The notes under the pieces were generated by a model. It was not told where the DNA came from. It saw nothing but the letters and a program-made list of their open reading frames with translations, and did not search any database. A stretch of 64,000 bases of DNA from an uncultured Woeseiaceae bacterium (GTDB lineage: Bacteria > Pseudomonadota > Gammaproteobacteria > Steroidobacterales > Woeseiaceae). This document shows, in pieces, positions 1-64,000 of this stretch; within the stretch, counting starts at the first letter, position 1; every line of letters begins with the position of its first letter. A program made the position numbers and the translations under genes. Location: assembly GCA_905182415.1 (NCBI GenBank), contig CAJJBK010000003.1, positions 36,640 through 100,639 on the forward strand, read 5' to 3'.

Positions 1-291
1 TAACTTATTATTTAATACAACTATATCAAACCCCTGCAGTTTATCTTTATTCTTTCTAAATGACTCTCTAATAATCCTTTTTATTGTATTTCTTTGAATT
101 GCTAATCGACAGTATTTTTTAGATACCGCTAAACCCAATTTGGTTTGTTGGTTGCTATTTGATTTAAAAATTACAAGGAAAAATTTGCCCCGGCTCCTTA
201 AACCACCAGAAAAAACTTTTCTATAGCCATGCGCTGAGAATATTCGATTAAAACGCTGAAATCGATTATCAACTAACGGCTTCTTTGTAAT
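1..291 (-). CDS. rnpA: Ribonuclease P protein component, partial (3' end beyond window start; 5' end provisional)
   Basis: Reverse frame reads ...KLGLAVSKKYCRLAIQRNTIKRIIRESFRKNKDKLQGFDIVVL, the RnpA RNR-motif core. It lies directly downstream of rpmH. The frame is open from 318 downward but has no ATG/GTG/TTG before the conserved core, so ATT at 291-289 is taken as a provisional start. Confidence 0.8.
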   Translation of the reverse strand, partial: MTKKPLVDNRFQRFNRIFSAHGYRKVFSGGLRSRGKFFLVIFKSNSNQQTKLGLAVSKKYCRLAIQRNTIKRIIRESFRKNKDKLQGFDIVVLNNKL

Positions 292-323
292 TTTGTTCGT
301 AGCTATCTGCGCAGCTAGTTAGC

Positions 324-467
324 TCAACTGTGAGCAGGTGTTAACTGAACGCGGCCTTTCGCACGCCGGCGCTTAATAACCAGTCTTCCACCGGGGGTTG
401 CCATACGAGCCCGAAAACCATGAGTTCGTGCTCTTTTTAAATTACTTGGCTGGAACGTCCGTTTCAT
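324..467 (-). CDS. rpmH: 50S ribosomal protein L34
   Basis: Too short for the ORF track. Reverse-strand ATG at 467 gives [47 protein letters not shown], the canonical L34 sequence. Stop TGA at 326-324. Confidence 0.95.
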
Positions 468-584
468 TTTATTCTACCTAGACTCTAATGCTATTTAAGT
501 TTTCAAGGCGGCAAGGTTACTTGTGTGTAAATTAAGTGTCAATAGACAATATAATTAATTATTTTGTATTTTCTTATTTTAACC

Positions 585-593
585 TGTGGATAA
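585..593 (-). promoter_or_regulatory. DnaA box (perfect) in the dnaA promoter region
   Basis: TGTGGATAA is the reverse complement of TTATCCACA and lies 60 nt upstream of the dnaA ATG. A one-mismatch copy TGTGTGTAA is at 522-530. This position is consistent with dnaA autoregulation. Confidence 0.6.
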
Positions 594-652
594 GGTTATG
601 TATACGTTATAGACTAACTTAATTATTAGCCTTAAATTACTTAGTTAAAATA

Positions 653-1987
653 ATGTCGACAGAAAAATCATCTACATGGCTAAAATGCCTAAAATTACTG
701 AGTGGTGAAATCCCAGAAAAGCAATTTAATACCTGGATTCGACCCATACAATCAATCGAGGATCACAATTTATTGAGATTACTCGCACCCAATGAATTTG
801 TTGTACAGCGTTTAAATGATCAATATTTATCACGAATTATCGAGTTGATTTCAGATATAAATAACGAAATGAGGGTCAACCTTGAGGTTGGATCAAGAAA
901 CTCCAACAGTACTAAATCTCATTCTCCCTATAAAACACAAAGATCGTCAGAAAAACTGCCAATTATTCAAAGTCGATTAAACCCTGGCTTTACTTTCGAT
1001 GGTTTTGTTGAGGGTAAAAGCAACCAACTAGCCAGAGCAGCGGCCATGCAAGTTGCAGAAAACATTGGCACTTCTTACAACCCCCTATTTATTTATGGTG
1101 GAGTAGGTCTTGGAAAAACACACTTAATGCAAGCTGTAGGTAATGCACTTTTAACTCAAAAACCAAACGCAAGAATCAGTTACGTCCACTCAGAGCGTTT
1201 TGTTGGAGATATGGTAAGAGGCCTACAGCACAATACAATTTCGGATTTTAAGCGCTCATATAGGTCACTAGATGCTTTACTAATCGATGATATTCAATTT
1301 TTTGCTGGCAAAGAGAGATCTCAAGAAGAGTTTTTTCACACTTTCAACGCGCTACTTGAGGGGCAAAAACAAATCATATTAACTTGTGATCGCTATCCAA
1401 AAGAGGTTAACGGCCTCGAAGAAAGACTAAAATCAAGATTTGGGTGGGGTCTAACTGTTGCTATTGAGCCCCCCGAGCTTGAAACATCTGTTGCAATTTT
1501 AATGAAAAAAGCTAGCCTAGAGTCAATCGACCTCCCAGAAGAAGTCGCGTTCTTTATAGCAAAAAGAATTCGTTCAAATGTTCGAGAGCTAGAAGGCGCC
1601 CTGAGAAGGGTTGTTGCTAACTCCCAGTTTACAGGTGCCGATATAACTTTAGAATTTGCAAAAGACGCCCTTAAGGACCTCTTATCACTCCAAGAGCGGT
1701 TGGTTTCAATTGAAAACATACAAAAGACTGTAGCTGATTACTTTAAGCTTAGGGTTGCAGATTTACTCTCTAAACGAAGAAGTAGGTCAGTCGCCAGGCC
1801 AAGGCAAATCGCTATGACGCTCGCAAAAGAGTTAACCAACCACAGCTTACCTGAAATAGGAGATGCTTTTGGCGGAAGAGATCATACTACCGTTTTACAT
1901 GGTTATAGACGTATACTGGAGTTAAGAGAAACAGAGAATAGAGTTAATGAAGACTATTTAAACCTGTTGAGAACACTGACAGGATAG
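653..1987 (+). CDS. dnaA: Chromosomal replication initiator protein DnaA
   Basis: 444 aa. AAA+ Walker [11 protein letters not shown] and C-terminal DNA-binding signature DHTTVLH. rpmH | dnaA-dnaN-recF-gyrB synteny. Confidence 0.97.
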
Positions 1988-2186
1988 TGTGGATAAGGTG
2001 TGAATAATATAAAACAAAATAGTTATCCACACCTTATAAACAAAAATAACACCAATTATCCATAATGTTTAAAGAGAAAAAAATTAAAATAAACCATTGA
2101 TTATATTATATAAAAAATAGTTATCCACAGGGGTCCTTACCCTTAATAATAATAATAATATATATATAATCCTATTTATATAAACA
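1988..2186. other. Candidate replication origin / DnaA-box cluster in the dnaA-dnaN spacer
   Basis: Boxes: TGTGGATAA 1988-1996, TGTGAATAA 1999-2007, TTATCCACA 2023-2031, TTATCCATA 2056-2064, TTATCCACA 2121-2129. These are followed by GGGGTCC 2130-2136 and a 28-nt pure A/T tract at 2143-2170. Confidence 0.5.
2144..2158 (+). repeat. (TAA)5 trinucleotide repeat followed by a (TA)n run
   Basis: taataataataataa is read directly. It continues as tatatatataat to 2170. It lies 14 nt after the last DnaA box. Confidence 0.9.
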
Positions 2187-2195
2187 GGTAAGCTC

Positions 2196-3293
2196 ATGAA
2201 AATAGCCATAAAAAGAGAAGATTTATTGAAATCTTTACAATCCATTATCGGTGTTGTTGAGAGAAGACAAACGATGCCAATTTTAGCCAATATAATGTTG
2301 ACCATTGAGGGGGGCACGGTAACCTTAACAGCGACCGATCTTGAGGTTGAATTAATAGCTACAATTAGTGTTGAAAACACCGATTCAGGCAGCATAACAC
2401 TTCCGGGCCGTAAATTATTAGATATTACTCGCTCTCTCCCCGGTGAAGCTATAATGACTATAGCTGTTTCAGAAAGTAAGGCGGTGGTTACCTCTGGAAA
2501 AAGTAAATTTAGCTTAACAACACTTCCGGCCAATGAGTTTCCTTTGATTCCAGGCATCAATAGCGAACATAAAATCAATATAAACCAAAATGAATTAAGG
2601 CAACTCATTGAAAATACTCAGTTTTCTATGGCTCAGCAAGATGTAAGGTATTATCTGAATGGTTTATTATTAGAGATAGATGGCAATCAACTTAAAGCGG
2701 TCGCAACAGATGGGCATAGGCTTGCTTTTAGTCAAAAACAACTCAGTTTAAGCTCACCGGAAATCAAATCAGTAATTATACCTAGAAAAGGCGTTTTAGA
2801 GTTACAGAGACTGCTTGATGGTACGTCAGATATCGAGATTGAGCTCGGTTCCAACCACATAAAGATAGTTTTTGATTCTATTTGCTTTACATCGAAGCTG
2901 ATAGATGGGCGCTTTCCAGAGTATGAAAGGGTAATACCAAGCGATACCAGCAACCATCTTTTGGCAAATAAAGAGGCCCTTAAAACATCTTTACAACGAA
3001 CCGCCATATTGTCTAACGAAAAATATCGTGGTATTCGTTTAGTTATTAGTGAAAACGAAATAACACTTCAGGCACATAATCCAGAGCAGGAAGAGGCGGA
3101 AGAGTCAATCGATGTTATATACTCTGGGAGCGATATAGAGGTTGGCTTTAATGTGAATTATTTAATTGATGCACTAAATGCAATAGATGCAACCGAGGTA
3201 AGCTTGTCCATGGTTGATGGTAATTCAAGCTGCTTAATCACGGATCCTAATGACACTGAAACAAAATACGTTGTCATGCCCATGCGGCTTTAG
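2196..3293 (+). CDS. dnaN: DNA polymerase III beta sliding clamp
   Basis: 365 aa. Typical clamp N-terminus MKIAIKREDLLKSLQ and C-terminus VVMPMRL. Position after dnaA. Confidence 0.95.
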   Translation: MKIAIKREDLLKSLQSIIGVVERRQTMPILANIMLTIEGGTVTLTATDLEVELIATISVENTDSGSITLPGRKLLDITRSLPGEAIMTIAVSESKAVVTSGKSKFSLTTLPANEFPLIPGINSEHKININQNELRQLIENTQFSMAQQDVRYYLNGLLLEIDGNQLKAVATDGHRLAFSQKQLSLSSPEIKSVIIPRKGVLELQRLLDGTSDIEIELGSNHIKIVFDSICFTSKLIDGRFPEYERVIPSDTSNHLLANKEALKTSLQRTAILSNEKYRGIRLVISENEITLQAHNPEQEEAEESIDVIYSGSDIEVGFNVNYLIDALNAIDATEVSLSMVDGNSSCLITDPNDTETKYVVMPMRL

Positions 3294-3301
3294 GTTGGTA
3301 A

Positions 3302-4369
3302 TTGTCATTAACTTATTTTAAGGCAACAAACTTTAGGGTATTTCAAGACCTCGAGGTAAATCTTCATCCTCAGTATAATCTAATTTACGGCGACAATGCT
3401 TCAGGTAAAACTAGTTTACTGGAGGCTATTGCCTATCTTGGAAGGGGTAGATCGTTTAGAGAGGCAAACACCAAGGAGCTCCTAAAACACGATACGAACG
3501 ATTTCTTGCTTTTTGGTAAAACCTCAAACCTACAACAAGTCGCTAAACTAGGGCTTACTAACGGATCGGGCGGTTTGGGCGTTAGTGTGAATGGTAATCA
3601 TAAGGGTGGTTTAGAGTCTCTGGCTAGAGCGTTGCCCTTGCAAATTATAGATCCTAATATACATAACTTGGTCGCTGGATCACCAGAAGAGAGGCGGAGA
3701 TTTCTTGATTGGGTTGTGTTTCACGTGGAACCAAGCTATTTAAAATTATGGAGGAACTATAAACGATCTTTAAAGCAAAGAAATCTGTTACTAAAAAACA
3801 ATGGCTCTTTAGATGAGATTAGAAGTTGGAATAAAGGGTTTTCGGGGCTAGGTGAATCGATTCATTTACTAAGGTCTTCAGTGTTTGAGATTTTAGAGCC
3901 TTCGTTAGCACAAATCACATCGAACTTTTTGGGTGATGAGGTAAATTTCTCATATGAAAGAGGTTGGCATGACGACGTCAGTTTGGAGCAGGCACTAATA
4001 AAGAATGAGCCTAGAGATTCACACCTTAAGAGCACACAAGTAGGACCGCATAGGGCTGATATAAGTATTTCGTTTGATGCGAGAACAGCAAAAAAACAGG
4101 TTTCGCGCGGACAGCAAAAACTATTAGCTTGCGCCATGGTTTTAGGATCCATAGAAATTGTTCAAGAATATACAGAACAACCTTTATTGTTGCTTTTAGA
4201 TGATCCTGCGGCAGAACTAGACGGTAATTCAATCAAGAAATTAATGGATGAGGTGGTTTTGTTGGGCGCACAAGTAATAGCAACGTCTATAGATTTTAAT
4301 AAAACACTGCTTCCAGGTGAGCCACACGTGTTTCACGTGGAACATGGACAAATAAAACAAATTATATGA
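3302..4369 (+). CDS. recF: DNA replication and repair protein RecF
   Basis: 355 aa with a TTG start. Walker A GDNASGKTSLLEAI and Walker B LLLLDDPAAELD. Position between dnaN and gyrB. Confidence 0.93.
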   Translation: MSLTYFKATNFRVFQDLEVNLHPQYNLIYGDNASGKTSLLEAIAYLGRGRSFREANTKELLKHDTNDFLLFGKTSNLQQVAKLGLTNGSGGLGVSVNGNHKGGLESLARALPLQIIDPNIHNLVAGSPEERRRFLDWVVFHVEPSYLKLWRNYKRSLKQRNLLLKNNGSLDEIRSWNKGFSGLGESIHLLRSSVFEILEPSLAQITSNFLGDEVNFSYERGWHDDVSLEQALIKNEPRDSHLKSTQVGPHRADISISFDARTAKKQVSRGQQKLLACAMVLGSIEIVQEYTEQPLLLLLDDPAAELDGNSIKKLMDEVVLLGAQVIATSIDFNKTLLPGEPHVFHVEHGQIKQII

Positions 4370-4539
4370 TCTAAAATATTGATTTAAATCAATTACTTAT
4401 AAAAATATCTGTTTTTTTTGAGATAATTATTTTTTATATTTATTCTTGATTAAATTAGATCTATCGTTTTTTTTAAAAAATACGATCTATCATATATTTT
4501 TAACCTAATTTTCCATCAAAATGCTATACTTATTATTAG

Positions 4540-7712
<3,173 letters not shown>

Positions 7713-7737
7713 TCCTTAGTCTTTGGATTTATGACGA

Positions 7738-9102
7738 TTAATTATTATTGATATGGTCAGCAACATACTGAGGAATCTCCTCTATCAGCACTCTTTTTTG
7801 CTCCATAGTATCTCTGTCTCTTATGGTGGCAGTATTGTTCTCTAGCGAATCAAAATCGATTGTTATGCAAAGTGGAGTACCTATTTCATCGTGACGGCGA
7901 TAGCTTTTTCCAATGTTGCCTGAATTTTCTACAATAATTCTACCTAATTGTTTTTTTTGCAGGGATGATTTTAACGATGTTGCGGCCGCAACTAGTTGTT
8001 CATTATTTCTTTTTAGTGGTATGACAGCAGCTTTTATTGGTGCGAGATGAGGCTTAAAAGAAAGTACAGTTCTTTCTTTTCCATTATCTAAAGTTTCAAT
8101 TTTATAAGCTTCGTTTAGTAAAGCTAAAACACCCCTATCAACACCAGCAGAGGGTTCAATTACGTAAGGTATTTTCCATTTTTTAGTATTTATATCTTGT
8201 ACAGCTAGCTTGCTATTTGAGTGATTATTTTTCGAGACTTTGGCTTGAATATCAAAGCTTTCTTGTCCTTTCGTGTGTGATCCTAAATCAAAATCAGTAC
8301 GATTTGCTATACCTTCAAGCTCTTCTAGTCCATGCGGAAATTTATACATTATATCAATAGTAGCTTTCGAATAATGAGCAAGATCATTGGGCGGAACAGT
8401 TAGAAGCTCTAAATTTTCTTCGCTTATTCCTTGTTCTAACCACCACGTCATTCTTAGGTCAGTCCAAATTTTATGCCACTTTTCGTCTGAGCCCTCTTCT
8501 ACAAAAAACTCAAGTTCCATTTGCTCAAACTCTCGGACTCTAAAAATAAAATTCCTTGGTGTTATTTCATTTCTAAAGGCTTTGCCAATTTGTGCTATAC
8601 CAAAAGGTAGGTGATGAGGGGTTGAATCTAGGACATTTTTGAAGTTTATAAAAATTTGTTGAGCTGTTTCAGGTCTTAAATAAGCAAATGAACTGCCATC
8701 ATCCACAGGGCCAACACTGGTTTTAAACATCAAGTTGAAAGGCCTTGGTTCTGTTAAATTTTTTGATTTACACGATAGGCATTGTCCTTCGGTAAGATGG
8801 TCCGCTCTCCATCTTGAATTACAATCTCTGCAATCAACCATTGGATCAGAAAACGTATCTTCATGACCTGATTGCTTTAACACCATTGGATTGGTTAGAA
8901 TTGAAGCATCTAGTCCTTCTATGTCATCTCTTTCATAAACCATGGAATTCCACCAAGATTTTTTTAGGTTGTTTTTAAGTTCCACGCCTAAAGGGCCATA
9001 ATCATAGAGGCCCTGTAAGCCACCATAGATGTCATTAGATTGAAAAATAAAGCCCCGTCTTTTACATAGAGCAACTAGCTCTTCCATTGTTTTTGCAGTC
9101 AT
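7738..9102 (-). CDS. glyQS: Glycine--tRNA ligase, single-chain (alpha2 dimer) type
   Basis: 454 aa. N-terminus [33 protein letters not shown], class II motif 2 [21 protein letters not shown], a GVDRG region, and a C-terminal anticodon-binding domain. Confidence 0.9.
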
Positions 9103-9344
9103 ATTTATTAGATATATCTTAAGTTAAGTGAATTTAGTTATTGATAAATAAGTTTTCTATTTCATTTGATAGTATACCTTGCATTTAATATCTAGTGGAG
9201 GATTGCATCAATAGTTATTTTTAAATAAAAGCTTCATATTCTAATATTAATATATAAAAAAATATTATTTTGAATTATCATGAATGTAAAATTATAAGTT
9301 ATTTTTAAATAAAAGTTATCTTCAATAAATACGGAGTAATCAAC

Positions 9345-10754
9345 ATGACGGCCGCCGATGTAATAGCACTAATTAAAGAAAAAAAAATCAAATTTATTGA
9401 TTTTCGTTTTACGGACACGAGAGGAAAAGAACACCATGTTACTGTTCCATCGCATACCGTTAAAAATGAATTATTTGAAGATGGAAAAATGTTTGATGGC
9501 TCTTCTGTTGGTGGTTGGAAAGGCATTAATGATTCAGATATGATTCTTTTGCCAGACCCTAGCTCTGCAGTCATTGACCTATTCGCCGAAGATGAAACAT
9601 TAAACTTGCGATGCGATGTAATTGAACCCGCCACAATGCAGGGTTATGATCGGTGCCCAAGGTCACTTGCTCAGCGCGCTGAAAATTATCTTAAATCTTC
9701 AGGTGTTGGTGATGATGTTTATTTTGGCCCAGAGAATGAATTTTTTGTTTTTGACGATATTCGTTGGGATGACAGCATGAAAGGTGCTTTTTATGCTATT
9801 GATTCTGCAGAAGCGGCATGGAACTCAGGGACAGAATATGAAGAAGGTAATACCGGACATAGACCAAACGTTAAAGGCGGTTATTTTCCAGTCCCCCCGG
9901 TAGATTCTTTGCATGATATAAGATCAGCTATGTGTATCGCTTTAGATGAAATGGGCGTAGAAACAGAAGTTCATCATCATGAGGTAGGCACCGCTGGACA
10001 GTGCGAGATAGGCGCTAAATACAATACCTTAACTAGAAAAGCAGATGAGGTACAAATATTAAAATATGTTATACATAATGTTGCCCATAGTTATGGAAAA
10101 ACAGCTACATTTATGCCAAAGCCAATAGTAAATGATAATGGAAACGGCATGCATGTTCATATGTCTATTTTTAAAGATGGAAAAAATCTTTTTACAGGCG
10201 ATGGTTATGGCGGGCTTTCTGAGGCTGCTCTTTATTATATCGGCGGTATTATTAAACATGCAAAAGCAATTAATGCTTTCGCCAATCCGGCCACGAATAG
10301 TTACAAAAGGCTAGTGCCGGGCTTTGAAGCTCCGACTATATTGGCTTATTCAGCTCGAAATCGTTCAGCTTCTATTAGGATACCTCATGAAGCAAATCCT
10401 AAAGCAAGAAGGATTGAAGTTAGATTCCCCGATTCAATGGCGAACCCATACTTATGTTTCGCTGCATTGATGATGGCAGGACTCGACGGCATTAAAAATA
10501 AAATACATCCTGGTGATGCGATGGATAAGGACTTATATGACCTTCCTCCTGAAGAAGAAAAAGAATTAAATTTAGTCGCATTTTCTCTTGATGAGGCGCT
10601 GGCAGAATTAGATAAAGATAGAGAATTCTTAAAAGCAGGCGACGTTTTTAGTGACGAATTAATTGATGCTTACATCTCCTTAATGACAGAAAACGTAACT
10701 AGATTAAGAATGACGCCTCATCCTGTAGAATTTGATATGTATTATAGTTTGTAA
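9345..10754 (+). CDS. glnA: Glutamine synthetase type I
   Basis: 469 aa. Motifs [16 protein letters not shown] and [12 protein letters not shown]. The adenylylation-loop-like [10 protein letters not shown] is present. Confidence 0.96.
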
Positions 10755-10768
10755 AAGATCATGGATAA

Positions 10769-10797
10769 TTACTTGCCCCTATAAATTAGGCGAGTAA
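10769..10797. terminator. Putative hairpin terminator between convergent glnA and pyrD
   Basis: 9-bp stem TTACTTGCC / GGCGAGTAA (one G-U pair) with an 11-nt loop, followed by GTATTTATATTTT on the + strand. Confidence 0.4.
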
Positions 10798-10832
10798 GTA
10801 TTTATATTTTGCTAAGTAATACTTGTATTTTC

Positions 10833-11819
10833 TTATTTACTAAGAATATCGTTTATGATGCTTGGGCCCTTTATTATAAAGCCTGTATACAGTTGCACAA
10901 TATTAGCACCCGCATCTAGTTTTGCTTGATAGTCTGCATTAGAAATAACACCTCCAACACCAATGATTGGAATTTCTGGGGAAATTGTTTTTATATAGGC
11001 AATCATCTCAGTTGATTTATTGAATAGCGGCATACCTGAGAGACCACCTTCAATATCATGAAAAATAACATTTTTTAATAACGTTTTTTCAATCGTAGTA
11101 TTGGTAGCGATAAGGCCACTAAATGAGGAATTATCTATTTTTTCAACAATATTAAGTATGGTACTTTGAGATTCATCGGGTGAAATTTTTAAAAATATTG
11201 GTTTTAAGTAATTTAAAGATTTAATTTCTTTATCAATTCTATCTATAAGTTGGGATATATTTTTGGCACTTTGAAGATCTCGTAATCCTGGTGTATTCGG
11301 CGAAGAAATATTTACTGTAATGTAATCCGCATATTTGTGTATTTTATTAATACAGATTAAATAATCTTCTATTCGTTGGCCATCTTTAGAGTTTTTATTC
11401 GCACCTATATTGACACCAACAATACCATCATAAGATCTATTTTTTAAATTATTTAAAAGATGATCAATCCCTTTGTTATTGAATCCAAGCCTGTTGATAA
11501 CGGCATTTTCGTCAAACACTCTAAAAATTCTTGGTTTTATATTGCCATTTTGTGGCAGTGGAGTAACTGTCCCAACTTCAAGAAATCCAAATCCAAGAGC
11601 GCCGAGACAGTCAATATAATCGCCATTTTTATCAAGTCCTGCAGCAGTACCCAATTTATTATTAAAGCTAAGATTTAGAAAAGAAAATGGTTTTGGTTTT
11701 GGTTTTTTATAAAAAAATTTAAGGATTAGTAAATTATGCAATATTTTAAGAGAAATTAAAGAAAGAGAATGAGCTAGTTCAGGAGGTAAATATTTAATAA
11801 ATTTTAAAAAAATTGTCAA
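10833..11819 (-). CDS. pyrD: Dihydroorotate dehydrogenase (quinone), class 2
   Basis: 328 aa with a TTG start. Motifs LEVGTVTP and NISSPNTPGLR, and a hydrophobic N-terminal extension typical of class 2 enzymes. Confidence 0.92.
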   Translation of the reverse strand: MTIFLKFIKYLPPELAHSLSLISLKILHNLLILKFFYKKPKPKPFSFLNLSFNNKLGTAAGLDKNGDYIDCLGALGFGFLEVGTVTPLPQNGNIKPRIFRVFDENAVINRLGFNNKGIDHLLNNLKNRSYDGIVGVNIGANKNSKDGQRIEDYLICINKIHKYADYITVNISSPNTPGLRDLQSAKNISQLIDRIDKEIKSLNYLKPIFLKISPDESQSTILNIVEKIDNSSFSGLIATNTTIEKTLLKNVIFHDIEGGLSGMPLFNKSTEMIAYIKTISPEIPIIGVGGVISNADYQAKLDAGANIVQLYTGFIIKGPSIINDILSK

Positions 11820-11955
11820 AATTTCACCTTAAATACAAGAGTTGTAGGTTTCATATAAACTTTACTCTACGTCAGAGTTTTATTTGACGAAAGAATTGAG
11901 ATTAATTATAGATAATAATGTATTTTACATCGAATAAATATTTCATAAGGGATAT

Positions 11956-12441
11956 ATGTTTAATTTAATTTTATTTGAACCAGAGATTCCGCCTAATACA
12001 GGAAATATTATTCGCTTATGTGCGAACTCAGGTGCAAAGCTTCATCTAATAGAGCCACTGGGCTTCAGCCTTGATGAGAAGAAATTAAGACGGGCTGGAC
12101 TTGATTACACTGAGTTTGCTGAAATTAAGGTATATTCTTCATTGGCTGCTTGTTATGAATCATTAGATTCACCTCGATTATTTGCATTTAGTACAAAAGG
12201 AGCGGTCAGTCATGATGCTCCGAATTTTAAAAAAAATGATGCATTTCTGTTTGGACCAGAGACCCGAGGACTCTCAAAAGATATCTTAAATTCCAGTATG
12301 GTCAAAGATACATTGAAGATTCCTATGCGCCCTGGAAATAGGAGTTTAAATTTATCTAATGCGGCTGCGATTGTGATTTACGAGGCTTGGCGACAAATAG
12401 ATTATTTAGGTAGTAAAATTATTCAGCCTGAAGATCCCTAG
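11956..12441 (+). CDS. trmL: tRNA (cytidine/uridine-2'-O)-methyltransferase, SpoU/TrmH family
   Basis: 161 aa. Motifs PPNTGNIIRLC and LNLSNAAAIVIYEAWRQ. Confidence 0.85.
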   Translation: MFNLILFEPEIPPNTGNIIRLCANSGAKLHLIEPLGFSLDEKKLRRAGLDYTEFAEIKVYSSLAACYESLDSPRLFAFSTKGAVSHDAPNFKKNDAFLFGPETRGLSKDILNSSMVKDTLKIPMRPGNRSLNLSNAAAIVIYEAWRQIDYLGSKIIQPEDP

Positions 12442-13429
12442 ACATTAACTCTCTAACTGCAATCTCTGGTTTGAGGTTGTTAAATATTATGCGGCTTATG
12501 GTCTTGCAAATAGGCATATCGATACTCATTTTATCTGATAATTTTGATACAGCGGCTGTTGCATCGATACCTTCGACCACCTGATTAATCTCACTTATAG
12601 CTTTTGATATGGATTGTCCTTTTGCGATTGCCAGACCAAAACGCCTATTTCGAGACAGATTGCTTGTGCAAGTTAATACTAGATCACCCATTCCTGATAG
12701 GCCAAGAAAAGTATTTTTATCTGCTCCAAGAGATACTCCAAGCCTCTGCATTTCCACTAAGCCACGATTGATTAGAGCAATGCGTGCATTATCTCCGTAA
12801 TTTAAACCATCAGATATGCCAACACCGATAGCAAGTATATTTTTAACGGCTCCACCAATCTCAACCCCTGTGATGTCTTGCGTGGTGTAAGCACGAAAGT
12901 TTATATCAGAAAGGCTTGATGCAATATATTGACCAAACGTAAGATTATTCGATGCAATCGTTACAGCCGTGGGTTTTTTTCGTGCAACTTCTGATGCGAA
13001 CGATGGGCCAGAAATGACGGCCATATTTTGCTTTATACCAAAAATTTCTTCGCAGATATTATGCGGTAATAGACCTGTATTAACTTCAAAACCTTTGGTT
13101 GCCCAGCAGATATTAAATTTTCTTTTTAAGTTTTTTAACTCGATTAGAATTTCTCTGAAATTATTGCTGGGAGTGGCAATTAAAACAATCTCAGAACCTT
13201 CTGTTGCTTCTTTAAGATCAGAAGACAAATGAATATTATTAGGTATTGTAATACCAGGTAAATATCTTTTATTTTCACGAGTGCTATTTATATTTTTGAT
13301 ATTAGCGGGGTTTCTTCCCCACAGTTTAACTGGATTATTCTTACCTGATAGTTGTAATGCTAATGCGGTTCCCCAAGAACCAGAGCCAATAACTGAAATT
13401 GACTTATGTTCGGATGTTTGTTCAATCAT
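12419..13429 (-). CDS. gpsA: NAD(P)H-dependent glycerol-3-phosphate dehydrogenase
   Basis: 336 aa. GSGSWGTALA dinucleotide fold. Part of the yibN-grxC-secB-gpsA block as in E. coli. Its 3' end overlaps the trmL 3' end by 23 nt. Confidence 0.93.
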   Translation of the reverse strand: MIEQTSEHKSISVIGSGSWGTALALQLSGKNNPVKLWGRNPANIKNINSTRENKRYLPGITIPNNIHLSSDLKEATEGSEIVLIATPSNNFREILIELKNLKRKFNICWATKGFEVNTGLLPHNICEEIFGIKQNMAVISGPSFASEVARKKPTAVTIASNNLTFGQYIASSLSDINFRAYTTQDITGVEIGGAVKNILAIGVGISDGLNYGDNARIALINRGLVEMQRLGVSLGADKNTFLGLSGMGDLVLTCTSNLSRNRRFGLAIAKGQSISKAISEINQVVEGIDATAAVSKLSDKMSIDMPICKTISRIIFNNLKPEIAVRELMSRDLQAE

Positions 13430-13431
13430 GT

Positions 13432-13920
13432 TCAGTGAGTAGTTTCCGAGTTATTTTCATCTTTTGAATCAGCCGGGTTTGAAGTCGCTCTTTTTTTTGA
13501 TTCGTTATAAAGAGCATCGAAGTTTATTGGCTGTAACAAAAACTCAGGAAAACCTCCTTTCGCTATGATATTGGCGATTGACTCACGAGCATAAGGAAAA
13601 AGAGTATTTGGGCAAAATATACCAATAATTGTTTCAAGTTCCTCTTTTTCGTAACCGCTTATTTGAAAAAGCCCAGCCTGCTTTAACTCAACTAGAAATA
13701 TAACATTATCATCATCTTTTGCTTCAACAGTAATGGTTAAAATTACTTCATGAGTATCATCTTCGAACGGAACATGACTACTGCTTAAATTAAGGTCAGT
13801 TTTTGGATTCCATTCCCCGCCCTTGAATACACTCGGTGTATTTGGCGACTCAAAGGAGGCATCCTTTATATATAATTTTTGGATAATAATTTGTTTTATG
13901 GGAGCTTCTGCTTCTGCCAT
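13432..13920 (-). CDS. secB: Protein-export chaperone SecB
   Basis: 162 aa. IQKLYIKDASFESPN and an acidic C-terminus. Synteny with grxC and gpsA. Confidence 0.92.
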   Translation of the reverse strand: MAEAEAPIKQIIIQKLYIKDASFESPNTPSVFKGGEWNPKTDLNLSSSHVPFEDDTHEVILTITVEAKDDDNVIFLVELKQAGLFQISGYEKEELETIIGIFCPNTLFPYARESIANIIAKGGFPEFLLQPINFDALYNESKKRATSNPADSKDENNSETTH

Positions 13921-13947
13921 TTCAAGTTCCTTTTTTTTGGGTAATAA

Positions 13948-14208
13948 TTAATTTAAAAGTTTACTGAGTTCATTGTTACTATCGAGGAGGGCTAGATCGT
14001 CAAAACCTCCAATAGCCATATTATTTATAAAGATTTGAGGCACTGTGTTGTTACCGCTTAGTTTTTCCATCTCTTTCCATGCGGCGTCATTTTTGCTTGT
14101 GTGAATTTCCTTGTAAGCTATTTCTTTACTGTCTAGTAAGTCTTTTGCAGCAACGCAATATGGACAATACCCGGCAGTATAGATTACTACTTTATCTTTA
14201 ATAGCCAC
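13948..14208 (-). CDS. grxC: Glutaredoxin 3
   Basis: 86 aa with the CPYC active site. Synteny. Confidence 0.9.
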   Translation of the reverse strand: MAIKDKVVIYTAGYCPYCVAAKDLLDSKEIAYKEIHTSKNDAAWKEMEKLSGNNTVPQIFINNMAIGGFDDLALLDSNNELSKLLN

Positions 14209-14209
14209 T

Positions 14210-14638
14210 TTATTTTTTCTTTTTAGTAATTAATGGCATATTAGCTTCTGTCCAGCCCGCGATTCCTCCGCTTATACCATAGACGTTTTCTTGACCCGAT
14301 GCCCTGAGTGTATTTACCGCTTTACTAGAGTCATTACCGGTGTCACAAATAATTATTATGGATCGATTTTTAATTTTTTTTAATTTTTCTTTCTGGCCAT
14401 TGAGCTGATCGAGCGTCATATTTTTTGCGTTGACTATATGTCCAGTTTTGAATGCTTCTGGAGATCGTATATCTATAAGATTAGCCCCAGCATTCATTAA
14501 ATTAACTGCTTTAAAAGGATCAATATTAGCAATATTTTGTTGCTTTATTTTTAACTCATTGAAAACCAATAAAAGGAAGCTCAGTATTAAACCAAAACTT
14601 AGGACGAGATGATCGCTTATAAATTCGTAGATATTCAT
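14210..14638 (-). CDS. Rhodanese-domain membrane protein (YibN-like)
   Basis: 142 aa. N-terminal TM helix, and a rhodanese core with the active-site loop CDTGNDS. Occupies the E. coli yibN position. Confidence 0.8.
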   Translation of the reverse strand: MNIYEFISDHLVLSFGLILSFLLLVFNELKIKQQNIANIDPFKAVNLMNAGANLIDIRSPEAFKTGHIVNAKNMTLDQLNGQKEKLKKIKNRSIIIICDTGNDSSKAVNTLRASGQENVYGISGGIAGWTEANMPLITKKKK

Positions 14639-14748
14639 ATTTTATAATATTTTTTGTTTATTTTATGACATCATTGTCTTAAGAATTGCAGTATACAGCT
14701 CTTTTAATCTAAAAGTGATTGAAATTTATTAATTAAAATTCGTCTCTC

Positions 14749-15996
14749 TTGATAATTACCCTAAGAAGTTATTTAAATATGACAATAAAAGAACGAAGCT
14801 TACTGACTATTATTATAAGTATTATTCTAAGTTTAATTTTAATTTTAAGTAATAATTTTTTCCCCTCTTATTATACTAAGCAAAAAATATATACAGCCCC
14901 TTCATTATTTAATGAAATCATCACACAGATCGAATCAGAATATATCGATAAAGTTGATTATGATATTTTGATTAATAGCGCTATTACAGGAGTTTTAACT
15001 GATCTGGATGAATATTCTGAAATATTGAACGATGAAGATTACCGTCAAGTTCGGAATTCAGCAGAGGGAGTTTATTCAGGAATTGGTGTTACTCTATATC
15101 AGAATGCCGACCATACTAAGATTGCTCATGTTATAAAGAACTCGGTGGCATTTTATGCGGGCATTGAAGTTGATGATGAAATTATTGAAATTGATAGTGA
15201 GCGTATAGCAACCAGTAATTTATCTGATATTTCGCAGCAACTTGATGGAAAAATTGGTTCAAAAGTTATTCTATTAGTAAAAAAATTGAGTACTAACAAA
15301 CTTACTCAAATAAATTTGGTACGAGAGCAGATATCTATTCCAAGTGTATATTCAGAAATGCTGGCTTCGAGCTATTGTTATATCAAACTTGATAAGTTCA
15401 ATAATCAAACAAAAACAGAAATAACGCGAATCATAAGCAATAATTGCCTTCCTGTTAGGATATCTAATTCTTCTATTAAAGGCTTGATTGTCGATATTCG
15501 TAATAATCCAGGAGGGACACTGGAAAGCGCTGTGGATGTATCTGATCTTTTTTTAGATAGGGGAATTATTGTGTCGGCAAAAGGACGTAACAATGATTTA
15601 ATGTTCATTCATTCGGCTAATAAAACTGATATTTTAGAAGGCTTACCCATTGCCATAATTGTTAATAAATATTCTGCATCGGCGTCTGAGATTTTTGCAG
15701 GAGCCTTACAAGATAACAATCGTGCCATCGTAGTTGGCACCGCAACTTATGGCAAAGGATCGATACAATCGGTAATTCCTTTGTCTGACGGTGGTGCAAT
15801 AAAATTAACAACTGCGCGTTATATTAGGCCCTCAGGTGCGCCAATAAATAAACTAGGCATTAGACCTGATATATTGGTTAAGAGTACCAATATTGAGAAA
15901 TATTTATCTGTTAAGAAAAAAAATGATCGTAATAATGATATCCAATTGTCTGAGGCAATAAATGCATTAAATCGTAACATCAATTACTATCATTAA
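14749..15996 (+). CDS. S41 family C-terminal processing peptidase, membrane-anchored
   Basis: 415 aa from TTG 14749 (an alternative ATG is at 14779). TM helix and PDZ-like region. Catalytic Ser context SASASEI and Lys context TYGKGS. Confidence 0.88.
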   Translation: MIITLRSYLNMTIKERSLLTIIISIILSLILILSNNFFPSYYTKQKIYTAPSLFNEIITQIESEYIDKVDYDILINSAITGVLTDLDEYSEILNDEDYRQVRNSAEGVYSGIGVTLYQNADHTKIAHVIKNSVAFYAGIEVDDEIIEIDSERIATSNLSDISQQLDGKIGSKVILLVKKLSTNKLTQINLVREQISIPSVYSEMLASSYCYIKLDKFNNQTKTEITRIISNNCLPVRISNSSIKGLIVDIRNNPGGTLESAVDVSDLFLDRGIIVSAKGRNNDLMFIHSANKTDILEGLPIAIIVNKYSASASEIFAGALQDNNRAIVVGTATYGKGSIQSVIPLSDGGAIKLTTARYIRPSGAPINKLGIRPDILVKSTNIEKYLSVKKKNDRNNDIQLSEAINALNRNINYYH

Positions 15997-16000
15997 TTGT

Positions 16001-16618
16001 ATGAGTATTTATCAAGAAAAAGTGCTTCCTTATTTAGTTGATTTGGTTTGTTCCTCAAAATCAGCAAGTAAACAAAGAAAAAAAGTTGTGCCTTATGCTG
16101 AGGGTGAGGTACTTGAGGTAGGTGTGGGCTCAGGACTAAATTTTCCATTTTATGATGTTCAAAAAATAACCAAAATATGGGCATTAGAACCATCTAAAGG
16201 AATGCAAGTTTTAGCAAAAAAAGCACCAAGAGACCCATGCTTGAATATCGAATTTATAACATTATCTAGCGAGGAGCTTCCCTTTGATGAAGCTAGTATT
16301 GATACTATTGTAATCACCTATGTTCTCTGTACGATCCCAGATGTTCGCATAGCATTGCAACAGATGTTTAAAGTGCTAAAGCCAGGCGGTAAATTATTAT
16401 TCTCAGAGCATGGTAGAGCCCCAGATGCGAATATCAAGTTTTTACAAAATTTAGTAAATCCTTTTTGGCGAAGAGTGGCGGGAGGGTGTAACCTAAATCG
16501 TCATATACCTAATTTATTAAAAGAAGCAGGATTTATTTTGCAAAAAGATGAGCGAATGTATCTTCCAGGGTTTAGATTTTTTTCCTATAATTATTGGGGC
16601 ACGGCGGTTAAAAGTTAA
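16001..16618 (+). CDS. Class I SAM-dependent methyltransferase (Methyltransf_11-like)
   Basis: 205 aa. SAM motif I LEVGVGSGLN, and later LKPGGKLLFSEHG. Substrate not inferable. Confidence 0.75.
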   Translation: MSIYQEKVLPYLVDLVCSSKSASKQRKKVVPYAEGEVLEVGVGSGLNFPFYDVQKITKIWALEPSKGMQVLAKKAPRDPCLNIEFITLSSEELPFDEASIDTIVITYVLCTIPDVRIALQQMFKVLKPGGKLLFSEHGRAPDANIKFLQNLVNPFWRRVAGGCNLNRHIPNLLKEAGFILQKDERMYLPGFRFFSYNYWGTAVKS

Positions 16619-16621
16619 TTT

Positions 16622-17428
16622 ATGTTTAAGTATATATTTATTTTTCTTCTAATAATTTTTTCATTCAATAGTCTAGCTCAAGATGAAAAAACCAACATTC
16701 AAATACAGTGCAAAAAAGATTTTCAACCAGTTTGTGGCATCGATGGGAATACTTTTGTCAATGTATGTTTTGCTAATGTAACAGCAATAGAAATAGATTA
16801 TTTAGGCGTATGCAAGGACCCTTCAATTTCTTGTTCAGAAGAATATGCACCTGTTTGTGGCGTCGATAACAAAACCTATAATAATGCCTGCCTAGCAGTT
16901 TCAGTAGGTATTGAGATAGTTGAACCATTTGCATGTCCAGGGCAAGATGCATGTAAAAATACATATGAACCTGTTTGTGGAATAAATGGACAGACCTATA
17001 GAAATCGTTGTGAAGCCGGTCAAGATAAAATGCAACTACAGAATCTAGGGGTGTGTGATATTAATTCCTGTCCTAAAATAATAGCCCCTGTTTGCGCTCA
17101 AAATACAACCTACAATAATGCCTGTATGGCTGAATCTTCAGGGTATGAAAAATTTACACAAGGCGCATGTAACACACGTTCTTGCACCGGAATATATGCT
17201 CCAGTATGCAGTGATAATAATAAAACATTTTTAAATGCATGCGTGGCTGAAAGAGCAGAAGAAAGAATTATGCACGCTGGTTTATGTGAGGAGCAAGGCA
17301 AAAATTGTTCCAATGAATATATTCCAGTTTGCGGTGTCGATAAAAAAACTTATGAGAATCGTTGTTTTCTCGACAATGCCAAAATAAAACTCGCCTATGC
17401 TGGAGTTTGTTTGGGGCAAGCCCAATAA
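16622..17428 (+). CDS. Secreted protein with six tandem Kazal-like serine protease inhibitor modules
   Basis: 268 aa. Signal peptide MFKYIFIFLLIIFSFNSLA followed by six repeats of C-x7-C-x5/6-[YF]-x3-C-x13/14-C with a PVCG-x-D/N-x-KT[YF]-x-N-x-C core. 24 Cys in total. Confidence 0.75.
   Translation: MFKYIFIFLLIIFSFNSLAQDEKTNIQIQCKKDFQPVCGIDGNTFVNVCFANVTAIEIDYLGVCKDPSISCSEEYAPVCGVDNKTYNNACLAVSVGIEIVEPFACPGQDACKNTYEPVCGINGQTYRNRCEAGQDKMQLQNLGVCDINSCPKIIAPVCAQNTTYNNACMAESSGYEKFTQGACNTRSCTGIYAPVCSDNNKTFLNACVAERAEERIMHAGLCEEQGKNCSNEYIPVCGVDKKTYENRCFLDNAKIKLAYAGVCLGQAQ
16709..17410 (+). repeat. Six intragenic tandem repeats (38-41 codons each) encoding the Kazal-like modules
   Basis: The modules span Cys30-Cys64, 71-105, 111-145, 150-183, 188-222 and 229-263. 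The DNA core cc(t/a)gt(t/a)tg(t/c)gg recurs in each. Confidence 0.85.
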
Positions 17429-17508
17429 CAGTATTGCTTTAGATGAGGTGGTAGATGAAAAGAGAAATCTGTATCAGCTTAAAATATTAGTGATTGGAAA
17501 AGTTCGAA

Positions 17509-18969
17509 TTATTCAGCATTGCCCATGAGTTTTTGAAGTGGTTTGCTAATAATTAATAAGATAATTCCAGCACCAGCTGAGGTCAATACGATGTTTAAAT
17601 ACTGATCAGGAAAGCTAGTTATATCATTTGCATTAAATTCACCGGCAATGCGTCCAGCTATGAGATTTCCTAAAGCGGAGGCAACAAACCAGATGCCCAT
17701 CATTTGTCCAACAAAGCGTTTGGGTGCGAGCTTAGTTGTAACAGATAGCCCTACTGGGGATAGCGCCAACTCACCAAAAGTATGAAATAAATAAGTTAAT
17801 AATAACCATGTAGGCATGGCCTGACTACCGCTGGCAACAATAGAGGAAGCTATAACCATCATAAAGAATCCGAGTGCCAAGAATAATAAACCAATTGCAA
17901 ATTTAGTAGGAGTGGATGGATTTAGATTTTTTTTTGCGAGCCAAATCCACATATAAGCGAACATAGGAGCAAAGATAATTATAAAAATAGAATTGATTGA
18001 CTGAAACCACGATGAATAAAGAGTAATCCAGCCAAACTCGAGCTTTATATATCGACTCGCAAATAAATTTAAAGATGAACCTGCTTGTTCAAAACCAGCC
18101 CAGAACATTGCTGCACCGAGAAAAAGCGCTATTATTACCCATACACGATTGCGTTCTTGGGAGTTTAGTTTGCCTAATAGCAGAATGTAGGTGAAAAAAC
18201 CAAAAGCGGCAAATAATATAATATAAGTAGTTACTTCTGAAATTTTTATAAAATTAATATTTTCAATATTAATACGTGAAAACCAGAATGATCCTAGGCT
18301 TAAAATTAAGCAAATAGAAATTAAAATCCATTTTTGTTGGCTATTGATATTAACGGATTGTGAGCCTGCTATTCCGAGATAATGTCTCGTTTTCCAAAAT
18401 TGAATGACGCCAAATAACATGCCAATACCAGCAACTGCAAAACCATAATGCCATCCATAATTTTGATTTTGAGCTAAAGCGCCGCATATTATTGGGCCAA
18501 GCATCCCACCTAAATTAATTCCCATATAAAAAATTGAAAAGCCAGCATCTCTTCTATGGTCGCCTGGAGAGTATAGGGCACCAAGAATTGCGCTGATATT
18601 CGGCTTTAGAAGCCCTGTACCCAAAATCACCAAGAGTAAGCCTAAAAAAAAAGTATTTATCGATGGGATAGCAAGCACAAAATGCCCACACATAATAATA
18701 ATTCCACCGGCTAAGATAGCTGATTGAGCGCCAATTATACGATCAGCAATCCATCCACCTGGTAATGCAACCAAATAGACAAGTGCGGTATAGATACCAT
18801 AAATTGCTGTTGCATCTGCATCGGTCATACCCATACCGCCGTTAATGACTTGATCGGTCATGAATAATACGAGTAAAGCTCTCATCCCGTAATAGCTTAA
18901 TCTTTCCCACATTTCAGTGAAAAAGAGAGTTACTAATCCTTTAGGATGCCCAAAAACGGTGTCATTCAT
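17509..18969 (-). CDS. Proton-dependent oligopeptide transporter (POT/PTR2 family)
   Basis: 486 aa, polytopic. PTR2 signatures ERLSYYGMRALLVLFM and GGWIADR. Confidence 0.9.
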   Translation of the reverse strand: MNDTVFGHPKGLVTLFFTEMWERLSYYGMRALLVLFMTDQVINGGMGMTDADATAIYGIYTALVYLVALPGGWIADRIIGAQSAILAGGIIIMCGHFVLAIPSINTFFLGLLLVILGTGLLKPNISAILGALYSPGDHRRDAGFSIFYMGINLGGMLGPIICGALAQNQNYGWHYGFAVAGIGMLFGVIQFWKTRHYLGIAGSQSVNINSQQKWILISICLILSLGSFWFSRINIENINFIKISEVTTYIILFAAFGFFTYILLLGKLNSQERNRVWVIIALFLGAAMFWAGFEQAGSSLNLFASRYIKLEFGWITLYSSWFQSINSIFIIIFAPMFAYMWIWLAKKNLNPSTPTKFAIGLLFLALGFFMMVIASSIVASGSQAMPTWLLLTYLFHTFGELALSPVGLSVTTKLAPKRFVGQMMGIWFVASALGNLIAGRIAGEFNANDITSFPDQYLNIVLTSAGAGIILLIISKPLQKLMGNAE

Positions 18970-19014
18970 GATTGGTGGCTTGATGATATAGTAGTTAAGG
19001 CTTTAAATATGACG

Positions 19015-19767
19015 TTAATCATCGTCAGTGGATTTCTTTATGACAAATACCTTCGCCATAATAATACCTAATTCATATAAGAGATAAACCGGAACAGCCA
19101 ATAATGTTTGACTGATGACATCAGGTGGAGTCAAAAACATGCCAGCTATAAATGCCATTAAAAACACATATGGCCGAGCTTTTCCAAGTTTTTTGGTATC
19201 GGTCAAGCCCGCCCAAACTACGAGTACCGTTGCAATAGGGACTTCAAAAGCAATGCCAAACGCAAATACAATGGTAGTGATAAAATCTAAAAACTGAGCA
19301 ATATCTGTTTGAACCTCTACACCCTCTGGAGCTACAGAAGCAAAAAAACTAAACATCAAAGGAAATACGACAAAATATGCAAATGAAATACCAAGATAGA
19401 ATAAAACGACGCTTGTCATAAATAAAGGTACCGCAAATCGCTTTTCATTTTTATAAAGCCCTGGCGCTATAAATGTCCATATTTGAAACAAAACTATAGG
19501 CATGACTATAAACAAAGCAGCAAAAAAGGTTAACTTAAAAGGTGTTAAGAGGGGCGAGGCTACCGCAGTTGCAATCATTGCATTGCCAGGAAGAACCTCC
19601 CGCAGCGGTTCTGAAACTACCGTAAAAATATCTCTAGAGAAAGGAAGCATACAAATGAAAACAACAACAACTGATATTGCAATTATCAGCAGCCTACTTC
19701 TCAGTTCGATTAGATGGGACAGTAAAGTACCTTCGGCTAATTCCTCTTCTTCAGATTTATTATTCAT
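19015..19767 (-). CDS. tatC: Twin-arginine translocase subunit TatC
   Basis: 250 aa with six predicted TM segments. HLIELRSRLL N-terminal motif. tatA-tatB-tatC order. Confidence 0.93.
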   Translation of the reverse strand: MNNKSEEEELAEGTLLSHLIELRSRLLIIAISVVVVFICMLPFSRDIFTVVSEPLREVLPGNAMIATAVASPLLTPFKLTFFAALFIVMPIVLFQIWTFIAPGLYKNEKRFAVPLFMTSVVLFYLGISFAYFVVFPLMFSFFASVAPEGVEVQTDIAQFLDFITTIVFAFGIAFEVPIATVLVVWAGLTDTKKLGKARPYVFLMAFIAGMFLTPPDVISQTLLAVPVYLLYELGIIMAKVFVIKKSTDDD

Positions 19768-19782
19768 TATATTTAAATTAAG

Positions 19783-20109
19783 TTAGGAATTATTTTCGTT
19801 TGAAGGCTCAGCAGGTTCAGGCGAAGATATTGAATCCGGGTCTTCAGGCCTATCGTTATAGTCAGGACTATTATTAACAAATTGCGGTCTTGCTATATCT
19901 TCTGGCGGAAAATTAGATGATTTCTGATCTAAAGGATCGCTAAGATCAATTTCTTCCTCTAGTTGTCTGCGCATGACCCTGGTCATTCTTTTGGCCTGAC
20001 CTATCCATTCGCCCAATTGATTTGCCACTTGTGGAAGGCGTTTTGGACCCAGGACAATAAGACCAATAAGGGACAGAATAATTAATTCCCAAAAACCAAT
20101 ACCAGACAT
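19783..20109 (-). CDS. tatB: Twin-arginine translocase subunit TatB
   Basis: 108 aa. N-terminal TM helix followed by GPKRLP, an amphipathic helix and an acidic, Pro-rich tail. Confidence 0.85.
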   Translation of the reverse strand: MSGIGFWELIILSLIGLIVLGPKRLPQVANQLGEWIGQAKRMTRVMRRQLEEEIDLSDPLDQKSSNFPPEDIARPQFVNNSPDYNDRPEDPDSISSPEPAEPSNENNS

Positions 20110-20137
20110 AGCAATCCTTTATTTTAGTTATGAATGG

Positions 20138-20371
20138 TTATTTTTGTTCTTCGGGTTGTGTGGTTTTGGCCGAAGAAAAATCAGTAGATTCAGTAGACTC
20201 ATTAGTTTCAATTTCAGCAGGCTCTTTGTCGGCCTCACTAACGGCTGACCTAAAACCCTTAACCGCACTGCCTAAATCTGAGCCGAGTGTTCTTAGTCGC
20301 TTGGTGCCAAATATGGCTAATACAATTGCAAGAACAATTAGTAATTGAAACGGTCCGATGTTTGATAACAT
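20138..20371 (-). CDS. tatA: Twin-arginine translocase subunit TatA
   Basis: 77 aa. Has the TatA hallmark [17 protein letters not shown]. Confidence 0.88.
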
Positions 20372-20487
20372 CTTTAATACTCCTAATTATTTTAATTTAT
20401 AATAAGTTTAGTATAACAATTTATTATAATTAATGAATATATTGCTTTTTGTAATGACAATATGCAAAAGAATTTAATATATATTTG

Positions 20488-20928
20488 TTATTTAACTTGT
20501 AACCAAAAAGTTACTGGACCGTCGTTAACAAGGGTGATTTGCATATTCGCACCAAATACTCCGTGCTGAGTATTTATATATTGATTTGAGATGCAATCAA
20601 TGAATTTTAAAAATAGTTGTTTACCTTTAATAGGGTCTGCTGCATTAGAAAAACTAGGCCTGTTTCCAGTATTGGTATTTGCGGCTAACGTAAACTGAGG
20701 AACAATTAAGAGATCAAAATTTTTATCTCGAACACTTTTATTCATTTTTTCATCACAATCAGAGAAAATTCGATAATTAAGAACTCGTTTAGTCATCCTT
20801 GTAACTTGATTTTCTGAGTCACTCTTTTCGAAGGCAATAAAAACAAGTATCCCTTCTTGAATGGCTGCAATATGATCTCCTTCAATATTTATGGATGATG
20901 TTTTTACACGCTGTAGCAATGCAATAAT
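20488..20928 (-). CDS. dtd: D-aminoacyl-tRNA deacylase
   Basis: Motifs LLQRV, PQFTLAANT..GNRPSF and NDGPVTF. The ORF track starts at TTG 20919. The end at 20928 assumes an ATT start that matches the E. coli MIALIQRV N-terminus (see findings). Confidence 0.88.
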   Translation of the reverse strand: MIALLQRVKTSSINIEGDHIAAIQEGILVFIAFEKSDSENQVTRMTKRVLNYRIFSDCDEKMNKSVRDKNFDLLIVPQFTLAANTNTGNRPSFSNAADPIKGKQLFLKFIDCISNQYINTQHGVFGANMQITLVNDGPVTFWLQVK

Positions 20929-21045
20929 AAGCTTCTCCAGATCGTTTTTACTAATTAATTAGGTTAAATGATATTTGTACTTTTATTCAACTATTTTATT
21001 ATGTTTTTACTGTGAAGGTCATTTATGACTTAAAATTGATTAAAT

Positions 21046-21080
21046 TTACCACATTGATTATTTTTATAGTTATGTGGTAA
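21046..21080. promoter_or_regulatory. Inverted repeat TTACCACAT-N17-ATGTGGTAA in the dtd/TRAP divergent spacer (possible operator)
   Basis: Perfect 9-bp arms at 21046-21054 and 21072-21080, about 120 nt upstream of the TRAP binding-protein gene. Confidence 0.3.
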
Positions 21081-21201
21081 TAAATTTCCAGATTAATTAT
21101 TAAATTGATTAATTGTGGGATTATATTAAATTAAAAGATTTCAGTTGCACTAAATTGGTGACACATTAAACTCTTTACTCGACTTCATAAGGATAATTTA
21201 A

Positions 21202-22314
21202 ATGAAAAGACGTGAATTTGTAACCGGCGTGGCATTAGCTGCAGGGGCTTCTGCATGTAGTGAAGAGCAAACTGAAACAAATAAGCTTGTTACAAATGAT
21301 AAAGTATTTAAATGGAATATGGCTACTTCATGGCCGCCTCATCTTCCAGGGTTAGGTGTGGGCGCAGATAATTTAGCTAAAAACATTGAAAAAGCAAGCA
21401 ATGGTAGATTAAAAATCAAAGTGTATGCCGGTGGTGAGTTAGTGCCCCCATTAGAGGTTTTTGATGCGGTGAGTCAGGGTACGGTTCAAATGGGACATGA
21501 TTCCTCTTATTATCATCGTGGTAAATTACCAGCTGCACCTTATTTTACTACGATTCCTTTTGGATTGAATGTTAATGAAATGAACGCTTGGCTGTATTTT
21601 GGTGGCGGACTTGAATTATGGCAAAAATGTTACCGCCCTTTTAATCTCGTTCCATTTCCTGTTGGAAATACTGGCGTTCAAATGCTTGGTTGGTTTAATA
21701 GAGAAATAAATGAATTGGATGATATTGTTGGACTTAAAATAAGAATGCCAGGTCTTGGTGGGGAGATTATGCAAAGAGCAGGAGCAATACAGGTCACTAT
21801 GGCCGGATCTGAAATATTTACTTCACTGCAAACTGGGGCAATCGACGCTGCTGAATGGGTCGGTCCTTATAATGATGTTTCTTTAGGTCTCCATAAAGCA
21901 GCAAAGTATTATTATTATCCCGGCTTTCATGAGCCTGGCCCCAATATAGAATGTATAGTCAATCAAAGTGCTTGGGATTCCTTGCCAGCTGATTTGCAGC
22001 AAATTGTGAATATCGCCTGTCAGGGCGCTAACTTAAATATGACATCAGAATATATGTGGGGAAATGCTGTGGCATTAGAGCAACTGACGCATGATCCAAA
22101 CATTGAGCTTAAGCAAATTCCTCAAATAATATTTGATACTTTGAAGTTGCATACCGAGGATGCTATTAAAGATTTAGTAGCAAAAGATGCTATGTCAAAA
22201 GAAATTGAGGATTCAATAAGTAAATTTATGAAGATTTCATCAGCAAATCAGAGTATTACTGAGCTTGCCTACTTAAGGATGCGTATTGGAGATAAAGAAA
22301 TTGAGGATAGGTAG
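21202..22314 (+). CDS. TRAP transporter substrate-binding protein (DctP type, family 7)
   Basis: 370 aa. Twin-arginine-like signal MKRREFVTGVALAAGASAC. I recognise the overall DctP-family sequence, and the membrane components are adjacent. Confidence 0.85.
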   Translation: MKRREFVTGVALAAGASACSEEQTETNKLVTNDKVFKWNMATSWPPHLPGLGVGADNLAKNIEKASNGRLKIKVYAGGELVPPLEVFDAVSQGTVQMGHDSSYYHRGKLPAAPYFTTIPFGLNVNEMNAWLYFGGGLELWQKCYRPFNLVPFPVGNTGVQMLGWFNREINELDDIVGLKIRMPGLGGEIMQRAGAIQVTMAGSEIFTSLQTGAIDAAEWVGPYNDVSLGLHKAAKYYYYPGFHEPGPNIECIVNQSAWDSLPADLQQIVNIACQGANLNMTSEYMWGNAVALEQLTHDPNIELKQIPQIIFDTLKLHTEDAIKDLVAKDAMSKEIEDSISKFMKISSANQSITELAYLRMRIGDKEIEDR

Positions 22315-23685
22315 TTAGGAATAAATATATTCAGGTAACCAGGTTACGAGTTGTGGAAAAATGCAGAGTATTATGAGCATCGTCATCTGAATAAAAACAA
22401 AAGGCATAACACCTAAATAGATTTGTTTCGTAGAAATGGCGTCGGGTGCAACACCACGGAGATAAAAAAGTGCAAAACCAAATGGCGGGGTGAGAAATGA
22501 GGTTTGCAAGTTAATTGCTATCATTATACCCAGCCAAATTGGATCTATATTCATTGTGAGCAAAATGGGCGCGACAATAGGCACCACAACAAATGTTATC
22601 TCGATAAAATCCAATATAAAGCCGAGAACAAAAATAGCTAACATCACAATAAATATGGCAGTAAATTTATCGCCAGGTAATGCTAGTAAAAAATCTCGGA
22701 TGCTATCGTCACCACCAAAACCTCTGAATACCAAAGAAAAAATAGAAGCACCAATCAAAATAAAGAAAATCATACTAGTAATTCTTAAGGTGGTTTGCAT
22801 AACATTAGATAATTGCAGGAGAGACATTTTATTTCTAATATAAGAAATAAATAGCGCGCCAGAAGCTCCTATTCCAGCTGCTTCTGTGGGTGTTGCAAAA
22901 CCAAATAATATTGAACCAAGTACCGAGAAGATTAAAAAGAGTGGTGCAAATAGGGCACTGAAGATTTTTTTAAAACTTTGACTTTGAGGTTTTTGAGTCT
23001 TAATTTGATTTGCAGTATCAGGATAAAAATATCCTGATACTGATATGTAGAGTAAATACAATACAACTAAAATAAATCCAGGAATTAAGGCCCCAGCAAA
23101 AAGGTCACCGACAGATACCGTGCGGGGAGAGAAGTTGCCTTGAGATAACTGGGCATATTGAAAAGAAGAAGAAATAACATCACCCAACATAACCAGCACA
23201 ATTGAAGGCGGAATTATTTGACCAAGAGTGCCGGCCGCACAGATCGTCCCAGCTGATATTTCTGGCGAATAGCCTTTTTTTAACATCGTTGGTAAAGCAA
23301 GTAAACCTAATGTCACGACTGTCGCACCTACGATTCCGGTACTTGCGGCGAGCAACATGCCAATTATCATCACTGCGATACCCAGACCACCTTTAAGGCG
23401 CCAAAATAAATCAGAGAGGCTTTCTAAGAGGTCTTCGGCAATCTGAGATTTTTCTAATGTGATGCCCATAAAGATAAATAATGGGACCGCCAAAAGTGTT
23501 GTATTCGTCATTATTCCATAAACACGATTTGGTAGACCAGTTAAAAAAGCTTGTTCAAAAGATCCGGTAATAATTCCAATTGCTGCAAAAATTAATGAGG
23601 TTCCAGCCAAGGAAAAAGCCACAGGAAATCCTAATAACAGCACTATTATAATTGTGGCGAATAATAGTAAGGCCATCCACTCCAT
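22315..23685 (-). CDS. TRAP transporter large permease (DctM type)
   Basis: 456 aa, highly hydrophobic and polytopic. Starts 3 nt after the small-permease gene. Its stop abuts the stop of the binding-protein gene. Confidence 0.9.
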   Translation of the reverse strand: MEWMALLLFATIIIVLLLGFPVAFSLAGTSLIFAAIGIITGSFEQAFLTGLPNRVYGIMTNTTLLAVPLFIFMGITLEKSQIAEDLLESLSDLFWRLKGGLGIAVMIIGMLLAASTGIVGATVVTLGLLALPTMLKKGYSPEISAGTICAAGTLGQIIPPSIVLVMLGDVISSSFQYAQLSQGNFSPRTVSVGDLFAGALIPGFILVVLYLLYISVSGYFYPDTANQIKTQKPQSQSFKKIFSALFAPLFLIFSVLGSILFGFATPTEAAGIGASGALFISYIRNKMSLLQLSNVMQTTLRITSMIFFILIGASIFSLVFRGFGGDDSIRDFLLALPGDKFTAIFIVMLAIFVLGFILDFIEITFVVVPIVAPILLTMNIDPIWLGIMIAINLQTSFLTPPFGFALFYLRGVAPDAISTKQIYLGVMPFVFIQMTMLIILCIFPQLVTWLPEYIYS

Positions 23686-23687
23686 GT

Positions 23688-24194
23688 CTATGTTTTTGAG
23701 CTTTTAGTTTTAATTAGGATGGATAAACTTTGTAATATTAATGTTATTGGCATGATAATTAACATACTTTTTAAAATCGGAATGGCTGGATAGGGCAATC
23801 CACCGGCATCCCTAGATATTTCATTGACTGACCATGAAGCATAAACAAAGCCCCATGAAACAATGATGAAGTAGATACAAACTGGAAATACAAAAATAAG
23901 AATACCCATTATATTTATCCAATCTTGTTTTTTTTGGGAGAAGCTTCTGTATAAAATATCTACGCGTACATGCTCATTTTGTTGAAGGGTATAAGCTGAT
24001 CCTAGCAAAAATATAGCACTGTGAAACCACACTAGTGATTCTTGCATATAAATAGCTCCGAGATTAAAACCATATCTTAGTATAACGATAAGCATTGTCG
24101 TTAGAACCATAGCTAAAGTCAGCCAAGATACTGTTTTTCCGATAATCTGTATGGCCCTATCTATTAGGTTCGCAATGACGTTAAGTTTATTGAT
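23688..24194 (-). CDS. TRAP transporter small permease (DctQ type)
   Basis: Core ILRYGFNLGAIYMQESLVWFHSAIFLLGSAYTLQQNEHVRVDILYR. The ORF track starts at ATG 24110, but the family-typical N-terminus (NLIDRAIQIIGKTVSWLTLA) continues upstream to the in-frame TGA at 24200-24198. ATC 24194 is taken as the start. Confidence 0.85.
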   Translation of the reverse strand: MNKLNVIANLIDRAIQIIGKTVSWLTLAMVLTTMLIVILRYGFNLGAIYMQESLVWFHSAIFLLGSAYTLQQNEHVRVDILYRSFSQKKQDWINIMGILIFVFPVCIYFIIVSWGFVYASWSVNEISRDAGGLPYPAIPILKSMLIIMPITLILQSLSILIKTKSSKT

Positions 24195-24210
24195 GGGTCA
24201 CCAGATAGTT

Positions 24211-25659
24211 TTAATGACGCCAGAATGTGGGTGTGAACAAAACGAGTAATGTAAAAATTTCAAGCCTACCAAGTAACATACCAATAATTGCAATCCATTT
24301 AGCACTATTTGGCATGGTCATGAAGCCATTGGCAACTTCGCCTAGTCCTGGGCCTAGATTATTGAGTGTGGCGGCAACAGCCGAAAATGCAGTAACCTGG
24401 TCTAAACCAACCATCATCATCGCGATTAGCATGAATCCAAATACAATCAAATAGATTGAGAAGAAACCCCAAACTGCATCAACGATTCGATACGACACAG
24501 CATTTTTTCCTAATTTGACAGGAATTTCTGCGTTTGGGTGAACCAATCTTTTTATTTCACGAATTCCTTGTTTGTAAATTAATAGAAACCTTATAACTTT
24601 AATACCGCCTGCGGTCGATCCTGCTGAGCCACCAATAAAGCTAGCTAAAATCAGAACAATTGGAATAGCTCCTGGCCAATTAGCAAAATCGGTAGTAGTA
24701 AAGCCCGTGGTAGTAGCAATTGAGACAGCATGAAAGATGCCAGTTATGGGTATATTTTTGTTATCCAAGTGATCGCTGAGTAACAGCGCGATAATAACGA
24801 AAGCTGAAATAGATAATATAAGTTTTAAATAAGCTTGAAATTCATGGTCACTAAAATAATGTGCTATGTTTTTATTGCGCCAGGTAAAAAAATGGAGTGA
24901 AAAGTTGATCCCGGCAGCAAACATAAAGAAAATAGCAATAAGCTCAATACCCGTATTATTAAAATATCCAATACTTAGGTCATGTGTTGAAAAACCACCT
25001 ATTGCTACAGTAGAGAATGCATGACATATAGCATCAAAACCGCTCATGCCAGCTATATAGTAACTACCAGCACAAAGTATGGTGAAAACAAGATATACAT
25101 ACCATAATGCTTTTGCCGTTTCTGTAATTCTAGGGGTTAGCTTATTGTCTTTTATTGGCCCAGGTGTTTCAGCCCGATAAAGTTGCATTCCGCCAATTCC
25201 GAGCATGGGCAAAACGGCTACTGCTAAAACAATAATACCCATACCTCCGAGCCATTGAAGCTGCTGTCGATAATACAATATAGATTTAGGTAAAAAATCA
25301 AGGCCTGATAATACCGTTGCACCTGTCGTAGTAAGCCCTGACATTGATTCGAATATTGCGTCAGTGAGTGACATATTGGGTTGAGATGAAAAATACAATG
25401 GCGAAGCCCCAAAAACACCTAATACCACCCAAAATAATGCTACTACGAGAAATCCGTCTCTCAATCTAAGTTCATTACCCGAATGACGGACAGGAAGCCA
25501 AATGATTAGACCTGAAAGTACAGTTAAGAAAAATCCAAAGAGGAAAGATACCCAGACATTATCCTCATAAAGAAAACTAATAATGATTGGCGGCAGCATT
25601 GTAATGCTGAATATCATTAATAAAATACCTATTATTCTTTGTATGACTTGCCAGTTCAT
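24211..25659 (-). CDS. trkH: Trk-type potassium uptake protein TrkH
   Basis: 482 aa, polytopic. Repeated selectivity-filter-like GLTTTGAT and TTTGFTT motifs. Lies downstream of trkA. Confidence 0.92.
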   Translation of the reverse strand: MNWQVIQRIIGILLMIFSITMLPPIIISFLYEDNVWVSFLFGFFLTVLSGLIIWLPVRHSGNELRLRDGFLVVALFWVVLGVFGASPLYFSSQPNMSLTDAIFESMSGLTTTGATVLSGLDFLPKSILYYRQQLQWLGGMGIIVLAVAVLPMLGIGGMQLYRAETPGPIKDNKLTPRITETAKALWYVYLVFTILCAGSYYIAGMSGFDAICHAFSTVAIGGFSTHDLSIGYFNNTGIELIAIFFMFAAGINFSLHFFTWRNKNIAHYFSDHEFQAYLKLILSISAFVIIALLLSDHLDNKNIPITGIFHAVSIATTTGFTTTDFANWPGAIPIVLILASFIGGSAGSTAGGIKVIRFLLIYKQGIREIKRLVHPNAEIPVKLGKNAVSYRIVDAVWGFFSIYLIVFGFMLIAMMMVGLDQVTAFSAVAATLNNLGPGLGEVANGFMTMPNSAKWIAIIGMLLGRLEIFTLLVLFTPTFWRH

Positions 25660-25673
25660 TGTTTGTTCATATC

Positions 25674-27053
25674 TTATTTAGTTAGAACATTATCTTTTTG
25701 AAATAGTTTTTCTAAATGAGCGATGTTTCTTCTGTCTGTTAAAAATAATATGACGTGGTCATCTTTTTCTATAATGGTGTCATGGTGAGCCATGATAACT
25801 TCTTCACCGCGAACAATAGTCACAATATTACAGCCATGAGGTAAATCAATATCTTCAATTTTTTTCCCTACTACGGGTGAATTTTTATTATCACCATGAG
25901 CAATTGCTTCAATGGCTTCTGCTGACCCTCTCCTTAATGAGTGTACTTTGACTACGTCGCCGCCTCGCACATAAGCCAAAAGTGATCCTATGGTAATTTG
26001 TTTGGGGGAAACGGCAATATCAATTGTTCCAGCTTCAACTAAATCAGCATAAGTTGGCCGATTTATGAGCGCCATAACTTTACTGGCACCCATTCTTTTG
26101 GCTAACATCGCTGATAAAATATTAGCTTCTTCAGCATTTGTTAGTGCACAAAATATATCGACATCATCTATATCTTCTTCAAGCAGCAACTCTTCATCAG
26201 CTGCATCACCCACTAGGACAATAGCTTTATTTAGTTGTTCGGAAATTATTTTAGCTCTTTCTGGATTGCGTTCAATAATTTTTACATGATTTGTTTCTTC
26301 TAGAGCCGAAGCTAAGCGAACACCAATGTGACCTCCACCCGCGATTAATACTCTTCTGACAGGGCTATCAATTTTTCTCATTTCGCTCAAAAAGGCGCGG
26401 ATATCTTTTTTTGCAGCAATGAAAAATACTTCATCACCAGAACGAATTATTGTATCTCCTTCCGGTTGAAGAGATTGTCCATCACGATAAATAGCTGCAA
26501 TTCTTCCTTCTGTATTTGGAATATGCTCTTTAAGTGTTGAGATTTTTTGTCCAACGAGTGAGCCATCTTTATTTACTTTTGCTGCTACTAATCGTACCTC
26601 GCCATTCGCAAATTTAAGTACCTGCAACGCACCAGGATAATGTATTAATTGTTCTATATGTTCGCAAACGAGTTGTTCAGGGCTCAAACAAACATCAACC
26701 GGAATAGCTTCCAGATTAAATAGGCCCTCAGTACGTATGTATGCGGCAGAGCGGATACGAGCAACTTTAGTCTCAATGTTAAAGATGGTAGATGAAATTT
26801 GACAAGCCAACATATTAGTTTCATCAGAATCTGTTAATGCAATGACAATATCAGTATCTTCAGCACCTGCTCGTTTTAAAACATCGGGGTGAGATGCATG
26901 ACCAGAAATTGTTCTTATGTCGAGACGATCTTGCAGCTCCCTTAATATATCTTTTCTCGTATCAACGACTGTGACGTCATTACTTTCTTCACGAGAAAGA
27001 TGCTCCGCAGCTGATGAGCCTACTTGTCCTGCACCTAAAATAAGTATTTTCAT
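25674..27053 (-). CDS. trkA: Trk system NAD-binding component TrkA
   Basis: 459 aa. Two tandem Rossmann plus TrkA-C halves (ILGAGQVG and IAGGGHIG). Confidence 0.93.
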   Translation of the reverse strand: MKILILGAGQVGSSAAEHLSREESNDVTVVDTRKDILRELQDRLDIRTISGHASHPDVLKRAGAEDTDIVIALTDSDETNMLACQISSTIFNIETKVARIRSAAYIRTEGLFNLEAIPVDVCLSPEQLVCEHIEQLIHYPGALQVLKFANGEVRLVAAKVNKDGSLVGQKISTLKEHIPNTEGRIAAIYRDGQSLQPEGDTIIRSGDEVFFIAAKKDIRAFLSEMRKIDSPVRRVLIAGGGHIGVRLASALEETNHVKIIERNPERAKIISEQLNKAIVLVGDAADEELLLEEDIDDVDIFCALTNAEEANILSAMLAKRMGASKVMALINRPTYADLVEAGTIDIAVSPKQITIGSLLAYVRGGDVVKVHSLRRGSAEAIEAIAHGDNKNSPVVGKKIEDIDLPHGCNIVTIVRGEEVIMAHHDTIIEKDDHVILFLTDRRNIAHLEKLFQKDNVLTK

Positions 27054-27105
27054 ATAATCTTTATGCTATTTTTTTGAAAAATAAATTACAAATTATTAAT
27101 TAAAT

Positions 27106-29265
27106 TTATTTAAGTTCAAGGTTAGCATAACTAAGAACTAACCACTTTGTTCCAGCATCTTCAAAATTAACTTGTACGCGAGCGTGAACTCCTTGACCTT
27201 CATAAGCAAGTATTATTCCTTCGCCAAACTTAGCATGATGAGCTCTCTGGCCCAATTGAACCGGAGGTTCAGTCACTTGGTGCGAGGTTTTTTTTCTAGT
27301 ATGTATTTGAGTTTGATAATGATTGATACGTGTTTGTCTTATTTCTTCTTTTAATTCAGAAGGAATTTCAGTCATAAAGCGTGAAGGCGGTGCATGATTG
27401 TCCTGTCCATGAAGCCTCCTTTGTTCCGCGTAAGTTAGGTACAATATTTGTTCGGCTCGGGTTATCCCTACATAACAAAGTCTGCGCTCTTCTTCTAAGC
27501 TTCTTGGGTCAACTATACTTCTTTGATGAGGAAATAGGCCATCTTCCATGCCACACATAAAGACTAGTGGAAACTCTAAACCCTTTGCAGAATGCATGGT
27601 CATCAGCTGTACACAATCTTCCCATGCACTTGCTTGTTCTTCTCCCGCTTCCAGTGCAGCATGCGCTAAAAAAGCATCCAGAACAGTCATGTCATCATCA
27701 TTATCTATTTCATAGCTTTTTGCTGCTGAAACGAGTTCCTCTAAATTTTCTATCCTAGTTAGACCTCGTTCGCCTTTTTCATTTTGGTGGAGCTCAATTA
27801 AGCCGCTTAGATTTATCAAATGATCAATTTTATCATGTATCTCTAAATCTTCTGTTTCTCTTTTCATTTTATTTATGAGAGAAATAAAATGACTGATTTT
27901 GATAAATTTTTTGCCAGTTGGATCATTCTTGGCAAGATGACAGGCAGCTTCCCATAGTGAAGAATTATTTTCTTTAGCGCACACTCTAATACCATCAAGT
28001 GCTTTAGCGCCTATACCGCGCGTTGGTTTATTTATTATTCTTTCAAAAGAAGTATCATCAGTTTGATATGTAACCACCCTTAAATAAGCTAGGGCGTCTT
28101 TTATTTCTGATCTTTCAAAAAATCTCAGTCCACCGTATATTCTATATGGCATAGATGCACTAATTAAAGCTTCTTCTAATGCCCTAGACTGAGCATTAGA
28201 TCGATAAATAATGGCTGCTTCTGATCGCTTGTTTCCTTGTTTTTCCCAATCAGAAATTCTCCCTACAATGAATCCTGCTTCATCTCTTTCATTGAAAGCT
28301 GAATATATTTTTAGTAATTCTCCAGCTTTTCCATCCGTCCAAAGCTCTTTTGGTATCCTTTTTTCATTATTGGTTATAATCGCATTGGCGGCTTTTAAAA
28401 TAGTTGCAGTTGAGCGATAATTTTGTTCCAAAGTAATTATTTTCGTTGCGGGAAAATCTTTTTGAAATTGTTTAATGTGCTTAATTTTCGCACCACGCCA
28501 TCCATATACTGATTGATCCTCATCGCCCACAGCAAATGGAATTCCCTCAGGGCCTGTTAAGAGTCTCAAAAAAGCATATTGAATAGTATTTGTATCTTGA
28601 AATTCATCGACTAAAAGGTGCTTAAATATTCTGTGATATTTTTCAAGTACTAATGGATTGTCTCTGAACAGTTCATATGACTTTAATAATAATTCAGCGA
28701 AATCAACAAGACTTCCTTGATCGCATATAACCTGATAACTCTCATATAGTTTGATATGTTGAATTAAATCTGGATCATTCTTATTGTCTATTTGATCTGA
28801 GCGTAATCCTTCATCTTTCTGTTTATTAATAAAGTGTTGAATATTTTTAGGGTTATATCGATCATCGTCTAGCCCAAGACTTTTGACCAATCTTTTTATT
28901 ATTCGTAGTTGATCGCCGGAATCAATGATTTGAAAGTTTTTTTGTAAGTTTACTTCAGTTGCATGCCTTCTTAAAAAGCGGTGAGCTATACCGTGAAAAG
29001 TGCCAATCCAAAGATTATTAACTGGTATGTCAAGCAACCTCTCGATACGATTCCTCATTTCCTTGGCAGCTTTGTTCGTAAAGGTAACGGCCATAATATG
29101 GTGTGGTGAGGTATTTTCTACATCTATCAACCATGCAATGCGATGGGTTAAAACTCTTGTTTTACCACTACCTGCACCTGCAATTACAAGCATAGGTGAA
29201 GCGGGCCCAGAAACTGCTTTACGCTGCGGCTCATTTAGAGAGTCAAGTATTGGGGTTACATCCAT
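27106..29265 (-). CDS. uvrD: DNA helicase II
   Basis: 719 aa. SF1 motifs AGAGSGKT, DEFQDTN and a YRS region. UvrD-type C-terminal tail HHAKFGEGIILAYEG. Confidence 0.88.
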   Translation of the reverse strand: MDVTPILDSLNEPQRKAVSGPASPMLVIAGAGSGKTRVLTHRIAWLIDVENTSPHHIMAVTFTNKAAKEMRNRIERLLDIPVNNLWIGTFHGIAHRFLRRHATEVNLQKNFQIIDSGDQLRIIKRLVKSLGLDDDRYNPKNIQHFINKQKDEGLRSDQIDNKNDPDLIQHIKLYESYQVICDQGSLVDFAELLLKSYELFRDNPLVLEKYHRIFKHLLVDEFQDTNTIQYAFLRLLTGPEGIPFAVGDEDQSVYGWRGAKIKHIKQFQKDFPATKIITLEQNYRSTATILKAANAIITNNEKRIPKELWTDGKAGELLKIYSAFNERDEAGFIVGRISDWEKQGNKRSEAAIIYRSNAQSRALEEALISASMPYRIYGGLRFFERSEIKDALAYLRVVTYQTDDTSFERIINKPTRGIGAKALDGIRVCAKENNSSLWEAACHLAKNDPTGKKFIKISHFISLINKMKRETEDLEIHDKIDHLINLSGLIELHQNEKGERGLTRIENLEELVSAAKSYEIDNDDDMTVLDAFLAHAALEAGEEQASAWEDCVQLMTMHSAKGLEFPLVFMCGMEDGLFPHQRSIVDPRSLEEERRLCYVGITRAEQILYLTYAEQRRLHGQDNHAPPSRFMTEIPSELKEEIRQTRINHYQTQIHTRKKTSHQVTEPPVQLGQRAHHAKFGEGIILAYEGQGVHARVQVNFEDAGTKWLVLSYANLELK

Positions 29266-30174
29266 TTATATCAAAAAATCACTGATTCTTAATGGTAAGT
29301 AATGATCTATAAGCAAAGCCGTAAATAAGATCGTTAAATAATGAATTGAAAAACGAAAGACTCTCATTGGTAATTCAATATCTTCGTCTTTTTTTAATTT
29401 TATTGCATACCATAAAAAAGCTGCTCCAGATGCAATTGCTGTGACTAAATAAATTAGCCCACTCATACCAGTTTGATAAGGCAATATAGTTATACCAACT
29501 AATAGAATTGTATAATTCAATATAAATAAGCGTGTAAAGGCATTGCCATGAGTGACTGGAAGCATTGGAATATTAGCTTTTTCATAATCATCTTTTCTTG
29601 CAATCGCTAAAGCCCAGAAATGTGGTGGAGTCCAGAGAAATATAATAAGAAAGAGAATTAAGGCGTCACTATGAATTTCTCCAGTTACTGCAGTCCAACC
29701 AAGAACGGGTGGTGCCGCTCCGGCGGCTCCTCCGATCACTATATTTTGAGGAGTTGTTCTTTTTAAATACACGGTATAGATCACCGCATAACCGATCAAA
29801 GACAAAAAAGTTAAAATTGCAGTTAGTAGATTTATCCTAAATAAAAGTATTAGCATTGAAATAACACATAAAATTAAAGAGAAAAATAATGCTTTCTGCT
29901 GAGAGATTTTACCTTGCGGTAATGGTCGATTTTTAGTTCGAGTCATTTTTTCATCAATTTTCGCATCAAGAACATGATTGATCACGGCGGCAGATGAAGC
30001 ACTAAGACCGATTCCTAATGCGCCAAAAAATACCACATCTAAAGGAGGAAGTGCACTGGTTGATAGGAGCATTCCAACAATGCCACAAAAGACAATTAAT
30101 ACCACAACACGCGGTTTTGTTAGCTCATAATAATCTTGCCAATTTGCTTGATTGGTGTGTGATATATTTTGCAA
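29266..30174 (-). CDS. ctaB: Protoheme IX farnesyltransferase (heme O synthase)
   Basis: 302 aa, polytopic. UbiA-superfamily motif DAKIDEKMTRTKNRPLPQG. Lies next to SURF1. Confidence 0.9.
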   Translation of the reverse strand: MQNISHTNQANWQDYYELTKPRVVVLIVFCGIVGMLLSTSALPPLDVVFFGALGIGLSASSAAVINHVLDAKIDEKMTRTKNRPLPQGKISQQKALFFSLILCVISMLILLFRINLLTAILTFLSLIGYAVIYTVYLKRTTPQNIVIGGAAGAAPPVLGWTAVTGEIHSDALILFLIIFLWTPPHFWALAIARKDDYEKANIPMLPVTHGNAFTRLFILNYTILLVGITILPYQTGMSGLIYLVTAIASGAAFLWYAIKLKKDEDIELPMRVFRFSIHYLTILFTALLIDHYLPLRISDFLI

Positions 30175-30262
30175 TTTTTTTGCCTTAGTTTAGTTTATTA
30201 AATAAATCTTAATCATGATTAATTATATCATTAATTTTAATTTGACTTAATTTAGAAGCTCA

Positions 30263-30982
30263 TTATTTGTTTTTTATTAATAATCTCTTCAGTTTAATTA
30301 TTAAGACAACTATTATTCCAAAACACATTAAGAACCATTGAATGGCGTAGCCATAATTAGTGGAAGTGCTTGACACTCTGGGCTCCCAATTTCTTTGAAA
30401 CCCGTTTTTTTCTTCTGGATCTAATAATAGTATATAAGAAAATAATTTACGTCCAAAAAGGATTTCAATTTCTTTTATTGTTGGATATATACCTATGGCA
30501 GGCCAGGTGATAGTTTCACTAAACGCTTCAGAATCTCGAATTGCCATTCTGGGTAGGTTGCCAGATCTTCCGTTGACTGAATTAGGCATTGTATTAATAT
30601 TAATATCTGGCTTTGAATTAGAATTAATATTTTTCTTAACCCAGCCTCGATTTACAAGCAGCCATGGCAGTTCGTTGTTAATCTCAAAGGGCGTAATGAT
30701 CATTTGGCCTAGCTGACCATTTCTAATGATGTTATCAATTACAATTTGTTTTTCAGCAATATATTTTCCTGTTGTTTGGATTTGCAGATATTCATCTATA
30801 GGCAAATCATTTTGAATGCTCAAATAACTGGTTTCAGATAAATATGCCTCATTTAAGGTATCTTTTGCTTTAGCTCGATCTAATTGCCAAAATCCGAGTG
30901 ACGCAAAACAATATATTAATAGTAGTAAAAGAATATAAGGCATTATAAAAGTTAAGTGCCGATTTAATTTTAATTCTGACAT
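30263..30982 (-). CDS. SURF1-family cytochrome oxidase assembly protein
   Basis: 239 aa. N- and C-terminal TM helices and the VNRGWV motif. Context with ctaB. Confidence 0.75.
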   Translation of the reverse strand: MSELKLNRHLTFIMPYILLLLLIYCFASLGFWQLDRAKAKDTLNEAYLSETSYLSIQNDLPIDEYLQIQTTGKYIAEKQIVIDNIIRNGQLGQMIITPFEINNELPWLLVNRGWVKKNINSNSKPDININTMPNSVNGRSGNLPRMAIRDSEAFSETITWPAIGIYPTIKEIEILFGRKLFSYILLLDPEEKNGFQRNWEPRVSSTSTNYGYAIQWFLMCFGIIVVLIIKLKRLLIKNK

Positions 30983-30990
30983 GAGTATTT

Positions 30991-31851
30991 TTATGGTGCC
31001 TGTTTTCTTATCTGTGAAATATCGACTGAATATTCATTGGGATTTGAGTTTAAATGTTTGCCCCATGCATGGCCATATATTAGTTCTAATTCGACATTAA
31101 ATTGATCGTTTTTAATATTATTTTTCAGCCCTAGTTTAAATTCTTCAATTTTTTTCTTGCCAGTCAATGTTGGATTTCTATTTTTCAGACAATTACTTGC
31201 CCCAGAATTTCTAAGATCAGAGAAAAGCGAGTCAATATTTTTGTAATTAATAGTGAGTTTCTCGGCATCTAAAACAGGATCACCAAGACCGGATTGTAAT
31301 ATTTGGTCACCAATAATATGCATGTCTATAAAAGGGTTAATATGCTCATAATTATCAAGCTTGCTCCATATAGATTTGATAATTTGTAAGCTATCGGGCC
31401 CAAGAGTAGAAAAAATAAATAATCCATCATTCTTGAGTATGCGACTAATTTCAATGAAGAATAGGGGAAGATTTTCAATCCAGGGCATCAGCAGATTTGC
31501 AAAAATTAGATCAATGGAATTATTTTTGAATGGTAAAGAATATGCAGAGGCCTGTATTTCTGTAATTGGATTTAAAATGGAGCGTTTTTTTCTTGACTCT
31601 ATCAGCATGCCCTGAGATAAATCTAAGCTAAAGATATGGCATTTTTTGTAGTGTTTCGCTAAAAATCTTGAACTTGAACCATTAGCGCACCCTAGATCGA
31701 TAGCTATTTTTGGATTTAAGTTCATTAACGTCATTCTTTCAATCAGATCATTGCGACAATGATGATGAATAAAATCATGCTTTGCGAATGTTTTCGCCGC
31801 AGCATTGGATTTTCTTTCTATATTGTGCTGAAAAAATATATTATCAATCAT
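30991..31851 (-). CDS. bioC: Class I SAM methyltransferase, BioC-like (malonyl-ACP O-methyltransferase family)
   Basis: 286 aa. Motifs IDLGCANGSSS, FSTLGPDSL and FIDMHIIGD, with the C-terminal YGHAWGK typical of Pseudomonas-type BioC. Not located in a bio operon. Confidence 0.55.
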   Translation of the reverse strand: MIDNIFFQHNIERKSNAAAKTFAKHDFIHHHCRNDLIERMTLMNLNPKIAIDLGCANGSSSRFLAKHYKKCHIFSLDLSQGMLIESRKKRSILNPITEIQASAYSLPFKNNSIDLIFANLLMPWIENLPLFFIEISRILKNDGLFIFSTLGPDSLQIIKSIWSKLDNYEHINPFIDMHIIGDQILQSGLGDPVLDAEKLTINYKNIDSLFSDLRNSGASNCLKNRNPTLTGKKKIEEFKLGLKNNIKNDQFNVELELIYGHAWGKHLNSNPNEYSVDISQIRKQAP

Positions 31852-31863
31852 GCTATTTTCGAT

Positions 31864-32730
31864 TTATGTTTGATAGTGAAGAATTATGCCAATAAAGACG
31901 GTCATACCAATATAATGATTGTGCTTGAATGCTTTGAAACACGATTCTCTATCTTTTTCTTTGGTCAACCATTGGTGATAAATCATGATCAGCATCGAGA
32001 TCATGATTGCTGAATATACCCACATTCCCAAAGCAGCTAATTGTGCCATAAAAAATAACAAGACAAGCATTGAGCATTGAAGTAATCCGATAATAAATAA
32101 ATCATATCGACCAAAAAGAATAGCTGTAGACCTAACGCCAAGATTTAAATCATCATCACGATCAACCATTGCATAATAAGTGTCATATATTAAGGCCCAA
32201 ATAATAGCGATAAAAAAAATTAACCAACCAAGAAGAGGTACATGACCAATTTCTGCCGCAAAAGCCATAGGGACGCCCCAGCCAAAAGCAATACCAAGCA
32301 CTAATTGTGGGGCGGATAATACTCTTTTGGCAAATGGATATATGACGGTAACAAGGGCGCCACCTATAGCAAAAAATTTTGTTGTTAGATTAAGAAAAAA
32401 TATTAAAGTAAAAGCTAAAGACATTAAAATAATAAATAAAATTATTGCTTCTTTTTCAGAAACCTTCCCTGAAGCTATAGGTCGATTTTGAGTCCTTTTT
32501 ACATGAGGGTCTATTTTTCTATCAGCGAAGTCATTTAATACACATCCAGCAGATCGCATAATAACGGTTCCAGATAAGAAAATTAATAAGATTTTTATCG
32601 ATACCTGTCCCTCACTAGCAATCCATAAAGACCATAGCATTGGCCACATTACTAACCAGATCCCAATGGGTTTATCCAGTCTCATTAAAAGTAGATAGTT
32701 CTTAAGGTTTTTGCTTGAAATTAATTCCAT
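31864..32730 (-). CDS. ubiA: 4-hydroxybenzoate polyprenyltransferase
   Basis: 288 aa, polytopic. Motif NDFADRKIDPHVKRTQNRPIASG. Confidence 0.9.
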   Translation of the reverse strand: MELISSKNLKNYLLLMRLDKPIGIWLVMWPMLWSLWIASEGQVSIKILLIFLSGTVIMRSAGCVLNDFADRKIDPHVKRTQNRPIASGKVSEKEAIILFIILMSLAFTLIFFLNLTTKFFAIGGALVTVIYPFAKRVLSAPQLVLGIAFGWGVPMAFAAEIGHVPLLGWLIFFIAIIWALIYDTYYAMVDRDDDLNLGVRSTAILFGRYDLFIIGLLQCSMLVLLFFMAQLAALGMWVYSAIMISMLIMIYHQWLTKEKDRESCFKAFKHNHYIGMTVFIGIILHYQT

Positions 32731-32738
32731 ATTTATGT

Positions 32739-34814
32739 TTAAACTTTTCCATAATGTTGATCATCACTAGACCAACGCATGATAATTTTTTTCGTTTTGT
32801 TGGGAAAATCATGCATCAATGTTTCGGCTATTTTTTGTACTTTTGGAAGCAGGTGTGCGTCCCTCATTAAGTCTGCAATTCTATATTGTGGTAAGCCAGT
32901 TTGTTTTGTTCCTAATAACTCACCAGGGCCTCGTAGTTCAAGGTCCCTCTGCGCAATAACAAATCCGTCATTAGTTTCACGTAATATAGACAATCTATCA
33001 TAGGCAAGCGAACCAAGCGGTTTTTTATACAATAAAATACAATGACTTTTTTGATTTCCACGTCCAACCCGACCTCTTAATTGATGCAGTTGGGTTAAAC
33101 CCATTCTTTCTGCATTTTCAATAATCATTAAACTCGCATTTGGAACATTGACCCCAACTTCTATGACAGTAGTTGCTACCAAAAGATCGATTTTACCTTC
33201 TTTGAATAAACGCATAGTGTTTTCTTTTTCTGCTTGCTTTTGTCTGCCATGAATTAGACCTATTTTTAGAGGTTTAATTATCTTTTTCAAATATTCATAT
33301 CGATCTGTTGCCGCATCTGCCTTGATTAATTCTGACTCATCGATTAATGGGCAAACCCAATAAGCCTGCTGCCCTTTTGTACAGGCATCGTTAACTCTTT
33401 CAATGACTGATGGACGTTTATCATTAGGAATAACCAGTGTTTCAACGGATTTTCTTCCGACAGGAAGTTCATCAATTATTGAGGAATCTAGATCGGCATA
33501 AGCTGCCATTGCCAACGTTCTAGGTATTGGTGTTGCGGTCATAATTAATTGGTGAGGTTGCTTTTTTGACTGACTGCCTTTTTCTCTAAGCGCGACTCTT
33601 TGATTAACTCCAAATCGATGTTGTTCATCAATTATTATTAGTGCTAGATCTTTAAAAATAACCCCCTCTTGAAATAGTGCATGCGTCCCAATAATTAAAT
33701 TGGCTTCCCCTTTCTCGATTTGACGAAGATTATTTTCACGAATTGATTTCTTTTGTCCTCCAGTTAATTTGACTATATTGATATTGAGTTTTGCAAACCA
33801 TGTAGAAAATGATTCCATATGTTGTTCGGTGAGTAATTCGGTCGGTGCCATAATAGCCGCTTGTTTTTTATTGGCGATTGTTTTTAGACAAGCAATCGCA
33901 GCCACAACTGTTTTTCCAGAACCAACATCACCTTGTAACATTCTCATCATTGGTTGAGGTTTATTGAGATCAGCTAAGATTTCTTTACACACTAGTTTTT
34001 GAGCTGCTGTTAATTGAAAGTTTAGCGTTTGAACGAATTGACTAACCTCATTCTTTCCATCTTGAAGAGAATCTGCAGTTGTGTTTGCTGCAAGTAATTT
34101 AAGCTGTCTGAGGCTAATATAATTAGCTAATAGCTCTTCAAAAGATAACCTTTCTTTGTAACTCCTCATTGCTTCATTAATATCAGCATGCTTTAGGTTT
34201 GCTGGAGGCTGATGTAGATTAGTTAGAGCTTCGGGTAAGCTTGGCATTTTAATTTCTTTAAGAATATATTCTGGTAAATATTCGTTTGGTTGAGACGTCC
34301 TCATTATATTCAAAGCTTGGCCTACCAGATTACGCAGTCTTCCAGTCTGTATACCCTCTATTGATGGATAAATAGGGGTGAGCTTATCGTCTAGTTTAAA
34401 TGCCTTGCTTGATTCAATAAATCGATATTCTGGATGAATCATTTCAAATTTTTTGCCATTAGATTTTAATAATCCAAAGCATATGAGGTGAGTATTTTTT
34501 TTGAATTGTTGAAGTTGTGATCTTGAAAAATAAAAAAATCTTAAGTTAAGGACAGCCGAATCATCTTGAATTTTAACAAATAGACTTCTTCGTCCATAGA
34601 ATAGAATTTTGGATTCTATTATTTTTCCTGCGATTAAAACGTGCTCATTGATCGGTGCATTTTGTATATCATATAAAATAGTTCTATCTTCATATCTGTT
34701 AGGCAATAAAAATAATATGTCTTCAATGCTCCTGACACCACGGTTGTTTAATTTTGTTTTTAGAGCTGGACCTACTCCTTTTAATGCATCTATTTCGGCG
34801 TTTAGTTTTAGCAT
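32739..34814 (-). CDS. recG: ATP-dependent DNA helicase RecG
   Basis: 691 aa. Wedge domain plus SF2 motifs GDVGSGKT and DEQHRFG. Part of the gmk-rpoZ-spoT-...-recG block. Confidence 0.94.
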   Translation of the reverse strand: MLKLNAEIDALKGVGPALKTKLNNRGVRSIEDILFLLPNRYEDRTILYDIQNAPINEHVLIAGKIIESKILFYGRRSLFVKIQDDSAVLNLRFFYFSRSQLQQFKKNTHLICFGLLKSNGKKFEMIHPEYRFIESSKAFKLDDKLTPIYPSIEGIQTGRLRNLVGQALNIMRTSQPNEYLPEYILKEIKMPSLPEALTNLHQPPANLKHADINEAMRSYKERLSFEELLANYISLRQLKLLAANTTADSLQDGKNEVSQFVQTLNFQLTAAQKLVCKEILADLNKPQPMMRMLQGDVGSGKTVVAAIACLKTIANKKQAAIMAPTELLTEQHMESFSTWFAKLNINIVKLTGGQKKSIRENNLRQIEKGEANLIIGTHALFQEGVIFKDLALIIIDEQHRFGVNQRVALREKGSQSKKQPHQLIMTATPIPRTLAMAAYADLDSSIIDELPVGRKSVETLVIPNDKRPSVIERVNDACTKGQQAYWVCPLIDESELIKADAATDRYEYLKKIIKPLKIGLIHGRQKQAEKENTMRLFKEGKIDLLVATTVIEVGVNVPNASLMIIENAERMGLTQLHQLRGRVGRGNQKSHCILLYKKPLGSLAYDRLSILRETNDGFVIAQRDLELRGPGELLGTKQTGLPQYRIADLMRDAHLLPKVQKIAETLMHDFPNKTKKIIMRWSSDDQHYGKV

Positions 34815-34836
34815 TATCTGGTAATATTAATTAATT

Positions 34837-35220
34837 CTATCCTGTTATACCGAGTATTGCTTCGATCTCAACATCAACCCCTTTTGGTAGTGCAGAAACA
34901 CCGACTGCTGCTCTGGCTGGATAAGGTTTTTGAAAATACTCTGCCATCACTTCGTTTACAGCTGCGAAATTATCTAAATCAGTAAGAAAAATGGTTACTT
35001 TTACCGCATCATCTAAATTTCCACCTGCTGCATTTGCTATATTTTTTAGATTTTTAAAAACTCGATGCGTCCTATCCTTGAAGTCACCTGAAACAATTTC
35101 CATTGACTTCGGATCGAGTGGTATTTGGCCTGAAATAAAGATTAGATTGTCAGTTACAACTGCTTGACTATAGGTGCCAATTGCGCCTGGTGCATTGTCA
35201 GTATGAATAATTTTTTTCAT
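34837..35220 (-). CDS. ridA: RidA/YjgF family reactive-intermediate deaminase
   Basis: 127 aa. Motifs GTYSQAV, FISGQIP and PARAAVGV. Confidence 0.88.
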   Translation of the reverse strand: MKKIIHTDNAPGAIGTYSQAVVTDNLIFISGQIPLDPKSMEIVSGDFKDRTHRVFKNLKNIANAAGGNLDDAVKVTIFLTDLDNFAAVNEVMAEYFQKPYPARAAVGVSALPKGVDVEIEAILGITG

Positions 35221-35244
35221 TTTACTTTCTCCAAATTTTAATTA

Positions 35245-37398
35245 TTAAGTTTTCTCGCGTGTAATACGATGCACTTCTTTCATGTTTCTTATATTTCTTA
35301 TTATCTGTGCTAGATGAACTCTATCTTTTACATTTAATATAAATGTTAATTCAGAATAATCTTCATGACTTGCAAGATTTACAGATTCAATATTTGAGTC
35401 AGAATCTGCAATGGTGCTAGCGACTTCTGCCAATACCCCAGTTTTATTTTCTGTTTCAACATGAATTTGGCTAGAAAATTGTCTTGTTATATTTTTCTGC
35501 CAACTTACAGACAGCCATTTCGTTGGATGTTTTCGAAATATTCTTAAGTTTCGACAGCTATTCTTGTGAATAACCACGCCTCTTCCTGAGCTCATATAAC
35601 CCATTACATCATCACCAGGTATAGGATAACAACAATGCCCATAACTCACTATCATCCCCTCAGTGCCTTCGATGACTAAATTAGTTTTTGTTAATTTAGT
35701 ATTTTCATTTTTTTCGCTGGTTAGATATCTTGCTGTTAGTGGCGCAAGTCGATCGCCCAATCCAATTTCTTGATATAATTTATTTAAACTTTCTATTCCC
35801 AGCTCTTTAAATGCTTCATTTTGTCTTTTTTTCCCAATTTTACGAAGTGATGTATTTAAGTCACCTAGTGCTGAATTAAGTAATTTTTTCCCAAGTTCAT
35901 AAGCGTCACTTTTACGAATGGTTTTTAAATAATTTTGTATACTTGAGAGTGCTTTTGCCGTAACAGCAAAATTAATCCAATTTGGATTTGGGTTAGCGTT
36001 TTTATCGGTAATGATCTTTACCGTTTGACCATTTTCTAAAATGGATTTTAGTGGCACCAGAGTTCTATCTATCTCAGCCTCAACACATTGATTACCTATG
36101 TCTGTATGAACAGCATAAGCAAAATCTATAATAGTTGCTCCTTTTGGAAGAGGCATAATGTCTCCATTGGGAGTAAAAACATATATTTTATCGGGAAATA
36201 GATCTACTTTTACATTTTCCAAAAATTCTGCTGAACTCATGCTTTCTTCAAGTTCACCAATATTTTGTAACCATTGCCTTATACGCAAGTGAGGTATAGC
36301 TGTATTTTTATCAACTGCTTTATATTGCCAATGAGCCGCAACTCCAGACTCTGCTAATCGATTCATTTCTATTGTTCTAATTTGAATTTCTAGTGGTAGG
36401 CCGTTTGGTCCAAAGAGAGTGGTATGTAATGATTGATATCCATTAATCCTTGGAATGGCAATATAATCTTTGAACCGCCCTGGCATAGGTTTGTATAACC
36501 CATGGATAATTCCAAGCAATCTATAGCAATTATTGACGTCATTTACAATAATCCTAAATCCATAGACATCAGCTACCTCTTCTAGGGATCGCTTCTTTAT
36601 TTTCATTTTTTTGTAAATACTATAAAGTTGTTTTTCCCTCCCGATGACTTCACCTTTAATATTTTCATTAGTCATTGCCGCTAATATTCGGGAGGAAATC
36701 TTTTTTACAATTCTTTTTTGGCCACCTTTGCTTTTCTTTAGAGCTTTACTAATAACGCGGTAACGATAAGGAAAAAGATGTTGGATTCCAAGATCTTCTA
36801 GTTCATTTTTTATTTTATTGATCCCTAATCGATTTGCGATGGGCGCGTAAATATCCAGTGTCTCTTTAGCTTTCAGTTTTCTTTTTTGCGCTGGAAGGTG
36901 TTCTAAGGTACGCATGTTATGTAAACGATCAGATAGTTTTATAAATATCACACGGATATCCTCAACCATCGCGAGTATCATTTTGCGGAAAGTTTCTGCT
37001 TGCGCTTCAGCACGATTGTTAAATTTTATTTGATCAAGTTTACTGACACTATCAACTAATATGGCAATTTCTTTATTAAAGATGTTTTCTAAATCAATTA
37101 AATTTATATCAGTATCTTCAATAACATCATGAAGTAAGGCAGCAGAAATGGTTTGATTATCCATTTGCATATTTGCCAAAATTTGAGCAACTGATAAGGG
37201 ATGACATATATATGGTTCGCCACTCAATCGTCGCTGATTTATATGAGCTTTCGCACCATATTCATAGGCTCTGACAACTATCTTAATTTCAGAAGAGGGC
37301 ATATAGCCCGACAGAGAAACAAGCAATTGCTGAAGTAGTTTCTCTTCTTTTTTTGAGCCAGTGTTGACTTTTTGACGAATTAGATTCGCGTAATCCAT
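35245..37398 (-). CDS. spoT: Bifunctional (p)ppGpp synthetase/hydrolase
   Basis: 717 aa. HD hydrolase motif LLHDVIEDT and synthetase region GYQSLHT, with TGS and ACT C-terminal regions. Lies downstream of rpoZ. Confidence 0.92.
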   Translation of the reverse strand: MDYANLIRQKVNTGSKKEEKLLQQLLVSLSGYMPSSEIKIVVRAYEYGAKAHINQRRLSGEPYICHPLSVAQILANMQMDNQTISAALLHDVIEDTDINLIDLENIFNKEIAILVDSVSKLDQIKFNNRAEAQAETFRKMILAMVEDIRVIFIKLSDRLHNMRTLEHLPAQKRKLKAKETLDIYAPIANRLGINKIKNELEDLGIQHLFPYRYRVISKALKKSKGGQKRIVKKISSRILAAMTNENIKGEVIGREKQLYSIYKKMKIKKRSLEEVADVYGFRIIVNDVNNCYRLLGIIHGLYKPMPGRFKDYIAIPRINGYQSLHTTLFGPNGLPLEIQIRTIEMNRLAESGVAAHWQYKAVDKNTAIPHLRIRQWLQNIGELEESMSSAEFLENVKVDLFPDKIYVFTPNGDIMPLPKGATIIDFAYAVHTDIGNQCVEAEIDRTLVPLKSILENGQTVKIITDKNANPNPNWINFAVTAKALSSIQNYLKTIRKSDAYELGKKLLNSALGDLNTSLRKIGKKRQNEAFKELGIESLNKLYQEIGLGDRLAPLTARYLTSEKNENTKLTKTNLVIEGTEGMIVSYGHCCYPIPGDDVMGYMSSGRGVVIHKNSCRNLRIFRKHPTKWLSVSWQKNITRQFSSQIHVETENKTGVLAEVASTIADSDSNIESVNLASHEDYSELTFILNVKDRVHLAQIIRNIRNMKEVHRITREKT

Positions 37399-37461
37399 AT
37401 TAGTTTATATTTGATTAACCAGGATAAAGCGAAGTTATGACTATACAAAATGAAAGATTAA

Positions 37462-37746
37462 TTATTTTCCAATAGATAAACTTTGAAGGGGCATAATTTC
37501 ATCTGATTCATCGGTGTGAAGTAATGCTTCAGCTTCCATTAGATCCATTTTTTCAAGAACGCTAGGCGATATTTCACCGGCTGCTATTTCTCTCAGCGCA
37601 ATTACCGTTGGCTTATCATTGTCCCGATCTACAAGCACTTCAGCCCCATGAGCTATTTTTTTTGCTCTTTTTGCAGCCATGAGAATCATATCAAATATGT
37701 TATCGACGTTGTGCATACAATCTTCTACAGTTATTCTGGCCATCAT
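37462..37746 (-). CDS. rpoZ: DNA-directed RNA polymerase subunit omega
   Basis: (M)MARITVEDC...ILMAAKRAKKIA matches the RpoZ N-terminus. The true start may be the second Met (37743). Confidence 0.92.
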   Translation of the reverse strand: MMARITVEDCMHNVDNIFDMILMAAKRAKKIAHGAEVLVDRDNDKPTVIALREIAAGEISPSVLEKMDLMEAEALLHTDESDEIMPLQSLSIGK

Positions 37747-37810
37747 ATTTCCTGTTAATTAAATTTAACCAACTACTTAAAGGTTAGATTCTATCCTACT
37801 TCTAAGGACA

Positions 37811-38428
37811 CTACACCAGTATCTTTCTAATTTTTTTTATTAATGCTGGGTTTCTTGTACTGCTGTAATTATTTTTATCTAAAAAAATAGCTTCTAATTC
37901 ATCGGCAGCTATATCCAGATCATCGTTAATAATACAATAATCAAATTCGCCCCAATGAGACATATCATCGAGCGCTTCATTTAGGCGTCTTTCTATAATT
38001 TCTCTTGTATCGGTAGCTCGATTAACCAATCTCTTATTTAATAATTCTTGGGATGGCGGTAAAATAAAAATTGAAATACATTGAGGCATTGATTTTCGAA
38101 CTTGCTGTGCTCCTTGCCAATCAATTTCTAAAATTACGTGATGGTTATCTTTTAAAATATTTTGGACCTGCTCTTCACTGGTGGCATAAAGATTCCCAAA
38201 GACATTTGCATGTTCAATGAAAGCTTTTTTGTTTTTTAAGTGATTAAATTCATCAATAGACACAAAGAAATAATCATGACCATCAATTTCATTTTTTCTA
38301 GGAGTGCGGGTGGTATATGATACCGAATACTTTAATTGCTTATTTCTAGAAATTAATTTTTTAACTAACGTAGTTTTACCAGCACCGGATGGGGCAGAAA
38401 TAACAAATAAATTCGTTGAAATATTCAT
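37811..38428 (-). CDS. gmk: Guanylate kinase
   Basis: 205 aa. P-loop SAPSGAGKTTL and YSVSYTTR. Confidence 0.94.
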   Translation of the reverse strand: MNISTNLFVISAPSGAGKTTLVKKLISRNKQLKYSVSYTTRTPRKNEIDGHDYFFVSIDEFNHLKNKKAFIEHANVFGNLYATSEEQVQNILKDNHHVILEIDWQGAQQVRKSMPQCISIFILPPSQELLNKRLVNRATDTREIIERRLNEALDDMSHWGEFDYCIINDDLDIAADELEAIFLDKNNYSSTRNPALIKKIRKILV

Positions 38429-38583
38429 ATAATATTTTTTTGTAACTTTTAAATGAATAGTTTGGATAGGTTCCGTGATTTGTTCAATAGATAATTTTAT
38501 TTTTTTAAAGATATTTAATTTTAAATAGCGTCATAACTAATAAATCACATGTATTTGTGAATATTAAGTATTAGGAGCAAGTA

Positions 38584-39309
38584 ATGCGACAAGATGGTAG
38601 AAAAAATAATGAATTACGTAAAATAGATTTCACAATTAATTATACCAAACATGCTGAAGGAAGCGTGTTAGCTATTTTTGGTGATACAAAAGTTTTATGC
38701 ACAGCATCAGTTGAATCTAGAGTGCCTCGCTGGATAAAAGGACAAGGTTCTGGCTGGATAACAGCCGAATATGGAATGTTGCCTCGAGCAACTCATACTA
38801 GGTCAAACAGAGAGGCCTCAAGAGGTAAACAAAGTGGTAGAACTCAAGAAATACAAAGATTGATTGGACGTGCAATGAGGGGCGCCATAAATTTAAAAGC
38901 CCTTGGAGAAAAAACAATTACTTTAGACTGTGATGTAATTCAGGCTGATGGAGGCACTAGGACTGCGGCAATAAGTGGCGCATATTTAGCATTGAAAATA
39001 GCTGTCAATAATTTGTTAAAAAAAGATTTAATAGAAATTGATCCACTCACTAATTATATAGGGGCTATATCTGTTGGTATTTATCAAGATGAACCTATTC
39101 TGGATTTAAATTATATAGAAGATAGTTCCGCCGAAACTGATATGAATATTGTAATGAATGATGTTGGTGAATTTATTGAAATTCAGGGTACCGCGGAAGG
39201 ACGAACATTTAAAAAAGAGGAGCTCGATAAAATGCTCTCACTTGCTGAACATGGGATTCAAGATATTGTTTCAATACAAAGAAAAATTATTGAGCAATAT
39301 AAATGGTAA
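38584..39309 (+). CDS. rph: Ribonuclease PH
   Basis: 241 aa. N-terminus [12 protein letters not shown]...[11 protein letters not shown], plus [14 protein letters not shown]. Confidence 0.95.
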
Positions 39310-39338
39310 TTTCTCAATTAAATGACTAGAGATAATCA

Positions 39339-39962
39339 GTGCTTAATAAACAAAAAATTATTCTTGCCAGTAATAATCAGGGTAAATTAAGAGAGCTTCA
39401 AACATACTTTAGTGATTATCATGCAGATATCATCACTCAAAGTAGTATTGGTATATCTCCTGTAGAGGAGACAGGGGAAAGTTTTTTAGATAATGCGTTG
39501 CAAAAAGCACGCCACGCGGCCTCCTTCTCAGATTATCCTGTGATTGCTGATGACTCAGGCTTAATTGTTGACTGCTTAGATGGTAAACCAGGTATTTATT
39601 CTGCTCGATACGCCGGATTAAATTCGAGCGATCAGAAAAATATTGATTTACTTTTAAGAGAAATGAAAAACGAAAATAAAAGACAAGCAAGATTTCACTG
39701 CTGCTTGATTTATTTACGTTCTCATCATGATAAGGAGCCTATTATTGTTACGGGAGAATGGAACGGTTTGATTTGTCGTGAACGAACTGGCCAAAAAGGA
39801 TTTGGTTATGATCCAGTATTTTTCGTGCCAGAATTACAATTAACAGCTGCTGAACTTTCAGTTGAGCTCAAAAATAAATACAGCCATCGAGGTAAAGCTA
39901 ATAAGCAACTTGTCGAAGAACTTTTAAGTAAAAAATTAATATTTAAAAATACATTTGATTAA
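39339..39962 (+). CDS. rdgB: dITP/XTP pyrophosphatase (non-canonical purine NTPase)
   Basis: 207 aa with a GTG start. Motifs ASNNQGKLRE, DDSGL and GFGYDPVF. Confidence 0.9.
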   Translation: MLNKQKIILASNNQGKLRELQTYFSDYHADIITQSSIGISPVEETGESFLDNALQKARHAASFSDYPVIADDSGLIVDCLDGKPGIYSARYAGLNSSDQKNIDLLLREMKNENKRQARFHCCLIYLRSHHDKEPIIVTGEWNGLICRERTGQKGFGYDPVFFVPELQLTAAELSVELKNKYSHRGKANKQLVEELLSKKLIFKNTFD

Positions 39963-39966
39963 AAAG

Positions 39967-41112
39967 ATGTCCCTTCCTTCTTCATTGTATCTTCATCTTC
40001 CATGGTGTGTAAAAAAATGTCCTTACTGCGATTTCAATTCACATGTAGCAGGTTCTCTAGAGGATCGAAAAAAATATATTCGTATTCTTCAGAAAGATAT
40101 TACTATGGAAGGGAAAAGATTCGCTGGGGCTGTATTGAAAACAATTTTTATCGGTGGAGGAACGCCAAGTCTTTTTGAGCCTACCGAAATCAGTGAAATC
40201 TTGGGATATATAAAAACACAATTCATTTTTTCAGATGATATTGAAATAACGATGGAGACTAATCCAGGCTCTTTGGAATACAAAGATCTATCTAAATATA
40301 GGCAAGCAGGAGTTAATCGCTTATCAATTGGTGCTCAAAGTTTTAATCAAGATTCTTTGAAGTTGTTAGGTCGAATACATGGACCAGCGGAAATTTTTTC
40401 TTGTTATGAAGAGGCACAATTAGCTAATTTTGAGAGTATCAATGTAGATCTCATGTTTGGTTTACCCAATCAAACACTAGAAATGGCCATGGAAGATATT
40501 TATACATTGATCGATTTGAACCCAGAGCATATTTCTTATTATCAACTTACCCTAGAACCTAATACGCTCTTTTATAAAAAAAGACCTAAAAATATACCCC
40601 CACATAATTTACTTTATTCAATTCAAGAAGAAGGTTTGGCCTTGTTAAATAAGGCCAAATATAACAGATATGAAATATCAGCCTTTTCAAAAGTTGGATT
40701 AGAGTGCCGACACAATATGAATTATTGGATGTTTGGTGATTATATTGCTGTTGGTGCAGGCGCTCATGGTAAATTTGCCATCAATAATGAGATAAAACGT
40801 TATCAAAAACCAGCATTGCCACGGGCTTATATGAACTGTAGTTTTGAAAATACAGAAAAAGATGTTTTAAAGACACTCGATCAATCTGATATTTTAATTG
40901 AGTATATGATAAATAATTTAAGGCTAATGTCTGGCTTTAGCAAAAATCATTTTGAAAGGTGTACCGGATTATCTTTTGATTTAATTGAAAGAAAACTCAA
41001 TAATCTCGATCAATTAGGATTAATGAAAGAGACAGAAAAAGAGCAATGGGTTCCAACTGCGCTTGGCTTTCGATTTTTAGATGATATTCAGGCTGAATTC
41101 TTACCTGTTTGA
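39967..41112 (+). CDS. hemW: Radical SAM heme chaperone HemW (HemN-like, oxygen-independent coproporphyrinogen oxidase family)
   Basis: MSLPSSLYLHLPWCVKKCPYCDFNSH matches the YggW/HemW N-terminus and contains the CxxxCxxC motif. ATG 39967 is preferred over the track's TTG 39955. rdgB-hemW synteny. Confidence 0.88.
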   Translation: MSLPSSLYLHLPWCVKKCPYCDFNSHVAGSLEDRKKYIRILQKDITMEGKRFAGAVLKTIFIGGGTPSLFEPTEISEILGYIKTQFIFSDDIEITMETNPGSLEYKDLSKYRQAGVNRLSIGAQSFNQDSLKLLGRIHGPAEIFSCYEEAQLANFESINVDLMFGLPNQTLEMAMEDIYTLIDLNPEHISYYQLTLEPNTLFYKKRPKNIPPHNLLYSIQEEGLALLNKAKYNRYEISAFSKVGLECRHNMNYWMFGDYIAVGAGAHGKFAINNEIKRYQKPALPRAYMNCSFENTEKDVLKTLDQSDILIEYMINNLRLMSGFSKNHFERCTGLSFDLIERKLNNLDQLGLMKETEKEQWVPTALGFRFLDDIQAEFLPV

Positions 41113-41351
41113 TTTATTTTTTATTGAACATAGTCTTCAATAATGTAAAACATAGAAAATCTTTATGCACATCAAAATGCTGTTGCTATGTTTTACTTAT
41201 AAAATTGTCCTAGTTTCATATTTACGACAATATAGTTCAAACAAACCATTGAAATATATAGGTTTATTAAAATGTACATAATTTAAGCATTTTAGTAAAA
41301 ATGCTTTAATTGCATAGACTAAGGTCGTTCACCCAATTTTCTTCCACAGGT

Positions 41352-41374
41352 TTATCCACAGGATCTGTGGATAA
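41352..41374. promoter_or_regulatory. Head-to-head pair of perfect DnaA boxes
   Basis: TTATCCACAGGATCTGTGGATAA has 10-bp perfect inverted arms around a 3-nt centre and contains GATC. More box-like 9-mers are at 41163-41171, 41273-41281 and 41340-41348. Confidence 0.6.
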
Positions 41375-41394
41375 ATATCTATCAGAAAAATAGC

Positions 41395-41423
41395 TTGAAA
41401 AAACATTGGTTTACAGCTATTCT
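41395..41423 (+). promoter_or_regulatory. Putative sigma70 promoter of rpmE
   Basis: TTGAAA-N17-TATTCT lies 45 nt upstream of the rpmE ATG and just downstream of the DnaA-box pair. Confidence 0.3.
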
Positions 41424-41468
41424 ACGCGCCCAATTATTGAGATATTTTATGTCCGGGATTAAAACCTT

Positions 41469-41672
41469 ATGAAAGCAGATCTTCACCCAAATTATAAAGA
41501 AATAAATGTCACATGTAGCTGTGGTAATAAATTTGCTACTCGCTCAACACTCGATGGTGATTTAGGCATTGAAGTATGCTCAGCTTGCCATCCTTTCTAT
41601 ACCGGTAAACAAAAAATATTAGATTCTGGTGGTAGAGTTGATAAATTCCGTCGTAAGTACGGTAAAACATAA
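41469..41672 (+). CDS. rpmE: 50S ribosomal protein L31 (zinc-binding type)
   Basis: 67 aa. [20 protein letters not shown]...[13 protein letters not shown] with four Cys ligands. Confidence 0.95.
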
Positions 41673-41709
41673 AATTTATGGCCCTAATTAATAGAGCAGA
41701 AAGTAAATA

Positions 41710-43008
41710 ATGACAAAAGATGTCTTCGTATTAAAATCATCTGATGGTTCTGCTCCAATTGAGCTTCCCGTTGAGTCTGGCACAATAGGCCCAGATGTTC
41801 TTGATATAACCAAGTTATATAAAGAGAAAAATGTTTTTACATATGATCCTGGTTTTGTTTCTACCGCCAGTTGTCATAGCAAAATAACTTACATCGATGG
41901 CGATGAAGGCATATTGCTCTATCGTGGATATCCAGTTGAACAGCTAGCAAAATCATCAAATTTTATTGAGGTTGCATATTTGCTGCTTTATGGAGAGCTG
42001 CCTAATAAAAATTTGTTAAATGATTTTTCTTCATCCATAACCCATCACACCATGTTAAATGAGGGTATGTTGCGATTTTTTAATGGGTTTCGTTATGACG
42101 CTCATCCAATGGCAATGTTATCTGCTATTGTTGGCTCGATGTCTGCTTACTATCATGACACTATGGACATCAACAGTGTTCATGCTCGTGAGATTTTTGC
42201 ACACCGTATCATTGCTAAACTGCCAACCATCGCTGCTGCTGCATATAAACATTCAGTGGGGCAGCCTTTTGTTTATCCTCGCAATGATTTAGGATATTGC
42301 GAAAATTTATTGCATATGTTTTTTTCTGTTCCTGCGGAAAATCAAGAAATAGATTCAGTCGCGGCAGAAGCACTAGATTTATTATTTATATTGCATGCTG
42401 ATCATGAACAAAATTGTTCAACTTCAACGGTTCGAATGGCTGGAAGCTCAGGAACCAATCCTTATTCAGCAATCGCCGCTGGTATATCTGCGTTATGGGG
42501 TCCAGCACATGGCGGTGCAAATGAAGCTGTATTAAGAATGTTAGAAGATATTGGCAGCAAAAAAAATATACAAAAATATATAGCTAAAGCAAAAGATAAA
42601 GACGATCCTTTTCGTTTAATGGGTTTTGGGCATCGTGTTTATAAAAACTATGACCCTCGAGCTAAAATTATTAGAGAAACGTGTCATAAGGTACTCAATC
42701 AAAAAGGAAGAAATAATTCACCCCTCCTTGAGTTAGCCCTAGAGCTAGAAGAAGTGGCATTAAGCGATCCATACTTCATCGAAAAGAACCTTTACCCGAA
42801 CGTTGATTTTTATTCTGGTATAATTTATCAAGCTCTAGGTATTCCGACTTCTATGTTTACTGTGATGTTTGCAATAGGCAGGACTGTTGGCTGGGTTGCA
42901 CATTGGCGAGAAATGATTGCTGATCCTAATGGAAAGATAAGCCGCCCAAGACAGCTCTATACTGGCCAACCTGAAAGAGATTATTTATCTTTAGAGGCTC
43001 GAACCTAA
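41710..43008 (+). CDS. gltA: Citrate synthase (type II)
   Basis: 432 aa. Motifs [14 protein letters not shown] and LHADHEQN. Confidence 0.95.
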
Positions 43009-43605
43009 GATAACTAGAAGCTCTTTTAGCGCTTTTGCTTTGATTCTTTTCATTGGTTTATTATTAATTCTACTAATAGGGATTTGCTTTATTTCCTTAT
43101 GCGTAAATACTGTTACTTCAATATCAATTTTTTTGTAAATAAAAGTTAATCCTTTAAAATTCTTCGTTGTTTGATGGCCTGTTTTTAATTGTCTTTCGTA
43201 AAGTTTATGTGCGATCAATTGGTTATCTAATTGACTCATTACTTCTTCAATATTTTCAGCGCTTAAGTGAATATTGATTGGAGACCCAGCAGTAGCAGTT
43301 CCATTTGCTACGGGGCCAACCAGGAATGATTTAAAATTGCCAAAGAACTCCATTACAGATAATGCAATTTTACGTAATTTGAATAGTGAAATATGATGTG
43401 ATTCACCATCAAATAATCGATGGTATTCTTTTAATTTATCTTCAATTTCAGAGTTACGAGGCAGACAACCTAAATTTTGAAAATTGAGATTCTCTGCTGC
43501 TTTATATTTTGCAGTGTGATATTTTTCAATGCCTTGTTCCACCATAATGCGAGCGGTTTCTTGAGCGATCATTTTTTTTATTTGTGATTTTGTTTTCAGT
43601 TGCAT
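42991..43605 (-). CDS. Conserved hypothetical protein downstream of mrcA
   Basis: 204-aa ORF lying 27 nt after mrcA on the same strand. Its 3' end overlaps the gltA 3' end by 18 nt. It has only a weak, degenerate resemblance to a Pol-beta-type nucleotidyltransferase G-x(9-13)-D-x-D region ([19 protein letters not shown]). Confidence 0.45.
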
Positions 43606-43632
43606 ACTAGCGTCAGTCTAGCGTCAGTTGAT

Positions 43633-46170
43633 TTAATTGAATATATCTTGAGATTGATTATTCTCTTCGCAGCTCGGGAGATTATCTTTATGGAAAACTT
43701 CAAACATTACATCGTCTGTGTCATTTGAATTTGCAGGACAGCCAGTTATTTTCGATATTCTTACCGTTACCATGTCTTTAGGCATATTCATGCTACTTTC
43801 CGGAGCGTTCTCTAGTGTTGTTCTCATCAGCTCAATCCATATGGGTAGAGCGGTTCTAGATCCTTGTTCGCCAGTTCCTAAAGGTTCATTATTGTCATTA
43901 CCAACCCACACTACCGCTGAAATATCGTTATTAAATCCTGCAAACCAAGCATCTCGATAGTCATTTGTAGTGCCAGTTTTTCCAGATAAATCCTTTCTGC
44001 CTAATTCTCGCCTCGCCCTAACCCCAGTTCCCCTCCTTATTACTTCACGTAACATGTCCTGCATAATAAATGCATTCTGTGCAGTAATAATTCTGGGAGC
44101 TAAACTAATATCTTTATATAATTCAGGAGAGAAGTTAGCATTTGGTTTATAGATATCAACAATTTCTGCCATTTGTTTTAAAAGAAGTTCTTCTTCTTCG
44201 GCCGCTTGTTTTTGATTAGGAGCTATCTTTTTTGTAGTTGATATATCTTGCTCACACATGGAGCATACAATGGGATTAGAACTTTGATAAATTAATTCAT
44301 CCTCAGCATTTCTAATCGAATCTATTATAAATGGACTAACTGAGTACCCACCATTGGCAAATACAGCATAAGCTTGCGCCATATCTAAAGCTGATGCTGA
44401 TCCTGCGCCTAATGCAAGACCTCCGTTTGTAGGAAGGGCGTCCTTGCTAAAGCCAAATGGTTTGATATGTTCTATGGCATTATTTATACCGGTTTTTTCT
44501 AGAAGCAGTCTTACTGTTGCTAAATTCATCGATCGAACTAAAGCTTCTCTTAATCTTTGTTCACCATAAAACTTACCACTGTAGTTTGACGGCCGCCAGT
44601 CTTCTTCTAGTTCTTTTGAGCTCATAACAACCGGGGCATCAAGTAAAATTGTAGAGGCCGTATTACCCTCTGCAAGGGCCGCAGAATATATTAAAGGTTT
44701 GAACGAGGATCCGGGTTGCCTTCTGTCATTTAGAGCGTGGTTAATTTTATTAATATTATAATCAAAACCACCGCTAAGTGATGTTATTGCTCCATCAAAT
44801 GGATCTATAGAAACTACTGCAGCATTTGCTGCAGGAATTTCTGCTAAAGCATACTCACCTGTTGTGGTTAACATTACATAAATTACGTCACCTATTTTTA
44901 ATATATCATCTATATTTTTTGGCAACTTAGATGCGCCAATACTTCCATAGGGTTTGGCCCATTTTAAATTACGCCAAGATAGATCGGATCTTTCTCCGGA
45001 ACTGAATATTATATCGGCAGAATTGTCGAAATTTAAATCCGAGACCAGCGCGGGCCTTAGAACAGCAAGATCACTAAACTCATCAATTGAAATTCGTATA
45101 TTTTCTGGCCATTTTTCAAATGGTAGTGAGGCATTTAAATTTGCAATATTAATATGACCAATTGGCCCTTGAAAGCCTTGACGATGAGAATATTCTAATA
45201 AGCCCCTCCTCAATGAGTAAGTGGCCGCTTTTTGTATTTTAGAATCAATAGTGGTGATCACTTTGTAGCCATCTCGTGTAGCATTTTTTCCGTATTTTTC
45301 AATCATGGAGATACGAACCATTTCTGCTACATATGGAGCAGATAATTCACTCGCCGTTCCATGCAGTTTTGAAATAACAGGATATTCAATAGAATTATTA
45401 TAATTTTCATCGTCTATAAATCCCAATTGAAGCATTCCTGAGAGGACATAGTCTCTTCTAATTTTAGCTAAATTTGGGCTTCTGACAGGGTTATAGTTTG
45501 ATGGTGCAGGCAGGACGCCAGCAAGTGTGGCTGCTTCTGCAATATTGATATTACTGATGTTTTTTCCAAAGAATACTTGTGCTGCGGCGGCAACACCATA
45601 AGCGCGCTGCCCAAAGAACATCTTGTTTACAAAAAGCGTCATAATTTCTTTTTTTGTAAACTCTTGTTCGATGTTGTATGCCAAAAATGCCTCTAGAATT
45701 TTACGAGTAAATAACCTTTTTCTGTTAAGAAAGTAATCTCTAGCTAGTTGCTGAGTTAAGGTACTGCCACCGCCACTGATTTTTCCAGTAACCAGAATAT
45801 TTAAGGCGGCCCTGAGTGTTCCTTGGTAGTCAATACCAGGATGATCAAAGAAACGGCGATCTTCCGCCGCAATGAAAGCTTGTATGACATGTTCAGGCAG
45901 TTCATCGTAGGTAACAATAATACGTTTTCGTTCCCCTATTTCATCAATAAGTCTGCCATCTCGACTGTAAATTTTTAGCGGCGTCTCTAGAGGTATTTCA
46001 CGAATTGTTTCAGCGGGCGGTAGGCTTGGTTTCACATATAGATATGCAGTCAATATGCCTGCTGTCATGATAATAGAAAATATTACAGCGAGTCCGCTGA
46101 ATAATGATAACCAATAGCAAAATAGCGAGATTATATTTTTTTTATTAAATCTTTTGATGTTTAAATTCAT
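43633..46170 (-). CDS. mrcA: Penicillin-binding protein 1A (bifunctional transglycosylase/transpeptidase)
   Basis: 845 aa. N-terminal TM helix, GT51 motif EDRRFFDHPGID, and transpeptidase motifs SSFKP and KTGTT. Confidence 0.93.
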   Translation of the reverse strand: MNLNIKRFNKKNIISLFCYWLSLFSGLAVIFSIIMTAGILTAYLYVKPSLPPAETIREIPLETPLKIYSRDGRLIDEIGERKRIIVTYDELPEHVIQAFIAAEDRRFFDHPGIDYQGTLRAALNILVTGKISGGGSTLTQQLARDYFLNRKRLFTRKILEAFLAYNIEQEFTKKEIMTLFVNKMFFGQRAYGVAAAAQVFFGKNISNINIAEAATLAGVLPAPSNYNPVRSPNLAKIRRDYVLSGMLQLGFIDDENYNNSIEYPVISKLHGTASELSAPYVAEMVRISMIEKYGKNATRDGYKVITTIDSKIQKAATYSLRRGLLEYSHRQGFQGPIGHINIANLNASLPFEKWPENIRISIDEFSDLAVLRPALVSDLNFDNSADIIFSSGERSDLSWRNLKWAKPYGSIGASKLPKNIDDILKIGDVIYVMLTTTGEYALAEIPAANAAVVSIDPFDGAITSLSGGFDYNINKINHALNDRRQPGSSFKPLIYSAALAEGNTASTILLDAPVVMSSKELEEDWRPSNYSGKFYGEQRLREALVRSMNLATVRLLLEKTGINNAIEHIKPFGFSKDALPTNGGLALGAGSASALDMAQAYAVFANGGYSVSPFIIDSIRNAEDELIYQSSNPIVCSMCEQDISTTKKIAPNQKQAAEEEELLLKQMAEIVDIYKPNANFSPELYKDISLAPRIITAQNAFIMQDMLREVIRRGTGVRARRELGRKDLSGKTGTTNDYRDAWFAGFNNDISAVVWVGNDNNEPLGTGEQGSRTALPIWIELMRTTLENAPESSMNMPKDMVTVRISKITGCPANSNDTDDVMFEVFHKDNLPSCEENNQSQDIFN

Positions 46171-46345
46171 ATTAAAATTTAGAAATTACTGCGTACTATT
46201 CTCTTGGGTATTTCTTCATTTTTTACTTTTTATTGTGTAGTTAAAATTATAAGCCTTTTTTTATTAATTTTATGCAATTCTAAGCAAATTTGTGTATCTA
46301 AACTATATCGGTAGAATTATCACTAACGTAGATATAGAGATAATT

Positions 46346-46858
46346 ATGAAGCAATCAAGAAATTATTTTCTTGTAGGACCAATGGGTGCTGGTAAAACAG
46401 CCGTGGGCCGTCAATTATCTAGACTGTTACATCATCAATTCGTTGATAGTGATGAAGAGATTGAATTAAGGACGGGTGTTGATATTCCATTTATCTTTGA
46501 AAAAGAGGGAGAAAATGGTTTTAGAATACGTGAAGAGAAGGTAATTGAAGAGTTATCTGAAAGACAAGGTATTACTCTAGCCACTGGCGGCGGCGCAATA
46601 TTGCGGGAAAAAAATCGAATTTTCCTTGGCTCAAGAGGAACTGTCATTTATTTATACGCAAGTATTGAGAAACAGGTTGAGCGCACGAGCAGAGGAAAAG
46701 AAAGACCACTACTCACAAATAAAAATTCAAAGAAAGTTTTAAAAGATTTAATGGAGATTCGTGACCCATTATATCGATCAATCGCGGATATGATTATTGA
46801 TACTGATGGCAGAAAAATAAACAGTGTAGCGCAAGAGATTTTTGATGCGTTGAGTTAA
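46346..46858 (+). CDS. aroK: Shikimate kinase
   Basis: MKQSRNYFLVGPMGAGKTAVGRQL matches the AroK N-terminus. The track's GTG 46292 start adds 18 non-conserved residues. Confidence 0.92.
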   Translation: MKQSRNYFLVGPMGAGKTAVGRQLSRLLHHQFVDSDEEIELRTGVDIPFIFEKEGENGFRIREEKVIEELSERQGITLATGGGAILREKNRIFLGSRGTVIYLYASIEKQVERTSRGKERPLLTNKNSKKVLKDLMEIRDPLYRSIADMIIDTDGRKINSVAQEIFDALS

Positions 46859-46891
46859 AGTAAATAAAAATAAATTAAATAGGCTAATAGA

Positions 46892-47965
46892 TTGATAGAT
46901 CAAGAAACACTTCAGGTTGAATTGGGTGAACGAACTTATCCAATAATAATTGGTTCTGAATTCTTTAAGAACGGATTTATTTTTGATGAATGGGTCTCTG
47001 GTAAGGATTGTTTGATCGTTACTAATGAGGTGGTTGCTCCACTCTATTTAGAATCGTTAGTATCACAGCTAAAAAATAAAAATGTTGTGTCTTTGATCTT
47101 GCCAGATGGAGAATCAAATAAAACACTCACTATTTGGTCGCAAATAATCGATAAGTTAGTTGCAATGAAAGCCAGTAGAGATACCACTGTTATTGCTCTT
47201 GGTGGGGGAGTGATTGGAGATATTACTGGATTTGCAGCTGCTTCTTATATGCGAGGGATACCGTATATCCAAGTGCCTACAACATTATTATCTCAGGTGG
47301 ATTCTTCCGTTGGTGGCAAGACCGGTATCAATCATATTCAAGGAAAAAATCTAGTAGGCGCTTTTCATCAACCAAAATTAGTGCTCATTGATATCGATAC
47401 ATTAAATACTTTACCAAAAAGAGAATTAATTTCGGGTTTAGCTGAGGTAATAAAATACGGAGCCATTGCAGATTATAATTTTTTTTGCTGGCTAGAAAAA
47501 CAGATGGAGCAATTATTAAACAGAGACCCAGAAATATTAATTAAAGCTATTCTCAAATCATGCTCAATAAAGGCACAAGTAGTTGGTGACGATGAATTTG
47601 AAAATGGCAGAAGAGCCATCCTCAATTTCGGCCATACTTTCGGCCATGCAATTGAGAATATAAAAGGCTACGGTGAAATTTTGCATGGTGAGGCGATTGC
47701 TATCGGCATGGTATTGGCCGCTGAAATAAGCTCGCTGAATCAACCCGATATAAATCGACTTGAAGCTCTCATCATGAGTGCTGGCTTACCTCATAAAATT
47801 GATTCAATCAATGTAGACGCCATGTATGAAGTAATGCTGATGGATAAAAAAGTCAAAGCAAACAAACTAAGGTATGTATTGTTACGATCATTGGGTGAGG
47901 CATTTATTGATGAAGATGTTTCTGCAGAAAATGTTCGAGACGTCATCACCAATAGAGTCAATTGA
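46892..47965 (+). CDS. aroB: 3-dehydroquinate synthase
   Basis: 357 aa with a TTG start. Motifs GGGVIGDITGFAAA and NFGHTFGHA. aroK-aroB synteny. Confidence 0.93.
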   Translation: MIDQETLQVELGERTYPIIIGSEFFKNGFIFDEWVSGKDCLIVTNEVVAPLYLESLVSQLKNKNVVSLILPDGESNKTLTIWSQIIDKLVAMKASRDTTVIALGGGVIGDITGFAAASYMRGIPYIQVPTTLLSQVDSSVGGKTGINHIQGKNLVGAFHQPKLVLIDIDTLNTLPKRELISGLAEVIKYGAIADYNFFCWLEKQMEQLLNRDPEILIKAILKSCSIKAQVVGDDEFENGRRAILNFGHTFGHAIENIKGYGEILHGEAIAIGMVLAAEISSLNQPDINRLEALIMSAGLPHKIDSINVDAMYEVMLMDKKVKANKLRYVLLRSLGEAFIDEDVSAENVRDVITNRVN

Positions 47966-47969
47966 TTAA

Positions 47970-49103
47970 ATGTCTAGGCATGATAATTTGCTGGCTTGTT
48001 ATGCCGCTCAAGAAAAAAATAGCAAAGGCAGACTTAATAAAGAGTCAAAACCAAAATATCGGAGTGAATTTCAAAGAGATCGAGATAGAATAATTCATTC
48101 CAGTGCTTTTCGTCGTCTCGTATATAAAACTCAAGTATTTGTAAATCATGAAGGCGATTTATATCGAACTCGATTGACGCATTCTATAGAAGTGTCTCAA
48201 ATTGCAAGGACGCTCGCTCAATCTTTAAATTTAAATGAAACGCTAATAGAGGCAATGTCCCTTGCACATGATCTAGGACATACTCCGTTTGGTCATGCCG
48301 GCCAAGATAAGTTAAATACATGCATGAAAGATTTCGGGGGATTCGAGCATAATTTACAATCTTTACGGGTGGTTGATCATTTGGAATACAGATATGCTGA
48401 ATTTGATGGTTTAAATCTTACGTTTGAAACACGCGAAGGAATACTAAAGCATTGCTCATTAAATAATGCGAAACAACTAGATGAACTAGGCCAACGATTT
48501 ATTAAAAGACACCAGCCAGGACTGGAAGCGCAATTGGTGAATATTGCAGATGCGATTGCTTATAATCACCATGATATTGATGACGGGTATAGGGCGGGAT
48601 TGATTACATTAGACCAATTGATGGAAGTAAATTTATTTAAAAAGCCTTTTTATGGAGTACAAGAAAAATACCCAAATATTGATGAGAGACGAATGATACA
48701 CGAGACCTTACGTCAAATGATCAGTCTTGTGATTCATGATCTGATTAGTAATACCGAAGCTGCCATTAAAGAGTTAAATCCAAAATCTATCGATGATATT
48801 CGAGGGCAAAGTTATAAGCTTGCAAAATTCAGTGACAATATTAATTTTGAGCATTTAGAATTAAAAAGATTTTTAAATACCAATTTATATAAGCACCCAA
48901 AAGTCATGGAGATGACGAATCGAGCTGAAATTATGATCCAGGGTTTATTTGATAAATACATGCTGGACAATGATGCCTTGCCAGATGATTTTAACGAGAT
49001 ATTAAAAGGCAAGACAGAGATGCTTCGAGCACGAAAAATTGCAGATTATATCGCGGGAATGACGGATCGTTTTGCTATCGCAGAATTCAAACGTTTGATA
49101 TAA
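47970..49103 (+). CDS. dGTP triphosphohydrolase-like HD-domain protein
   Basis: 377 aa. Motifs RDRDRIIHSSAFRRL, HSIEVSQIAR and HDLGHTPFGH. Confidence 0.85.
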   Translation: MSRHDNLLACYAAQEKNSKGRLNKESKPKYRSEFQRDRDRIIHSSAFRRLVYKTQVFVNHEGDLYRTRLTHSIEVSQIARTLAQSLNLNETLIEAMSLAHDLGHTPFGHAGQDKLNTCMKDFGGFEHNLQSLRVVDHLEYRYAEFDGLNLTFETREGILKHCSLNNAKQLDELGQRFIKRHQPGLEAQLVNIADAIAYNHHDIDDGYRAGLITLDQLMEVNLFKKPFYGVQEKYPNIDERRMIHETLRQMISLVIHDLISNTEAAIKELNPKSIDDIRGQSYKLAKFSDNINFEHLELKRFLNTNLYKHPKVMEMTNRAEIMIQGLFDKYMLDNDALPDDFNEILKGKTEMLRARKIADYIAGMTDRFAIAEFKRLI

Positions 49104-49153
49104 AATTTTACGGGATAAATGCGAAGCTAGATTATCCAAAGGGAGAAGAGTGA

Positions 49154-49864
49154 GTGATAGAGAATAATATTTCTACCAAAGACAGATTAATATTTGCTTT
49201 GGATGTACCCGATTGTGAGCTAGCAAAAAATCTAGTTGAGGAGTTGGGTGATTCCGTTCATTTTTATAAGCTAGGTCTTGAACTAATGATGACAGGAGAT
49301 TATTTTGAGCTCCTAGATTGGATGTTGACCAAAGAAAAAAAAGTATTTGCTGATTTAAAATTTTTTGATATTCCAGCCACAGTTGGTGCCGCGGTAAATA
49401 GATTGAAAGACAGAGGTGCTAGCTTTGTTACTGTGCATGGCAATCAATCAATTATGGAAGCTGCTGCTGAGAATAAAGGGAATGATCTTAAGGTTCTTGC
49501 GGTTACTGCTTTGACGAGTTTAGATCGTGGTGATCTTGATGATTTAGGTTTCGATTGTGATGTAGGGGACTTAGTCCTTTCGCGTGCCCGAAGAGCATTG
49601 GAGGCTGGTTGTGATGGAGTGATATCGTCCGGCATGGAGGTTGCAAAACTCCGCGCTCAAATTGATAACAAACTCTTGGTAATTACGCCAGGAATAAGGC
49701 CGGTTGACAATAAGCCCAGTGAAGATCAAAAAAGAGTGGTCACTGTGACTCAGGCTTTCAACAATGGTGCAGATTACATCGTGGTTGGTCGACCCATCCG
49801 TGATGCCGTTAATCCTCGGGCATCTGCAGAAGCGATACAAAGTTCGATTGCTGAGTGTTTCTAG
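49154..49864 (+). CDS. pyrF: Orotidine 5'-phosphate decarboxylase
   Basis: 236 aa with a GTG start. Motifs FALDV, DLKFFDIP and VVGRPI. Confidence 0.92.
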   Translation: MIENNISTKDRLIFALDVPDCELAKNLVEELGDSVHFYKLGLELMMTGDYFELLDWMLTKEKKVFADLKFFDIPATVGAAVNRLKDRGASFVTVHGNQSIMEAAAENKGNDLKVLAVTALTSLDRGDLDDLGFDCDVGDLVLSRARRALEAGCDGVISSGMEVAKLRAQIDNKLLVITPGIRPVDNKPSEDQKRVVTVTQAFNNGADYIVVGRPIRDAVNPRASAEAIQSSIAECF

Positions 49865-49868
49865 GATC

Positions 49869-50942
49869 ATGAGTTTTGATTTAAAAAACGATATTTTTCT
49901 AAGGGCTTTGAAAAAAGAAAAAGTCCCCTATACGCCCATATGGATTATGCGCCAAGCAGGACGTTATCTGCCGGAGTATCGAGCTGTTAGAGAAGAGGCG
50001 GGTGATTTCATGAGTGTTTGTACTAACCCGCAATTAGCTTGCGAAGTAACCTTGCAGCCATTAAGACGATTTGAATTAGACGCCGCCATATTGTTTTCAG
50101 ATATTTTGACCATACCTGATGCCATGGGTTTGGGTTTGTATTTTGAAACAGGGGAAGGGCCAAAGTTCAAATCACCGATCGTTTCATCTCGCGATATTAA
50201 AAATCTTATAGTGCCTGATGTGCATGAGAAGTTAGATTATGTTTTTTCTGCCGTGAAACTAATTAAACAAGAACTGAATGGTGCGGTGCCACTCATTGGT
50301 TTTTCTGGAAGCCCTTGGACAGTGGCAACGTATATGGTGGAAGGTGGCTCTTCGAGAGAATTTTTAAAAATAAAAGCATTAAAAGATGAAGATTCATTGG
50401 CACTCAAAGTGCTTTTAAATAAGATCGCTTTACTCACCATTGATTATTTAAATGCCCAGATAGAAGCAGGTGCTCAAGCGTTAATGATTTTTGATACCTG
50501 GGGCGGTATTTTAGAGGCGGATGACTATCGTCAATTTTCGTTATCATTTATGCAACAAATAATTGATGGACTACATTTAAAACAAATGGAATCTGAGATT
50601 CCAGTGATTTTATTCACCAAAGGGGCTGGCTCAAAGATTAGCGATATGGCAAATACTGGCTGTAGTGCGTTAGGGATTGATTGGACCATGTCTCTGAGTA
50701 AAGCGAGGGACTTAACCCAAAATAAAATGGCATTACAAGGTAATCTTAATCCAAAGATTTTAACAAAGTCAGAGGTTGAAATTCAGCAAGCAGTTGCCGA
50801 TGTATTAGCTGATTACGGGGCTAATCCAGGCCATGTGTTTAACTTAGGTCATGGGATTACGCCTGATATCGACCCTGCTAAAGTAAAATTATTGGTCGAT
50901 ACAGTTCATGAGCTTAGCAAGCAATATCATCAATCCTATTAA
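49869..50942 (+). CDS. hemE: Uroporphyrinogen decarboxylase
   Basis: MSFDLKNDIFLRALKKEKVPYTPIWIMRQAGRYLPEY is the canonical HemE N-terminus. The track's upstream 35 aa overlap pyrF and are discarded. Confidence 0.94.
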   Translation: MSFDLKNDIFLRALKKEKVPYTPIWIMRQAGRYLPEYRAVREEAGDFMSVCTNPQLACEVTLQPLRRFELDAAILFSDILTIPDAMGLGLYFETGEGPKFKSPIVSSRDIKNLIVPDVHEKLDYVFSAVKLIKQELNGAVPLIGFSGSPWTVATYMVEGGSSREFLKIKALKDEDSLALKVLLNKIALLTIDYLNAQIEAGAQALMIFDTWGGILEADDYRQFSLSFMQQIIDGLHLKQMESEIPVILFTKGAGSKISDMANTGCSALGIDWTMSLSKARDLTQNKMALQGNLNPKILTKSEVEIQQAVADVLADYGANPGHVFNLGHGITPDIDPAKVKLLVDTVHELSKQYHQSY

Positions 50943-51015
50943 TATTTTTTTATCACTCGTTCTTGTGGCTAAAAACTTATTAAAAACTAATTTTTCTTGA
51001 TTGGTCGAAATATAA

Positions 51016-52680
51016 TTATTCTTCTCTTAATGCTCTTCGGAGTATTTTACCAACATTAGTTTTTGGTAAGTCATCACGGAATTCAATTTCCTTGGGCATT
51101 TTATAGGCGGTTAGATTTTTTTTGCAATGAGCATATATTTCATCCTTAGTCACTTTAGGATCTTTTTTCACGACAAACAACTTGACCACTTCGCCTGATT
51201 GTTCATTATCTACACCAATAGCTGCAGCTTCTAATACTCCATCTAATTCAACAACAACCCCTTCAATTTCATTAGGATAAACATTGAAACCAGAAACAAG
51301 AATCATATCTTTTTTGCGATCTTCTATATAAATATAGCCTTGTTCATCCATTCGACCGATATCACCGGTTTTAAACCAATTATCGGGCAGCATGACTTTT
51401 GCTGTTTCATCAGGCTGCTCCCAATAGCCCACCATCACTTGTGGGCCACGAATGCAGATTTCACCAAGCTCACCAATGTTTAGATTCCCCCCATTATCAT
51501 CACGAATTGAAATTTCTGTAGAAGATATGGGCAGGCCAATTGAGCCACTAAACTCAGTAATATTTATTGGATTAACTACGGCTGCTGGCGATGTTTCGGT
51601 TAATCCATAAGCCTGAAGAATGGGTTGCCCAGTAATTTTCTCCCAGTCTTTTGATACTGCTTTTTGAATAGCCATACCACCACCAACGGTAAAGCGTAAT
51701 TGACTAAAATCAATTTCATCAAAGCCAGGAGTATTGAGTAATGAGGCATACAGTGTATTTACGCCCGTGATATAGACAAATTTATGTTTTTTGAGTTCTT
51801 TAACAAAGGCTGGAAAATCTCTTGGATTGGTTATCAATACGTTTTCACCGCCGTCGAGCATCATTGCCAAGCAATTACTTTGCAGAGAAAAAATGTGATA
51901 AAGAGGTAAGGCTGTAATCGCAATAATGACTTCAACATCATCAAATAGATTCCCTTGCCACGCTTTTGATTGGTGTAAATTAAAGACCATATTTCTGTGA
52001 GTGATCATGGCGCCTTTTGAAAGTCCAGTGGTACCTCCGGTATATTGCAGGAACGCTATATCGTCTTCACTAACGTCCACAGGATCAAGATTCTGATGAT
52101 CTTTCTTGTCTAATGTATCTTGGAAGCTAACTACAGAATTAAGTTTGTATTCTGGAATAACTTTCTTAATGTATTTAAGAACGAAATTAACGATGTGATT
52201 TTTTGGGAAACTCAGTAGGTCGCCTACTTTGGTTAAAATCACTTGATCGATTGCGGTATCGTCAATTATCTCTGCAAGTACATGGGCAAAATTATCAAGA
52301 ATGATAATACTTTGTGCCCCAGAATCACTCAATTGATGCTTTAATTCACGTGGGGTATATAGTGGATTGACATTCACAACAACCAATCCAGCACGCAATA
52401 TGCCACAGAGAGCAACAGGATATTGCAAAATATTTGGCAGCATGATGGCAACACGGTCGCCTTTTTTTAGTTTTAAATCCTGCTGTAAATAACAGGCAAA
52501 TTTTAATGACATTTCATCGAGCTGCTTGAATGTCAGAGTGGCACCCATGTTTGAATAAGCAGTACGTTCTGAATATTTAACCAGACACGATTCGATCAGA
52601 TCTTTCAATGAATTAAATGGCGGCGGAGTTATATTTTCTGGGACACCTTCTGGATAAGATGAAAGCCAAATTTTTTCCAT
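51016..52680 (-). CDS. fadD: Long-chain-fatty-acid--CoA ligase
   Basis: 554 aa. AMP-binding motifs YTGGTTGLSKGA, GYGLTE-like QAYGLTETS, and GDIGRMDEQGYIYIEDRKKD. Confidence 0.88.
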   Translation of the reverse strand: MEKIWLSSYPEGVPENITPPPFNSLKDLIESCLVKYSERTAYSNMGATLTFKQLDEMSLKFACYLQQDLKLKKGDRVAIMLPNILQYPVALCGILRAGLVVVNVNPLYTPRELKHQLSDSGAQSIIILDNFAHVLAEIIDDTAIDQVILTKVGDLLSFPKNHIVNFVLKYIKKVIPEYKLNSVVSFQDTLDKKDHQNLDPVDVSEDDIAFLQYTGGTTGLSKGAMITHRNMVFNLHQSKAWQGNLFDDVEVIIAITALPLYHIFSLQSNCLAMMLDGGENVLITNPRDFPAFVKELKKHKFVYITGVNTLYASLLNTPGFDEIDFSQLRFTVGGGMAIQKAVSKDWEKITGQPILQAYGLTETSPAAVVNPINITEFSGSIGLPISSTEISIRDDNGGNLNIGELGEICIRGPQVMVGYWEQPDETAKVMLPDNWFKTGDIGRMDEQGYIYIEDRKKDMILVSGFNVYPNEIEGVVVELDGVLEAAAIGVDNEQSGEVVKLFVVKKDPKVTKDEIYAHCKKNLTAYKMPKEIEFRDDLPKTNVGKILRRALREE

Positions 52681-52709
52681 TTATAAACTCCTGTCAGTAT
52701 AAGTTAGTG

Positions 52710-53324
52710 CTATTGAATCAGTGGTAACAATGTATCCCATATGTTCTTTAAAAGTATAGGCTGAGCCGTTTCATTAGGATGAATACCATCATCTTGCATC
52801 AGTTTTTTATCAAGAGCCACATTTTCCATAAAAAATTCAATCAGTGGAATGTTATTTTCCTGCGCAAGATGGATATATATATTTTCAAATTCCGTTGTAT
52901 ATCTTGGTCCATAATTCGGGGGTATTTTAATACCTAACAGCAGGACAGACGAATTCTTATCAAGGCTCAGCTTAATTATTTTATCGAGGTTGCCTTGTAT
53001 TCGTGAATGAGGAAATCCTCGTAGGCCATCATTACCGCCTAGTTCAAGTATGATTAATGTTGGAGTGTATTTATTGAGAATACTTTCAATACGGGCGACG
53101 CCACCTTCCGTAGTTTCGCCGCTGATACTCGCATTGATAATATGATAATCGAGGTTCTTGCTTGTAAGCCTTTGCTGCAGTAATGTAGGCCACGCTTGAT
53201 CTATGTCGATACCATAACCTGCACTTAGGCTGTCGCCAAAGATTATTATATTAGATGTTTTTGCATCACTAATATTAGGATTTACAAATACCATAAAGCA
53301 AAAGTAAAAAAAGAGTTTTTTCAT
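52710..53324 (-). CDS. tesA: SGNH/GDSL hydrolase, thioesterase I/arylesterase type
   Basis: Signal peptide [15 protein letters not shown]. Motifs FGDSLSAGYG, GGNDG and DGIHPN. Divergent from ybbA-ybbP as in E. coli. The track's 68-aa N-terminal extension is rejected. Confidence 0.88.
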   Translation of the reverse strand: MKKLFFYFCFMVFVNPNISDAKTSNIIIFGDSLSAGYGIDIDQAWPTLLQQRLTSKNLDYHIINASISGETTEGGVARIESILNKYTPTLIILELGGNDGLRGFPHSRIQGNLDKIIKLSLDKNSSVLLLGIKIPPNYGPRYTTEFENIYIHLAQENNIPLIEFFMENVALDKKLMQDDGIHPNETAQPILLKNIWDTLLPLIQ

Positions 53325-54024
53325 GTCAAATCTATCACTTAATAATGCGCTGGTTGTCAAAAATGTAAGTAAAACAGTTAGTAGCCCGGAAGGGAAGCTA
53401 ACTATTTTATCGAATATAGATTTTATTGTAACTAAAGGAGAATCGGTAGCAATAGTTGGTGCTTCTGGAGCTGGAAAATCTACTCTACTTGGATTAATGG
53501 CGGGTCTCGATACAACATCAACAGGCAAGATTTTTTTAAATGGCCATGAATTATCTGATATGGATGAAGATGGAAGAGCGGATGTGCGAGCTAAAAATGT
53601 AGGCTTTATATTTCAGTCTTTTCATCTTATACCCTCTTTAAATGCACTCGAAAATGTGATGTTGCCACTTGAATTAGTTGGTAAACAATCAGCAAAGAAA
53701 ATTGCCCAAGAAATTTTATTTGAACTGGGTCTCAAGCAAAGAATTTCTCATTACCCGCATCAATTATCGGGAGGTGAAAAGCAGAGAGTAGCAATAGCGA
53801 GGGCATTTGCCTCAGAACCAACAGTATTATTTGCCGATGAACCAACAGGAAATCTGGATACGAAAACGGGCGAAAATATAATGAAAACAATGTTTAAGTT
53901 AAATCAAGAATCAACCACAACCCTTATTTTAGTTACTCATGACAAAGCATTAGCCTCTATGTGTAAGCGAGAAATTATTTTAGATGCTGGTTTATTGGTT
54001 AAGGACAGTAAAATAGAAAAATGA
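53323..54024 (+). CDS. ybbA: ABC transporter ATP-binding protein (LolD/YbbA type)
   Basis: 233 aa. Walker [10 protein letters not shown], signature [14 protein letters not shown] and Walker [12 protein letters not shown]. Confidence 0.9.
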
Positions 54025-56510
54025 AGCTCTTAGTTTTTGCTTTACGAGCCTTTTACCGGCAAATTCGATCGGGTGAAGTCGTTGTTTTGATCGTTGCTAT
54101 TTCATTAGCAGTTGCTTCATTAACAGCAGTTGGTTTTTTGACAGACCGAATTAGCACATCGATTGAAAGGCAAGCGAATGAATTATTGGCTGCCGATTTG
54201 CGAATTCGGTCACCTGAGGAAATTCCAGCGACATGGATAGAAATTGCCTCAGAACAAGGTCTAGACGTAGCATTATCACAATCATTTCCAACGGTAGTTT
54301 ATGCAGGCAGTAAGAGCGCTCTAGCGACCATAAAAGCCGTCAGCAATAACTATCCACTTCGAGGCAAGGTTAGAATATCCAAGACACAGTATGGCGATGA
54401 GTATGTTGCTCACTCTATTCCGAATGAAAACAGTGTTTGGGTTGATAGTGCGTTATTGAGTCGATTGAAAGCCAAGATTGGAGATTTTATTTCAATTGGT
54501 AATAATGATTTCAAAATAGATGCTGTTTTAAGATATCGTCCCGATCAATCCATTGGCTTTGCCTCATTGGCACCCTCAATCTTGGTCAATCTTGCAGCGA
54601 TTCCGTCTACCAATCTTATTACTGAGGGAAGTCGAGTAAATTACTCTTTGTTGTTAGCAGGAGAAGAACAGCTGCTTGAAGATTATACAAACGATATTGC
54701 TGGTCTGATGAGTGAATCTGCTCGAATCAGTGATCGATCTGATAGTAACGAAAGAACGAATCAAGCCATTAATAGATCTCAGCAGTTTTTATCTATGACG
54801 GCCATTATTAGTATTTTATTAAGTGCCATCGCTATTGCTATGTCTGCGCGTCGGTTTATGAAACGACGTATGGATACCGTTGCCTTGATGAAAAGCTTGG
54901 GTGCGAAAAAGCAATTTGTAGTTAATGTAATGTCACTGCAATTGATCATGATTGGCTTGGTTGGTGTGGTTCTAGGCTGCATCATGGGATTTGTTGTGGA
55001 AAATACGGTAAGTAATATTTTGGCTGAATTATTTTCTGGAGAGCTTCCAAAGCCAAGTCTGAAACCTCTTAAGATTGGTTTTCTTGCGGCTTTTATTTTA
55101 TTGCCCGGATTTGCTTTTCCTTCCTTGCTTCAGTTATGTGAGACTTCGCCGCTAAGGGTATTAAGACGGGACAGTATGCCACCACCGCCCTCACAATTAA
55201 TGATAGGTGGCACTGCTGTAGTTGCCATTGGCTTGCTTTTGTATTATTTAATTGGCGATGCTTATTTACTTTCAATCATTATGATTGGCACAATTACTAT
55301 TTCATTCTTGCTTTACGTTGTTGGGCGTCTTTTGGTTTCGTTGTTATCGCGTATGCGAGGCAACATCGGGGCTGCTTGGCGTTATGGATTGGCAAATATT
55401 TCTAGGCGTGGTCGAGAGAGCGCCATTCAAATTGTCGCATTTGGTCTTGGCATAACAGTGTTACTTTTATTGTCATTTATTCGTAACGATTTACTTGAAG
55501 GTTGGCAAGAAACATTGGATGAAAACACACCCAATTATTTTTTAATCAATATTCAACCCGAACAAACACCAGAAGTAGAAAAGATTTTTAAGCAAAATAA
55601 TATAGCCTCTCCAGATTTTGTTCCTCTGGTGAGGGCGCGCATGTCATTCATTAATGATACCAACGTTAAATCAATGGTCTATCCAGATGAAAGAGGCAAA
55701 TGGATGGCCAATCGAGAAGCTAACTTATCATGGTCAAATTCCATCAATACCAGCAACAAACTTGTCAAAGGTAGTTGGTGGTCAGAAGATTATGCGGGGA
55801 TCCCATTGGTTTCAGTTGAAGAGGGTGCAGCTCAAGACATGGGTGTCTCTATAGGCGACACATTAACTTTTTTAGTAGCGGGTGAAGAGGTTAAAACAAC
55901 CATCGCAAATATCAGGCAGGTAGATTGGAATTCCTTTCAACCTAATTTCTTTATGGTGCTCTCAAGTAATGCACTCGAGTCATTTCCAATGACGTTTATA
56001 ACGAGTTTACGCTTAGATAATGATAAAAGTGATGTATTGAGCGTGTTATCCGAGGCATTTCCAACGATTTCCATTATTGATCTTGAGCCAATTTTGCAGC
56101 AGGTTCGTCAAATTATTGAAAAAGTGAGCTTAGCAATCCAAATTGTATTTATCTTTACAATGGCAGCAGGGGTGACGGTGTTGTTTTCGGCGGTTCATTC
56201 GACCATTGATGAGCGGCGTTTTGAAAGTGCTTTATTACGGGCTGTAGGGATGAAAAAACGGATGATATTGATGAGCTTATTGTCTGAATTCGCAGCCATC
56301 GGTCTTGCTGCTGGTTTATTGGCTGCGACAGGATCGTCTATTCTTGCTTGGCAGATTGCAGAACGTTTATTTGATTTGCAATACGTATTCAGTTTCTCTT
56401 TGTGGTTGAAAGGTCTACTGGGCGGTTTACTGTTGGTTTGTGTCAGTGGTTATTTTGCCACCAGAGTGGCCATTAAATCACCACCAATCATTGTATTAAG
56501 AAATAATTAG
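54021..56510 (+). CDS. ybbP: ABC transporter permease with duplicated FtsX domains (YbbP type)
   Basis: 829 aa. Two blocks of FtsX-like TM helices separated by large periplasmic regions. ATGA overlap with ybbA. Confidence 0.85.
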   Translation: MKLLVFALRAFYRQIRSGEVVVLIVAISLAVASLTAVGFLTDRISTSIERQANELLAADLRIRSPEEIPATWIEIASEQGLDVALSQSFPTVVYAGSKSALATIKAVSNNYPLRGKVRISKTQYGDEYVAHSIPNENSVWVDSALLSRLKAKIGDFISIGNNDFKIDAVLRYRPDQSIGFASLAPSILVNLAAIPSTNLITEGSRVNYSLLLAGEEQLLEDYTNDIAGLMSESARISDRSDSNERTNQAINRSQQFLSMTAIISILLSAIAIAMSARRFMKRRMDTVALMKSLGAKKQFVVNVMSLQLIMIGLVGVVLGCIMGFVVENTVSNILAELFSGELPKPSLKPLKIGFLAAFILLPGFAFPSLLQLCETSPLRVLRRDSMPPPPSQLMIGGTAVVAIGLLLYYLIGDAYLLSIIMIGTITISFLLYVVGRLLVSLLSRMRGNIGAAWRYGLANISRRGRESAIQIVAFGLGITVLLLLSFIRNDLLEGWQETLDENTPNYFLINIQPEQTPEVEKIFKQNNIASPDFVPLVRARMSFINDTNVKSMVYPDERGKWMANREANLSWSNSINTSNKLVKGSWWSEDYAGIPLVSVEEGAAQDMGVSIGDTLTFLVAGEEVKTTIANIRQVDWNSFQPNFFMVLSSNALESFPMTFITSLRLDNDKSDVLSVLSEAFPTISIIDLEPILQQVRQIIEKVSLAIQIVFIFTMAAGVTVLFSAVHSTIDERRFESALLRAVGMKKRMILMSLLSEFAAIGLAAGLLAATGSSILAWQIAERLFDLQYVFSFSLWLKGLLGGLLLVCVSGYFATRVAIKSPPIIVLRNN

Positions 56511-56529
56511 ATTAATTAAATATTCTAAA

Positions 56530-57489
56530 TTAGGTTAATACATTTAATTTTTTTTCAGCTTGGAATGCTTCAATGGTATCAGCAAGTTGATTGATTGCAT
56601 TTTGTCTAGCTTCTATTGTGGCCCAAGCAATATGCGGTGTTACGATAAGATTTTTGCCTTTGTATTCGAGTAAAACATTGCCATTGATGGGGGGCTCTTC
56701 AGACAATACGTCAATGGCTGCCGCCGCAATTATTCCTTCATTAAGGGCGTTAAATAAAGCCTGTGAATCTATAAGTGCTCCTCTTGCTGTATTGATTAGA
56801 ATGGCCGATGATTTCATCATTTTTAACTCATTTTCACCGATTATATTATTTGTTATGTCGGTTAAGGGGCAGTGCAATGAAATGACATCGGCTTTCTCAA
56901 GAAGCGATGGCAACGAAATAGATTGTTCATGATCATTTAAATTGGTTGTGGTTCGAGTATTGATCAGTACATCCATACCAAAGTTCTTTGCCATTTTTGC
57001 TACATTCCGACCCAATTCTCCATAACCAACGATGCCCATTGTCATTGAAGAAAGTTCTTTGATGGGGTGATTGAGGAGACAAAAATCATCTGCTTTTTGC
57101 CAATTACCATTGGTTGCTGATTCTTGGTAATGCCCGATATTATGTGACAAACTCAAGAGGACACCAAAGACATGTTCTACTACTGATTGAGAGCAATAAG
57201 AGCGTATATTGCATACTCTAATATTATTTTTTTTGGTGTATGTTAAATCAATATTGTCAGAACCTGTTGCTGTTAGGCCGATAAATTTTAATTGTTTTGC
57301 GGCATTTAAATTGGTTTCATTTAATTCGATTTTATTGGTTAATATATATTCAGCGTCTTGTATACGTTCTTGTACTTCATCAGATGAGGTAGCATCAAAT
57401 AGTTCCAATTCAGGCAGGCACTTAAAGAGTGGTGCTAAGTTTAATTCCTTTGGACCTATGGTGTTATAATCTAGAAAAACTGCTTTCAT
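56530..57489 (-). CDS. D-isomer-specific 2-hydroxyacid dehydrogenase (glycerate/hydroxypyruvate reductase-like)
   Basis: 319 aa. NAD fold GIVGYGELGRNVA, and a catalytic region NTARG...D...PH. Confidence 0.82.
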   Translation of the reverse strand: MKAVFLDYNTIGPKELNLAPLFKCLPELELFDATSSDEVQERIQDAEYILTNKIELNETNLNAAKQLKFIGLTATGSDNIDLTYTKKNNIRVCNIRSYCSQSVVEHVFGVLLSLSHNIGHYQESATNGNWQKADDFCLLNHPIKELSSMTMGIVGYGELGRNVAKMAKNFGMDVLINTRTTTNLNDHEQSISLPSLLEKADVISLHCPLTDITNNIIGENELKMMKSSAILINTARGALIDSQALFNALNEGIIAAAAIDVLSEEPPINGNVLLEYKGKNLIVTPHIAWATIEARQNAINQLADTIEAFQAEKKLNVLT

Positions 57490-57526
57490 AATATTTCAAA
57501 TAGCGAGAAGTTAAGAGAACTATTCT

Positions 57527-57976
57527 ATCCTGTTTAAGGCTGCATTTAGTGAAAAAAAATTTTGGGAAGAAAAAAATTTACGACAAATGAATCCCGATGA
57601 ATGGGAATCATTATGCGATGGTTGTGGGTTATGTTGTCTTGAAAAAATAGAAACCGAAGCGGGCGAAGTTTTTTATAGTGATGTTGCTTGCAAGCTTCTT
57701 GATACAAAAACATGCCGTTGCAGTGATTATAAGAATCGCTCTAAAAGAGTTAAAGATTGTATTCCCTTGTCCGTTGAAGATACCGCTCCGTTTGAATGGC
57801 TGCCCTCCACTTGCGCTTATAAATTAATTCATAATGGAGAAGATCTTCCTGCATGGCATCCGTTGATATCAGGCGACAAACAAACGGTGCATACCTCAGG
57901 AATCTCAGTGAAAAATAGAGTTATATCAGATGACCCGAAAGGTGAATGGACGATCCTACAAAAGATGTCGGATTGA
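57527..57976 (+). CDS. ycgN: UPF0260 / YcgN family Cys-rich protein
   Basis: [15 protein letters not shown] matches E. coli YcgN. The conserved FW-x2-K-x-L-x2-M segment lies upstream of the only ATG (57587). A provisional ATC 57527 (or CTG 57530) start is used. Confidence 0.8.
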   Translation: [149 protein letters not shown]

Positions 57977-57977
57977 A

Positions 57978-60710
57978 TTAACCGGTATTTTGAAGTCCTT
58001 GTGCAATTCCATTAACGCTGGCTACCAATGCTTCAAACAAGATTTCATCGGTGCATCCCGTTTTACGCCATCTTTTAAGTAAATCCACTTGAATCAAACT
58101 CATTGGGTCGACATATGGATTTCGAAGCATAATCGCTCTTTGCAAAGTAGGGTCATTATCTAGAATATCTTTATTTCCAGAATATTTAAGTATGGATTCA
58201 CGCGTGAGATGATATTCAGCCTCAATAATTTTCGAGAAATGAGGGTGCCACTCATCAGACAACTTCGAATAATGGTTTGCGATAGTTAAATCTACTTTTG
58301 CTAACACCATTTCAACATCTGATAACAACGCTTTTATAAAGTACCAATTATGAAACATACTTTTAATTGCTTCATCTCCAAACTGATCTGCGGCAGCTTT
58401 TATGCCACTACCAAAACCATACCAGCCGGGAATTATGTAACGATTTTGCGTCCATGCAAATACCCAAGGAATGGCACGTAAGTTTTCAATACTATTATCA
58501 TCACTACGAGAGGATGGACGAGAGCCGATACGCATTTTTTCTATTAAGTCTATGGGCGTCGCTTGACGGAAATAATCATTAAAACCTGGACTTTGATGCA
58601 ATAAATGCTGATATTTTTTTTGACTCTCTTCAGCAATCACTTGCATGAGGGTTTGCCATTCTGGCATGTCAGTTTTTTGATACTGAGGGATGGCACTGGC
58701 AAGAGCTACTGAACTGGCGGCTTGCTCTAACGTCCTAAGAGCAATACCTCTGAGACCGTATTTTTCATTTATAATCTCGCCCTGCTCTGTAACACGTAGG
58801 TAGCCATTTATTGTTCCCGGCGGTGATCCCAAGACGGCGGCATTTGTTTTTCCACCGCCCCGACTGATAGTTCCCCCTCTTCCATGAAAGAGAAATAGAT
58901 CAAATTTATGAGTTGCTGCGGTTTTGACTAAAGCAATTTGAGCTTCCTGAAGCGCCCATCTTGCTGACGCGATACCAGAATCTTTATTGCTATCAGAATA
59001 ACCAATCATCACTGTTTGTTTGTTTTTACGAACAGCTAAATGATTGCTGTAGGGCTCATTCTCAATGAGCGACTTAATGATTTCTGGACCATTTTTAAGA
59101 TCATCCACTGTTTCTAGTAATGGCACTATGTCGAGCATAATTTGCCCATCACGATTTTGAAGATCACCCCAACTCGCGAGTAAAAGGACAGAGAGAATAT
59201 CATCGATGTCTTGAGTCATGCTGACAATAAAAAGACCGATCGACTCCTTGCCATATTTGCGTTTACAAAAAGCTATTGCTTGAAACACTGCCAAGGTTTT
59301 TTTTGTCAAAGTACTTTGATTATTTAACGGTGACTCTTTATTTTTAAGTGCAGATGAAATGCGCTCTGTTCTTTTTTTAGAACTCCATTGTAACCAATCA
59401 TCCTCGCCTAAACATTCACCAACGACCTCTCTATGAACCGTAGCATTTTGTCTCACATCCAAGGACAGCAAATGAAAATTAAAAGTAGAGATTCTTCTTA
59501 TCAATCGATTAACTGCAAACAACCCAGCACTGTGTCCTTTATTTTGAGCTAAGCTTGATGCAATGATTTCAACGTCTTCCAAAAATTGGGAAGCAGATGT
59601 ATAAGGGAAAGCCTCGTCATCATGAGTCGTTTGTAACCTTTCTTGTATGAGTCGCAACAAGACCCGGTAAGGCATGCCTCGATGCCGCAGTGGAAGGGAG
59701 TGGTAAGCATTCGGGAAACTTTCTTTGTATTCCTCTATCTTATTATGAACAGCATGGTCCACTTGCACTCTTGAGGATGATTGGCTGAGCTTGGCGGATA
59801 GAGAGGCGCATTCATTGAAATACAGATTCAATATGAGTGCCCGCTGCCTTGCCATTGTTGCGCGAATCGTTTTAGCATTAACATTTGGATTGCCATCCAT
59901 ATCACCACCAACCCAACTTGCAAAACTAAGAATATTTGACAGATGTATATCTTTTGCTCCTGCGCCATAAACTCGATGTATTGCATTTTGCATATCTTCA
60001 TAAAGGGGGGGCAAGACTCTATAGAGAACGTCAGTTATAAAAAAAAGAATATGCTCGAGCTCATCTGCTACGGTCATTTGATCAGAGGGGTGTTCTTGTG
60101 TTTGCCAAGCTGTCGATATCTCAAGTTTAATATTTTCCATGCATACGGTTTTTTCTTGTAATGTCATGGTTGGATTCAACATTTCAATGAGTTGCCTTAC
60201 GATGCGTTGTTCTTTCTGTAAGATAGTGCGCCTTGTCGGTTCGGTGGGGTGCGCGGTAAATACTGGTTGTATGAGTATTGATTTAAATAATCGTTCCAAT
60301 TCCTCTATATTTATATCGTTGGCTTTTAATTTTACGAGTGTTTCTTCCATGCCACCTGGCTGATATTGACCTGGGTCTTGAGTGTAAGCGCGCCGCCTCC
60401 TGATACGATGTACTTTTTCAGCCGTATTCGCCATTTGAAAATATGTCGAAAAAGAACGAATTACTTCCATAGCAAAAACAGGCTCTAGATTTTTAAGTAA
60501 GTCTTTTAAAGTGGGATTGTCGGAAACGTCCTGATTACGATTTTCGATTGCGGTGAGACGCGCATTTTCAACAAAATCATACAACTTTTGTCCGCCCTGT
60601 TCTTTGATTAAGTCACCAATAAGGACTCCAAGCATATGCACGTCACTGCGCAATGCCTGATCTTTTTCTGCGAATTGTATATTTTCTCTGCGCAAGCGAT
60701 TAACCCTCAT
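57978..60710 (-). CDS. ppc: Phosphoenolpyruvate carboxylase
   Basis: 910 aa. Motifs VFTAHPTE, GYSDSNKD and FHGRGGTISRGGG, with the C-terminal QNTG. Confidence 0.96.
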   Translation of the reverse strand: MRVNRLRRENIQFAEKDQALRSDVHMLGVLIGDLIKEQGGQKLYDFVENARLTAIENRNQDVSDNPTLKDLLKNLEPVFAMEVIRSFSTYFQMANTAEKVHRIRRRRAYTQDPGQYQPGGMEETLVKLKANDINIEELERLFKSILIQPVFTAHPTEPTRRTILQKEQRIVRQLIEMLNPTMTLQEKTVCMENIKLEISTAWQTQEHPSDQMTVADELEHILFFITDVLYRVLPPLYEDMQNAIHRVYGAGAKDIHLSNILSFASWVGGDMDGNPNVNAKTIRATMARQRALILNLYFNECASLSAKLSQSSSRVQVDHAVHNKIEEYKESFPNAYHSLPLRHRGMPYRVLLRLIQERLQTTHDDEAFPYTSASQFLEDVEIIASSLAQNKGHSAGLFAVNRLIRRISTFNFHLLSLDVRQNATVHREVVGECLGEDDWLQWSSKKRTERISSALKNKESPLNNQSTLTKKTLAVFQAIAFCKRKYGKESIGLFIVSMTQDIDDILSVLLLASWGDLQNRDGQIMLDIVPLLETVDDLKNGPEIIKSLIENEPYSNHLAVRKNKQTVMIGYSDSNKDSGIASARWALQEAQIALVKTAATHKFDLFLFHGRGGTISRGGGKTNAAVLGSPPGTINGYLRVTEQGEIINEKYGLRGIALRTLEQAASSVALASAIPQYQKTDMPEWQTLMQVIAEESQKKYQHLLHQSPGFNDYFRQATPIDLIEKMRIGSRPSSRSDDNSIENLRAIPWVFAWTQNRYIIPGWYGFGSGIKAAADQFGDEAIKSMFHNWYFIKALLSDVEMVLAKVDLTIANHYSKLSDEWHPHFSKIIEAEYHLTRESILKYSGNKDILDNDPTLQRAIMLRNPYVDPMSLIQVDLLKRWRKTGCTDEILFEALVASVNGIAQGLQNTG

Positions 60711-60722
60711 ATTTATCTATGA

Positions 60723-61205
60723 TTAATCACGGAAGTTTTCGTATTGTAAGGGTAAATCAACATCCAATTCTTTGAGGAATTTGATTGTATTTTGAAGGTC
60801 ATCTCTTTTTTTCCCTGAAACACGTAATTGCTCACCCTGAATAGCAACTTGAACTTTAATTTTATTGGCCTTAATTTTCTTTACTAAATGTCTGGCTAGT
60901 TCACTATCGATGCCTTTCCTTAAGATAACATTTTGGTGGGCTTCATTGCCGCTCAGGTCAGGATCCTCAACTTTCAGACAGCCAATATTAATGCCGCGTT
61001 TCGAAAGTTTTTGTTTCAAAATATCCAGCATTTGTTGCAATTGAAATTCAGATTGAGAGGTTAGCTTGATTGCAGCTTCTTCAAAGATGAATCTTGAGTT
61101 TGATCCTTTGAAATCAAAGCGCGTCGTCACTTCACGATTGCTTTGATCTATCGCATTAGTTACTTCGTGTTGATCGAAGTCACTTACTACATCGAATGAA
61201 GGCAT
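60723..61205 (-). CDS. yajQ: YajQ family nucleotide-binding protein (UPF0234)
   Basis: MPSFDVVSDFDQHEVTNAIDQ is the canonical YajQ N-terminus. The track's 14-aa extension is rejected. Confidence 0.9.
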   Translation of the reverse strand: MPSFDVVSDFDQHEVTNAIDQSNREVTTRFDFKGSNSRFIFEEAAIKLTSQSEFQLQQMLDILKQKLSKRGINIGCLKVEDPDLSGNEAHQNVILRKGIDSELARHLVKKIKANKIKVQVAIQGEQLRVSGKKRDDLQNTIKFLKELDVDLPLQYENFRD

Positions 61206-61382
61206 ATTAATGTCCATTAATAAATAACAATCACGAGACCTTAACAAAAACTATACTAGATCTACAGCGATTATAAACTCTAGTTATCGTTTGATGTCAC
61301 TGCGTCGAATAATGCATTAATTGAATTAGGCTATAATATATATGAATATACAAAGTAATTAGATATTTAAAAGTGAATTATA

Positions 61383-63224
61383 TTGGAAATTATAAGTCCT
61401 GATTATCACGGCCTAGCGGTGCTCATGCTGACTGGTATTGCGTTAGTCTTATTTACTCGCGATAAGATCCCACTTGAAACCACCAGTTTAGTTGTGTTGG
61501 TTTTGTTAGCAGCCGGCTTTCAAATTTTCCCCTATCTTATTGATGGGCATGTTTTCTCTCCAGTTGAATTTTTTTCTGGTTTTGGGAATGAAGCCTTAAT
61601 TACTATCTGCGCGCTAATGATTATTGGTCAATCTATTGAGAGGACTGGTGCCTTACAGCCATTGGCGTCATTACTTAGCAGCGCATGGTTATCACAACCC
61701 TTGTTAGCTTCATTGTTGACGTTAATTGCAGCAGGTATCTTGAGTGCGTTCATGAATAACACACCCATTGTGGTGCTCTTGATGCCTATTTTGGTTGGGG
61801 TTTCATTACGAGCAAAATTTCCTGTTTCAAAGGTTATGATGCCCATGGGTTTAGCCACAATTATTGGTGGAATGTCTACAACGATAGGGACATCAACCAA
61901 TCTTCTTGTTGTGGGAATTGCCAGAGATGTTGGTTTCAAAGAGTTTTCTATATTTGAATTTATGTTACCTGCAGTGATTGTTGGTAGTGCGGGAATATTA
62001 TTTTTATGGCTAATTGCGCCAAAAATATTGCCAGAAAGAACGCCACCTATGGCGGACACTTCACCACGAATTTTCAATAGTCAATTATTGATCAATGAAG
62101 AGGGTTTTGCAGCTGGATTGGAACTTTCCGAAATACTTGCTAAGACCAATGGCGAAATCCGTATAGAAAAGATACAACGTAGCGAATCATTATTTTTATC
62201 TCCTTTCCCATCCGTTTTGATATTACCGGGAGATCGACTGTTTGTTAAAGACACCTCAGAGAACTTAAAACATTTTGAGGAAATATTAGGAGCCACTTTA
62301 TACAGTTTATCTGATCCTGATCACCCGATAAATGAAGAGACTCCATTGAATGCAGAGGGACAGCAAATAGCTGAGGTGGTTGTTACCAGGGGCTCGCCAT
62401 TGCATTTACAGAGTTTAGATGGAGTTAGATTTAGCGCTAATTATGGCTTAATTGCATTAGCAATACATCGAGCGAGAACTCCTAATCCTCAGGTGAGTGG
62501 AGATTTGAGTACAATTCGATTGAGAGCTGGTGACGTATTATTAGTGCAAGGTACCAGTGAAGCTATTGAGACTTTAAAAGCCTCTGGCACAATGTTGGTA
62601 TTGGATGGCGCCAAAGATCTACCACAAAAACATAAGGCCAAACGCGCTCTCACAGTGATGGGAATCGTAATATTAGTGGCTGCCTTAGGCTTGATGCCAA
62701 TTTCGGTAAGCGCCATTATCGGCGTAGGATTCTTGTTGGTCTTGGAATGTTTGACTTGGCAAGATGTGTCAAAATCATTATCCACTCGAGTGATTATGAT
62801 TATTGTGGCCAGCTTAGCACTCGGTAAAGCGTTAATGATCACAGGTATGGCCAGTTATTTGGCTGGTTCATTTGTCGCACTTTCTGCTGGTTTGCCAGTT
62901 CCATTAATATTGAGTTTGTTCATGCTAATTATGTCTGTGATGACTAATATTGTATCCAATAATGCTGCAGCGGTTATTGGCACACCCATTGCTATTAGCA
63001 TTGCGACTCAATTGAATGTTGATCCTGAGCCGTTTGTGTTGGCGGTTCTATTTGGTGCCAACATGAGCTATGCAACACCTTTTGGATATCAGACTAACTT
63101 ACTTATACTGAGTGCCGGCGGATATAAATTTACCGATTTTTTGCGAGTTGGCATTCCATTGACAATTATTATGTGGCTAGGTTTTTCTCTGGTTTTACCA
63201 ACATTATATGGTTTATGGGGTTGA
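61383..63224 (+). CDS. DASS/SLC13-type anion permease with two central TrkA-C domains (YfbS-like)
   Basis: 613 aa with a TTG start. Two polytopic halves flank about 200 soluble residues with duplicated TrkA-C-like segments (LFVKDTSENLKHFEE and LLVQGTSEAIETLK). Confidence 0.75.
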   Translation: MEIISPDYHGLAVLMLTGIALVLFTRDKIPLETTSLVVLVLLAAGFQIFPYLIDGHVFSPVEFFSGFGNEALITICALMIIGQSIERTGALQPLASLLSSAWLSQPLLASLLTLIAAGILSAFMNNTPIVVLLMPILVGVSLRAKFPVSKVMMPMGLATIIGGMSTTIGTSTNLLVVGIARDVGFKEFSIFEFMLPAVIVGSAGILFLWLIAPKILPERTPPMADTSPRIFNSQLLINEEGFAAGLELSEILAKTNGEIRIEKIQRSESLFLSPFPSVLILPGDRLFVKDTSENLKHFEEILGATLYSLSDPDHPINEETPLNAEGQQIAEVVVTRGSPLHLQSLDGVRFSANYGLIALAIHRARTPNPQVSGDLSTIRLRAGDVLLVQGTSEAIETLKASGTMLVLDGAKDLPQKHKAKRALTVMGIVILVAALGLMPISVSAIIGVGFLLVLECLTWQDVSKSLSTRVIMIIVASLALGKALMITGMASYLAGSFVALSAGLPVPLILSLFMLIMSVMTNIVSNNAAAVIGTPIAISIATQLNVDPEPFVLAVLFGANMSYATPFGYQTNLLILSAGGYKFTDFLRVGIPLTIIMWLGFSLVLPTLYGLWG

Positions 63225-63258
63225 CCTTTTTGTAATCTCGGAGGATACTTTCGTTCTA

Positions 63259-63327
63259 ATGAAAATTTACAATAAAAATATTTTGAATTGGTCATGGCGT
63301 CCACATGAGGAGTGGGAGTTAGGCTGA
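63259..63327 (+). CDS. trpL: Putative trp operon leader peptide
   Basis: 22 codons: MKIYNKNILNWSWRPHEEWELG. It has three Trp, including W-S-W. GGAGGA lies at 63240-63245. A terminator follows and trpE is 86 nt downstream. Confidence 0.6.
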   Translation: MKIYNKNILNWSWRPHEEWELG

Positions 63328-63352
63328 CGTTCAGCTATATAATTTAAAAAAA

Positions 63353-63393
63353 ACCCATCTCCTTTTTAATTTAAAGGCGATGGGTTTTTTTTT
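63353..63393 (+). terminator. Rho-independent terminator (trp attenuator), also usable for the upstream permease gene
   Basis: Stem ACCCATCTCCTTT / AAAGGCGATGGGT (13 bp with one mismatch), loop TTAATTT, then a T9 run. An A8 run lies on the 5' side. Confidence 0.7.
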
Positions 63394-63412
63394 GCAATAA
63401 AAAAGAGGTTAT

Positions 63413-64000
63413 ATGTCAATATCATCACCGTTTGATATTATCGCGGATTTAGATACCCCGGTATCGGCTTTTTTAAAGCTTCGAAAACTTAAACCATGTT
63501 TTCTATTAGAAAGCGTGGAAGGTGGAGAGCGATTGTCTCGCTATTCATTTTTGGGGTTTGGGGATGTTTTAAAAGTGCATTTTAACGATTCTGGTTTGTA
63601 TTTAAACGATGCATGGATAAGCCAGCCTAAGAATCAAGAGGAATATTTGGAAACTTTGCGTAGTTTCTTGAAGGCGTCACCTAAATTAAAACCAGATATG
63701 GATGAGGTACCTTTCTCGGGAGGGCTGGTAGGCGTGTCAGGTTATGACATAGTAAGATTATTTGAGAAGCTTCCATTGAAAACTACCCCTCAAAAAAAAT
63801 TACCTAAGGCCATGTTTGTTATGCCGACCTCAGTCTTGGTTTTTGATCATACAAGCCGAAGAGTTGCACTACTTCATGCCGGATCAGAAAGGGATAGGAT
63901 CGATCTCAAGGAAGAGGTAATAAAAAACTTACGCGGCCCACTGCCGAATAATCAAAAGGCTGTCAAATTAGAAGAGCCTCAATCTAGTATGACTCAAGTT
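63413..64000 (+). CDS. trpE: Anthranilate synthase component I, partial (3' end beyond window)
   Basis: MSISSPFDIIADLDTPVSAFLKLRKLKPCFLLESVEGGERLSRYSFLGFGD is a typical TrpE N-terminus. The frame stays open to the window end. Confidence 0.9.
   Translation, partial: MSISSPFDIIADLDTPVSAFLKLRKLKPCFLLESVEGGERLSRYSFLGFGDVLKVHFNDSGLYLNDAWISQPKNQEEYLETLRSFLKASPKLKPDMDEVPFSGGLVGVSGYDIVRLFEKLPLKTTPQKKLPKAMFVMPTSVLVFDHTSRRVALLHAGSERDRIDLKEEVIKNLRGPLPNNQKAVKLEEPQSSMTQV

Follow-up and report, generated by a model that had tools for sequence, protein, structure and literature searches.

A protein of six tandem two-disulfide Kazal modules from an uncultured Woeseiaceae bacterium, a probable multi-headed serine protease inhibitor

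Results

Locus, export signal and synteny

The window analyzed here is a stretch of 64,000 nucleotides from an uncultured Woeseiaceae bacterium (assembly GCA_905182415.1, contig CAJJBK010000003.1, positions 36,640 to 100,639). It contains a gene for a Kazal protein at 16622..17428 on the + strand, which starts with ATG and encodes 268 amino acids followed by a stop codon in the ORF listing; coordinates and length agree with those of the first-pass annotation. The upstream genes and the N-terminal feature of the protein are as follows.

14749..15996, + strand: ctpA, encoding a C-terminal processing peptidase (S41 and PDZ, CtpA-like; Pfam Peptidase_S41 at 1.5e-49, and PDZ)
16001..16618, + strand: class I SAM-methyltransferase gene, between ctpA and the Kazal gene (Pfam Methyltransf_11 at 2.7e-17)
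16622..16678, + strand: predicted Sec-type signal peptide of the Kazal protein, aa 1-19 (MFKYIFIFLLIIFSFNSLA), with cleavage predicted by inspection before Q20

The true start of ctpA is probably the ATG at 14779, judging from the sequence of the L002 ortholog, which begins MTIKERS. The gap between ctpA and the methyltransferase gene is 4 nt, and that between the end of the methyltransferase gene and the Kazal ATG is 3 nt. No terminator-like site was found on the + strand in the scanned region (13800-17700), and the three genes probably belong to a single transcription unit. Ten other ORFs of the window were scanned, namely nine of the largest and one for a DctP-type binding protein, and all of them are housekeeping (gyrB, uvrD, recG, spoT, PBP1A, MacB-like permease, ppc, CitMHS transporter, acyl-CoA ligase, and the DctP-type protein). 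In the window, the neighborhood of the Kazal gene contains no S8 or S1 protease gene, nor do ten other prokaryotic Kazal loci that were examined.

The N-terminus of the Kazal protein has a single basic residue (K3), a hydrophobic core of 12 residues, S-L-A at -3/-1, and no lipobox Cys, and residues 3-18 form a helix in the structure model. By inspection, MFKYIFIFLLIIFSFNSLA is followed directly by QD, as expected from the signal-peptide-like N-terminus described earlier, and an equivalent predicted signal is present in all orthologs.

The Kazal gene is bacterial and vertically inherited in Woeseiaceae. Its GC content (36.2%) is close to that of the window (36.4%), and the region is collinear with two Woeseiaceae genomes, to which it is 94% and 83% identical in nucleotide sequence. 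The order ctpA, one gene, kazal, POT, and tatC is conserved with the orthologs in Woeseiaceae genomes, including P0009 from a Woeseiaceae MAG. Six-module orthologs with the same module order are found in Woeseiaceae and Gammaproteobacteria genomes of 36% to 59% GC, and those in relatives of 57-59% GC occupy the same position. The order ctpA, one gene, and kazal is retained even in relatives that are only 43-47% identical, with a deacetylase or a methyltransferase gene in the middle; higher-GC relatives have a YibQ-like divergent polysaccharide deacetylase in the methyltransferase slot, and in L004 the Kazal ORF overlaps the gene before it by a single base. The wider neighborhood (gpsA, secB, rhodanese, ctpA cluster, POT, and tatC) is likewise syntenic in these genomes. 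No recurrent S8, S1, or S41 neighbor was found at eight distant Kazal loci (Myxococcota, Halioglobus, an archaeal-like contig, a giant-virus-like contig, Phycisphaerae, Polyangiaceae, and two further contigs). Therefore, the adjacency of ctpA is lineage-specific synteny, and we set it aside as functional evidence.

Six four-cysteine modules

The protein has 24 cysteines in total, four in each of six modules.

16709..16813, + strand: Kazal module 1, aa 30-64; Cys 30/38/49/64; loop CKKDFQPVC; P1 Lys32; predicted disulfides 30-49 and 38-64; Kazal_1 29.4 bits alone
16832..16936, + strand: Kazal module 2, aa 71-105; Cys 71/79/90/105; loop CSEEYAPVC; P1 Glu73; predicted disulfides 71-90 and 79-105; Kazal_1 33.6 bits alone
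16952..17056, + strand: Kazal module 3, aa 111-145; Cys 111/119/130/145; loop CKNTYEPVC; P1 Asn113; predicted disulfides 111-130 and 119-145; Kazal_1 30.7 bits alone
17069..17170, + strand: Kazal module 4, aa 150-183; Cys 150/158/168/183; loop CPKIIAPVC; P1 Lys152; predicted disulfides 150-168 and 158-183; Kazal_1 20.8 bits alone
17183..17287, + strand: Kazal module 5, aa 188-222; Cys 188/196/207/222; loop CTGIYAPVC; P1 Gly190; predicted disulfides 188-207 and 196-222; Kazal_1 27.7 bits alone
17306..17410, + strand: Kazal module 6, aa 229-263; Cys 229/237/248/263; loop CSNEYIPVC; P1 Asn231; predicted disulfides 229-248 and 237-263; Kazal_1 37.9 bits alone

The repeat period is 38-41 residues, with inter-module linkers of 4-6 residues. 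The cysteine spacing is C-x7-C-x10-C-x14-C in five modules and C-x7-C-x9-C-x14-C in module 4, which has one residue fewer between C3 and C4. This x9 spacing is common to several orthologs, and x10 is found at this position in L004, P0002, and P0003; the fold of module 4 is modelled like that of the remaining modules. The period, the C-x7-C framework (six of six modules), and the 24 cysteines given in the first-pass annotation stand, as do its quoted repeat peptides and its list of P1 residues (K, E, N, K, G, N); the one trivial correction is that the last spacer is always x14 and never x13. The P2' residue is Y or F in all modules except module 4, where it is I. The modules are only ~40% identical in pairwise comparison and Tandem Repeats Finder detected no DNA-level tandem repeat in the Kazal gene; therefore, the repeats are old.

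Classical Kazal domains have six cysteines joined in disulfides 1-5, 2-4, and 3-6. In the PDB alignments with ovomucoid, the four cysteines of the modules fall on C2, C3, C4, and C6, and no module has a Cys within four residues after C4. Therefore, the missing pair is C1-C5, which bears out the earlier statement that the first and fifth canonical cysteines are absent from each repeat. Homology to GmSPI-2 predicts a pairing of cysteines 1-3 and 2-4 within each module (12 predicted disulfides in all).

Family membership and predicted fold

The 268-aa protein is a member of the Kazal family, I1 in MEROPS, and thus of a known kind. Kazal_1 (PF00050) matched the whole protein in six stretches with E=4.7e-37 and 126.2 bits (gathering cut-off 21), and Kazal_2 (PF07648) matched it with E=6.5e-29 and 100.2 bits (cut-off 22.8). 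When the modules were scored singly, five of the six passed the Kazal_1 gathering score, and module 4 was 0.2 bits below the cut-off. The Kazal assignment made from the letters alone in the first-pass annotation is thus matched strongly by the profiles, both for the whole protein and per module. Only Kazal families were reported by Pfam at E<=1, with no FOLN/EGF-like subdomain and no ecotin family, and a search of NCBIfam gave no meaningful family match. The sequence matches in the PDB are all Kazal-type domains, nearly all of them inhibitors, and include ovomucoid, CrSPI-1, and GmSPI-2. In this search, module 2 aligned to residues 6-35 of OMTKY3, and module 6 aligned end to end with GmSPI-2 (2m5x), with all four cysteines covered.

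The AF2 (AlphaFold) model has a pLDDT of 84, and DSSP assigned E-E-H-E to all six modules, corresponding to a beta-hairpin, a helix, and a strand. Foldseek superposed the model on GmSPI-2 (4hgu; rmsd 1.1 Å, TM 0.84, 37 columns, 38% identity), on LDTI (1an1; rmsd 0.8 Å, TM 0.87), and on the OMTKY3 complexes (about 1.6 Å). The resemblance to OMTKY3 that had been put forward earlier is supported by this model, in which the modules adopt the predicted Kazal hairpin-helix-strand fold and superpose on solved inhibitors. All computational tests on which the first-pass annotation had staked its Kazal reading came out in favor of that reading.

Bacterial homologs

Animals, oomycetes, and apicomplexans are the best-known sources of Kazal domains. 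The first-pass description of them as predominantly eukaryotic is overstated; there are many bacterial homologs, for which NCBI already uses the name 'Kazal-type serine protease inhibitor domain-containing protein' (Woeseiaceae, Myxococcota, Phycisphaerae, Polyangiaceae, and Halioglobus MAGs). These named proteins share the domain family with the window protein, and the closest ones also share its four-Cys framework and tandem architecture; none is identical to it. Four-Cys multi-Kazal proteins are also present in Myxococcota, Sinorhizobium, an archaeal-like contig, and a giant-virus-like contig. Given this spread and the vertical inheritance in Woeseiaceae, the minimal two-disulfide Kazal may be a domain of old prokaryotic origin and not one exported from eukaryotes.

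The closest matches to the Kazal protein are all metagenomic or from bacterial MAGs, and the best match in the protein database covers 59% of the query at 72% identity. Eukaryotic sequences among the matches are Phytophthora Epi11, oyster, and algal sequences. The exact sequences of the window protein and three orthologs are absent from a collection of 15 billion proteins, and no match to the Kazal protein was found in phage records. Our literature search found no paper characterizing any bacterial Kazal protein; one apparent match on bacterial Kazal proved to be the surname 'Kazalov'.

Reactive-loop conservation and selection

The Kazal gene is real and held by purifying selection, with a dN/dS of 0.12-0.16 (0.12 against the 82%-identical ortholog). 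P4' Pro, P5' Val, and the spacer Asn at C4-2, equivalent to OMTKY3 Asn33, are invariant across all modules and orthologs, and the P3 Cys and Thr15, which likewise hold the loop, are also invariant across orthologous modules. The mean entropy is 1.44 bits at the contact positions (P2-P3', P14', and P18') and 0.86 bits at the other non-Cys positions (Mann-Whitney p=0.004); the contact positions are surface loops, and such loops tend to vary in any protein. The proposal that the reactive site varies on a conserved scaffold thus holds across orthologs, where the contact positions including P1 are the more variable ones. P1 is even Pro in one ortholog head (CPPVFAPVC in P0002). Between close relatives, the dN/dS of contact residues is about twice that of the scaffold (0.13 vs 0.064), indicating mildly relaxed constraint. 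No positive selection at contact residues was detected by dN/dS between these relatives, which speaks against an ongoing arms race with proteases of foreign origin.

Discussion

Beyond the domain family, cysteine framework, predicted fold, conservation, vertical inheritance, and purifying selection observed here, we infer an activity, target class, location, and role for the protein. It is fairly probable that it acts as a periplasmic or secreted six-headed standard-mechanism inhibitor of serine proteases, with S8 or S1 enzymes as the probable targets. The protein would be exported by the Sec route into the periplasm of the Gram-negative marine Woeseiaceae cell, and the signal peptide would then be removed. 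The mature protein would consist of six tandem two-disulfide Kazal domains that keep C2-C4 and C3-C6 and lack C1-C5. The periplasm would be its default location, where the oxidizing machinery of the cell could form the 12 predicted disulfides, and passage beyond the outer membrane is possible. Each domain would offer a rigid substrate-like loop, from P3 Cys to P6' Cys, that docks in the active site of a serine endopeptidase, and the enzyme would be blocked by the standard (Laskowski) mechanism. Because each domain has its own reactive-site loop, a single molecule could hold several proteases on heads that differ in P1. The most likely job would be to shield envelope proteins from subtilisin-like (S8) or chymotrypsin-like (S1) proteases. 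These proteases could be enzymes that the cell itself secretes, met on their way out, or foreign enzymes encountered on protein-rich particles. Peptidase genes are enriched in pelagic Woeseiaceae, which live attached to particles (PMC12175321).

We consider it unlikely that the modules lack inhibitor activity and serve, like the Kazal-like domains of follistatin, agrin, SPARC, and transporters, in binding or structure, either by binding another ligand or by forming a stable disulfide-rich filament in the periplasm or at the surface. Follistatin and agrin do exemplify the many Kazal-like domains of eukaryotes that are not inhibitors, and Gly, Asn, and Glu at P1 are poor for most S1/S8 enzymes in the ovomucoid P1 series. 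The unfavorable P1 residues Gly190, Asn113, and Asn231, the P1 Pro in the P0002 head, and a genomic context with no evident protease partner would fit such a role. Two multi-domain Kazal-like proteins that are not inhibitors, follistatin and FSTL3, also have the best E-values in the whole-chain Foldseek search. However, these matches reflect only the multi-domain length (TM 0.15, rmsd about 17 Å), whereas single modules match true inhibitors at 0.8-1.6 Å. The protein is not of the follistatin FS type, as Pfam shows only Kazal, with neither a FOLN/EGF-like subdomain nor any other family, and the linkers are 4-6 residues long. Moreover, none of the residues that rigidify the loop (P3 Cys, P4' Pro, and the Asn33 equivalent) varies among the six modules or the orthologs, and P2' is usually aromatic. 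The nearest frameworks, GmSPI-2 and CrSPI-1 domain 1, belong to potent inhibitors with an unconventional P1, which is Thr in GmSPI-2 (PMC4169406) and appears to be His, by position, in our reading of the loop sequence of CrSPI-1 domain 1.

It is quite improbable that the Kazal protein is instead a dedicated regulator of the S41 CtpA-like peptidase of the operon, or of an HtrA/DegP-type periplasmic protease, and tunes envelope proteolysis rather than serving defense. The short gaps (4 and 3 nt) with no terminator-like site on the + strand in the scanned region, the gene order kept in the 43-47% identical relatives despite a differing middle gene, and the Kazal ORF of L004 that starts on the final base of the previous gene all speak for a link with ctpA, and the selection pattern, purifying with no positive component, would be in keeping with a stable endogenous target. 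Yet the entire neighborhood is syntenic, and this adjacency may merely mirror conserved gene order; seven bacterial or archaeal-like Kazal loci outside the ortholog group have no consistent S41/PDZ-protease neighbor. The known targets of Kazal inhibitors are S1 and S8 catalytic-triad enzymes, whereas S41 enzymes use a Ser-Lys dyad, and we know of no description of Kazal inhibition of such enzymes. Were this regulation nevertheless true, it would be the first function assigned to any prokaryotic Kazal protein, and S41 or envelope quality-control proteases would have gained their first protein inhibitor.

The prominence of Kazal domains in eukaryotes and the Phytophthora Epi11, oyster, and algal matches might suggest that the gene came from a contaminating eukaryote or was acquired from one very recently by horizontal transfer. 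This reading is refuted by synteny and composition, as the gene is flanked by bacterial housekeeping genes in a region collinear with the two Woeseiaceae genomes (94% and 83%), holds the same position in the 57-59% GC relatives, has the GC content of the window, encodes a bacterial-type predicted signal peptide, and finds its closest matches in metagenomes and bacterial MAGs.

Bacterial protein inhibitors of proteases are sparsely studied. The minimal two-disulfide Kazal unit is known as a subtilisin blocker from an insect and a horseshoe crab; in this bacterial gene it is maintained by purifying selection in an array of six heads. The host lineage is pelagic, particle-attached, and peptidase-rich, and the gene persists across a shift from 36% to 59% GC. 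If active, the inhibitor would be compact, multivalent, and probably very stable against microbial proteases, and it would provide a handle on envelope self-protection in protein-degrading marine bacteria. The value of the finding is that it fills in a known family for a new host, and it involves no new principle.

Comparison with known systems

Ecotin (MEROPS I11) is a functional analog only. For this periplasmic protein, a role in shielding the envelope from exogenous serine proteases has been proposed (PMC9904509); the Kazal protein resembles it in its predicted signal peptide and its proposed periplasmic protective role. In contrast, its fold and sequence are unrelated, it is a dimer with two binding sites per protease, and the ecotin family is not among the Pfam or NCBIfam matches of the window protein.

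Phytophthora EPI1 and EPI10 are secreted multi-Kazal proteins, some domains of which have two disulfides and still inhibit subtilisin-family proteases (PMC1236909). The atypical oomycete domains of this type lack C3 and C6 (PMC1236909, PMC6950245). The bacterial modules are of a different subtype, since every one of them keeps C3 (the Cys of PVC) and C6 (the C-terminal GxC) and lacks C1-C5.

OMTKY3, ovomucoid, and ovoinhibitor share the core motif (CSEEYAPVCGVDNKTYNNAC in the bacterial protein), and the P3 Cys, P2' Tyr, P4' Pro, and spacer Asn33 of OMTKY3 are also found here. Multi-domain ovomucoid and ovoinhibitor are likewise tandem and multi-headed, with differing P1 residues and variable contact positions. 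The bacterial modules, with four cysteines each, are not classical six-Cys Kazal domains; the classical N-terminal segment with C1, and C5 two to three residues after C4, are both absent from all six modules.

The four-Cys variant itself is not new. CrSPI-1 of the horseshoe crab (non-classical; 3qtl and 3pis) is the second-best sequence match in the PDB and spans two consecutive modules. It inhibits subtilisin with a Ki of 1.43 nM, and its domain 1 has two disulfides (PMC3082530). Like the bacterial protein, it is multi-headed, and each of its heads binds its own protease molecule; the domain 1 loop CPxxY/FxPVC resembles modules 4-6 of the bacterial family. CrSPI-1 differs in being an animal innate-immunity protein with two heads rather than six, in the three disulfides of its domain 2, and in the 3-10 helix of the C-terminal part of domain 1, which is not in the model of the bacterial modules.

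The closest framework is that of GmSPI-2 (Galleria mellonella silk protease inhibitor 2; 4hgu and 2m5x), which has cysteines at 5/13/24/39 with bridges 5-24 and 13-39 and potently inhibits subtilisin and proteinase K, both of them microbial proteases (PMC4169406). GmSPI-2 is a single 36-residue insect domain secreted into silk, with a unique Trp after C4 that is absent from the bacterial modules, whereas the Woeseiaceae protein has six domains behind a predicted signal peptide. The two share the seven-residue reactive loop and the spacing C-x7-C-x10-C-x14-C, which is identical in five of the six modules and x9 in module 4, and, by predicted pairing, the two disulfides equivalent to Kazal C2-C4 and C3-C6.

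Kazal-type modules and predicted fold

The Kazal gene runs from its ATG start through 268 codons to a stop, exactly as the first-pass annotation had placed it, and the peptides and P1 residues quoted there (K, E, N, K, G, N) were also correct.

16622..17428, + strand: Kazal ORF

The N-terminus, MFKYIFIFLLIIFSFNSLA|QD, contains a single basic residue, a hydrophobic core of 12 residues and a small-x-small cleavage motif, and was assigned as a signal peptide by inspection, which also revealed no lipobox cysteine. Residues 3–18 are helical in the structure model, and an equivalent signal is present in all orthologues. The mature protein has 24 Cys in six groups of four, spaced C-x7-C-x10-C-x14-C (x9 in module 4) with a repeat period of 38–41 residues. 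The four-Cys Kazal pattern described earlier stands, except that the last spacer, given as x13/14, is always 14 and never 13. No DNA-level tandem repeat was found in the gene and the modules are only ~40% identical to one another, indicating that the six-module array is old.

The Pfam search with per-repeat scoring that had been proposed as a check was significant: the whole protein matched Kazal_1 (E=4.7e-37, 126 bits, six stretches) and Kazal_2 (E=6.5e-29). Against Kazal_1, modules 1–6 alone scored 29.4, 33.6, 30.7, 20.8, 27.7, and 37.9 bits; five of the six exceed the gathering score of 21, and module 4 falls short by 0.2 bits. A PDB sequence search returned Kazal-type domains exclusively, nearly all of them inhibitors, including ovomucoid, CrSPI-1, GmSPI-2, LDTI, rhodniin, infestin, and SPINK1. 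In these alignments, the four Cys of each module fall on ovomucoid C2, C3, C4, and C6, so the missing pair is C1–C5, as had been deduced. By homology, the disulfides of each module are predicted to be Cys 1–3 and 2–4.

An AlphaFold2 model built with 30 homologues as input (mean pLDDT 84) consists of six units, each a hairpin, a helix and a strand, with short linkers between them. Foldseek matched it to the solved inhibitors GmSPI-2 (4hgu; 1.1 Å over 37 columns, TM 0.84), LDTI (1an1; 0.8 Å, TM 0.87), and OMTKY3 in its complexes (~1.6 Å, 43 columns). The top matches by E-value were to follistatin, but this likeness was rejected because a TM of 0.15 and an rmsd of ~17 Å reflect multi-domain length only. 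Since both the Kazal HMMs and the Kazal fold are matched, neither computational refutation named in the first-pass annotation (no significant Kazal match, or an unrelated fold) applies, and its Kazal identification was right. The gene product is almost certainly an exported six-Kazal protein.

Reactive-loop conservation

Conservation was assessed per module with seven or eight orthologues each. The P3 Cys, P4' Pro, P5' Val, and all Cys are invariant, as are the Thr preceding the conserved Tyr/Phe and the Asn two residues ahead of C4. This Asn corresponds to OMTKY3 Asn33, a residue known to brace the reactive loop. Mean entropy was 1.44 bits at the ovomucoid contact positions (P2, P1, P1', P2', P3', P14', and P18') versus 0.86 at other non-Cys positions (one-sided Mann–Whitney p=0.004), a pattern suggestive of multi-headed Kazal inhibitors that is supportive rather than decisive, because contact positions are also exposed loop positions. 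The P1 residue of module 6 is Asn in the low-GC genomes (the window and its close relatives) and Arg in the high-GC genomes of deeper orthologues, and in module 2 two close relatives differ at P1, with Glu replaced by Lys. Constraint on the contact codons is only mildly relaxed among close relatives (dN/dS 0.13 vs 0.064), and dN/dS gave no sign of positive selection on them. We consider it likely that the protein inhibits serine proteases, and rather unlikely that it is a non-inhibitory Kazal-like binding protein.

Genomic context and inheritance

When one genome per species was scanned, the Woeseiaceae SAG AM-375-N10 and one Woeseiaceae MAG carried the Kazal gene with 94% and 82% protein identity, and six-module orthologues of 43–47% identity were present in another Woeseiaceae MAG and one Gammaproteobacteria MAG. 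The window is collinear with the SAG and the 82%-orthologue MAG (94% and 83% nucleotide identity; GC 36–37%); the genomes of the deeper orthologues have 57–59% GC. The conserved order is gpsA, secB, and rhodanese on one strand, then (envC-like M23), ctpA (S41 and PDZ), a small gene, and kazal, followed in low-GC genomes by a POT transporter and tatC(BA) on the opposite strand. The M23 (EnvC-like) gene 5' of ctpA is missing from the locus in low-GC genomes. The slot between ctpA and kazal holds a class I methyltransferase in low-GC Woeseiaceae (window and locus L002) and a YibQ-like divergent polysaccharide deacetylase in the high-GC relatives.

Window, 14749-16618: ctpA–kazal slot compared
Locus L003, 3791-7014: ctpA–kazal slot compared
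Locus L004, 89-3082: ctpA–kazal slot compared
Locus L009, 2562-5859: ctpA–kazal slot compared

Two orthologues are irregular. That in L003 (7032-7874) has 23 Cys, with Gly at C4 of module 3 (YINRGEADA); either this head is broken or the sequence is in error. That in L010 (317-1132), on a metagenome scaffold with ~70% identity to the window, is split between two called ORFs (163 and 105 aa), possibly through a frameshift or internal stop, or because the scaffold is misassembled.

The gaps from ctpA to the methyltransferase and on to kazal are 4 and 3 nt, and no terminator-like site was found on the + strand in the region scanned around these genes, which probably share a transcript. A role for the Kazal protein in regulating CtpA, its probable transcript partner, or some other envelope protease is nonetheless improbable: the whole region is syntenic, so adjacency to ctpA alone is no argument for a functional link, and no recurrent protease neighbour was found at distant Kazal loci (Myxococcota, Halioglobus, an archaeal-like contig, Phycisphaerae, Polyangiaceae, and two others).

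Ten other window ORFs, nine among the largest, were scanned and all are housekeeping. The large ones encode core functions (gyrB, uvrD, recG, spoT/relA, a class A penicillin-binding protein, and PEP carboxylase), which places the Kazal gene in the core chromosome and not in an island.

4558-6999: large housekeeping ORF
27106-29265: large housekeeping ORF
32739-34814: large housekeeping ORF
35245-37398: large housekeeping ORF
43633-46170: large housekeeping ORF
57978-60710: large housekeeping ORF

Orthologous modules are more alike than paralogous ones (51% vs 41%), so the six-module array is older than these lineages. Contamination or recent import has a negligible probability and was rejected, given the conserved synteny and the match between gene GC (36.2%) and window GC (36.4%). 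dN/dS is 0.12 and 0.16 against the 82% and 94% orthologues. The Kazal gene is a genuine, selected, vertically inherited bacterial gene.

On balance, we favour a serine-protease inhibitor that is exported by Sec, probably resides in the periplasm and acts by the standard mechanism through six heads of the two-disulfide, GmSPI-2-type Kazal subclass, most likely directed at subtilisin-like or chymotrypsin-like enzymes. Pelagic Woeseiaceae are reported to be particle-attached, with small genomes enriched in peptidase genes (PMC12175321); given this lifestyle, the protein could plausibly serve in self-protection or at particle surfaces.

Relationship to other Kazal proteins

The protein search yielded 370 homologues. 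Several named bacterial and archaeal MAG proteins are already annotated as 'Kazal-type serine protease inhibitor domain-containing protein', in Woeseiaceae, Myxococcota, Phycisphaerae, Polyangiaceae, Sandaracinaceae, Halioglobus, and Woesearchaeota (P0042 is a Woesearchaeota MAG protein). The family is catalogued in bacteria; in the literature, we found no study or published characterisation of any bacterial Kazal protein. Every closest homologue and some more distant ones share the four-Cys framework. Sinorhizobium meliloti Ak57 (CP090106.1, labelled pSymB yet 3.7 Mb; L013, 3863-4417) encodes a 184-aa 'hypothetical protein' whose signal is of the lipoprotein type (FLSAC) and whose three Kazal-like modules have four Cys each (C-x7-C-x11-C-x14-C; P1 Met, Arg, and Arg).

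An archaeal-looking contig (L011, 6001-7191; eIF-1A, ribosomal S13 and S11 nearby) encodes a 396-aa four-Cys multi-Kazal protein directly after PDZ-domain and YkuD L,D-transpeptidase-domain proteins. On a 251-kb JGI contig (L012, 6001-6792), a Kazal-domain protein lies amid genes typically found in giant viruses or eukaryotes (Evr1/Alr sulfhydryl oxidase, ubiquitin-conjugating enzyme, UCH peptidase, PLOD-type glycosyltransferase, and SNF2 helicase). Some metagenomic homologues (P0025, P0065, P0072; P0018, P0117; P0031, P0090) combine Kazal modules with DUF333 (PF03891), Kunitz (PF00014) or antistasin (PF02822). The four-module P0001 is identical to P0004 from the N-terminus as far as CKNNFDPVCGM; as modules 1 and 3 of P0004 have identical 11-residue openings, P0001 seems to result from deletion, or from assembly collapse, between those repeats.

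The four-Cys variant was already known before this protein. GmSPI-2 from wax-moth silk, a 36-residue inhibitor with Cys at 5, 13, 24, and 39 bridged 5–24 and 13–39, acts strongly against both subtilisin and proteinase K (PMC4169406), and its spacing is exactly the C-x7-C-x10-C-x14-C of the modules described here. Domain 1 of horseshoe crab CrSPI-1, whose two heads each bind one subtilisin molecule (Ki 1.43 nM), likewise has two disulfides (PMC3082530), as predicted for these modules. The 'atypical' two-disulfide Kazal domains of oomycetes are a different variant, lacking C3–C6 (PMC1236909, PMC6950245), whereas the modules of the Woeseiaceae protein lack C1–C5.
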